Shown: positions 1 to 32,000 of the stretch, piece by piece | Layout of the letters: each line of letters opens with the position of its first letter | How positions within the stretch are numbered: the stretch's first letter is position 1 | From: Candidatus Auribacterota bacterium | GTDB taxonomy: Bacteria > Auribacterota > UBA6266 | DNA length: 32,000 nt | Assembly: GCA_023136205.1 (NCBI GenBank) | Contig: JAGLRQ010000064.1 | Coordinates: forward strand, 9,526-41,525 | Direction: 5' to 3' | The notes under the pieces: model-generated | Seen by the model: the letters and a program-made list of their open reading frames with translations, nothing else | Databases searched by the model: none | What the model was told of the DNA's origin: nothing | Program-made: the position numbers and the translations under genes

Positions 1-441
1 ACTGAACTTGATTCTGCCCTTGGGGAAAAAGTCAGAAAAACAGGCGGGGAATACGGCGCGACAACCGGACGCCCCAGAAGATGCGGCTGGTTTGACGCTG
101 TTATAGGGAAATATGCCGTGATGATAAATGCCATAAGCTCTCTGGCAATTACAAAACTTGATGTTCTTGATTCAATGGATGAGATAAAGATATGCACCTC
201 TTATAAATATAACGGAAAAGTGCTGGAAGAATTTCCTCCGGTCCTGGAAGTTTTGAAAAAATGTGAACCTGTTTATGAGTCTTTTAAAGGCTGGAACAAA
301 GATACTACCCAGTGTAAAAAATATTCTGATTTGCCAGAAAGAGCGCAAAAGTATATAAAAAGAATTTCTGAACTGGTTGGAAGCAAGCCATGGATAATTT
401 CTGTGGGCCCAAAAAGGTCACAGACGTTTTTTGTGGGGTAA
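1..441 (+). CDS. purA: adenylosuccinate synthetase, C-terminal part (5' end outside the window)
   Basis: Frame 1 is open from base 1. The translation TELDSALGEKVRKTGGEYGATTGRPRRCGWFDAV... contains the PurA GxTTGRxRRCGWFD signature (nt 55-96), followed by ...ITKLDVLD... and ...ISVGPKR... Stop TAA at 439-441. Confidence 0.93.
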   Translation, partial: TELDSALGEKVRKTGGEYGATTGRPRRCGWFDAVIGKYAVMINAISSLAITKLDVLDSMDEIKICTSYKYNGKVLEEFPPVLEVLKKCEPVYESFKGWNKDTTQCKKYSDLPERAQKYIKRISELVGSKPWIISVGPKRSQTFFVG

Positions 442-449
442 TTTTTATA

Positions 450-479
450 TTGACACAAACATTACTATTGTGTGATATT
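450..479 (+). promoter_or_regulatory. candidate sigma70-type promoter for the first OMP gene
   Basis: TTGACA at 450-455. TG at 471-472 lies one base upstream of GATATT (474-479), giving an extended -10-like arrangement about 50 nt upstream of the GTG at 529. Pattern match only. Confidence 0.3.
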
Positions 480-528
480 TATACGGTTTTAACCTACTGT
501 CATTGTCATTTTAAAAGGAGGGCATGAA

Positions 529-1128
529 GTGAAAAATGTAATGTTAATTGCAGTTGCGTTGTTGCTTGTAACAAGTTTTGCATCTGCCGATGGATTGCTT
601 GATGGGGACGAGGTTCTTGAGTGTTCATATCTTAAAGGGTTTGCGTCCTGGGCAGAGCCAACAGATAATGATTTAAAAAGCGGACTTTATGTCGGCGGCG
701 CCGCGGGATTGGACCTGAATACTTATTTAGCTTTAGAATTTGAAGCAGGGTATTATAAAAACGATGTAAAAGACATCGAGGGAATCGATGGTGGAAATGT
801 TTCTACGGTTCCATTACTTTTTAATGCCATTATTGGTTATCCTGCTACGGACATGATTTATCCCTATGGTGTTGTGGGGCTCGGCGCTGGAATTAATAAT
901 TGGAATGATGCTGCCGGCGGCATAGATACCGATGCGGATAGTTCCTTAATCGCTAAATTCGGCATTGGCTGTGATTTTTATGTAAATGAAAACGTTGCCC
1001 TGTATGTTGAAGGAGCGTATATAATAAACAGAGCCGATCTAACTGCCAAGTCGGGTGGTTTATCGGCAACCGAAAAAGTAAAGCTTGATACCTGGCTTTT
1101 AGGCGGCGGTTTAAAATACCATTTCTAA
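529..1128 (+). CDS. small outer-membrane beta-barrel protein (OmpW/OmpA-beta-barrel-like), paralog of 3659-4240
   Basis: AGGAGG at 516-521 lies 7 nt before GTG 529 (in-frame ATG at 541 is an alternative start). Signal peptide MLIAVALLLVTSFASA. Alternating hydrophobic/Gly-rich beta-strand pattern and C-terminal ...GGGLKYHF with terminal Phe typical of OMPs. Clearly alignable to the 3659-4240 product. Confidence 0.8.
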   Translation: MKNVMLIAVALLLVTSFASADGLLDGDEVLECSYLKGFASWAEPTDNDLKSGLYVGGAAGLDLNTYLALEFEAGYYKNDVKDIEGIDGGNVSTVPLLFNAIIGYPATDMIYPYGVVGLGAGINNWNDAAGGIDTDADSSLIAKFGIGCDFYVNENVALYVEGAYIINRADLTAKSGGLSATEKVKLDTWLLGGGLKYHF

Positions 1129-1150
1129 ATTTTTTACTATATCTAAAAAG

Positions 1151-1179
1151 GGGGCAGAGAAATCTGCTCCTTTTTTTTT
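1151..1179 (+). terminator. rho-independent terminator after the first OMP gene
   Basis: GGGGCAGA (1151-1158), loop GAAA, TCTGCTCC (1163-1170) give an 8-bp stem with one G-U pair. A run of 9 T follows directly (1171-1179). Confidence 0.8.
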
Positions 1180-1326
1180 GTCTTATCAATTATTATTTTG
1201 ACAAGTGAGAGGATGTTTTTATAGGATATACCTCACATACTGATATATAGGCATAATTGTTTGGAAATTTTAGGGAATACATTATTTGTAGTAAATGTAG
1301 AGTAATTTACTGTAAAGGATACGAAA

Positions 1327-2289
1327 ATGAAACTAATAAGGATTGTGAGTGTGGTTTTAGCATTTGTTTTTTCAGGATGTGCAACTGTATCACAAAGAAC
1401 AAAACCTGTGGAATCGCCTGTTGGAAGAACTGAGCAATTAGAAGCACAGAAAGAGATTTCTATTCCCAAAACAAAAAATTATAAAAGGAAAATAGCTATC
1501 GCCAGATTTAGCAATGAAACGAATTACGGCAGAACATTAATGAGTGACGAGTTTCTGGATAACGTAGGCAAACAAGCGTCCGATATGCTTGCAGTCCAGT
1601 TAATTAAATCAGGTAAATTTTTGGTTCTTGAAAGGCCGGATTTAGAAAGGTTGCAAAAGGAACAAAAGATTTCGGAAACCAACGATCTTATCGGTGTTGA
1701 TGCTCTTATATTAGGTTCTGTGACTGAATTTGGAAGATCTGTAGGAGGAAAATCAGGATTTTTAAGCAGAACAAAATTGCAGACAGCAAGGGCGAAGGTC
1801 AGCATTAGACTTGTTGATCAACAGACAGGACATGCGTTTTTCTCGGCCGTCGGGGCCGGAGAGGCAAGTACTGAATCTGGTGAAGTTGCCGGCTATGGCA
1901 GCCAGGCTGCATATGATGCAACTTTAAATGATAGAGCAATATCGGTTGCTATATCAGATGTAATTGATAATATTATAACGACTTTGGAAAAACGCCCCTG
2001 GCGAACAGATATTTTAGATATACAGGACGATAATATCTTTGTTAGCGGGGGAAGATTACAAGGGTTGAAAGTTGGAGATATGTTAATCGTAATGAAGAGA
2101 ACCAAAGTTGTAAAAAGCAAACAAAGTGGGTTTAACATAGAACTGCCCCCCGAGAAGATCGCAACCGTAAAAGTTGTCAAGCTATTTGGAGACAACGAAG
2201 TAAACGAAGGGTCAGTCTGCAATCTTGTAAGTGGAGCCATAGATGAAACCATGTTAAAAGATATCTTTGTGGAAGGAATGGAAAGGTAA
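1327..2289 (+). CDS. CsgG-family lipoprotein with extra C-terminal beta-domain
   Basis: AAGGA at 1315-1319. Lipobox VFSGC. The core KIAIARFSNETNYG...MLAVQLIKSGKFLVLERPDLERLQKEQKIS...GVDALILGSVTEFG matches the CsgG family pattern (xAVxxFxN...LxxSGrFxVlER...l..Eq...GAdyli.GsvteFg). An additional ~90 aa C-terminal domain follows. Confidence 0.8.
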   Translation: MKLIRIVSVVLAFVFSGCATVSQRTKPVESPVGRTEQLEAQKEISIPKTKNYKRKIAIARFSNETNYGRTLMSDEFLDNVGKQASDMLAVQLIKSGKFLVLERPDLERLQKEQKISETNDLIGVDALILGSVTEFGRSVGGKSGFLSRTKLQTARAKVSIRLVDQQTGHAFFSAVGAGEASTESGEVAGYGSQAAYDATLNDRAISVAISDVIDNIITTLEKRPWRTDILDIQDDNIFVSGGRLQGLKVGDMLIVMKRTKVVKSKQSGFNIELPPEKIATVKVVKLFGDNEVNEGSVCNLVSGAIDETMLKDIFVEGMER

Positions 2290-2592
2290 ATGAAAACTAT
2301 ATCATCACTATTATTAATCATTTTGTTAGTTTCGGGATGTGCGGGGTCTTCTACTCAGGTAGTTACCGATGATACTCGTCCAACCCTGGCATTTAAAGGT
2401 GCTCCAAGATATTCTACCCTATATATCGATGGTTTAAGAATTGGGAATACAAATGATTATAATGGTAAGCCGGACGTGTTGATGGTTGAATCTGGGACTC
2501 ATTATGTTGTAATTGAATCGAGAGATGGAAGCAAGCTTTATTCTAAAGAAATATTTGTGGGAAGCGGGTTAAAAATTATACATCTTAAATGA
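2290..2592 (+). CDS. small lipoprotein, PEGA-like domain
   Basis: ATG immediately follows the TAA of the upstream gene. Lipobox LLVSGC. TLYIDGLRIGNT...GTHYVVIESRDG resembles the PEGA beta-sandwich pattern. The family call is tentative; the CDS call is firm. Confidence 0.7.
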   Translation: MKTISSLLLIILLVSGCAGSSTQVVTDDTRPTLAFKGAPRYSTLYIDGLRIGNTNDYNGKPDVLMVESGTHYVVIESRDGSKLYSKEIFVGSGLKIIHLK

Positions 2593-2603
2593 TAAGGAAT
2601 GCT

Positions 2604-2975
2604 ATGAAGAGAGGGTTTTTTTTATTTTTTATTTTGAGTTATTTTGTGTTTTCCGGCTGTGCTTCTCAAATGTATGCCTGGAAAAATTATGAATCTTCTT
2701 TATATAAATATTATAAAGATCCAACACAGAAAGAGAGATTTATAAAAAATCTGGAAAAAATAATTAAAAAATCGGAAAGGAAGGGGAAAGTTCCTCCTGG
2801 AATTTATGCCGAATATGGATATATGCTTTATGAATCACAAAGATATCCGGATGCTATTGTATATTTTCAAAAAGAAAAGAACTTGTGGCCGGAATCGCAA
2901 TGTTTTATGAACAAAATGATCGAAAACGCGGAAAGAATGATGGATAATACTTTTGCAGTTGTGGTAGAAGAATAA
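2604..2975 (+). CDS. DUF4810-like lipoprotein
   Basis: AAGGA at 2594-2598 lies 5 nt before ATG 2604; an alternative ATG at 2589 overlaps the upstream TGA as ATGA. Lipobox VFSGC. YAWKNYESSLYKYY...KVPPGIYAEYGYMLYESQRYPDAIVYFQKEKNLWPES matches my recollection of the DUF4810 consensus. Confidence 0.75.
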   Translation: MKRGFFLFFILSYFVFSGCASQMYAWKNYESSLYKYYKDPTQKERFIKNLEKIIKKSERKGKVPPGIYAEYGYMLYESQRYPDAIVYFQKEKNLWPESQCFMNKMIENAERMMDNTFAVVVEE

Positions 2976-2982
2976 GATAGGG

Positions 2983-3618
2983 ATGATAAAAATGGCAAAA
3001 AGATTTTTAATATTTGCATTATTGTTTTTTGTGAGCGGGTGTGCAACAACCGTGAAAAAAGATTATACAAAGTTTATGTCCGCAAACCCCAGGTCTATTT
3101 TAATAGTTCCGGTTGTCAATGAAACTGTAGATGTCGATGCGCCTGATTACTTTTTATCTACCATTTCTGTGCCTGTTTCAGAGCAAGGATATTATGTTTT
3201 TCCTGTGCATATGGTAAAGAGAGTGTTGGAGGATGATGGGTTGTCAGATGCGGATTTGGTTCACAGTGCGTCAACTGAAAAATTGTGTGAATTATTTGGA
3301 TCCGATGCTGTCCTGTATATCAAAATTAAGCGTTGGGATGCTCAATATGCGTTAATTGCAACAACGGTAACGGTAGGACTAGAATATATTATAAAAGATG
3401 GGAAAACAGGGGTTGTTTTATGGCAGGAGGACTCTGTAGTGAGATATACCTCTCAAGGTGCCGGCTCCGGGAATTTGCTGGCGGATGTTATTATAGTGGC
3501 AGTGAATGCTGCGATGACTAAAGCAGCACCTAATTATATTCCACTTGCAAAACAGGCAAACGAACAGGTTTTTGTATATCCTGGACCTGGAATTCCTCCA
3601 GGCCCTTATAAAAAATAA
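2983..3618 (+). CDS. DUF799 (GNA1162-like) lipoprotein
   Basis: Lipobox FVSGC. SILIVPVVNETVDVDAP...VPVSEQGYYVFPV...LFGSDAVLYIKIKRWD...GVVLWQ match the hallmark DUF799 segments (SILVlPpvNes..v.A, GYYVFPV, GADAvLY). The alternative start ATG 2992 is also possible. Confidence 0.8.
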   Translation: MIKMAKRFLIFALLFFVSGCATTVKKDYTKFMSANPRSILIVPVVNETVDVDAPDYFLSTISVPVSEQGYYVFPVHMVKRVLEDDGLSDADLVHSASTEKLCELFGSDAVLYIKIKRWDAQYALIATTVTVGLEYIIKDGKTGVVLWQEDSVVRYTSQGAGSGNLLADVIIVAVNAAMTKAAPNYIPLAKQANEQVFVYPGPGIPPGPYKK

Positions 3619-3658
3619 ATAGAAAATGCTTCGTTAAACTAAGATAGGAGTATGTAAC

Positions 3659-4240
3659 ATGAAAAAGTTGTTGTTAGTTTTTACTGCGCTGTTTCTTATG
3701 TCCGGTTTTGCGGCCGCCCAGGACGATTTTACCGAGCATTTATATGGAAAAGGGCAGGCAAGCTGGGCTGTTGCTTCTGAGAGCGATTTTGAAAATGGTT
3801 GGGCAACTCTATTCGGGGTCGGCTATGACTTCAACGACTACATAGCTCTTGAAATAGAATCAGGTTTTGTCACATTTGATGTTGAAAATGTTGTTCTGAA
3901 CAGAGGAACCGGCAAAATCGAAACAGTCCCCCTGCTTTTTAATATTGTCGCGGGATATCCATGGGAACAGTACAAGCCGTACGCGACGATTGGAATCGGC
4001 TACGCGTTTAACGACTTCAACAGCAATACTACGGGTTTAAAAGCTGATCCTAAAAATTCTATCCTCGGTAAATTTGGTGTAGGTATTGATTATTATTACG
4101 CTGATAATGTCGCAATATTTTTTGAAGGTTCCTACCTCTTGAATGCCGGCGATACTACCTTCAAATTGGATGGAAACAGTAAAGACTACAGCAACTTAAG
4201 CACTTGGCTTATCGGTGGCGGTATTAAATTAAGATTCTAA
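3659..4240 (+). CDS. small outer-membrane beta-barrel protein, paralog of 529-1128
   Basis: AGGAG at 3646-3650. Signal peptide LFLMSGFAAA. Shares the segments ...ASWA..., ...ALE(F/I)E(A/S)G..., ...(T/S)VPLLFN..(I/A)GYP..., ...KFG(I/V)G.D(F/Y)Y...(V/I)A....EG(A/S)Y..N..., ...TWL.GGG(L/I)K..F with the first OMP. Ends in Phe. Confidence 0.8.
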   Translation: MKKLLLVFTALFLMSGFAAAQDDFTEHLYGKGQASWAVASESDFENGWATLFGVGYDFNDYIALEIESGFVTFDVENVVLNRGTGKIETVPLLFNIVAGYPWEQYKPYATIGIGYAFNDFNSNTTGLKADPKNSILGKFGVGIDYYYADNVAIFFEGSYLLNAGDTTFKLDGNSKDYSNLSTWLIGGGIKLRF

Positions 4241-4241
4241 A

Positions 4242-4330
4242 AGAAAATAGGGAAAGTCCCAAGCGAGCAAGAAAAATAGGGAAAGTCCCAAGCGAGCGAA
4301 GCGAGTGCGTGGACTGTCCCCATTTTTCTC
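4242..4330. repeat. palindromic repeat family 1, copy 1 (half copy plus full copy)
   Basis: AGAAAATAGGGAAAGTCCCAAGCGAGC (4242-4268) is a duplicated left half. The full unit at 4269-4330 has a left arm GAAAAATAGGGAAAGTCC and right arm GGACTGTCCCCATTTTTC, imperfectly complementary, around a ~22-nt GCGAG-rich loop. Nt 4273-4321 are identical to 5563-5611. Confidence 0.9.
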
Positions 4331-4394
4331 ATGGGAGAGATCTTATCTTCTTTTAATCATTGAAGAATGCCCGTTAATTTGTTAAATTCTCCGC

Positions 4395-5543
4395 ATGTCA
4401 AAATTTAAAAGTTTATTTTTTACGTGCATTATTTGTTTTTTGTTTTTTTCTTCTTTTCTTTTTGCCGATATTCTTTGCGGCAAAACATATCAGCAAACCC
4501 TTCGTGAATATATAACCCGGGCTAAAGGCTCGATTGTGGTTGCGATGTACTTCATTATTCTGGAGCCGGGAGGGGGTGGCCCGATAAATGAACTGGTTGA
4601 TGATCTCGTAGATGCTAAAAAGCGGGGGGTTGATGTCAGGGTGATTTTGGAAGATTCAAAGTTTAAAGAAAATCGCCTTGCTTATCAAAAATTAAAAGAA
4701 AACGGTATTATTGTATATTTTGATACTCCGGAACATCTCTTACATGTAAAGGGTGTTGTTATTGATGACAGGTATGTATTTATAGGTAGTGCCAACTGGT
4801 CAAGGGCGGCGATAGAAGATAATTATGAAGTTACATGTTTTTCGGATTCTTTGGAGGATGGCCTTGCTTTTAAAGAGTATGTTGAGGGGATCCCTTTTCA
4901 GAATAAAGATATGTTTCTGCCTTCAGTTGAAGGTGTTGCTATTTCTTCGGATTTCCTTCTTTTGCCTGAAACAGGCCGCAGGCTTCTTAAAAGCCAGGCT
5001 GTAAAGCAGTTAGATCTTTATTTGCTGTTATTCAGGATACGGCGGGAGAGCGGGGAGGCTGCTTTTGATGTTGATTATGATGTTTTGGCTAAAGCGATGG
5101 GTTATACGGTTCGCGGGAAGTTAGGAAAATACCGTAATCAGCATCATTACTTCTATGAAAGGATACATCGCTTATTGGTGCGTCTCAGGCGCTACGGCCT
5201 TATTGATTATAAGAAAGGGGTAGTTTCTTTAAATACTAAGGATAGCCCATCTATAATAATTCCTTTTGAATACTGGGATTATACCGGGGAGCTTTCCATG
5301 CGGGCAAAGTATATGTATCTGATTTGTCTATACGAAGCCGGCCGTTCCAGCCGGTATCCTTGCTGGTTCCGCAGTCAGAAGGATATGGAAAAACTTTACG
5401 GTATAAGTGATACTACCATTTCTTTGGGATTGCTGGAACTTGAGGAGAAAGGTATAATCGAAGTTTTTAGGGACAAGCTAACTCCTCCTGATTTTTCTGA
5501 TAGGAAAGCTAATGTATATAAAATACTTGGTTTTCCCGGTTAA
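4395..5543 (+). CDS. PLD-superfamily (single HKD, Nuc-like) protein with N-terminal signal/anchor and C-terminal winged-helix-like region
   Basis: N-terminal hydrophobic segment LFFTCIICFLFFSSFLFA. HKD motif H117-V-K119-GVVIDD-RYVFIGSANWS (nt 4743-4802). The C-terminal ~190 aa carry HTH/wing-like segments (YERIHRLLVRLRRYGLIDYKKG; LYGISDTTISLGLLELEEKGIIEV). Confidence 0.75.
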   Translation: MSKFKSLFFTCIICFLFFSSFLFADILCGKTYQQTLREYITRAKGSIVVAMYFIILEPGGGGPINELVDDLVDAKKRGVDVRVILEDSKFKENRLAYQKLKENGIIVYFDTPEHLLHVKGVVIDDRYVFIGSANWSRAAIEDNYEVTCFSDSLEDGLAFKEYVEGIPFQNKDMFLPSVEGVAISSDFLLLPETGRRLLKSQAVKQLDLYLLLFRIRRESGEAAFDVDYDVLAKAMGYTVRGKLGKYRNQHHYFYERIHRLLVRLRRYGLIDYKKGVVSLNTKDSPSIIIPFEYWDYTGELSMRAKYMYLICLYEAGRSSRYPCWFRSQKDMEKLYGISDTTISLGLLELEEKGIIEVFRDKLTPPDFSDRKANVYKILGFPG

Positions 5544-5560
5544 GGTGCCTGAGGAAATAG

Positions 5561-5620
5561 AGAAAATAGGGAAAGTCCCAAGCGAGCGAAGCGAGTGCGT
5601 GGACTGTCCCCTTTTTCTTC
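5561..5620. repeat. palindromic repeat family 1, copy 2
   Basis: AGAAAATAGGGAAAGTCCCAAGCGAGCGAAGCGAGTGCGTGGACTGTCCCCTTTTTCTTC begins 18 nt after the PLD gene stop. The stem plus T-run makes it terminator-like. Confidence 0.9.
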
Positions 5621-5968
5621 CTAACTTTCTCGACGACAAACTCCTTCCCATCAGATAAATATCTGGTATAATTTTTTATTGATAAAGCGATTGTAGTATA
5701 TCCCGCTTGAACAACCGCATTTTAAATTATCCATTAAGAAAGAAGCGCCTTTTGCGCCAGAAAAATCTCCTCTAAAAGCCCAAGGGTACCCGCAATTATT
5801 CAAAAATGTCAAAATTTTAGAAGATGGAGAAGTGTCCAATTTATGTTAATATGCTTCTATAAAATGAGTTATGTATTATGAATAACAAGAAATCTGGATT
5901 CGCAGAACGATTTTTCGCTTGGTTATTTGAACCGGTGAATGATATTGTTGAAGATGCAACCGACTCAA

Positions 5969-6027
5969 AGAAAATGGGGAAAGTCCCAAGCGAGCGCAGT
6001 GAGCGGGTGGACTGTCCCTTTTTTCTT
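5969..6027. repeat. palindromic repeat family 1, copy 3 (diverged loop)
   Basis: AGAAAATGGGGAAAGTCCCAAGCGAGCGCAGTGAGCGGGTGGACTGTCCCTTTTTTCTT. The arms are conserved and there are 4 substitutions in the loop relative to copy 2. Confidence 0.85.
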
Positions 6028-6107
6028 AAAGAAGAGCAGTTGCTGAAAGAAGAAGATGAGGGAAGTGGATAGGAAATAGGTGTCTGTTATTAATTCCGAA
6101 TAATATT

Positions 6108-8630
6108 ATGGCAAAAGAAGCAAAAGCTCGTATACGCATAAACAAATATCTTGAAAATGCCGGATGGTGTTTTTTCGATACGGATACCGCCAAGGCTAAT
6201 ATATGCCTTGAAACAAACGTAAAGATTACCGAGCAAGTTCTTACTGATCTTGGTGAAGATTTTGAGAAAACAAAAAATGGATTTACTGATTATATTCTTT
6301 TAGATGATAAAGGATTTCCTTTTGTGGTTTTAGAGGCAAAAAAAGAGGACAAAGATCCTTTAGCCGGAAAAGAACAAGCTCGCAAATATGCCAAAAACCT
6401 TAATGTTCGTTTTGTAATTTTATCTAACGGTAACCTTCATTATTTTTGGGATATTGAAACAGGCAATCCGCATATCATTACCGCTTTCCCTACATATGAA
6501 TCATTAACGTACAAAAAATCTTTCAAGCCTAATCCGGACAATCTAGTCCGTGAGTATATTGATTCAGATTATATTGCCATTACTCAAAAACCAGATTACA
6601 AGAGCGATCCTAATTGGATAGATGAGGATAGAAGAAATGATTTTATTATTGATAATAATCTCAAATTCCTAAGAGATTATCAGATAAACGCTGTTAAATC
6701 TTTGCAAGACGCGGTAAAAGAAAATAAAAATCGATTTCTATTTGAAATGGCAACAGGCACAGGAAAAACGCTTGTTGCAGCAGGTGTAATTAAGTTATTT
6801 TTAAGAACAGGTAATGCAAAAAGGGTGCTTTTTCTTGTTGATAGGTTAGAGTTAGAGGATCAAGCATGGAAAAATTTTGTAAAATACCTTAAAAATGATT
6901 ATAAATCTGTAATTTACAAAGAAAATCGAGGTGATTGGAAAAAAGCTGAAATTGTAGTTTCCACTGTTCAATCATTTCTTTTTAATAACAAGTATAAAGA
7001 TTTATTCTCACCAACTGATTTTGATTTGGTTATATCCGACGAAGCTCATAGGTCGATAGGCGGCAACAGCCGGGCAGTGTTTGAATATTTCACTGGTTAT
7101 AAATTAGGGCTCACCGCAACGCCAAAAGATTATTTAAAAAAGATTGACGAAAAGAAATTAGCTGAGAAAGACCCGCGTAAATTAGAAAGACGTCAGTTGC
7201 TTGATACTTACAAAACCTTTGGATGCGAGGCGAGCAATCCAACATTCAGGTATACTCTTTTGGATGGAGTAAAAGACGATTATCTCGTAAACCCTATTGT
7301 TGTAGATGCCAGAACAGATATAACAACCGAATTGCTTTCAGAAATGGGCTATTCTGTACTAATAGAAAATGAGGAAGGCGAAGAGGAAGAAAAGACTTAT
7401 TTCCAAAAGGATTTTGAACGAAAATTCTACTCAGAAAAGACTAACAGGACATTGTGCCGGACATTTTTAGAAAAAGCACTAAGAGACCCGTTAACTGGCG
7501 AGATTGGCAAAAGTATTATTTTTTGCGTTAGCCAAAATCACGCTTCGAAAATCACACAGATACTTAATGAGCTGGCACATAAGGTTTATCCGGGTAAATA
7601 CAAATCTGATTTTGCGGTGCAAGTAATATCCCATATTGATGGCTCCCAGCAAATGACAATTAACTTTTCAAACAATAATCTAAATGGGCATACAATCTTT
7701 AAGGACGGCTATAATTCCAGCAAGACCCGGGTGTGCGTTACCGTAGGGATGATGACAACAGGTTATGATTGTGAGGATATTTTAAATTTATGCCTAATGC
7801 GTCCTATCTTTTCCCCTCAAAATTTTATTCAGATGAAAGGGCGGGGAACCAGAAAATATGATTTTGTTTATAGCGAAAGAAACGAGCTGGGAAAGATAGA
7901 AAAATATGTGGTTAAAAAGGAGAGGTTTAAACTTTTTGATTTCTTTGCCAATTGCGAATATTTTGAAGAAAAATTTAATTATGATGAAGTTATAGAACTG
8001 CCACCGGAAACCGGAAAAGGGCCGGGGCCGTTTCCCCCGCCGTCACCATCGTATGAATATGAAAATACGCGTCTTGACCCCTTAAAAGAAATTGCCGAGA
8101 CGCCTATAGGTTTTGAAGGCATGAAAATTGACCGGAAGTTTTTTGAGAAGTTTGAAGAAGTTGTTAAAGGTAATGAATATGTTAAAGACAAAATTTATGA
8201 AGGCAAATACGAAGAAGCCGAAAGCTATATAAAAAGAGAAGTTTTTGATAAACCGGAAGAATATTTTAACCTGGATAAATTAAGAAGGTCAGTTAAACTT
8301 GACCGCCGGCTAAGTTTGCGTGAAATATTAGAGAAGATATTTGGACGCATTAAAAAATTTAAAACAAAGGATGATTTGCTCGAAGAAGAAATTGAAAAAT
8401 TTATCTCTCTTTATCATCCCGAAAATAAGTTTATTCATATTATACGCCAGTTTATGAAGGCATATATTTTAGATACCGAGTTGCGGGAAATTTTGAACTC
8501 TAAAGAATATGGCAGGCTTGAAACTAATCCCGGCTTTACAATGAGGGATTTAAAAGAGCTTGATGGGTGGAAAGACCCGGTTGTTGAGTATATAAAAGAT
8601 TATGTGCCATTGAATGCCTTTGCGGCTTAA
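6108..8630 (+). CDS. hsdR: type I restriction enzyme R subunit
   Basis: HsdR-type N-terminus (AKARIRINKYLENAGW) with a PD-(D/E)xK-like core (TDYILLD...VVLEAKKE). SF2 helicase motifs: I MATGTGKT (6747-6770), II DEAH (7038-7049), III GLTATP, VI QMKGRGTR. Long helical C-terminal region as in the EcoEI/EcoAI-type R subunits. Confidence 0.88.
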   Translation: MAKEAKARIRINKYLENAGWCFFDTDTAKANICLETNVKITEQVLTDLGEDFEKTKNGFTDYILLDDKGFPFVVLEAKKEDKDPLAGKEQARKYAKNLNVRFVILSNGNLHYFWDIETGNPHIITAFPTYESLTYKKSFKPNPDNLVREYIDSDYIAITQKPDYKSDPNWIDEDRRNDFIIDNNLKFLRDYQINAVKSLQDAVKENKNRFLFEMATGTGKTLVAAGVIKLFLRTGNAKRVLFLVDRLELEDQAWKNFVKYLKNDYKSVIYKENRGDWKKAEIVVSTVQSFLFNNKYKDLFSPTDFDLVISDEAHRSIGGNSRAVFEYFTGYKLGLTATPKDYLKKIDEKKLAEKDPRKLERRQLLDTYKTFGCEASNPTFRYTLLDGVKDDYLVNPIVVDARTDITTELLSEMGYSVLIENEEGEEEEKTYFQKDFERKFYSEKTNRTLCRTFLEKALRDPLTGEIGKSIIFCVSQNHASKITQILNELAHKVYPGKYKSDFAVQVISHIDGSQQMTINFSNNNLNGHTIFKDGYNSSKTRVCVTVGMMTTGYDCEDILNLCLMRPIFSPQNFIQMKGRGTRKYDFVYSERNELGKIEKYVVKKERFKLFDFFANCEYFEEKFNYDEVIELPPETGKGPGPFPPPSPSYEYENTRLDPLKEIAETPIGFEGMKIDRKFFEKFEEVVKGNEYVKDKIYEGKYEEAESYIKREVFDKPEEYFNLDKLRRSVKLDRRLSLREILEKIFGRIKKFKTKDDLLEEEIEKFISLYHPENKFIHIIRQFMKAYILDTELREILNSKEYGRLETNPGFTMRDLKELDGWKDPVVEYIKDYVPLNAFAA

Positions 8631-8644
8631 AGGAAAATTACGAT

Positions 8645-11044
8645 ATGCTAACCAACGGAACAAAAAGACGCATTGATACAGCAAGGGATATCCTTGTCGG
8701 AAAACTCCCTGACCCCAAGACACAGGTTGAACAGATTACCATAGCTCTTATTTATAAATTTATGGACGATATGGACAAACAGTCTGAGGAATTGGGAGGA
8801 AGACCCAAATTTTTTACCGGTGAATACAAGAAATACTCATGGAGTAAGATTTTCGATCCTCGTGTGAGTGGGCATGAACTTGTTGGTTTATATGGCGAAG
8901 CTGTTCAGCGGATGAATCAGAATCCGAATATCCCGCAGTTATTTAGGGATATTTTTAAAAATGCTTATTTGCCGTATCGTGATCCTGAAACCTTAAAAAG
9001 TTTTCTTAAATGTATTGGCGAGTTTGAATATGACCATAGCGAGAAATTAGGAGATGCCTTTGAGTACCTGCTTTCTGTAATGGGCTCACAAGGCGATGCC
9101 GGACAGTTTAGGACGCCCAGACATATTATTGATTTTATAGTGAAGGTGGTTGACCCAGGAAAAAACGAGACTATTCTTGATCCCGCCTGCGGTACGGCCG
9201 GATTCTTGATTTCTTCGTATAAGCATATCTTAGAAAAAAATAAAAAAGACGGCCGGGTACATTTAACTCCAGCTCAAAAGAAAAGGCTCATTGAAAACTT
9301 TTCAGGTTATGATATTTCGCCGGATATGGTGAGATTGTCATTGGTTAATATGTATCTGCACGGGTTTAAGAATCCCAAAATCTATGAGTATGATACATTA
9401 ACCTCAGAGGAAAAATGGCAGGAAGTATTTGATGTAATATTAGCAAATCCGCCGTTCATGAGCCCAAAAGGCGGGATAAGGCCGCATAAACGGTTTAGTG
9501 TGCAGGCAAAGCGTTCGGAGGTGCTTTTTGTTGATTATATTACTGAGCACTTAAATCCTAACGGCCGGGCGGGCATTATTGTTCCCGAAGGCATTATCTT
9601 TCAGTCAGGCACTGCTTATAAGAAACTGCGCAAGATGTTAGTCGACCGTTCACTTTATGTGGTTGTATCTTTGCCCGCGGGAGTGTTTAACCCTTACTCC
9701 GGAGTTAAGACATCAATATTGATGTTGGATAAAAATTTGGCAAAAAAGACGAATAGGATTTTATTTATAAAAATCAACAATGATGGCTTTGGGTTGGGCG
9801 CACAGAGAAGAGAGGTTAAGGGAAGCGATTTGCCATTGGCTTTAGAAGTAATCACGAGATACAAGCAGAGCATTATTGAAAATAAAGAATTTGAGTTCAG
9901 TTCTGATGAAGCGAAGCTTGCCTCTCTGGTTGAGCAAACAAAAATCGCAGAAAGTGGAGATTATAATCTTAATGGTAATCGGTATTCAGTTTCAGAAATA
10001 ACTACAACAGAATATCCAGTGGTGAAATTAGAGGAAGTGGCGAAGATTATCGCAGGGCAATCGCCAGAAGGAAAATATTATAATTCTAAAAGTAAAGGAA
10101 CTCCTTTTTATCAAGGGAAAACAGATTTTGGGAATATTTATCTTGGCAAACCTAGTAAGTGGACTACACGTGTTACTAAGGTCGCTGTTGCTAATGATAT
10201 TTTGATGTCAGTCAGAGCGCCTGTTGGCCCTGTGAATATTTGTAGCGATAAAATATGTATAGGAAGAGGTCTATCTGCTATTCACGTTGGAGATAGGATT
10301 AATTATAAATATTTATTTTATCTTCTGAAATCTAAAGAAAATGATATTAAAGGCGGTGGTGGTTCTGTCTTTGATAGCATAAGTAGAAAACAGATTGAAA
10401 ATATAAAAATCCCCCTTCCCTCGCTTGAAGTGCAGGAACAGATTATTGCCGAACTGGACAGTTATCAGAAAATAATCGAGGGCGCGTGTCAGGTTGTCGA
10501 AAACTACAAACCGCATATTGATATTAATCCTGATTGGGAAATGGTGGAGTTTAAAAAAGTTTGTAGCTTTGAATATGGAAGTAGTTTACCTTCAAAAAAT
10601 CGAAAAGGCACTAAATATCCAGTTATGGGATCAAATGGTATTGCTGGTTATCATGATGATTATATAGTAAAAGGCCCTGCGATTATTATTGGCCGTAAAG
10701 GGTCAGCCGGAGAAGTTGTATGGGTTGACTCAAATTGTTTTCCAATTGATACAACATATTATGTTGAGCTGAAAGATAAATCATATAGTTTCAAATTTTT
10801 ATATTTCGTTCTACAAGGTCTTAACTTACCACAATTAAAAGGTGGTGCAGGTATCCCTGGCTTAAACAGAAACGATGTATATAGGATATATAAGTTGCCT
10901 TATCCGTCCGTTGATATCCAAAAAAGAATTGTTGCCCAGATCGAAAAAGAACAAAAAGCAGTTGAAGCCACAAAAGATTTAATCACGCTCTTTGAACAAA
11001 AAATAAAACAAAAAATCAGAGAGATTTGGGGTAAAGAAAAATGA
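8645..11044 (+). CDS. hsdM: type I R-M methyltransferase fused to a complete two-TRD specificity subunit (HsdM-HsdS fusion)
   Basis: AAGGAAA lies upstream of the ATG. N-terminal HsdM part: FRTPRHIIDF, motif I LDPACGTAGFL, MYLHG, motif IV NPPF (9446-9457). From ~nt 10007 there are two HsdS-like target-recognition domains (VKLEEVAKIIAGQSP...; VEFKKVCSFEYGSSLP...). Each is followed by a helical conserved region (LPSLEVQEQIIAELDSYQKII; PSVDIQKRIVAQIEKEQKAVEATKDLI). Confidence 0.85.
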   Translation: MLTNGTKRRIDTARDILVGKLPDPKTQVEQITIALIYKFMDDMDKQSEELGGRPKFFTGEYKKYSWSKIFDPRVSGHELVGLYGEAVQRMNQNPNIPQLFRDIFKNAYLPYRDPETLKSFLKCIGEFEYDHSEKLGDAFEYLLSVMGSQGDAGQFRTPRHIIDFIVKVVDPGKNETILDPACGTAGFLISSYKHILEKNKKDGRVHLTPAQKKRLIENFSGYDISPDMVRLSLVNMYLHGFKNPKIYEYDTLTSEEKWQEVFDVILANPPFMSPKGGIRPHKRFSVQAKRSEVLFVDYITEHLNPNGRAGIIVPEGIIFQSGTAYKKLRKMLVDRSLYVVVSLPAGVFNPYSGVKTSILMLDKNLAKKTNRILFIKINNDGFGLGAQRREVKGSDLPLALEVITRYKQSIIENKEFEFSSDEAKLASLVEQTKIAESGDYNLNGNRYSVSEITTTEYPVVKLEEVAKIIAGQSPEGKYYNSKSKGTPFYQGKTDFGNIYLGKPSKWTTRVTKVAVANDILMSVRAPVGPVNICSDKICIGRGLSAIHVGDRINYKYLFYLLKSKENDIKGGGGSVFDSISRKQIENIKIPLPSLEVQEQIIAELDSYQKIIEGACQVVENYKPHIDINPDWEMVEFKKVCSFEYGSSLPSKNRKGTKYPVMGSNGIAGYHDDYIVKGPAIIIGRKGSAGEVVWVDSNCFPIDTTYYVELKDKSYSFKFLYFVLQGLNLPQLKGGAGIPGLNRNDVYRIYKLPYPSVDIQKRIVAQIEKEQKAVEATKDLITLFEQKIKQKIREIWGKEK

Positions 11045-11907
11045 CTACTGAGGAAATAGATCAAAGAATTAAAGGGTTAAGAGATTTAAATTTAAAAAAT
11101 GAAATGTCCAAAGCTATATTTGAAGAGGTCTGGGATTTAATGAAGATTGGATATAAATGTATACACTTCCCGGGCTATCATAAATATGTATATCGAGCCA
11201 GGAAAAATGAAAAAACAAAAAACAAATTTACGTTTTTTAAACATGTAAAGAAAATATGGTGCCGCAATCCTGAGGATGTATTGGATTTTGGACGTGTACA
11301 TTGGCCAAAACATCCTGTTTTTTATTGTAGCGGTTCATTGAAAACTGCAATATTAGAAATAAAGCCGGATTATCACGGCTTAGTTACTGTTATGAGATGT
11401 CGGAGGAAAAACTCGCATAAGATTGAATCTGTTGCTTTCGGATTTCCTGATAGAGCAAAATTTATAGACGGAAAAGGCAAGATAATTAATTGGGGTGAGT
11501 ATAAAGAAGTAAAAATCGGGTTAAGTAAAGGCCAGGCTCAAAAGAATAATAAAATTGATAGATTTTTGAATGAAGTCTATCGGGATGAAGATAAAAATAT
11601 AGACTCGTACGGAGATGATAAATATAAGATTACTGCAGCGATTGCAAAAATGTACTTTGATAATCCTGCTAAGAATTCACATAAACTGGATTGTATATGT
11701 TATCCCAGCGTTAGTGAAGTGAAAGGGGCTACTAATTATGCTTTTACCAAAAGGGTTGCGGATACGATTTTAGAGCCGGACAGTTTTTATGTTTTTGAGA
11801 TATGTCCGGGTGAGAAGTTTGGAAAGTTTGCGCTTAAACTAATTTGTTTTTCTATGAATGTTGATATGACAGGAAAAATTGCGTGGGAAAATATAATTAT
11901 AAAATAA
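11041..11907 (+). CDS. RES-domain protein (putative NAD+-targeting toxin/effector)
   Basis: The start overlaps the hsdM-S stop as ATGA (11041-11044). YVYRAR...FGR(85)VHWPKHPVFYCSGSLKTAILE(106)I...KYKITAAIAK...LDCICYPS(223)VSEVKGATNYAF matches the RES family pattern (lyRa..., GRfn.pg.pvlY.a.s..tAl.E, Y..t..ia...G.dGi.yPSv....g.N.v.f). Confidence 0.6.
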   Translation: MTTEEIDQRIKGLRDLNLKNEMSKAIFEEVWDLMKIGYKCIHFPGYHKYVYRARKNEKTKNKFTFFKHVKKIWCRNPEDVLDFGRVHWPKHPVFYCSGSLKTAILEIKPDYHGLVTVMRCRRKNSHKIESVAFGFPDRAKFIDGKGKIINWGEYKEVKIGLSKGQAQKNNKIDRFLNEVYRDEDKNIDSYGDDKYKITAAIAKMYFDNPAKNSHKLDCICYPSVSEVKGATNYAFTKRVADTILEPDSFYVFEICPGEKFGKFALKLICFSMNVDMTGKIAWENIIIK

Positions 11908-11935
11908 AATTATTATCGAGAAAAGTAGGGATGGT

Positions 11936-11965
11936 TTAACAATCTTAAAATTGGCATTCTTTAAT
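11936..11965 (+). promoter_or_regulatory. candidate sigma70-type promoter for the SIR2-HerA-KTSC unit
   Basis: TTAACA (11936-11941), 18-nt spacer, TTTAAT (11960-11965), in the 133-nt gap upstream of the AAGGAGA RBS and ATG 12041. Pattern match only. Confidence 0.35.
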
Positions 11966-12040
11966 CATCAGGCAGTGAAGCTCATTGAAGCGTGAGTTAT
12001 GTGTAAAAGGGTTATTTAAAGTACATAAGGAGAAAAGTTA

Positions 12041-13237
12041 ATGATAAAATTGAATCTCGTAAGAGAAATCCGAGAACTAAAGAACCAGCTCTCTTATTCG
12101 AAAAAATATAGTTTCTTTTTTGGCGCAGGCACATCATGTGCACTTGGCATTCCTAATATAGCTACTTTAACAACAGAGGTGGAAAAGGCTCTAAAAGATA
12201 ATTCATTAAATTATTTTAAAAAAATAAAAGAAGATCTAACATCTACATACCCCGATAAAATCATAAATATCGAAGATATTCTTAATCAGTTACGCCAAAT
12301 CAGGTCAATCACTGGGGAAAAAGATGATAAAAGTTATCTGGATATAAGTGGAAAATCAGCAACAGAACTTGATAGTGAAATTTGCAAAAAAATATATGCT
12401 GTCATTAGCACCAGTGAAACAACGGCGGATCTTTCTAATACCAAGAAGTTTTTTGCTTGGTTGAATATGCTAAATAGGGATTACTCAAAAGAAATATTTA
12501 CATCAAATTATGATTTAATTATTGAAAAAGCTCTGGAAGAAATAAAAACTCCATACTTTGATGGATTTGTAGGGTCATATGAACCTTTCTTTTGGCAGGA
12601 AAGTATAGAAAGATTCGTTGATAAGTCTGATTTAACACAAAATTGGATCCGGCTATGGAAGGTTCATGGCTCATTAAGCTGGTTCTGGAAAAAAAATAGC
12701 GAATCAGGTTCTCATAATATCATCCGTGTCGGCATAATCTCAGATATTAAAAATATTGATAATGAACTGGTTATCTATCCATCAAAAGAAAAATATGATT
12801 CTTCAAAGAAGCAGCCGTTTGTCGCTTATTTTGATCGATTAAAAAATGTCCTTTTGAAGGGAGAACTCCTTTTTATCTTTACGGGGTATTCATTTTCTGA
12901 CCAGCATATCAATGAGATTGCATTTAATTCTCTTCGACAAAATAATCGATTATTTATTTTAGTGTTTTTTTATCAGGACTCTGAAGTGGAAGAATTATTT
13001 CGAGTATCTTCATCATACCTAAATTTGACAGTATTTGGCCCTACGAAGGCAATTATAAATGGAACATTAGGTGAGTGGGAATATAACGAAGACGATTTAA
13101 AACCAAACGAGAAGTCAGATAGCTATTGGGATACCGAAAATAAGCAATTGATACTCGGGGATTTTAATCAGCTAATTAATTTTCTAATTACAAACTCTGG
13201 GAAAAAAGAAAACATAGAGGCAATAGCAAATGGATAG
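12041..13237 (+). CDS. SIR2-family (SIR2_2-type) NADase component of a SIR2-HerA defence system
   Basis: Strong RBS AAGGAGA. FFFG(28)AG(30)TSCALGIP dinucleotide-binding motif, TSN(156)YD(158)LIIE, KVH(209)GS(211). Size (398 aa) and pairing with HerA are typical of this system. Confidence 0.85.
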   Translation: MIKLNLVREIRELKNQLSYSKKYSFFFGAGTSCALGIPNIATLTTEVEKALKDNSLNYFKKIKEDLTSTYPDKIINIEDILNQLRQIRSITGEKDDKSYLDISGKSATELDSEICKKIYAVISTSETTADLSNTKKFFAWLNMLNRDYSKEIFTSNYDLIIEKALEEIKTPYFDGFVGSYEPFFWQESIERFVDKSDLTQNWIRLWKVHGSLSWFWKKNSESGSHNIIRVGIISDIKNIDNELVIYPSKEKYDSSKKQPFVAYFDRLKNVLLKGELLFIFTGYSFSDQHINEIAFNSLRQNNRLFILVFFYQDSEVEELFRVSSSYLNLTVFGPTKAIINGTLGEWEYNEDDLKPNEKSDSYWDTENKQLILGDFNQLINFLITNSGKKENIEAIANG

Positions 13238-15014
13238 TGACATTACCTACCTTGGGAAAATAATACGGGTTGATTCGAGTACTGTTGAAGTTGAAGTTTC
13301 AGATGATATCCCTTCCGCTGCACCAATTATAAACGGTCGTTTATATAAAATTGGACAAATTGGTACTTTTGTAAAAATGCCAATGGGAAATATTACAACC
13401 TATGGAATAGTATCTTCTGTTAGCAATACTCCAGGGAAACCAGATGACAATCAGGCTAGGCAGATTTTTGGATCACGTTTTCTTAGCGTTCAGCTTGTCG
13501 GTGAAAAAATTGGGGATGATGATTTTGAGAAAGGCATAGGGACGTACCCTACTATTAATGATGCAGTTCATATTGTAGTTGAAAAGGACTTGTTTAATAT
13601 ATATGGGGAAAAAGATACTGGCTCTATAGAAATAGGAAAGCACTCCTCTTCTGATAATTTATCTGTATGTGTAGATATTCATAAACTCATATTGCGTCAT
13701 TGCGCGATATTAGGTTCTACTGGAAGTGGAAAATCAAATACAACTGTTAGTATTCTTAAGGCAATATTAAACAATTATCTTGGTTCAAGAGTTATTTTAG
13801 TTGATCCACACGGTGAATATGCTTCAGCATTTCCAGATGCGAAAGTTTATAAAATCAATGATTCTTCCGATCCGTTGTATATTCCTTTTTGGTTGATGAA
13901 TTTTGATGAATTGGCATTTTTTCTTGTCGGAGCTAAACCAACTGATGATCAAAGGCCAGAGTATCGATTATTAAGGGAATGGATAACGGGTTATAAAAAA
14001 GAAAATTATCAACTCAAATCAGGTGATGTAAATCGAGACTTTATTACTGCCGATTCGCCAATTCCTTTTAATGCTAGAAAACTTTGGCATGACATGAACT
14101 GGTGGCTGAATGCTACTTTCTCAGAATCTACAAAAGACAAACAAACAAAAGATAATGCGCAATTACAGAAGGATGAAGATGGCAATCCCAAGAATGGTAA
14201 TTATGACGAATTAAGACAAGCAGAATTTAAACCCTATCCAATGGGGAGTAATGCACCATATAAATCAAAACACCAAGATTTTTATTCATATGAAAAAAAG
14301 CTTCTATCACGGCTCAAAGATTCTCGGTTTGATTTTATGTTTCATCCTGGAGATTACAAAGATAAATCTTCCTTGAAGGATTTGCATAATTTGTTAAATG
14401 ACTGGATAGGAAGTGATAGTAAATTGGTAATACTTGACCTTGGCGGAATCCCATTTGAGGTTTTAGATATTGCAATCGGACTAATTACAAGATTTGTGTA
14501 TGACAGTATGTTTTGGGGGCGGAATGAATCTTACACGGGAAGAAATAGACCTCTTTTGCTTGCTTATGAAGAAGCTCACACTTATTTGAACAAGAATGAT
14601 AATAACAGTTATTCAAAAAACGCGGTTGAACGAATTTTTAAAGAAGGTCGTAAATTTGGTGTTGGTGCGTTAGTTATATCGCAAAGACCTTCTGAAATTT
14701 CAGAAACCATTCTGGCTCAAATTGGAACATTCATAGCTTTGCGATTAACAAATTCAGGAGATCAGTCTATTGTTAAATCTTCATCACCTGACAATCTAAA
14801 TAGCTTGATCGATTTATTACCTTCTTTGAGAATTGGTGAGGCCGTTATTGTTGGTGAAGCGATCAAAATACCTTCTAGAATTAGAGTAAAACTTAATAAT
14901 CCAAGACCAACGAGTGATGACCCTAAACTTATAGAGTGCTGGAGTAAAACACATTCCACCTCTGATGATAAGTACAAATCGGTAGTAACCAAAATAAGAG
15001 AACAAAGGAGATAA
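13230..15014 (+). CDS. herA: HerA-type hexameric ATPase/helicase of the SIR2-HerA system
   Basis: 8-nt overlap with the SIR2 gene (ATGGATAG). N-terminal HAS-barrel-like segment (GKIIRVDSSTVEVEV...IGQIGTFVKM...YGIVSSV). Walker A GSTGSGKS (aa 162-169), Walker B-like RPLLLAYEEAH, and RKFGVGALVISQRPSE. Confidence 0.88.
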   Translation: MDSDITYLGKIIRVDSSTVEVEVSDDIPSAAPIINGRLYKIGQIGTFVKMPMGNITTYGIVSSVSNTPGKPDDNQARQIFGSRFLSVQLVGEKIGDDDFEKGIGTYPTINDAVHIVVEKDLFNIYGEKDTGSIEIGKHSSSDNLSVCVDIHKLILRHCAILGSTGSGKSNTTVSILKAILNNYLGSRVILVDPHGEYASAFPDAKVYKINDSSDPLYIPFWLMNFDELAFFLVGAKPTDDQRPEYRLLREWITGYKKENYQLKSGDVNRDFITADSPIPFNARKLWHDMNWWLNATFSESTKDKQTKDNAQLQKDEDGNPKNGNYDELRQAEFKPYPMGSNAPYKSKHQDFYSYEKKLLSRLKDSRFDFMFHPGDYKDKSSLKDLHNLLNDWIGSDSKLVILDLGGIPFEVLDIAIGLITRFVYDSMFWGRNESYTGRNRPLLLAYEEAHTYLNKNDNNSYSKNAVERIFKEGRKFGVGALVISQRPSEISETILAQIGTFIALRLTNSGDQSIVKSSSPDNLNSLIDLLPSLRIGEAVIVGEAIKIPSRIRVKLNNPRPTSDDPKLIECWSKTHSTSDDKYKSVVTKIREQRR

Positions 15015-15016
15015 TA

Positions 15017-15229
15017 ATGGACAGAAACAACATTGATTCTTCAATGATTCGGAGCATTGGCTATGACGCAAACAGCTCTACTCTTGAAATAGAATTCAAT
15101 AGTGGTGCAATTTGGCAGTATTTTGATTTTCCAGAATCATCTTGGTGTGAGTTCAATACCTCAGATTCTAAAGGAAAGTTTTTTCTTCGAGAAATAAAAA
15201 AGCAATATTCTGAATCGCAAGTTGGATGA
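15017..15229 (+). CDS. KTSC-domain small protein
   Basis: ATG lies 2 nt after the herA stop, with AAGGAG inside the herA 3' end. IRSIGYDANSSTLEIEFNSGAIWQYFDFPESSWCEFNTSDSKGKFFLREIKKQY fits the KTSC pattern (i.svgYd....L.veF.sG.vY.Y.dvp...y..l..a.S.G.yfn..Ik..Y). Confidence 0.65.
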   Translation: MDRNNIDSSMIRSIGYDANSSTLEIEFNSGAIWQYFDFPESSWCEFNTSDSKGKFFLREIKKQYSESQVG

Positions 15230-15492
15230 AAAGACATAAGGCACTACACCTGACCGCTATTCCGCTATGCTCATAGCGGCGGATGAGTTTGGTTAGGTGG
15301 ATAGTTGGGGATAAGTACATTGTGTTTATCCTGTTAATATAGAGTAATAAGAACATTTGATTTATACATGAATTGGTAAACATATAAAATGGATGACCTT
15401 AGAAAACAAGAGGGAGTTAAGCCCAGCTGCACAAACCAGTGCTACAGTTTGCCACACACTTGTTTAGTCCATCTATCAGGATTATAATAACG

Positions 15493-15957
15493 ATGACACA
15501 AGAAATGACAGAACTCAAAATATTCTTTGATTTGCCAAAGACTTTTGAGATACAGAACATTAAGCCCCTTATGGGGCTGACGGGATTGTATTTTATTTTC
15601 AATGGAAAGACAAAAATTCAATATCCTTTCAAGAAATCGCGACTGCTATACATTGGAATGAGCGAGAAAAAAACAAACAGCATAGGGAGCCGTCTAGCAG
15701 GTCATTTTGAAGGAAAAAGTAAAAACGTTGGAATTGTCAACTATAGAAAAACTAAACAGTTGTTTTTTACCTACATCAATTTCGAGATGCTTCGCAAATT
15801 CTGGAACCACAGAATAGAAGACCTTGAAAGCTACTTCATTCTGGACTTTGTTGAGAAGTACGGAGTTTATCCCATTTGTAACAATAAGTCTGGTTACGAA
15901 ATATTGAACAAAAAACTAAACGCCAATTTTATTATAGATTGGTTATATTTTGAATAA
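15493..15957 (+). CDS. stand-alone GIY-YIG nuclease-domain protein
   Basis: Counting from ATG 15493: G31-L-Y33, Y53-I-G55, R67 (SRLAGH71), E112 (DLESYFILDF) and N130 (YPICNN) reproduce the order of GIY-YIG catalytic residues. The ORF track's longer version starts at GTG 15439, so the start is uncertain. Confidence 0.7.
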   Translation: MTQEMTELKIFFDLPKTFEIQNIKPLMGLTGLYFIFNGKTKIQYPFKKSRLLYIGMSEKKTNSIGSRLAGHFEGKSKNVGIVNYRKTKQLFFTYINFEMLRKFWNHRIEDLESYFILDFVEKYGVYPICNNKSGYEILNKKLNANFIIDWLYFE

Positions 15958-15968
15958 ACACTTAAGTT

Positions 15969-16178
15969 ATGAATAAAAAAATAAAAAGTGGTAAAGATGT
16001 CATTGATGAGTTCTTCTCAGAAATTCTAAATATAGAAGACGTTGACCAAAAGACAGTGGAAAAGCTGGTTGAATTGTATAAAGAGAATAACCTAACTGAC
16101 AGAAAGATTCAGAACGCATTAGAGGAACTGAAACAAGCAGAACTTAATTCAAAAGCGCGAAACGATGGCAAAGATTAA
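15969..16178 (+). CDS. 69-aa acidic helical protein, unknown function (possible middle component)
   Basis: 11 nt downstream of the GIY-YIG gene, and its 3' end overlaps the ATPase gene by 14 nt. The sequence is predicted all-helical by eye (DEFFSEILNIEDVDQKTVEKLVELYKENNLTDRKIQNALEELKQAEL). I recognise no family. Confidence 0.55.
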   Translation: MNKKIKSGKDVIDEFFSEILNIEDVDQKTVEKLVELYKENNLTDRKIQNALEELKQAELNSKARNDGKD

Positions 16179-18573
16179 ATCAATCAATATAAGCGGAATA
16201 AGAGGTGTTAAAGACCTTTTGACACTTGACATCAACAAGAAATCCATTTTGATTTATGGCGACAATGGAACAGGAAAGAGTTCTCTGACTGATGCCTTTG
16301 AATGGTTATTTTACGATCGTATTGGTCATTTATCCAATGAAGAAATTGGAAGAAAAGGTCGAGACGCCTTAAGAAACATTTTCGTTCCAGGCAATGAAGA
16401 TGGTTATATCGAAATCAAGTTTGATAATAACAAACTGGACATAAAAAAGTCAATCGACAGTTCGATAAGTGCTTCTACTTCTAACATATCAGATGAATTC
16501 AATGACTTTATTGCCGCCTCACAATCCGAAAATCTTATTCTTCGCTACCGTGACTTAGTGCAATTTATTATTGCGAGCAAAACCGAGAAACTAACAAAAC
16601 TGCAAAACATTATTGGCTTTTCAGAGGTCGCTGATGTCAGGAGCTTACTGAAGAAGAATGCCGGACGAATTGCCCGCAATATCAAATCTTCTAATTATGA
16701 CAACCAAAAGAATGTGAAGCAATCAATAATACTTGAAAACCTTGGGAGAAATGCCCATTCAGATGAGCAACTTTTTGAAGGAGCGAATGAACTCATTAAG
16801 CCATTGAAGCTTGGTATCGAAATTAAATCTCGTGAGGATATAAAGAAAGTTTTAAAGAAAATTGAGACCAAAGAGGACAACGCTTTACTTGAACAAATCA
16901 ACTTTTTCACAAGAATGTGGGAGGTCTTATCAGAAGTTGTTGGAAATGTTGACAATATTCATGAAAGCTACAAATCATATCACACCATTGGCAAAGAGTT
17001 GAAAAAAGACCCAGAGAAGATTAAGAAATTGCAGCTGCTTGCTCTTTTGAAAGAAGGCCAGTCAGTTCTTAAGAATGATGTTGTGCAGGACAACTATTGC
17101 CCACTTTGTCAACAAGAAAAGAGCAAGGTTCAACTAATTCAAGAGTTGAACAAAAGAATTGAGGAATTGGAACAACTTGCTGAAGAGAAGAACAAATTAG
17201 ATGAGCAGGCAGAAGAACTTGAACAATTGATTCAGCCAAACATTAACATGATAGACAGTTTGCTAAGGGAGAAGCTATTTAAGAAGGATAAATACGAAAA
17301 ATTGAAAAGTCAGATTGCAGAAGTCAAGAAATCATTAAACAGCTTTCTTTATGAGCTTAAAAAAGGTTTATCGGTTGCTTTTGCAGAGCCAGGCAAAATC
17401 AAGATTGATAAAAACGAATTTTATATAATTGTCAAGCAATCACAAGATACCGCAAAAATTCTTACGGAAAATCAATCATCAAACATAAAGTTCCAGATTT
17501 ATACTAAGTTGTCCCAAGCGGTAACTGCTTATGAAGAATATCAAAGAATAGAAAAAGAGCAAGGCATCCTAAGCAGGCAGCAAGTTACGTTTGAAGGGCT
17601 TTATGCTGATTTCATAAAAAGACAAGAAGAAGCCCTCAACGTATTCCTGACAATGTTCTCTCAAGACATCGATGACTATTATACAACTATGAACCCCAAC
17701 GAGAGAGTTGAGGACATAAAACTTGTGCCAATCAAAAAAGATGGTGATTTGGTAGGAATTACTATTGAATGCAGCTTTTTTGATGAGGCTAAAACTTTTC
17801 CAATTGCTTATTTGAGCGAAAGTCATCTCAATTGTCTTGGACTTTCGTTCTTTTTAGCTTCTGTCAAAGCATTTAACAAGGAGAACGAATTTTTCATATT
17901 GGATGATATTATATCCAGTTATGACAGGTCTCACCGAGCAAGATTTGCTAAGCTGTTGACCGAAAAATTCTCTGACTACCAAGTTATTCTTTTAACCCAT
18001 GAACAAGAGTTCTTTGAACTGGTGTCCAGTGATGTAAAGAACAAAGGATGGTCAATTAAGAATTTCAAGTGGACAAAAAATAGTGGTGCAGGTGTAGAAA
18101 AAGGAACGGTTAAAATCAAAGAACGAATTCTTAAGAAATTTAAAGAGAAGAATATAGATGGTCTTGGTAATGATATCAGAGTTTATACGGAGAAGGTTAT
18201 GAAAGAAGTCGCATTTAATATAGAAGCCCCTGTAGCATTCCGATATAATGCACTTAATGAGAAGCGAATGGCCCCAGAATTATTGAATGCTGTTCAAAGT
18301 CGAATTTCAAAAAAAGGAAATGGGCTAAAAGAGAAGGCCAACATTACAAGGGTGAAAGGTATGCCTATGTTCATTGGAAATACGACTTCTCACGACAACG
18401 AATTCAATGAGAGTATTGAGGACTTGGAAGTGATGTGGGAAAATATTGAGAACATGATCCGCACATTTTACTGTAACAGTTGTAGGAAGTTTATGTCAGT
18501 TAAGTATTTCGACAATGTAGAGAGTAAAATCAGGTGTGGATGTGGTAATCTGACCTATGATTGGGAAAAATGA
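16165..18573 (+). CDS. SMC/Rad50-like ABC ATPase with CxxC zinc hook and PrrC/RloC-like C-terminal domain (AAA_13/RloC-like or LmuB-like)
   Basis: Walker A GDNGTGKSS (aa 32-40). Roughly 400 aa of heptad-rich helix with C312-P-L-C315 (nt 17098-17109) in the middle. ABC-signature-like LSESHLNCLGLSFFLA, Walker B FFILDD (D580, D581; DDIISSYD resembles the AAA_13 DDPisSLD), H-loop VILLTHE. The C-terminal domain has R672-x3-E676, H743, and C770-x2-C773...C791-x-C793. Confidence 0.8.
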   Translation: MAKIKSINISGIRGVKDLLTLDINKKSILIYGDNGTGKSSLTDAFEWLFYDRIGHLSNEEIGRKGRDALRNIFVPGNEDGYIEIKFDNNKLDIKKSIDSSISASTSNISDEFNDFIAASQSENLILRYRDLVQFIIASKTEKLTKLQNIIGFSEVADVRSLLKKNAGRIARNIKSSNYDNQKNVKQSIILENLGRNAHSDEQLFEGANELIKPLKLGIEIKSREDIKKVLKKIETKEDNALLEQINFFTRMWEVLSEVVGNVDNIHESYKSYHTIGKELKKDPEKIKKLQLLALLKEGQSVLKNDVVQDNYCPLCQQEKSKVQLIQELNKRIEELEQLAEEKNKLDEQAEELEQLIQPNINMIDSLLREKLFKKDKYEKLKSQIAEVKKSLNSFLYELKKGLSVAFAEPGKIKIDKNEFYIIVKQSQDTAKILTENQSSNIKFQIYTKLSQAVTAYEEYQRIEKEQGILSRQQVTFEGLYADFIKRQEEALNVFLTMFSQDIDDYYTTMNPNERVEDIKLVPIKKDGDLVGITIECSFFDEAKTFPIAYLSESHLNCLGLSFFLASVKAFNKENEFFILDDIISSYDRSHRARFAKLLTEKFSDYQVILLTHEQEFFELVSSDVKNKGWSIKNFKWTKNSGAGVEKGTVKIKERILKKFKEKNIDGLGNDIRVYTEKVMKEVAFNIEAPVAFRYNALNEKRMAPELLNAVQSRISKKGNGLKEKANITRVKGMPMFIGNTTSHDNEFNESIEDLEVMWENIENMIRTFYCNSCRKFMSVKYFDNVESKIRCGCGNLTYDWEK

Positions 18574-18701
18574 AATGGAGTCTAATTAGTATAATTTGAA
18601 CACTTCCCATATTGTTGAAAAATTCCCTTACTCTCCTTCCCATTGTAACCACCTTTCTTCCGTGCTAAAATATTTGAATGAAACAGGCTGAAAAAATGAA
18701 T

Positions 18702-18849
18702 CCCCCCAGATTTGCATTAGCAAATTTAACAGGGGGACTAGCAAAGATGGAGGGGAACTGGTGGAATGATGCCCCTAGATTTGTATTAGCAAATCTAGCA
18801 GGGGGACTTTATCCCCCTAGATTTTGCAAATCTGACCAGGGGGACTAGC
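18702..18849 (+). repeat. three tandem C5/G5-clamped hairpin repeats (family 2)
   Basis: Copy A 18702-18742 CCCCCCAGATTTGCATTAGCAAATTTAACAGGGGGACTAGC. Copy B 18772-18809 CCCCTAGATTTGTATTAGCAAATCTAGCAGGGGGACTT, with a perfect 9-bp CTAGATTTG/CAAATCTAG stem. Copy C 18813-18849 CCCCCTAGATTTTGCAAATCTGACCAGGGGGACTAGC. All have the same orientation. Confidence 0.9.
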
Positions 18850-19830
18850 GTGTACGAAATTGACCCGCATAACAAGATCATCTTCACAAAAACAGGAAGA
18901 AAATCAAAACTTCCCAAATACAGAGAAGTTATTGACGGCAGAATCAAAATAGATAAAAACAACTCTTTTATCTACCATGTAAAACAACCTCAGGATTCCA
19001 AAGTTCCTCAGCAGATTAAACTTTCAGGAAAATGGTCTTTAAATAAAAACCATGACCTTGTGCTTACCTTAGATAAGAAGCATAAGATGTATGCCGGAGA
19101 TAAGCTCACAATAAAAGGTGAGATAAAAGACGCGAAAGCAAATAAGCTGGTGTTCTCTGTTGCCGCAAAAGACGGTTTGAGTCAATACCTGGGATATATT
19201 TTAAACCTTAGCGGCAGCTGGCAGGCTGATAAGTATAACCGCCTGACGTTCAACGTAAAAAGAAACAAAGGCGCAACAGATGTATTAACTTTTAAGGGTG
19301 GCTGGAGCATTAATAAACAGAACCAGATTATTTATACTTATGAAAAAGCACATTTAAAAACTAAGGAGAAGATAACAAAGACTATAAGACTCAAAGGGCA
19401 TTGGAACATAACAGAGAAACACAGGATTTTATACGTTTTAAATAAAAAAATAGATTCACAATTTGATTTTAAAGTAAGCCTGGGAAAACCGCTTAAAAGA
19501 GGACTGCAGTACGAAATAGGGATAGGAAGTGTTCCTTCTAGGGAAAAGATAAATCTTTTCGGTGAATGGAAGGTAAATAAAAGATTAGGAGTTCTCTTTG
19601 AAATGCCGTATGAAAAAGAAAAACTCAAAAGGATTGTCTTTGGAGCAAGCTGTAGGCTGGGCGAGAACAGCACCGTTGAGTTTAAACTGAAAAATAAACG
19701 AGGGCAAGATATGGGAATGGATATTCAGCTTTCAAAGAAAATATTGAAAAGCCAGGGGGCTCTTTTCCTGCGCGCTATCACATCAAAAAAAGAGAAGCAA
19801 TTTTTAATCGGCGGCGGGTGGAGGTGGTAG
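18850..19830 (+). CDS. 326-aa basic repeat protein of unknown function (~30-residue G-x-W beta-hairpin-like repeats)
   Basis: GTG start lies 5 nt after AGGGGGA (18838-18844). No signal peptide. Recurrent h-x-G-x-W-x-h-x-K/N-x-x-h-h-h-x-h units with Trp at aa 62, 124, 152, 185, 240 and 324 (KLSGKWSLNKNHDLVLTL, LSGSWQADKYNRLTFNV, FKGGWSINKQNQIIYTY, LKGHWNITEKHRILYVL, LFGEWKVNKRLGVLFEM, IGGGWRW). Confidence 0.7.
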   Translation: MYEIDPHNKIIFTKTGRKSKLPKYREVIDGRIKIDKNNSFIYHVKQPQDSKVPQQIKLSGKWSLNKNHDLVLTLDKKHKMYAGDKLTIKGEIKDAKANKLVFSVAAKDGLSQYLGYILNLSGSWQADKYNRLTFNVKRNKGATDVLTFKGGWSINKQNQIIYTYEKAHLKTKEKITKTIRLKGHWNITEKHRILYVLNKKIDSQFDFKVSLGKPLKRGLQYEIGIGSVPSREKINLFGEWKVNKRLGVLFEMPYEKEKLKRIVFGASCRLGENSTVEFKLKNKRGQDMGMDIQLSKKILKSQGALFLRAITSKKEKQFLIGGGWRW

Positions 19831-20243
19831 AAAAGAATGGAGCCAACTGATAAAATGATTGGTTTTAGATAAAACAATTTTTATCCTAAAAGGTCACCTA
19901 AAAAAATAGGTTCCTAACTTCCGCAACTGCAAGAAGTTACAAAACTCTCTAAAATCCCCCCTTGACATTTATTTGTTTTTGTAAAGAATGGTAGTATTCA
20001 TCTGTGATAAATTCAGCGTTTGGCTAATGTCCCATATAATATATTTAAAATAATCTATCTAATCCTAAAAGAAAGATTTTTTACATGACATTAAGGCGTC
20101 TCATTAACCCTTACCCTCTTTATTCCTCAAATAAAAACTATAGTATTGATTTCAAATTTGCTGATACCTATTATTTACAAAAAAAGCATTATGTGAGAGA
20201 AACTAACAGTTTTGAATAAATAATTTATCAGAAAGGAAAATCT

Positions 20244-23200
20244 ATGCAAAAAACAAAAAGCATAATTTCAGTCTTTATACTTTCTTTTATATCTCTAATC
20301 CTAAACTCCTCAGCAGTTTTGGCAGTTGATGTTGATATGGAAGCAGGCACTACTGCCACTTATACTTTAACGGTTAAAAACATTGGTATTGTTCCTATGA
20401 CCGATATAGGGGGAGAAGCTTCCATAGTAAGTTTAGGCCAACACGGCAAATTTTCCATCAAAAAGGGCAAATTTTCCATTTCTTCGATTTCTGAGGGAAA
20501 TGAAGCTATTGTGAAATTTCAAGTTACAGCGCCTCCCCAGCCCGATCCGGAAAATCCTATAATTATGAAGGGTGAAGCAACTTTTACTATAACAAAGGTA
20601 AAAGATCAAGACGGCAAGAAAGCTCCTTTTATTTGTACTGATGGGAAAGATACAATTAGCGCTGATCCGACGTTTATCCAACGTACAAGAAAAGCTATTA
20701 TTACCGCAGGTGGCGGTAGCCCAATAAATTCATATAACAAGTATTATAATTATCCGCTGCCTCAAGAAATTTCTGTTAATCCATCTTTACCAAATGATAT
20801 TTCCATATATTATATGTACCGGTTTACATCTTTCGATATGGAAGCGCAGATTACAATATCTGAAGGATCCTTGTCGGAAGATACTGTGATAGCCATAAAT
20901 AATACAGATAAATCAAATATTGAGATCCAGTTAGTCAAAGCCCAATATGACACTGAGCTATCGGCCTATAATCAGGGGATTAAATCCGAAGTTAATACTT
21001 CTATCAACATTGATACCCAGTCCTATATAAATGAAGCAGTAACAAGAGGTATGGATGAACAGACTGTTACGGATTACATTAACAATACCATTTCAACTGC
21101 TCAAAATAATCTAAATACTGCAATTGATAATTTGATTAATACCACCCACAACACATTACTTCCAGCTTTAGAACCTGTTAATGTCCAGATAAGCAGTAAG
21201 GTAGGCGCAGTTATTAATGATGTCATTGTTAAAGAAAATCAGTTTATCAGAGATAGAGAAGATGCTATTCAAAAAGCCCAAGTGGAAAACAATATAGATG
21301 ATTTAGCCGCACAACTTGAAGCTAACGGCGCCTCAGAGGAAATTATTAATCAAATCCAAGAGGAAGCAGAAGAAAAAGCCGAATCCCAATCAGCTATAGC
21401 TATAAGCCTCTTGGAAGCCTCTAAATTTAACGATATAAAAACACTTCACGATGATGGAAATCTTTTTATCCAAAACTTAATCTTTGACACTAATAAAACT
21501 GTTACTTCGAAAAATAATACTTTAAGACAGCAAATTCTTGATGGAAAAGACAATTCTCAATCCAATGCTGAAAAGGATATTATCACCTATATCAGAGGTA
21601 TTACCGATACTGTTTTATCCATAGCACAGATTAGTTTTCCCGTCGAAGCTCAAAGTATATCAGATGCCGTTAATTTTAGCGGTACGGCCTCTGATGAAAA
21701 TATAAAGGAATATACCTTAAGTTATTTTGATGGCGCCAACTGGAATATTGTCAATAACTCCATTACTTCAGTTACTAACTCCGCATTGGGCATCTGGAAT
21801 ACTAATACTGTAGCTAATGGTAACTATCCTGTTAGGCTAAGGGTAGTAGATACTGCTGGCAATGTAAGCAAGGCTACTATTAATGTAACGGTTAACAATC
21901 AGGACTTAACTGTACCGGTTATTACCATAGCTTCTCCGGCCTCGGGGGAAGAATCGGCCGGTGTTATAACTATCAATGGTTCTATCACCGAGAACTATTT
22001 ATCCAGTTACATAGTAGAATACTTCACAGAAGAAGAACCTGAAAACTGGATCCAGATAGGCAGCACTCATAAAGTGATTGATTCCTCAGGCATCTTAGCT
22101 TCTTTCAGCCCATTATTATTATCTAAAGGCAATCATACCCTTAGAATAACTGCTACCGACACAAGCAATAATTCCTCAAACCAGACGATAACTGTAAATA
22201 CTGGTCACAAATTCAACAACACAGGCGGGCAGCTCTATGCCGCTAACACCTTAGCAGATGACAGGAGGTTAGAATTTGCCTATAAATCATTTGATTTTAA
22301 GCCCAATAATCTAATGCTTAATCAACCCGCAGTCATTAAACTTCACTACACAGATGAGGAACTCAGTGACCGCGGTTATGAAGAAAATTTATTAAACATC
22401 TTTTTGTATGATGAAGAAACTTTTACATGGGAGGTAATCTCAACGCAAATTGATTTTGAAAACAATGTTCTAACGGCCAACATAAATAAATTAGGTGTTT
22501 ACGCTATAAAAGAAGACAAGCCGGATCTGGTTGATGTTGTTTTACCAAGCGCCGAAATTACTAATTCTGCTTATAACTCTTCTACCGGTATGATTGATAT
22601 AACCGGCACAGCTAATGACGAAAACTTAGAGTCCTATGTAGTAGAATACGGAGAGGGAGACATTCCTTATTATTGGATTAGAGTAGAAAATTCACCTAAA
22701 ATAATTATCAACAGCGTGCTGGCTGCTTTTGAGGCAAAGAATCTACTGCCTGGCAGTTACTCTGTAAGATTAACTGTTTACGACCAGGCGGAAAACAGTT
22801 CTCAAGCTGTCTCAAGCTTTATTGTTGGAGAAGATAAGATTATCAATCTATACACTTCATCTGACTATATTGCCCCTGAAGTAACCTCGGAAGATGTTCC
22901 CAAGGAAGTAACTATAACCTATCAAATTTTACAGGATACTTATAGCACGGTTAAAATTAAAGATGGTGATGCCAATGTGATTACTTTATTAGACAATCAA
23001 TTTCAAACTACCGGGATTCAACAAGTAGTCTGGGATGGGAAAGATGTAAATAACCAATTTGTCTCAGCTAAAACCTATACCATTGAAATAAGTACATCTG
23101 CAGGTACACAATTAACCACGCCCATAGAGGTAAAAGATTTAATTGCTAAAATATCTGTCCCCTATGAAAACTCTCTTGTCAGGGGCTCGGTACCTGTTTT

Positions 23201-26200
23201 TGGTTTAGCCTGTGGTAAAGATTTTAAAGAATATACGGTAGAATATGGCGAGGGTGATAACCCGGCTGTCTGGACACCAATTCTCACCGCTCAATATCCT
23301 CAAAATGTAGATGCAGAGTATGCTGACTTAGCTTCAGGAGATGAGACTATCTATGGTAATTTGGCCACCTGGGATACAGGTCTCGCGAATTACACTTATG
23401 GAGACTGGCTGCTAGATTTAAACGGAACTTATACGCTGAGATTAACAACTACTAACAATGCTGATAAGCAGGAAGTAAGTATTGTCACAGTTATGGTTGC
23501 CCGGGTTATAACCAATATTTATGGAGGTACAGCCATAAGCCCTGATGGCAAAATAATCTTAACCATCCCTGAACAGGCTATTCAGGATGATTTTGAACTT
23601 ATATCCATTTTGCCGGCAGATAATCAAACGGTATCTATTGATTCCAGCTATCAATTGGTGGGCAGCATTTATGAAATAAGGCCCCCTGGTGAAATATTTA
23701 CTAAAGATGTTACTCTGGAAATGAGTTATACTGAAACCGAGCTGGGTAGCCTTGATGAAACAAAACTTGCCGTCTATGCCTACAATCCCACAACCCTAAA
23801 TTGGGATTATCTAACTACTAATCAAGATTTGGCAAATAATAGGTTAAATACTGTTTTAAGAGAAATCACCTGGCCATATGCTTATTACGCTATTTTAGCT
23901 AAAATTTCTACACCGGATAAACCTGTACTTTACAACTTATCCAATGCCAACAACATCCAACTGCAATGCGTTACTATTTTCGGCATGGCAGGAAAGGGAG
24001 AGACGATTGAAATTTTTGTCAATGGCCAAAGCAAAGGGACAACCCAGGCTGATAAAGATACGGGTTATTTTAGTTTAAGCAATGTTTTATTAGATACAGG
24101 CACAAATGTTGTTACTGCTGTTTCTACTGACCAATTTGGGCAGACAAGCAGTTCTTCTGACAATATAACCATAACTCAGTCTGAAACTCCGCCTTTGTCT
24201 GTGGTTTTAGTTTCCTTTAAAGATAGTACCTACTCAGCGGACTATACAGAACCTGTTTATTTGAAAGACACCTTATATATTGAAGTAGTGGGAGTGGATG
24301 CTGATGCAAATACTCTGGATGCCACAAGTCTAACCTTAACAAGCAGTATTACGGATTCAACTGGTATAATTATTCAACTTTTGGAAACAGATTATAATTC
24401 CGGGATTTATAGAGGATTTGCTTATATTGATTCAGTCAGTAATACTGCCAACAGGGAAATAGCTGCTCAATCTAATGGTGAAATTATTACAGTTACCTCA
24501 CTGGTTGATAATGCTAAATTTGATACCTTAACTGTAGTTGATAATGTGCCCCCGCAGGTTCCAGCTATCACTTCCTCTACCCATCCTTCAATTTGCCAAA
24601 GTACATTTGAATCTGGCTTTGATGAATGGGTCAACAGGGACGGTGAGATAGGAGCGGCTTTATATTTAAATGACACGCAAAGAGCTGATAGTACCAACTG
24701 TCTGGAACTGGTAAATGCGGAATACGGCGGCAATTTTGCATCCAACGTTATAACTACACCATTTGATGCGGAAGAGTATCCTATAATAAGTTTTGATTAT
24801 AAGATTAAAGAAGATACAAAAATAAACTTCCTTGTTAAATTAGAAAATGATGATATCTGGTATGACATTGTCTTTACCGACACCGCCAAAAATTATTGGC
24901 GCATAAACATGGAGCAAATTGGAACTATTGAAGGAGTTGTAAAAGATGATACATGGCAGAATATTTCCTTTAACCTTCCTGAGATGCTAAAAACCAAAAC
25001 GGATAATTTCCAGGTGGAAGAGATAATTATGGCTGACTGGGATACAGCCGGTTATATGAAGTTAGTTTATGGTACCAACCCTGCCGGCTCTGCTTATTAC
25101 ATTGACAACTTCATGATTAACAAACGCGGTTTCGCGGACAGGAACCCGCAATTTACCATTTTAGCCCCAGCCGATTCAAGCGGCATTGCCGGTTACAGTT
25201 TTGTTTTGGGTCAGATACCGAATACTATCCCTGATATGGTAGTTGACAGTACTACCAATGTGGTCAATTTCACCGATGTTGACGATGGCCTCTGGTATTT
25301 TCACGCCCGAGTTCAGGATGGTTCAGATAACTGGTCAAAAACTAACCATTATAAAATTTTTATAGATACTAACGGGCCCTATGCTGACACCCCTGCACCT
25401 GCGGCCTATGCTTCTTCAGGCGACCCAACTATCAGTATTCATTTGACTGATAATCAGGGTTCGGGAGTTGACACTCAAACAGTAAGGCTTAAAGTTGGAG
25501 GCTCTGAATATGATATCAACAACCCGGCTTTAAGTTTCAATAAGGAAACAGAGATCTTAACCTTTGACCCCTCTGCTATAGGAATTGTCTGGCCTGACCA
25601 ACACTTAATCAATGTAGAACTAATGCAGGCAAATGACTATTTGGGTAACATTTTTCAAAATCTTCTTAGCTGGGAATGGACATTAGATTATTCACTTGAT
25701 ACCATATCGCCAGAAGCGCCGGAGATTATTTCACCAACAGGCCATAATCTTACTTTTAACAAAGTTACCTTTATGTGGAAGGCAGAAGATGCTAACAGCA
25801 TTGCTGATTACTCCTTTATCCTGGACCAGAATCCGGAAACTATTCCCGATGATGAAGGCACTGGGCTTATTACCTCCAAAATATATGATTTAGCTATCGG
25901 AACCTACTATTTCCATGTTAGAGCCAAAGATAGGCCGGGCAACTGGTCCGAAACTACTCATTATGAAATAACAATTAGTGAGAACTCTTCTTTATTAATT
26001 AACGACTTTGATGACGGCTCAGATCCGAATGAAGCAGGCGGTTCTTCCGGTACCTGGAATAGTAACGGTGCTGTATGCCAGGCTTTTTACTATAATACAG
26101 ATTTGAACAATGTATATAGCGGCAGTGGTTACTCATTACAGCTTAACTATGATGTTACTCCGGTAGATACCTGTGCCGGTTACTGGACGGACATTTGTAT

Positions 26201-29132
26201 TGACCTATCGGATTATAAAACTCTGAGCTTCTGGGTAAAAGGAACGGTAGGCGGAGAGAAACTTAGAGTCGGGTTAAAAGACTCTTCATGGAATGAGACT
26301 AAAGTTTTAATTGATGACTATCTATCTTCCGGTGTAACTACTTCCTGGCAAAAGGTGGTTATACCTCTTTCAGCCTTTGGAAACATAGCTGACTGGACAT
26401 CTGTGGATAATATTTCTATCAGCTTTGACAACTATCTTGGGATACCCGCAAGCGGAACTGTCTATATAGATGAGTTTAGATTTGAACAAATTGTAGAGAC
26501 TATAATAGTCAACACCTTTAACGTTGCTAATGGTTACAATACATTAGGCGGCAGTTTTGAAACATTTACAGGCGGTGCGGCAGCCATATCCGCGAGCTAT
26601 GATTCAGATAACACCTATAACAATTCCGCTTATGGATATAATATTATCTATAGCGGCATTACATCTGGGGGCGATTATGCTGTCTGGCAGACTAAGTTGA
26701 ATAACCTGGATACTTCTAATTGCAATACCCTTTCTTTCTATGTTAAGGGTTCGCTGGGCGGTGAAAAGCCAAATATCTATCTTGGCTACAGTAAGGATGA
26801 TTCTTATAACAGAAAACACATTGACATTGAGCGCTACCTGACTATAACTACGGAGTGGCAAAAGGTAAATATTCCTCTCTTAGATTTTATAACGCAGGGT
26901 GTTGATATTACTAATCTGATAGAACTTCAGGTTGTTTTTGAATGGGATGATATGTCCGGGACAATCTATCTAGAGGATATTCAGTTTTCCAACGCTGCTT
27001 ACGCTGAGGTTCCGATAGTTGATACTATCCCTGATATAACCAACCAGGAAAATATAATTATTACCGGCCGCGGCACGCCGGGGCAAACGATAATTCCGGT
27101 TGTTGAAGTTCCTTATAGCGGCTGCTGGGAACAAACGCCGGTTATTGTTGAAGAAGACGGAACCTTTAGCACTTTGGTAAACATTGGAGGTGAAGGACTG
27201 AGACGAATCTATGTTTACGCTGTAGATGAAAATGGCAGTCTCACTTTAAATTCAGCCATTCAGTCCATATTTTTAGACCGGAGTGTGCCTCCTGTACCCA
27301 CAATAAACGAGATTACCAGTCCTACACTCAACCCTGATATCACCGTTAGCGGTTTGGCTGAAAGTAATACCACCGTGCATATCAAGATTACCCAGCCCAA
27401 TTCAGGGCTTGTGGAATATAACACCCAGGCTGCAAATGGTGCTTACAGCATGGCGGTAACTCTCTCAGATGGAGATGGTAACTATCAAATAATAACTACC
27501 TCCAAAGACGCTGCCGGCAACTTATCATCTGAATCAACACCTGTTGAGGTAATTCTGGATGCCATTAATGAGTCTCCTCTTATCGTTATTTCCCAACCAC
27601 AGGGAAGCGAACAAATAGGTTCAGATACTTATGAAATTCTCTGGCAGGCAGTTGACCCTGATCCGGATGACACCTTAACTATAGATATTCAGTACACTAA
27701 TGCCTTAAATCAGATACTGGTAGATAACTTTAACGATGCGGATTACTTTAATAGTTTAGATGCTTGGTCAGAATCCTGGAACTACGAAGGAGCCACGATA
27801 GAAACCATCTTTAATAATGACCCAACTCTTATCTACGGCGATGCCGGCTTGTCTCTACAATTAAACTATGATGTCACCTATCAAGGGAGCAGCCGCTGCG
27901 GCTTCTGGACAGGCCTTTCCACCCAGCCGGATATGAGCGCTTATGCAGAAATGAGCTTTTTGGTAAAGGGTGCCATAGGACAAGAGATCTTCGAGGTTGG
28001 CTTAAAAGATTTGACTTCTACTGAAACCAGGCTCTTAATTACTGATTACTTACCAGGCGGATTAGCTGCTGAGTGGCAGATAGTAACTATCCCCCTAACT
28101 GATTTTAGCAATATAGATACCACTCTCTTAGAGAACCTCTCTATTGACTTTACTAATTCCATTGGCTCAGGAGCGGGCACTATCTATGTAGATGAAATAA
28201 GATTTATTAAGTGGCAGGATATAGCCTTGGATGAGGCCAATGATTGCGCCTATACCTGGGATGTATCCACCCTGCCAAGGGCAGACAGATATCTTGTCAA
28301 ATTAACCGCCGCCGATTTGGAAGGCTTGCAGGATGAAGACAAATGTGGCGATTACTTTTCTTTAGCTGTTAATTTGGCAAAGAACAAACCTGCCTCAGCC
28401 TCAAGTGAAGAAAATCAATACCTTTCACCTTCAAATGCTGCGGATGGTAACCCATATACTAGATGGTCATCTCAGTTCTCAGACCCGCAGTGGTATCAAA
28501 TAGATTTGGGAGAAGAAAAGTCAATTAATAAAGTTAAACTTAGCTGGGAAGCTGCCTATGGCAAATCCTATGAATTACAGATTTCAGATGATGCTTCCAG
28601 TTGGACAACTATTTATTCCACAATCGATGGCAATGGCGATATAGATGAAATTGAGTTTGATACTGTCAGTACCAAATATATACGTTTCTACGGAACTGAG
28701 CGCGCCATCGACTGGGGGGGGTATTCATTGTGGGAATTTGAGGTGTATTCTGATACTCATTATGCGAATGTAACTGCCTCATCATTTGAAGGTTCAGGCC
28801 TGGAAGCTGAAAAAGCTTTTGACGGCGATTTAAATACCAGATGGTCATCAACGCATAGCGATAATGAATGGCTGTATATTGATTTTGGCACACCAAAAAG
28901 TTTTAATACCGTTATATTAAAATGGGAAACTGCTTATGGCAAATCATACCAACTTCAAATATCAGATGACACAATCAACTGGCAAGATATTTATTCTACT
29001 ACCACTGGTGACGGCGGTATAGATGAAATTAGTGTTTCGGCAGTTGATACCCAGTATTTAAGAATGTATGGGACCGAACGCGGTACCGAATGGGGATATT
29101 CACTCTGGGAGATTGAAACAAGTTATGAATAA
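20244..29132 (+). CDS. giant (2962 aa) secreted multidomain surface/adhesin-like protein
   Basis: RBS AAAGGAAA. Signal peptide IISVFILSFISLILNSSAVLA. CARDB/DUF11-like N-terminal Ig domain and a Q/N-rich helical stretch. Repeated Ig-like modules end in ...G(N/S)Y.(V/L)R(L/I)...D.A.N.S. One FlgD-Ig-like module (TYSTVKIKDG...VVWDGKD...YTIEIS). Three ~165-aa CBM-like beta-sandwich modules (~25990-26490, 26491-26993, 27714-28211). Two tandem F5/8 type C (discoidin) domains (28371-28752, 28753-29129; ...AADGNPYTRWSS...WYQIDLG...KSYELQISDD..). Confidence 0.9.
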   Translation: MQKTKSIISVFILSFISLILNSSAVLAVDVDMEAGTTATYTLTVKNIGIVPMTDIGGEASIVSLGQHGKFSIKKGKFSISSISEGNEAIVKFQVTAPPQPDPENPIIMKGEATFTITKVKDQDGKKAPFICTDGKDTISADPTFIQRTRKAIITAGGGSPINSYNKYYNYPLPQEISVNPSLPNDISIYYMYRFTSFDMEAQITISEGSLSEDTVIAINNTDKSNIEIQLVKAQYDTELSAYNQGIKSEVNTSINIDTQSYINEAVTRGMDEQTVTDYINNTISTAQNNLNTAIDNLINTTHNTLLPALEPVNVQISSKVGAVINDVIVKENQFIRDREDAIQKAQVENNIDDLAAQLEANGASEEIINQIQEEAEEKAESQSAIAISLLEASKFNDIKTLHDDGNLFIQNLIFDTNKTVTSKNNTLRQQILDGKDNSQSNAEKDIITYIRGITDTVLSIAQISFPVEAQSISDAVNFSGTASDENIKEYTLSYFDGANWNIVNNSITSVTNSALGIWNTNTVANGNYPVRLRVVDTAGNVSKATINVTVNNQDLTVPVITIASPASGEESAGVITINGSITENYLSSYIVEYFTEEEPENWIQIGSTHKVIDSSGILASFSPLLLSKGNHTLRITATDTSNNSSNQTITVNTGHKFNNTGGQLYAANTLADDRRLEFAYKSFDFKPNNLMLNQPAVIKLHYTDEELSDRGYEENLLNIFLYDEETFTWEVISTQIDFENNVLTANINKLGVYAIKEDKPDLVDVVLPSAEITNSAYNSSTGMIDITGTANDENLESYVVEYGEGDIPYYWIRVENSPKIIINSVLAAFEAKNLLPGSYSVRLTVYDQAENSSQAVSSFIVGEDKIINLYTSSDYIAPEVTSEDVPKEVTITYQILQDTYSTVKIKDGDANVITLLDNQFQTTGIQQVVWDGKDVNNQFVSAKTYTIEISTSAGTQLTTPIEVKDLIAKISVPYENSLVRGSVPVFGLACGKDFKEYTVEYGEGDNPAVWTPILTAQYPQNVDAEYADLASGDETIYGNLATWDTGLANYTYGDWLLDLNGTYTLRLTTTNNADKQEVSIVTVMVARVITNIYGGTAISPDGKIILTIPEQAIQDDFELISILPADNQTVSIDSSYQLVGSIYEIRPPGEIFTKDVTLEMSYTETELGSLDETKLAVYAYNPTTLNWDYLTTNQDLANNRLNTVLREITWPYAYYAILAKISTPDKPVLYNLSNANNIQLQCVTIFGMAGKGETIEIFVNGQSKGTTQADKDTGYFSLSNVLLDTGTNVVTAVSTDQFGQTSSSSDNITITQSETPPLSVVLVSFKDSTYSADYTEPVYLKDTLYIEVVGVDADANTLDATSLTLTSSITDSTGIIIQLLETDYNSGIYRGFAYIDSVSNTANREIAAQSNGEIITVTSLVDNAKFDTLTVVDNVPPQVPAITSSTHPSICQSTFESGFDEWVNRDGEIGAALYLNDTQRADSTNCLELVNAEYGGNFASNVITTPFDAEEYPIISFDYKIKEDTKINFLVKLENDDIWYDIVFTDTAKNYWRINMEQIGTIEGVVKDDTWQNISFNLPEMLKTKTDNFQVEEIIMADWDTAGYMKLVYGTNPAGSAYYIDNFMINKRGFADRNPQFTILAPADSSGIAGYSFVLGQIPNTIPDMVVDSTTNVVNFTDVDDGLWYFHARVQDGSDNWSKTNHYKIFIDTNGPYADTPAPAAYASSGDPTISIHLTDNQGSGVDTQTVRLKVGGSEYDINNPALSFNKETEILTFDPSAIGIVWPDQHLINVELMQANDYLGNIFQNLLSWEWTLDYSLDTISPEAPEIISPTGHNLTFNKVTFMWKAEDANSIADYSFILDQNPETIPDDEGTGLITSKIYDLAIGTYYFHVRAKDRPGNWSETTHYEITISENSSLLINDFDDGSDPNEAGGSSGTWNSNGAVCQAFYYNTDLNNVYSGSGYSLQLNYDVTPVDTCAGYWTDICIDLSDYKTLSFWVKGTVGGEKLRVGLKDSSWNETKVLIDDYLSSGVTTSWQKVVIPLSAFGNIADWTSVDNISISFDNYLGIPASGTVYIDEFRFEQIVETIIVNTFNVANGYNTLGGSFETFTGGAAAISASYDSDNTYNNSAYGYNIIYSGITSGGDYAVWQTKLNNLDTSNCNTLSFYVKGSLGGEKPNIYLGYSKDDSYNRKHIDIERYLTITTEWQKVNIPLLDFITQGVDITNLIELQVVFEWDDMSGTIYLEDIQFSNAAYAEVPIVDTIPDITNQENIIITGRGTPGQTIIPVVEVPYSGCWEQTPVIVEEDGTFSTLVNIGGEGLRRIYVYAVDENGSLTLNSAIQSIFLDRSVPPVPTINEITSPTLNPDITVSGLAESNTTVHIKITQPNSGLVEYNTQAANGAYSMAVTLSDGDGNYQIITTSKDAAGNLSSESTPVEVILDAINESPLIVISQPQGSEQIGSDTYEILWQAVDPDPDDTLTIDIQYTNALNQILVDNFNDADYFNSLDAWSESWNYEGATIETIFNNDPTLIYGDAGLSLQLNYDVTYQGSSRCGFWTGLSTQPDMSAYAEMSFLVKGAIGQEIFEVGLKDLTSTETRLLITDYLPGGLAAEWQIVTIPLTDFSNIDTTLLENLSIDFTNSIGSGAGTIYVDEIRFIKWQDIALDEANDCAYTWDVSTLPRADRYLVKLTAADLEGLQDEDKCGDYFSLAVNLAKNKPASASSEENQYLSPSNAADGNPYTRWSSQFSDPQWYQIDLGEEKSINKVKLSWEAAYGKSYELQISDDASSWTTIYSTIDGNGDIDEIEFDTVSTKYIRFYGTERAIDWGGYSLWEFEVYSDTHYANVTASSFEGSGLEAEKAFDGDLNTRWSSTHSDNEWLYIDFGTPKSFNTVILKWETAYGKSYQLQISDDTINWQDIYSTTTGDGGIDEISVSAVDTQYLRMYGTERGTEWGYSLWEIETSYE

Positions 29133-30219
29133 AATTTCTTTAAACTTGTTTATAATCTTTTTTCTGCTGACAGCTTGCTCCTTCACGGTACAGGCACAAG
29201 AGTTTCTCTGGCAGAAAAAATTAGATTCACCTGTATACCAAGTTTCTTTTGATAATAATCTATCGGTTGCCTCACAAAAGGAAGTGATATATTTTGACCG
29301 AAGTGGAAAACTCCTAAAAAAGTTACCGTTAAAAGATAACCAATTTGCAGTACTTTCCAAAAGCACTCAGGTTTTTGCTGTTATTACACATCGGGCGCAA
29401 ATAAAGGAAGTTATAGAAAAAACAGAACTTTTTAACTGTGAAGGGGAACTGCTTTCAACAATTGAAGAGAAGGGCTTTCCTTTTCTTTCCCCTGACGGCA
29501 ACTGGCTTGCGGTAGTTGACAAATTTAAAAATGAAATTATATTTTTAAACAAAGAGGGTAAGTTACTCAACCGCTTTCAGTTTGATGATATAAAAGGGCT
29601 AAACCTTGCTTTCTCAGATGACAGCAGTTTTTTAATTGTCAATATCCCCAATATAAAGGAAGGTAAAACCAGCGGGTTTCTTGCCCTTTTTGACAAAGAC
29701 GGCAAAAAACTCTGGCGCTATGATCACCCGGGCTCAACTACCGGCCAGGTTGCTGTTTCTCAAGATGCTAAAATTATTCTTTTCTCATCTGAGAAAGAAC
29801 TTTATTCTTTAAACAATACCGGCGCTCTAAACTGGAAAAAACCACTTTCCGCGGGCGGCATATTAATTTCTCTCTCTCCTGACTCAAAATATATAGCTTT
29901 ATCCAGAAGACAGGATAATTCAATTAGCCTCTTAAAATCAGAAAATGGGCATTTAATCTGGAAACAAAAGTTACCCGGTTTTGATGGTTATAACAGTCCG
30001 TTTACTTCTCTTAATGTTACAGATGAAGGTTTAGTTGTAACTGCCATCTCTAAGTCCTGGTCGTTAAAGAACAATGAAAGTTATCTTTATTTCTTAAAGG
30101 AGAAAGAGATAGTTTCTCAATTAAAATTTTCCCAGCAAAAAATTAATGCCATGATAAAAAACAATAACATTGTCGTAATATCCCAATATGATTTTACAGT
30201 TTATAAAACTATTTATTAA
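29125..30219 (+). CDS. secreted beta-propeller repeat protein (PD40/PQQ-like repeats)
   Basis: I place the start at ATG 29125, which overlaps the giant gene's stop (ATGAATAA) and yields a signal peptide MNKISLNLFIIFFLLTACSFTVQA. The track's upstream start at 29068 lies inside the giant gene. Recurrent (L/F/V)S(P/D/Q)D(G/S/A)..(L/I/F)(A/I/L).. blades (LSPDGNWLAVVD, FSDDSSFLIVN, VSQDAKIILFSS, LSPDSKYIALSR). Confidence 0.75.
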   Translation: MNKISLNLFIIFFLLTACSFTVQAQEFLWQKKLDSPVYQVSFDNNLSVASQKEVIYFDRSGKLLKKLPLKDNQFAVLSKSTQVFAVITHRAQIKEVIEKTELFNCEGELLSTIEEKGFPFLSPDGNWLAVVDKFKNEIIFLNKEGKLLNRFQFDDIKGLNLAFSDDSSFLIVNIPNIKEGKTSGFLALFDKDGKKLWRYDHPGSTTGQVAVSQDAKIILFSSEKELYSLNNTGALNWKKPLSAGGILISLSPDSKYIALSRRQDNSISLLKSENGHLIWKQKLPGFDGYNSPFTSLNVTDEGLVVTAISKSWSLKNNESYLYFLKEKEIVSQLKFSQQKINAMIKNNNIVVISQYDFTVYKTIY

Positions 30220-30238
30220 AAAATAAGAAAGGAGTACC

Positions 30239-31351
30239 ATGGATATAGTTAAACGATTTTCAAAGATTATTTTGATATTATTCATTAGCTCTTTCTCAAT
30301 TGCTAATTTATCCGAAGCTGGCCTAGAGACATCAATGGATGTTGCTATCATTGTGGTGGAGTCTTTGCTTCCGAATGAAGGTACAGAAATAGATGATGAA
30401 GACGGTGATGATAATACCAAAACTTTTGTGGTTGCGAAGGCGGACACAGGGACGATTACTGTAACAGCAACCCCTAATCCGAATGTGGCAGAAGCTGATT
30501 TGCCGTTAGAATGGAAATTAACAGGCGGTACAGGGACAGGTGATTTGACCCGAACAGTTGATAAGACTACCCCTGACGAAACACTCATTACTTGCATCTG
30601 TGGAAGTTCTTATAAGAAGACTACGATTATTGTGGTTGAGGTGGAGTACTTCAAAGAAGGGACGACAAATTCAATATCTGAAATCCACATTGGTACTGAC
30701 AGTGATCAAGCAACTAGTTATGGAGGAGAAACTGGTAAATTTGATGTTAAAATAACTCCTAATAATGTAACTCTCGATTTTGACTTGGAAAACAATTCTA
30801 ATCAAATAACTTTTTCACCTACAAGTGGATATGGAACTACGACTATTACTATCGTGGGACACACTGGAGATGGAAGCAATGATGCGCGGTTCCATGTTGT
30901 TGATCCCAAAGATAATGTTATTAGTTCATTCCCTATAAAAGTTCACAAACCTAAAAAGTTAGAATTTGCTGTGGTATATGACTTGCCATTGCCTCCAGAT
31001 GAATACGGAGATTTTGAAGAAAGACATTATAATGTTTATGATTTTCAAAATAGGTTAACGGATATTCGGGGTTATTTTAGTGAAGAATATATAACCATGA
31101 TAGAAAATGATGATGGTTTAGGAGGTTCATATCCTCCTATAGATGCTGGTTCAGGGCCTAATCTTAACTCAGATTTGGTCGATCAGCTAAGTTTTATTTT
31201 TACAGGGACATTAGAACCAGGTCATAAGTATAAATGGAATCAGAAATTACAGATTTTAGGATTAGATTTAGAGAATAACTTATGGAAACATGATTTTAGA
31301 AGAATAGACGCTACACATCTTGAGATTGATTCTTTCTCAGGACAATGGTAA
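30239..31351 (+). CDS. secreted protein of unknown function with Ig-like beta-sandwich segments
   Basis: RBS AAGGAG. Signal peptide IILILFISSFSIANLSEA. Acidic linker (EIDDEDGDDN), then T/V-rich beta segments (TGTITVTATPNP..., TTIIVVEVEY, GTTTITIVGH). I recognise no family. Confidence 0.65.
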   Translation: MDIVKRFSKIILILFISSFSIANLSEAGLETSMDVAIIVVESLLPNEGTEIDDEDGDDNTKTFVVAKADTGTITVTATPNPNVAEADLPLEWKLTGGTGTGDLTRTVDKTTPDETLITCICGSSYKKTTIIVVEVEYFKEGTTNSISEIHIGTDSDQATSYGGETGKFDVKITPNNVTLDFDLENNSNQITFSPTSGYGTTTITIVGHTGDGSNDARFHVVDPKDNVISSFPIKVHKPKKLEFAVVYDLPLPPDEYGDFEERHYNVYDFQNRLTDIRGYFSEEYITMIENDDGLGGSYPPIDAGSGPNLNSDLVDQLSFIFTGTLEPGHKYKWNQKLQILGLDLENNLWKHDFRRIDATHLEIDSFSGQW

Positions 31352-31365
31352 ACGGAGGATAAAAG

Positions 31366-31851
31366 ATGAAGTATAAAATTTATGTTATGATAGCAATATG
31401 TTTCTCTGTTTTTTTTACTTCTACAGTTGCAGTTGCCGTTCCAAAGAATGTCAAGGTTGGGCGTGGACTTATGGTGGAGGCGTCACCTGAAGAAATAAAT
31501 TTTAATATAGTGATATCAATGGAGGGGGAAAAAATAAATTTCGACAAACCAGCCATTATAGAGTTAAAAATAGAAAATATTTCCAAAATCGAACAAAAAA
31601 TTGATTTTTGGAATATCATTGCAAGAGTAAAAAGAGAAAAAGAAGCATTACCGCCATCATTTTTCTTTAAAAATAACTTAAATTGCAAAATTGTCTTGCC
31701 AAAAGGCACATTCGCCAGTATAAAAATTCCATTGTCCAATATATATAAAATTGATAAACTTGGAGAATATGTTTTTCAAGTGCAGTATGAATTGCCTAAT
31801 AGTAATAAGGCGATAAATTCAAATGAGCTGAAAGTAATAATGGAACCTTAA
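31366..31851 (+). CDS. small secreted protein of unknown function
   Basis: RBS GGAGGA lies 6 nt upstream. Signal peptide VMIAICFSVFFTSTVAVA. The 14-nt gap from the upstream gene suggests the same operon. I recognise no family. Confidence 0.6.
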   Translation: MKYKIYVMIAICFSVFFTSTVAVAVPKNVKVGRGLMVEASPEEINFNIVISMEGEKINFDKPAIIELKIENISKIEQKIDFWNIIARVKREKEALPPSFFFKNNLNCKIVLPKGTFASIKIPLSNIYKIDKLGEYVFQVQYELPNSNKAINSNELKVIMEP

Positions 31852-32000
31852 AAGTTACAATTGATTCAGAGTCAGGGAAAATATTAGAGATATTGGGGAG
31901 CGATTAAATGTTCTAAGTGCGAATCAAAGATTGTTGTAACTACGTAAAAATAGGTAAAAATAGAGGGAAAATAGAGACAGCTGTACATGCTCACTAATTA

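Follow-up and report, generated by a model that had tools for sequence, protein, structure and literature searches.

A RES-domain gene without an antitoxin, translationally coupled to a fused-hsdMS type I restriction-modification operon

Characterised members of the RES family destroy NAD+ through hydrolysis or phosphorolysis. The family is a clade of the ADP-ribosyltransferase (ART) superfamily, and in this clade a tyrosine and an asparagine stand in for the serine and the glutamate of the R-S-E ADP-ribosyltransferases (PMC9503650). Most of the RES proteins that have been characterised (P. putida Res, MbcT, NatT, aRES) consume NAD+ (PMC9503650, PMC11535050, bioRxiv 10.64898/2026.01.28.702374). 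The aRES proteins, which stand alone in defence islands, respond to infection by converting NAD+ to nicotinamide and ADPR-1''P and need no antitoxin; they combine PF08808 with PF18870 (HEPN/RES-NTD1) in a chain of 300-600 aa and are not operonic (Osterman et al., bioRxiv 10.64898/2026.01.28.702374, January 2026). Toxin genes embedded among restriction-modification (R-M) genes constitute a second relevant precedent, and such neighbourhoods have been read as multi-pronged defence (Anantharaman et al. 2013, PMC3710099). Here we describe a RES-domain gene that occupies the third position of a type I R-M operon, in a stretch of 32,000 nucleotides from a Candidatus Auribacterota bacterium (the window).

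The RES protein and its host operon

The module consists of three cistrons on the same strand, followed by a short spacer:

6108..8630, + strand: hsdR, first cistron, type I restriction subunit of 840 aa (HSDR_N/HSDR_N_2, ResIII at 2e-39, Helicase_C; PADLOC REase_I at 2.1e-61)
8645..11044, + strand: hsdM-hsdS fusion, second cistron, 799 aa (N6_Mtase at 3.7e-55; Methylase_S at 1.7e-36, in two stretches; PADLOC MTase_I at 6.4e-97 and Specificity_I)
11041..11044, + strand: ATGA in which the hsdMS stop and the RES start overlap, predicted to couple translation of the two genes (direct sequence reading)
11041..11907, + strand: RES-domain protein gene, third cistron, 288 aa, ATG start (Pfam RES, AlphaFold2, Foldseek, dN/dS)
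11908..12040, no strand: non-coding spacer of 133 nt that ends the module (no ORF of at least 30 aa, no Rfam match)

The operon has close counterparts at two other loci, L001 and L002, with which the window HsdR shares 90-93% identity. The hsdM-hsdS fusion joins a methyltransferase to two target-recognition domains; its M part is ~95% identical to those of L001 and L002, and the target-recognition domains are 10-22% identical, that is, swapped. As the preliminary description had stated and direct reading of the sequence confirms, the RES ORF begins on the ATGA that ends the fusion, the TGA of the hsdMS ORF (8645-11044) sharing these letters with the ATG of the RES ORF in a 4-nt overlap; at the corresponding junction the genes overlap by 11 nt in L001 and are separated by a 2-nt spacer in L002. 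The order hsdR-hsdMS-RES with its tight junction is thus found in three diverged lineages, with saturated synonymous sites and different flanks, which bears out the operon coupling to type I R-M proposed earlier. Among the three lineages pN of the RES gene is 0.13-0.17, compared with a pS of 0.60-0.65, and dN/dS of the window gene versus L001 and L002 is ~0.1-0.14. This substitution pattern shows that the gene is under strong purifying selection and, by this measure, functional; a pseudogene or a chance ORF is rejected by the dN/dS ratio together with the invariant motifs described below. Across the same lineages RES diverges at about three times the rate of HsdR or HsdM.

Beyond the spacer lie the genes of SIR2-HerA (12041-15014), a separate, known system, unlike in L001 and L002, where the downstream neighbour is RadC. 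The setting is that of a defence island, with PLD-HTH, the type I R-M operon, SIR2-HerA and an SMC-like ATPase nearby. A scan for promoters and terminators returned no excess over the shuffled expectation and is silent on operon boundaries.

No ORF resembling an Xre/DUF2384 antitoxin adjoins the RES gene on either strand, in agreement with the earlier remark that the cognate Xre-type antitoxin is absent, and the ORFs that overlap the gene are all short and of low complexity. A search of the whole window against Rfam gave no match. The possibility of a hidden antitoxin was also rejected: neither strand has a credible ORF of at least 30 aa near the RES gene, and its surroundings contain neither an Rfam family nor a repeat array; L001 and L002 likewise have no antitoxin gene beside RES.

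The third cistron encodes a RES-domain enzyme, as its profile match, motifs and fold indicate. Pfam RES (PF08808) matches the ORF at E = 2.7e-7 with 31.2 bits, above the gathering cut-off of 23.2, so that the family assignment made beforehand by eye is upheld. The match includes residues 84-109 and falls into two stretches; among relatives it occupies ~155-195 aa of the protein, compared with 116-140 profile positions. At E ≤ 1e-3, a profile built from the window ORF and its six nearest homologues brought in 1212 clusters (50% identity), a family whose members are mostly 260-320 aa long (typically ~285 aa), and 68 of 71 aligned family members match RES individually. The parts of the protein are as follows:

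11041..11181, + strand: N-terminal helical hairpin (~aa 1-47) ahead of the RES core (model helices 3-14 and 23-37)
11194..11358, + strand: N-terminal RES motifs YRAR (R52, R54), GR-x-N (R85, N87), FYCS (Y95) and A-I-L-E (E106), from the 71-sequence alignment
11398..11610, + strand: family-specific insertion (~aa 120-190) that separates the E and S motifs and consists of beta-hairpins with a long helix, from the model secondary structure
11701..11736, + strand: C-terminal RES motifs Y221-P222-S223 and N232, from the 71-sequence alignment

R52, R85, Y95 and E106 are invariant in the 71-sequence alignment, and R54, N87, Y195, Y221, S223 and N232 are kept in at least 90% of its sequences. The R85/E106/S223 pattern picked out in the preliminary description is therefore real, its first two residues being invariant and the third nearly so (at least 90% of the 71 sequences), and the residues by which the RES domain is defined (Arg, Glu and Ser, with Tyr and Asn) correspond to R85, E106, S223, Y95 and N232. 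The hairpin is conserved throughout the ~285-aa family and has no Pfam match, PF18870 included. An AlphaFold2 model computed from the 71-sequence alignment reached a pLDDT of 93 and a pTM of 0.90; a model from a 7-sequence alignment was discarded at a pLDDT of 35. In a Foldseek search of the PDB the only specific matches of the former are the RES toxins NatT (8qnl_C, probability 0.97, TM 0.41/0.46) and ParT (6d0i_C, TM 0.31/0.52), with modest scores (E ~1e-2, TM 0.41-0.52) that place the likeness to solved RES structures at the level of profile and fold only. Sequence and profile searches of the PDB with two family alignments retrieved noise and no RES toxin chain, no PADLOC or NCBIfam model matches the RES ORF, and the Foldseek matches among viral structures are confined to uncharacterised giant-virus proteins.

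Distribution and the variable slot behind hsdMS

Linkage between hsd and RES is limited to one clade, whose proteins have the same length and architecture as their stand-alone relatives and carry no added docking domain. Relatives at 20-42% identity are encoded either alone, as in L104 (Tn7-like cargo), L022 and a Listeria plasmid, or behind a Ser/Thr kinase, a Cap4-STAND NTPase or a MORC-like ATPase, and no DUF2384 gene lies near copies of either kind. The contexts of these more distant relatives were sampled in 12 independent look-ups, none of which contained hsd genes, and RES was found downstream of hsdM in none of 80 close hsdM relatives. The enrichment beside hsd genes that the preliminary description proposed as a check is thus confined to one small clade, with its three lineages, and does not extend to the distant RES contexts or to the close relatives of hsdM. 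The partners encoded upstream of clade-B relatives were compared as well, and no homology was found between the kinase and the HEAT-repeat protein. Searches by tblastn gave no RES-family match in phages and, among plasmids, hit only three near-identical Listeria plasmids; the family is also found on plasmids, conjugative elements and Tn7-like cargo. A protein search with the 71-sequence alignment yielded 23 homologues and contributed little, and a scan of genome contigs with a narrower alignment gave a single locus, L012.

The position behind hsdMS is itself variable. At 34 of the ~58 informative hsdR-hsdMS loci, those with enough downstream DNA, a same-strand ORF starts -25 to +30 nt from the hsdMS stop. 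The occupants comprise HEPN, DUF3644, DUF4145, SIR2, TIR, Pkinase, AAA_13, OLD, UvrD, GmrSD and PDDEXK proteins as well as a reverse transcriptase, HEPN being the commonest (14-15 loci, RNxxAH motif, ~245 aa); the AAA_13 protein of L069 is a PrrC-like ATPase. Occupants differ even where HsdM is 81-83% identical, and one of them is a nitrogenase-family gene, which marks the edge of an island. Since none of the 80 hsdM relatives has RES and most informative operons have a different third gene, the accessory slot behind hsdMS is variable and only rarely taken by RES. The earlier assignment of the gene to a restriction-linked ORF position fits well with these data, related operons holding HEPN or PrrC-like AAA_13 proteins there. 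Its claim of a new pairing survives in a narrow sense, and a literature search for the RES domain as a toxin in a type I restriction context found no report; on the other hand, the NAD+-consuming TIR and SIR2 domains share the slot, and in 2013 the PrrC case was extended to R-M-embedded toxins in general (PMC3710099).

Candidate functions

By analogy with aRES, we give about an even chance to the reading that an antitoxin-less RES enzyme was captured as a coupled third cistron and constitutes a latent, NAD+-depleting second layer behind restriction. Under this proposal the gene would have been captured in this lineage as the translationally coupled third cistron of hsdR-hsdMS, and its product would be made together with the R-M enzyme and be catalytically latent by itself, like stand-alone aRES. 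When a phage evades restriction, a cue from the infection would activate RES, NAD+ would be depleted and the infected cell would arrest, restriction being the first layer of defence and NAD+ depletion the second. The coupling would provide co-expression and co-inheritance, and the R-M complex need not inhibit RES. The NADase activity, latency, trigger and defence role that we infer for the RES protein follow the aRES mechanism as an analogy, because the PF18870 N-terminal domain is absent, and the expected chemistry, NADase rather than transferase, is less certain because ParT, also of the RES family, transfers ADP-ribose to a protein and does not deplete NAD+. The absence of an antitoxin gene can be understood without giving the R-M proteins that role, because the family is often monocistronic or found with unrelated partners, without hsd, and because antitoxin-less antiphage aRES has been demonstrated experimentally (bioRxiv 10.64898/2026.01.28.702374).

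That three lineages have retained the tight junction while their synonymous sites reached saturation could mean more than co-expression. Together with the retained gene order, the different flanks, the absence of an antitoxin gene and the roughly threefold faster evolution of RES relative to HsdR or HsdM, which is expected under arms-race pressure, this retention would favour a PrrC-like guard, in which HsdR/HsdMS binds and silences RES until Ocr, ArdA or an Stp-like peptide disables R-M and the freed RES depletes NAD+. Sister operons also carry in this slot protein classes whose gating by R-M has been proposed or demonstrated (HEPN; AAA_13 PrrC/RloC-like ATPase; PMC3710099), and the existence of stand-alone RES relatives is compatible with a guard because PrrC, too, has stand-alone relatives, the RloC proteins (PMC3710099, PMC12707154). 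We nevertheless consider such a guard somewhat unlikely, given that the R-M-linked clade has the length and architecture of stand-alone relatives with no added docking domain, that the pairing occurs in 0 of 80 close hsdM relatives and 0 of 12 contexts of distant RES relatives, and that aRES shows RES proteins to be able to hold themselves latent. Self-sufficient systems (GmrSD, an OLD-type nuclease, SIR2, a reverse transcriptase) occupy the slot as well, and for this reason it may be a plain insertion hotspot. The wider proposition, that the R-M complex is the common sensor and inhibitor of interchangeable third-cistron effectors (HEPN, TIR, SIR2, RES, kinase, PrrC-like) and that an anti-restriction protein frees RES, is unlikely; if true, it would define a modular guarded restriction platform, and RES would be the first guard of a restriction system to act by depleting NAD+.

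Two further readings concern the chemistry and the usefulness of the gene. A ParT- or DarT-like ADP-ribosyltransferase directed at a macromolecule could have as its substrate a protein or nucleic acid of host or phage; it might even modify the R-M enzyme and so tune restriction. RES belongs to the ART superfamily (PMC9503650), ParT, a RES ADP-ribosyltransferase acting on Prs, is among the few specific structural matches, and the 70-residue insertion and the N-terminal hairpin could bind a substrate; the top structural match, NatT, is nonetheless an NADase, nothing points to any target, and the prevalence of NAD+ consumption among characterised RES proteins (PMC9503650, PMC11535050, bioRxiv 10.64898/2026.01.28.702374) also weighs against a transferase, which we regard as improbable. 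Still less credit, and very little in all, goes to a selfish, toxin-like cassette that settled behind hsdMS because its 3' end is a recombination hotspot, either with no defence role or as a stabiliser of the island only. Against a passenger stand the strong purifying selection on the gene, its persistence in three lineages while synonymous divergence reached saturation, and a junction kept at coupling distance in three different sequence forms, and a classical addiction module is impossible for a toxin without an antitoxin; the changing occupancy of the slot even at 81-83% HsdM identity, the nitrogenase-family gene at an island edge, and the occurrence of the RES family on plasmids, conjugative elements and Tn7-like cargo are what would be compatible with such a cassette.

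A RES gene in a restriction operon is a variation on known layered phage defence and does not introduce a new principle. If the RES protein that we favour as a latent second layer is active, it would represent the third NAD+-consuming chemistry wired to restriction enzymes, after TIR and SIR2 in sister operons, and antitoxin-less RES defence would reach beyond the aRES architecture to an unstudied ~285-aa family of ~1200 clusters (50% identity). Of greater use is the comparative result, a family of fused-hsdMS type I R-M systems with a hypervariable, translationally coupled third cistron. It offers a natural panel for distinguishing effectors gated by R-M, according to the PrrC paradigm, from those that are merely co-expressed, a question that has stood since the 2013 catalogue of R-M-embedded toxins (PMC3710099).

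Comparison with known systems

With aRES the window protein shares the RES catalytic domain, the lack of an antitoxin gene and a defence-island location beside R-M and other systems; its wider family is, moreover, often monocistronic, and the expected output, by analogy, would be NAD+ depletion and growth arrest. It differs in its size (288 aa, below the 300-600 aa of aRES), in having only a ~47-aa helical hairpin ahead of the core, and in being encoded by a gene translationally coupled to hsdMS and not by a stand-alone one. PF18870 was detected by hmmscan neither in the whole protein or its first 60 aa (E ≤ 1) nor in the 71 relatives (E ≤ 0.01); in aRES the domain was found with hhsearch, and a very remote kinship of the 47-aa hairpin is therefore possible. 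The RES-Xre modules (P. putida Res-Xre, MbcTA, ParST, NatRT) have in common with the window protein the Pfam domain, the R/Y/E/S/N residues and the fold. In place of their upstream Xre/DUF2384 antitoxin, however, the window gene has hsdMS, and the protein, which has an N-terminal hairpin and an internal insertion, exceeds the minimal toxins by ~100 aa; at the sequence level it matched none of the solved RES toxins.

The likeness to PrrC in the EcoprrI locus is that a type I R-M operon includes, in conserved linkage, the gene of a latent, cell-damaging enzyme (so known for PrrC, so proposed for RES) that has stand-alone relatives elsewhere (RloC in the one case, most of the family in the other). 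PrrC is an ABC-ATPase joined to a HEPN tRNA (anticodon) nuclease and its gene lies between hsdS and hsdR in a type IC locus, whereas the window protein consists of a RES domain only, with the ART fold, and its gene lies at the 3' end behind a fused hsdMS; for PrrC, control by the R-M proteins and activation by Stp have been shown, and for RES both are hypothetical. The HEPN, DOC and RhuM toxins embedded in R-M loci (PMC3710099) provide a further parallel, a toxin domain conserved beside R-M genes, with the difference that the HEPN toxins target RNA, whereas the RES chemistry would be expected to act on NAD+.

The RES assignment

The third cistron of the type I operon (288 aa) had been assigned to the RES family from an R85/E106/S223 pattern, and the profile check agrees: the protein matches Pfam RES with 31.2 bits (E=2.7e-7; gathering cut-off 23.2). 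Among 5.8 billion proteins, a word-indexed search retrieved only seven close homologues; a profile of these, run against 1.84 billion cluster representatives, matched 1212 clusters at E<=1e-3, of which 261 reached E<=1e-10, and almost all were full-length matches of about 260-320 aa. In a 71-sequence alignment of the family, 68 members of which match RES individually, R52, R85, Y95 and E106 never vary, while R54, N87, Y195, Y221, S223 and N232 are kept in at least 90% of the sequences, so that the proposed pattern holds across the family. These positions comprise the R, E and S after which the domain is named, together with the Y and N that in the RES clade take the place of the S and E found in R-S-E ADP-ribosyltransferases (PMC9503650).

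An AlphaFold2 model computed on this alignment reached pLDDT 93 and pTM 0.90 (a shallow alignment gave pLDDT 35), and the only specific matches to it in the PDB are two RES-domain toxins, NatT and ParT, with modest scores. Since sequence profiles searched against the PDB reached no solved RES toxin, the family is a remote subfamily. The protein opens with a two-helix hairpin (about aa 1-47); the RES core follows from the YRAR strand onward, and an insertion of some 70 residues separates its E motif from its S motif.

The operon and its surroundings

The gene lies in a plus-strand defence island spanning 4.4-18.6 kb of the window, beside housekeeping genes (purA, CsgG-type lipoproteins, outer-membrane beta-barrels).

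Features of the island and of the ORF beyond it, in order
4395-5543, plus strand: PLD-HTH protein gene
6108-8630, plus strand: hsdR
8645-11044, plus strand: hsdM-hsdS fusion (hsdMS)
11041-11907, plus strand: RES gene, starting on the ATGA that ends hsdMS
133 nt: non-coding spacer from the RES gene to SIR2
12041-15014, plus strand: complete SIR2-HerA pair (PADLOC SIR2 3.5e-129, HerA 5.9e-155)
15439-15957, plus strand: 172-aa ORF with a weak GIY-YIG match
16165-18573, plus strand: 802-aa SMC/ABC-type ATPase with a Cys-rich C-terminus (PADLOC LmuB-like, 5e-26)
20244-29132: 2962-aa ORF with PKD/Ig-like, CBM30, CBM11 and F5/8 type C domains

The same hsdR-hsdMS-RES order occurs around both homologues of 70-72% identity that lie on long contigs (sister loci L001 and L002-L005), with products of 841 aa for hsdR and 823-834 aa for hsdMS. 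The junction at the ATGA, confirmed as read in the window, is a 4-nt overlap; in L001 the two genes overlap by 11 nt and in L002 they lie 2 nt apart, different sequences that all remain within coupling distance. The 3' flanks differ, with SIR2-HerA in the window, RadC plus an nSTAND NTPase, FRG and UvrD in L001, and RadC plus a TrlF-like ATPase in L002. Synonymous sites are saturated among the three loci (pS 0.59-0.76), which are therefore long-separated lineages. Identity is 90-93% for HsdR, about 95% for the HsdM part and 10-22% for the TRDs, which have been swapped; the RES protein, 70-77% identical with pN 0.13-0.17, has evolved roughly three times faster than HsdR. Judged from these sequence comparisons, the RES gene is under purifying selection (dN/dS about 0.1-0.14) and its link to the restriction operon is real within one clade.

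The linkage stands for this clade but not beyond it, no hsd genes being found in the listed contexts of relatives at 20-42% identity. At 42% identity, one relative follows a 412-aa Ser/Thr kinase gene after 15 nt in a two-gene operon (L008 322-2426), which may be a kinase-RES system, and another, in a Candidatus Omnitrophota MAG (L012), follows a HEAT-repeat protein beside conjugation genes. Relatives at 20-35% identity are monocistronic within Tn7-like cargo (L104), solitary (L022; L014, on a Listeria plasmid and adjoining ToxN), located after an HTH protein and a 162-aa protein (L013), or placed before unknown ORFs (L016, L018). Two others follow a 1952-aa Cap4-nuclease STAND NTPase (L020 933-7882) and a MORC-like HD-CE/HATPase_c_3 protein with a 541-aa ORF (L015 2448-7915), suggesting that several multi-gene systems draw on the ~285-aa RES protein for their effector.

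Several further features of these loci were recorded. SIR2-HerA would be a second NAD+-depleting system immediately past the RES gene, and the GIY-YIG-like ORF with the SMC/ABC-type ATPase may be another two-gene defence system; the 2962-aa ORF, probably a surface adhesin or glycan-binding protein, marks where the island ends. A RadC/JAB-domain gene overlaps the RES gene end in L001 (10843-11559) and L002 (8119-8916), giving hsdR-hsdMS-RES-radC, and was either lost from the window or never present there. The PLD-family nuclease, with its C-terminal HTH fusion and hydrophobic N-terminus, also has a counterpart upstream of hsdR in L002 (L002/L003 858-2042) and may count among the conserved neighbours of the module; a 57-aa HTH_17 gene immediately 5' of hsdR in L002 is absent from the window. 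Three intergenic repeat copies lie on either side of the PLD gene and ahead of hsdR (4300-4326, 5561-5619, 5969-6027), two of ~59 nt with 90% mutual identity and a third sharing a 27-nt core; the repeat includes an inverted GGGAAAGTCC/GGACTGTCCC pair and resembles a REP- or terminator-type element.

The third cistron of related operons

Reciprocally, 80 metagenome loci (L024-L103) were collected whose HsdM is most similar to that of the window (8645-9994; 68-95% identity), almost all of them hsdR plus fused hsdMS. None of the 80 has a RES-family gene 3' of hsdMS. One (L060, 530-2339) encodes a distant family member about 2 kb upstream of hsdR, in overlap with the end of a 310-aa ORF whose match to an Apea-like HEPN is weak; this is a second, independent co-location of RES with the same R-M type, outside the downstream position.

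A same-strand ORF starts -25 to +30 nt from the hsdMS stop in 34 of the ~58 loci with enough downstream DNA. Most common, in 14-15 loci, is a ~245-aa HEPN protein with an RNxxAHxNG motif; others are DUF3644 and DUF4145 proteins (both R-M-associated domains), SIR2 (L084, with an ATGA-type overlap, and L093), TIR (L072, again ATGA-type), a protein kinase (L077), an AAA_13 PrrC/RloC-type ATPase (L069), an OLD-family nuclease, UvrD, GmrSD, a PD-(D/E)XK protein and, in one locus, RadC. A KAP NTPase and a reverse transcriptase stand at slightly wider spacing. The third cistron of this type I family is hypervariable and in many cases overlaps the hsdMS stop; given such diverse occupants and no RES gene at this position in the 80 loci, the RES gene of the window is a rare one.

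Possible roles and known systems

A restriction-linked second-line effector is a reasonable general reading. Toxin domains in R-M operons were generalised in 2013 from PrrC to at least 16 HEPN clades, DOC and RhuM (PMC3710099), and a 2025 review groups PrrC and PARIS as 'RM guardian systems' (PMC12707154); we found no paper joining the RES domain, type I restriction and a toxin. The preliminary description had proposed by analogy with PrrC that the R-M complex could act as antitoxin or sensor, releasing the RES protein upon anti-restriction. Such a guard is favoured by the junction, which has stayed tight over a long time, and by the PrrC-type and HEPN effectors that occupy the same position. 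An antitoxin gene is indeed missing, as had been stated: near the RES gene there is no plausible antitoxin ORF on either strand, no Rfam family and no repeat array. However, this absence needs no guard, because the RES family is commonly stand-alone and aRES proteins, antitoxin-less stand-alone RES proteins of defence islands (January 2026 preprint, bioRxiv 10.64898/2026.01.28.702374), keep themselves latent. Autonomous systems also occupy the position, and a hotspot of insertion and co-expression accounts for it equally well as a docking platform. We consider a guard unlikely, and give an autonomous, co-expressed NAD+-depleting second layer about an even chance.

In RES-Xre modules, the RES toxins degrade NAD+ (PMC9503650, PMC11535050); there is a slim chance that the protein of the window would act as a macromolecular ADP-ribosyltransferase, and it is very improbable that the gene is a passenger without a defence role. 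The main value of these data is a comparative panel of hsdR-hsdMS-X operons, which makes guarding versus co-expression directly testable.

Upon infection, aRES proteins convert NAD+ to nicotinamide and ADPR-1''P; their definition combines PF08808 and PF18870 with a length of 300-600 aa (bioRxiv 10.64898/2026.01.28.702374). Unlike them, the protein of the window has no PF18870 match and is shorter, and is thus not strictly an aRES; by analogy, it most plausibly works like one.

Follow-up and report, generated by a model that had tools for sequence, protein, structure and literature searches.

Three tightly packed genes at the end of a defence island in Candidatus Auribacterota bacterium raise the question of whether they form one unit and, if so, whether this unit belongs to a named defence system or to a new one. 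The window analysed is a stretch of 32,000 nt (GCA_023136205.1 JAGLRQ010000064.1:9526-41525), and all coordinates refer to it. The first-pass annotation had described the three genes as an unclassified module, and profile searches of Pfam, NCBIfam, and PADLOC agreed, returning no named system that covers the triad.

Gene organization and cassette limits

ORF calling placed gene 1, gene 2, and gene 3 on the + strand with the spacing previously claimed: an 11-nt gap between gene 1 and gene 2, a 14-nt overlap of the gene 2 stop with the gene 3 start, and a 263-nt spacer between gene 1 and the KTSC gene ending at 15229. The features of the locus are as follows.

15017..15229, + strand, KTSC-domain gene, 70 aa (Pfam KTSC, E 2.8e-23)
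15361..15390, + strand, weak sigma-70-like promoter match (TTTATA-18-TAAAAT, 9/12), upstream of gene 1
15373..18576, + strand, shared cassette, to whose limits homology is confined in blastn of the window against 87 related loci
15493..15957, + strand, gene 1, 154 aa from ATG, basic (pI 9.5), predicted single-domain GIY-YIG nuclease
15969..16178, + strand, gene 2, 69-aa acidic (pI 5.0) helical protein
16165..18573, + strand, gene 3, 802 aa

The ATG at 15493 was taken as the start of gene 1; an upstream GTG at 15439 was rejected, as orthologue lengths give it no support. The promoter match derives from a consensus scan only, carries no functional weight, and leaves Bacteroidota promoters outside its scope. 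Homology to the 87 related loci begins at ~15490-15515 in most of them and ends <=3 nt from the gene 3 stop codon. A Type I R-M system, a RES-like gene, and SIR2-HerA were found nearby in the window, which bore out the defence-island setting.

Distribution and co-occurrence

Of 84 related loci, 82 contain the triad in this gene order and two stop at a contig edge; contig ends aside, gene 3 was always accompanied by genes 1 and 2. This joint recurrence, on which the first-pass annotation had made its case depend, is far beyond chance and spans >10 phyla. The distribution is patchy, with 157 matching stretches among 185,579 species genomes; the triad is common in Bacteroidota and uncultured environmental lineages, and the cassette often lies beside transposases or on plasmids. 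Its neighbours, given here as a descriptive listing and not as an enrichment figure, include Type I and IIG R-M, SIR2-HerA, Wadjet, AbiJ-caspase, OLD, and Zorya-like genes, integrases, and IS elements, so that the expected recurrence beside known defence genes was also observed. Gene 1 was not found in 50,697 phage records or in IMG/VR.

The pairwise-identity matrices of the three genes were correlated (r = 0.83-0.90), with r = 0.90 for gene 2 versus gene 3. Copies of gene 1 from different phyla share 65-90% identity; mean pairwise identity was 72% for gene 1 versus 48% for its partners. On Brucella and Aliiroseovarius plasmids, gene 1 (E 1e-55) is inverted and still accompanies the other two genes. 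By co-occurrence, spacing, co-evolution, survival of the inversion, and cassette limits, the three genes are one unit, and this unit is a discrete mobile cassette (15373–18576) inserted into variable defence islands.

The KTSC gene, of a family named after a lysyl-tRNA-synthetase domain, lies outside the shared cassette. Its earlier assignment to SIR2-HerA agrees with its start 3 nt after the HerA stop, but homologues (41-45% identity) precede the triad in loci L037-L040, where neither SIR2 nor HerA is present. In 15 loci, the triad has as its immediate neighbour a member of a second family of ~75 aa, whose resemblance to KTSC is weak (in-register hhalign alignment, E 0.011). Most triads have no KTSC-like gene, and the KTSC gene may be a facultative accessory of the triad.

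Gene 1 as a predicted GIY-YIG nuclease

The full GIY-YIG residue set attributed to gene 1 was located as follows.

15583-15591, + strand, GLY motif
15616-15627, + strand, invariant IQYP insert
15649-15657, + strand, YIG motif
15691-15693, + strand, R67
15703-15705, + strand, H71
15826-15828, + strand, E112
15880-15882, + strand, N130

Across 41 homologues, G31-L32-Y33, I54-G55, R67, H71, E112, and N130 were invariant, and Y53 fell into the >=90% class. When distant members were added, Y53, G55, R67, H71, and E112 were still invariant and N130 was kept in >=90%. The unusual length of the GIY-to-YIG spacer was confirmed at 20 residues (Y33 to Y53) against ~10 usually, and the insert contains an invariant Y44-P45 that had escaped the first-pass annotation. 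The motifs are ordered much as in I-TevI, and the distances from R to H, from H to E, and from E to N are similar.

The AF2 model of gene 1 (pLDDT 84.5, pTM 0.83) has a strand-strand-helix core that fits GIY-YIG. The top four Foldseek matches in the PDB were the AtGRXS16 N-domain, UvrC GIY-YIG (twice), and T4 EndoII, the matches to GIY-YIG folds being weak (E 0.06-2). Pfam GIY_YIG_2 matched 17 of 22 gene 1 family members and PF01541 matched 8 of 22, below threshold but consistently, and PGAP labels the homologues 'GIY-YIG nuclease family protein'. In the AF2 model, gene 1 is a single 154-aa domain, as expected of the bare nuclease described earlier. As judged from sequence and model, gene 1 encodes a predicted nuclease of the GIY-YIG fold that belongs to a small, isolated family.

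Gene 3 ATPase and its small partner

The ATPase part of gene 3 contains the following elements.

16165..18084, + strand, residues 1-640, Rad50/LmuB-like ABC ATPase with coiled-coil insert
16258-16281, + strand, Walker A GDNGTGKS (K38)
17098-17109, + strand, zinc hook CPLC, aa 312-315
17809-17832, + strand, signature LSESH
17890-17907, + strand, Walker B FFILDD
17989-18006, + strand, H-loop, H612

GDNGTGKS, LSESH, FFILDD, and H612 were invariant across orthologues, all 70 homologues carry CPxC, and 64 of these 70 have the Walker B DD. The length of 802 aa and the position of CPLC are both as first claimed; the motif lies at mid-insert between the two ATPase head halves, with zinc binding predicted. 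Pfam returned SMC_N (E 8.8e-15) and AAA_23 (E 4.5e-11), and the SMC_N match aligned residues 4-621 with model positions 2-206 of 220, from which we estimate that the ATPase head is split by an insert of ~380 aa. The PADLOC LmuB profile PDLC03859 matched residues 3-636 (E 5e-26), and each of 15 divergent orthologues likewise had LmuB as its best PADLOC family; the matches (E 5e-26 to 3e-28) cover nearly the full profile, but score only ~90 bits across 630 aa. Searched against the PDB, the profile of the gene 3 family retrieved no chain named LmuB or DdmC, even at E <= 10. Neither full-length gene 3 nor its C-terminal domain alone matched Pfam AAA_13 or PADLOC RloC/PrrC at E <= 1, and these families were not among the 25 most frequent for the 15 orthologues. 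Divergent gene 3 fragments have weak precomputed Pfam AAA_13 matches, and one is named 'wobble nucleotide-excising tRNase' by JGI. Judged by motifs and profiles, gene 3 is a zinc-hook Rad50/SMC-like ATPase.

Gene 2 was found in 84 of 84 loci and overlaps gene 3 in 72 of 74. It has no family in Pfam, PADLOC, or NCBIfam, and neither gene 2 nor 13 divergent orthologues matched LmuC or any Pfam entry. The orthologues are 60-70 aa long and occupy the middle position, as does LmuC.

Acidic ORFs of 57-74 aa comparable to gene 2 also precede distant homologues of gene 3 that have no gene 1 beside them and to which NCBI gives the GO label 'double-strand break repair'. Such pairs are embedded in BREX-5, lie between DarT and a RES toxin, or adjoin DUF262 and HipA, and the two-gene core occurs in BREX-5 and toxin-antitoxin islands on plasmids of bacteria and haloarchaea. 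The existence of these pairs therefore suggests that the core is an RloC-like two-gene unit to which the GIY-YIG nuclease was added in one clade. On this distribution, gene 2 is the putative ancestral partner of the ATPase, with the nuclease gene a putative later addition.

C-terminal domain of gene 3

Past the end of the LmuB profile, gene 3 continues with a domain of ~160 aa.

18085..18570, + strand, residues 641-802, basic (pI 9.0) helical domain with zinc ribbon
18163-18204, + strand, R672-x3-E676
18256-18282, + strand, NEKR701-x3-E705
18376-18402, + strand, GN739-x2-S742-H743-DNE
18472-18543, + strand, CxxC...CxC (zinc ribbon)

The nuclease triad of RloC is Arg-X3-Glu-X36-52-His, often with Ser before the His (PMC2610378), and R701-x3-E705-x37-S742-H743 in gene 3 fits this motif, R-x3-E-x36-52-(S)H. 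The fit was found in 61 of 65 orthologues versus 1% of shuffled tails. R701, E705, S742, and H743 are all invariant among orthologues at 36% overall identity, and 13 invariant polar residues are kept in the domain; R701 is lost in one remote two-gene relative, that of R. etli.

The domain had no sequence match in Pfam, PADLOC, or the PDB. Its AF2 model (pLDDT 63.6) is a five-helix bundle with a beta ribbon, in which the catalytic loops are weakest. The two most probable Foldseek matches (prob 0.77-0.80, E 0.65 or worse) were 1o3u, annotated as HEPN, and 2q00, which we take to be a HEPN protein. The HEPN fold motif is Rx4-6H (PMC3710099), and its Arg is missing here (G738-N739-x2-S742-H743, with G, A, or V at 738 among orthologues), so the domain may be non-catalytic.

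Comparison with known systems

RloC, of which PrrC is a relative, is a wobble-nucleotide-excising anticodon nuclease switched by its zinc hook and DNA-break-responsive ATPase. As in gene 3, an N-terminal ABC ATPase and a Rad50-like coiled coil with a CxxC zinc hook are followed by a C-terminal helical domain, which is a nuclease in RloC and a putative one in gene 3. GkaRloC of Geobacillus kaustophilus has 804 aa versus 802 aa in gene 3, and its C291 and R692/E696/H737 compare with C312 and R701/E705/H743, the Ser before the His being as in the published motif. Both RloC and the triad occur within or close to R-M and other defence loci. However, the canonical HEPN Arg (Rx4-6H) is replaced in gene 3 (G-N-x2-S-H), gene 3 ends in a zinc ribbon that RloC may lack, and RloC works alone, whereas gene 3 has two constant partner genes, the small upstream ORF being present even in remote relatives. 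Of the RloC/AAA_13 lineage suggested by the first-pass annotation, the hook and the C-terminal triad stand, but gene 3 of the window matches neither AAA_13 nor RloC/PrrC.

Lamassu (ABC-3C, DdmABC; LmuA-LmuC-LmuB) shares with the triad a gene order in which a small middle protein separates the effector from an SMC-like ATPase and, by analogy, may share its logic of a DNA-structure sensor licensing a nuclease. Long-type LmuB has ~800 aa, a Walker B of hhhhDD, and one CxxC (PMC12663957), and gene 3 has the same signature (802 aa, FFILDD, single hook CxxC), but owes its length to the extra C-terminal domain and not to a longer coiled coil. LmuA has a conserved C-terminal docking domain that is absent from gene 1, which gave no PADLOC LmuA or Pfam ABC-3C match, and LmuA was absent from the top families of 11 divergent orthologues. 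Gene 2, at 60-70 aa, shows no sequence similarity to LmuC or MC. Unlike LmuB, gene 3 carries its own putative C-terminal nuclease domain, and a two-gene form without a separate effector exists. Published Lamassu effectors are modular and do not include GIY-YIG, in line with the earlier remark that no described Lamassu with a minimal GIY-YIG effector was known. The claimed Lamassu-like order thus holds for the order itself and for LmuB as best match, though at modest scores, but not for LmuA, of which neither docking domain nor match was found; for LmuC, the position agrees, and no profile match was obtained. From the sequences, membership of the triad in Lamassu or in RloC is not demonstrable.

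SbcCD / Mre11-Rad50, the proposed ancestry of Lamassu, likewise combines a zinc-hook coiled-coil ABC ATPase with a nuclease and encodes an ATPase-binding element just upstream of the ATPase gene, as in the gene 2/gene 3 arrangement. It differs in using the Mre11 phosphoesterase instead of GIY-YIG and in being vertical, whereas the triad is mobile and patchy, with a far shorter coiled coil and an extra C-terminal domain.

Two PADLOC 'guilt-by-embedding' candidate systems were also retrieved. PDC-S06, whose profiles have ~860 positions like the remote two-gene ATPases, matched 14 of 15 gene 3 orthologues over the C-terminal head (best E 4e-13), but the matches are partial and weaker than those of LmuB, and PDC-S06 is defined as a single gene. 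PDC-M57B matched gene 1 weakly (E 5e-4, residues 1-83 versus positions 1-79 of 211); PDC-M57 is a two-gene cassette of other families, no PDC-M57A match was obtained for gene 2 or gene 3, and membership was rejected on the partial match and the absent partner. PARIS AriA-AriB, Gabija, Septu, and OLD are analogous in that an ABC ATPase sensor governs a nuclease effector within a defence island, as may be the case in the triad, but their nucleases are of the Toprim or HNH type and they lack a zinc-hook coiled coil, and gene 3 resembles them only N-terminally, at the P-loop level.

Proposed mechanism and alternatives

The analysis shows which genes the triad contains, that their motifs are intact, that they strictly co-occur and co-evolve, and that the cassette is mobile and lies in defence islands. 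The triad is a widely spread, uncharacterised cassette that most likely provides defence of a new kind against phages or plasmids; we rate it as a new variant among Rad50-like ABC-ATPase defence systems, with a predicted function. The first-pass annotation had left open a Lamassu with a new effector or an RloC-like sensor that recruited a DNA nuclease and an adaptor. We favour the latter because of the C-terminal RloC triad and the gene 2/gene 3-like pairs without gene 1, with the refinement that the adaptor would be ancestral and only the nuclease recruited.

In the proposed mechanism, gene 3 would dimerise via the CPLC zinc hook and sense DNA in an abnormal state, for example the ends or replication intermediates of phages or plasmids. 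Gene 2, translationally coupled to gene 3, would be the constant ATPase partner, probably binding the heads or the coiled-coil base, where LmuC or the Mre11/SbcD C-terminal domain sits in related machines. Gene 1 would be a minimal basic GIY-YIG DNase without a targeting domain, added in one clade and kept inactive by the complex. Once foreign DNA is engaged, an ATP- and hook-dependent switch would turn on the GIY-YIG DNase in trans and, if it is still catalytic, the RNase in cis, i.e., the HEPN-like C-terminal domain with its RloC/PrrC-type Arg-Glu-(Ser)His triad and zinc ribbon. Invader or host nucleic acids would be destroyed, resulting in aborted infection. In this scheme, we infer that the three proteins form a complex, what triggers it, that both nucleases are active, and which phenotype results, and we give a three-component mobile defence cassette on an RloC-like core, acting as proposed, about an even chance.

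A Lamassu (ABC-3C) variant is doubtful but has an appreciable chance. Here, gene 1 would be a minimal GIY-YIG LmuA, gene 2 a miniature LmuC, and gene 3 LmuB, with the C-terminal domain of gene 3 serving only for docking, in place of the C-terminal domain that LmuA has and gene 1 lacks; sensing of DNA ends would free gene 1, which would oligomerise and degrade DNA like Cap4-type LmuA, for which release, oligomerisation, and DNA degradation have been shown. The LmuB matches over nearly the full profile for gene 3 and all 15 orthologues, the gene order, the long-Lamassu LmuB features, and the modularity of Lamassu effectors argue for this variant. Against it stand the low LmuB scores and the failure to retrieve an LmuB/DdmC chain at E <= 10, gene 1 and gene 2 without LmuA domain, LmuA match, or LmuC match, the published effectors without GIY-YIG, and the effector-less pairs; moreover, the extra domain accounts for the 802 aa, and its 13 invariant polar residues, including the RloC-type triad, are unlike a passive dock. 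That the GIY-YIG nuclease is not itself the lethal effector but cuts invading DNA, whose ends the RloC-like ATPase senses so that the C-terminal RNase stops translation, is improbable. Such signal amplification would suit the activation of the RloC nuclease by a DNA-break-responsive ATPase, the addition of gene 1 to a core seemingly able to work alone, and the much higher conservation of gene 1 (72% versus 48%), but a 154-aa GIY-YIG domain has no visible means of telling foreign from self DNA, and the C-terminal domain lacks the canonical HEPN Arg.

The triad might also confer no immunity and be a mobile SbcCD/Mre11-Rad50-like DNA-processing or element-maintenance module, with GIY-YIG in the place of Mre11 and a repair, recombination, or addiction function for the carrier elements. 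The Rad50-like architecture, the GO label of the remote homologues, and the frequent location beside transposases or on plasmids agree with this, but the patchy occurrence across phyla at high identity, neighbours that are R-M, BREX, TA, and Abi genes and not repair genes, the absence of gene 1 from the phage records and IMG/VR searched, and a C-terminal triad domain without an SbcC counterpart make it highly improbable.

A more far-reaching reading is that of a dual-nuclease immune machine and evolutionary link between RloC (effector in cis) and Lamassu (effector in trans). A single zinc-hook, Rad50-like ATPase that senses DNA ends would, with its universal partner of 60-70 aa, license both the HEPN-like tRNase tail and the minimal GIY-YIG DNase, with KTSC-type proteins as optional tRNA-related accessories. 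We consider this reading unlikely.

Implications

The triad is compact (3.2 kb) and very highly conserved, and occurs in host lineages in which few defence systems have been tested so far. The two-gene core, for its part, seems to form a sizeable family that is uncharacterised. Should the cassette prove to defend cells, the SMC/Rad50-like branch of bacterial immunity would gain a GIY-YIG effector and an example of a single sensor coupled to one nuclease in cis and another in trans, and the gain and exchange of effectors by RloC/Lamassu-type Rad50-derived sensors would become testable.

Organization of the triad and its defense island

The triad consists of three closely packed genes of the window:

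15493-15957, + strand, gene 1, GIY-YIG nuclease, 154 aa, ATG start
15969-16178, + strand, gene 2, small acidic helical protein, 69 aa
16165-18573, + strand, gene 3, Rad50/LmuB-like ATPase with a C-terminal domain, 802 aa

Genes 1 and 2 are 11 nt apart, genes 2 and 3 overlap by 14 nt, and 263 nt separate the KTSC gene from gene 1; these distances and the ORF lengths matched those of the first-pass annotation exactly. A GTG codon 54 nt upstream of gene 1 (172 aa) was rejected as a start and the ATG was retained, because the orthologues are 150-158 aa long. Promoter and terminator scans returned weak consensus matches and nothing stronger.

The defense-island setting proposed earlier was borne out by the genes around the triad, which include a Type I restriction-modification (R-M) R subunit, a fused M-S subunit, a RES-like gene, and SIR2-HerA, the last of these scoring strongly in PADLOC (E 3.5e-129 and 5.9e-155). 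The RES-like gene, a 288-aa ORF (11041-11907), shares 4 nt with the end of the fused M-S gene; its product matched the RES domain partially (E 2.7e-7) and nothing in PADLOC, and it may serve the R-M operon as an embedded effector. A PLD-family nuclease carrying an HTH at its C terminus (PLDc_2, E 3e-22; DrmC-like in PADLOC, E 2.5e-13) is encoded at 4395-5543, upstream of Type I R-M, with no other DISARM genes in view. On the other side, a 2962-aa ORF (20244-29132) is probably a surface protein marking the end of the island; its final 250 residues matched the tandem carbohydrate-binding modules of a glucanase/chitosanase (E 6e-35). Shortly beyond the cassette boundary, between the gene 3 stop and the next ORF, a palindromic unit of ~40 nt, ATCCCCC(C/T)AGATTTG...CAAATCT..CAGGGGGAC, occurs three times (18700-18849), and the copies look like REP or MITE elements.

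Recurrence and mobility of the triad

Homologues of gene 1 formed 1541 clusters in a collection of 5.8 billion proteins, the best 120 of which were 75-93% identical and 150-203 aa long, and those of gene 3 (~803 aa) formed more than 560 clusters. Scanning one genome per species, relatives of gene 1 were found to be encoded in 157 stretches, and 80 loci were kept. These represented Bacteroidota, Desulfobacterota, Planctomycetota (Scalindua and Brocadia), Chloroflexota, Cloacimonadota, Acidobacteriota, Ignavibacteriota, Calditrichota, Saccharibacteria, Elusimicrobiota, and Pseudomonadota. No gene 1 was found in phages or viruses in INPHARED or IMG/VR. Gene 2 followed gene 1 in 84/84 loci and gene 3 came next in 82 of them, with the other two loci stopping at a contig edge; the recurrence across genomes on which the first-pass annotation had made its proposal depend was thus observed. 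The gap between genes 1 and 2 was mostly 2-28 nt, and genes 2 and 3 overlapped in 72/74 loci.

The pairwise-identity matrices of the three proteins were correlated (r = 0.83-0.90; 60 distinct loci), and gene 1 was the slowest-evolving, with a mean pairwise identity of 72% (gene 2, 49%; gene 3, 48%). Clear orthologues of gene 1 (HMM E ~1e-55, 40-42% identity) were also found on plasmids of Brucella anthropi and Aliiroseovarius crassostreae, where the ATPase is 28-30% identical, the small gene is kept, and gene 1 lies on the opposite strand. As the association outlives the inversion of gene 1 on these two plasmids, the sequence comparison provides strong evidence for a functional link among genes 1-3.

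Nucleotide homology between the window and all related loci was restricted to 15373-18576, and we infer from this that the cassette moves on its own. No common word of 8 nt or longer, as expected of a target-site duplication, flanked it. In Draconibacterium orientale (L002, CP007451; 7263-16469), the triad lies between two identical copies of a segment in which an IS91/Y2-transposase gene is joined by a 74-aa ORF and a 214-aa gene. This arrangement suggests that a rolling-circle IS mobilized or duplicated the triad; the flanks of the region hold MmeI-type R-M and Wadjet genes. The 74-aa ORF upstream of the triad was dismissed as a fourth gene because it is part of the IS91 copies.

The neighbors of the triad varied by locus: MmeI-type R-M, RhuM, and Wadjet in one set; an integrase and ImmA-like genes in another; AbiJ-caspase, a WYL-AAA pair, and IS110; a transposase with a methyltransferase; a SocA/Panacea-domain HTH protein, an SNase nuclease, and DUF1016/YhcG; a HEPN-nucleotidyltransferase pair with an Apyc1-like lactamase; and an OLD-family nuclease. 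The R-M, Wadjet, AbiJ, and OLD genes among them place homologous triads beside known defense genes, an adjacency that the first-pass annotation had proposed to check. In a pooled PADLOC scan of 106 sequences (82 nearest neighbors and 24 gene 1 and gene 2 orthologues), strong matches were obtained to Type IIG R-M (E 1e-239), AriA (2e-40), PtuA, AbiLi, ATPase-Toprim, MADS, and PglX. No PADLOC family occurred in more than five of the 106 sequences, giving no conserved fourth gene among the nearest neighbors, and LmuA and LmuC were not among the top families.

The GIY-YIG nuclease

Gene 1 had been described as a bare GIY-YIG nuclease, and the predicted structure, the fold matches, and the Pfam matches of its family all upheld this. 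The GIY_YIG_2 match of the protein itself was below threshold (E 0.0074); among 22 diverse family members, GIY_YIG_2 was detected in 17 and PF01541 in eight (best E 4e-5). The AF2 model was confident (pLDDT 84.5, pTM 0.83), and its four best PDB structure matches, with weak scores (E 0.06-2, target TM 0.34-0.57), were the N-terminal domain of AtGRXS16, which has been described as a GIY-YIG endonuclease, the UvrC GIY-YIG domain (twice), and T4 EndoII. In close homologues, G31-L32-Y33, I54-G55, R67, H71, E112, and N130 were invariant and Y53 was present in at least 90%, and Y53, G55, R67, H71, and E112 remained invariant when members at 25-40% identity were added. The catalytic set and the long GIY-to-YIG spacer of the first-pass annotation were therefore confirmed, the 20-residue spacer holding an invariant Y44-P45; the catalytic tyrosine may be either Y33 or Y44.

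The protein is basic (pI 9.5), has no second domain, and belongs to a small, isolated family (70 clusters at 50% identity among 1.84 billion representatives). A phmmer search of PDB sequences gave no match, and a PDB profile search gave spurious matches alone (a designed repeat protein and urokinase). The PADLOC candidate PDC-M57 was dropped as an identity for gene 1, since it is a two-gene candidate and the match was marginal. CMoRE, a GIY-YIG defense enzyme, was ruled out as a relative; it is a single-protein type IV restriction enzyme.

The ATPase and its C-terminal domain

The Pfam SMC_N match of gene 3 extended over residues 4-621 against 206 model positions, and a long insert thus interrupts the ATPase head. 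Walker A (K38), the CPLC hook, the signature LSESH, Walker B (FFILDD), and H612 were invariant, which together with SMC_N established the zinc-hook SMC/Rad50-like ATPase recognized in the first pass. The best defense-family matches were two PADLOC LmuB models, of which PDLC03859 covered residues 3-636 (profile positions 4-608 of 611; E 5e-26). LmuB was the best match in 15/15 orthologues, down to 36% identity, with low scores for gene 3 (~90 bits). Searched against the PDB with a cutoff as lenient as E <= 10, the family profile retrieved generic heads of SMC and Rad50 proteins and nothing else.

Residues 641-802 form a C-terminal domain past the end of the LmuB profile. At 36% overall identity, N669, R672, Y674, E676, K680, N695, N698, E699, R701, E705, N739, S742, H743, and D753 were invariant, and a CxxC...CxC cluster was also conserved. 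Nothing meaningful was found for this sequence family in Pfam, PADLOC, or a PDB profile search. The model (pLDDT 63.6) is a five-helix bundle with a small beta ribbon, and its two most probable PDB structure matches (probability 0.77-0.80, weak E) were 1o3u, annotated as a HEPN domain protein, and 2q00, presumably also a HEPN protein. Lower matches, likewise with weak E, were the HepT toxin, another HEPN toxin, Csm6 (twice), AF_0298, and sacsin HEPN.

The nuclease motif of RloC is Arg-X3-Glu-X36-52-His, with Ser often preceding His, and RloC of G. kaustophilus (804 aa) has R692, E696, H737, and the hook residue C291 (PMC2610378). Gene 3 is similar in its 802 aa, R701-x3-E705-x37-S742-H743, and a hook at residue 312. 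The published pattern fitted 61/65 distinct orthologues compared to 1% of shuffled tails, and N-E-x-R-x3-E-x31-38-S-H was present in 63/65. Weak Pfam AAA_13 matches occurred on some fragments of divergent family members, one of which was labelled a 'wobble nucleotide-excising tRNase' by JGI. However, the Arg of the HEPN Rx4-6H motif, conserved in PrrC/RloC (HEPN survey, PMC3710099), is replaced in gene 3 (G/A/V738-N739-x2-S-H), which counts against a catalytic HEPN.

Several atypical copies of gene 3 were observed. The putative catalytic H743 is replaced by Tyr in L084, and the zinc ribbon is gone in L059 and L082 (782 and 773 aa); these losses may reflect decaying copies or sequencing errors. 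In JGI metagenome contigs (L089-L091), gene 3 is interrupted by IS66, leaving ORFs of 554 aa (N-terminal part) and 172 aa (C-terminal domain), beside a ZorA-like gene in a region between inverted IS66 and IS91 copies. Apparent stand-alone C-terminal domain proteins were ruled out, being one contig-end fragment and one gene split by IS66.

Two-gene relatives without gene 1

By tblastn, gene 3-like ATPases were found in 51 plasmid records, just two of which have gene 1. Over its entire length, the gene 3 HMM was matched (E 1e-48 to 1e-67) by ATPases of 817-822 aa from Halorhabdus tiamatea, Rhizobium etli, and Phaeobacter inhibens. Their CPxC lies at ~residue 311, and their C-terminal domain is homologous to that of gene 3 (E 2e-8 to 3e-5), retaining R672-x3-E676, E705, N-x3-H-x-N-E, and the zinc ribbon. 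In 6/6 remote loci examined, the ATPase gene is preceded by an acidic ORF (57-69 aa) that overlaps its start. The two-gene family (L094, L095, L096, L098, and L099; ATPase ~820 aa) occurs on bacterial and haloarchaeal plasmids, and the contexts of these relatives are defensive:

Halorhabdus tiamatea pHTIA (L095), 2875-5539, two-gene unit within BREX-5, between pglX and pglZ
Roseibium, two-gene locus between DarT and a RES toxin, with a TIR-domain protein near
Bradyrhizobium, two-gene locus with a DUF262 protein before and HipA after
R. etli, two-gene locus near an N6-methylase and a patatin-like phospholipase

As the remote loci have the small ORF and an ATPase with the C-terminal domain and no gene 1, we infer that this pair is the ancestral unit, to which the GIY-YIG nuclease was added in one clade. 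The two-gene family may correspond to the untested PADLOC candidate PDC-S06. On a Natrinema salinisoli plasmid (L097, 3868-6005), the match of a related 654-aa ATPase stops at query residue 645, and its C-terminal domain seems to be missing. The second gene downstream is phospholipase-D-like, and the locus may represent an effector swap.

KTSC-type small genes

The KTSC gene had been grouped with SIR2-HerA; homologues (41-45% identity) precede the triad in four other loci, none of which has SIR2 or HerA:

15017-15229, window, KTSC gene upstream of the triad
L037 5320-5523; L038 848-1051; L039 5058-5261; L040 7593-7796, KTSC homologues upstream of the triad

The gene preceding KTSC varies among loci; in L039 it is a TaqI-like methylase, followed by KTSC, the 75-aa gene, and then genes 1, 2, and 3. 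In 15 loci, a second family of ~75 aa directly flanks the triad. Its usual place is upstream of gene 1, with a 4-nt overlap of the gene 1 start in two loci, and two other loci have it immediately after gene 3:

L100 7690-7914; L012 9650-9874; L045 7504-7716, members of the ~75-aa family
L055 9793-10005; L043 10805-11029; L068 13077-13301; and nine further loci, members of the ~75-aa family

Its consensus (MERYKN..GDSGV.AYEIG.D.I.VQFS.G..Y.Y...AG...VE.MK.LA..G.GLNSYIN) has no Pfam match on record and aligns in register with KTSC over 52 columns in hhalign (weak E, 0.011). Because both families recur beside the triad in some loci, KTSC-type proteins may be optional accessories. KTSC is named after the C-terminal domain of lysyl-tRNA synthetase, and the name is suggestive of a tRNA link with the triad, because PrrC and RloC cut tRNA-Lys.

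Proposed mechanism and novelty

The reading that we favor, at about an even chance, is an RloC-like switch with a second effector acquired in trans. In RloC, the nuclease is gated by a zinc hook and a DNA-break-responsive ATPase (PMC3710099 and the RloC literature). By analogy, gene 3 would sense DNA via its Rad50-like heads and hook, gene 2 would be its constant partner, and gene 1, having no targeting domain, would be restrained by the complex until activation; the C-terminal domain of gene 3 could still be a putative RNase or have turned into a regulatory or docking domain. The triad differs from RloC in that it has no RloC family HMM match and is not stand-alone.

A plain Lamassu variant, toward which the LmuB matches point, is considered rather unlikely. 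Gene 3 has the marks of the long Lamassu LmuB (~800 aa, hhhhDD, and a single CxxC; PMC12663957), but its length is owed to the added domain, and the triad differs from Lamassu in lacking the LmuA C-terminal domain and any match to LmuC. It is improbable that gene 1 makes the DNA breaks to which the sensor responds, and a role in DNA processing unrelated to immunity seems slightly more improbable still. The conservation of gene 1 far above its partners, unusual for a defense effector, suggests that many of its surfaces are constrained or that its toxicity is tightly controlled.

The first-pass view of the module as unclassified was sustained, as PADLOC v2 contained no system matching the triad and our literature search found no paper linking GIY-YIG with Lamassu or RloC as one system. 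The 2025 Lamassu survey (PMC12663957) lists Cap4, Mrr, protease, Sir2, FMO, HNH, SMEK, and lipase as effectors; GIY-YIG is not in this list, in line with the first-pass annotation, to which no described Lamassu variant with a minimal GIY-YIG effector was known. The triad has its working logic in common with both Lamassu and RloC, yet departs from some defining features of each, and it is a good target for experiments.
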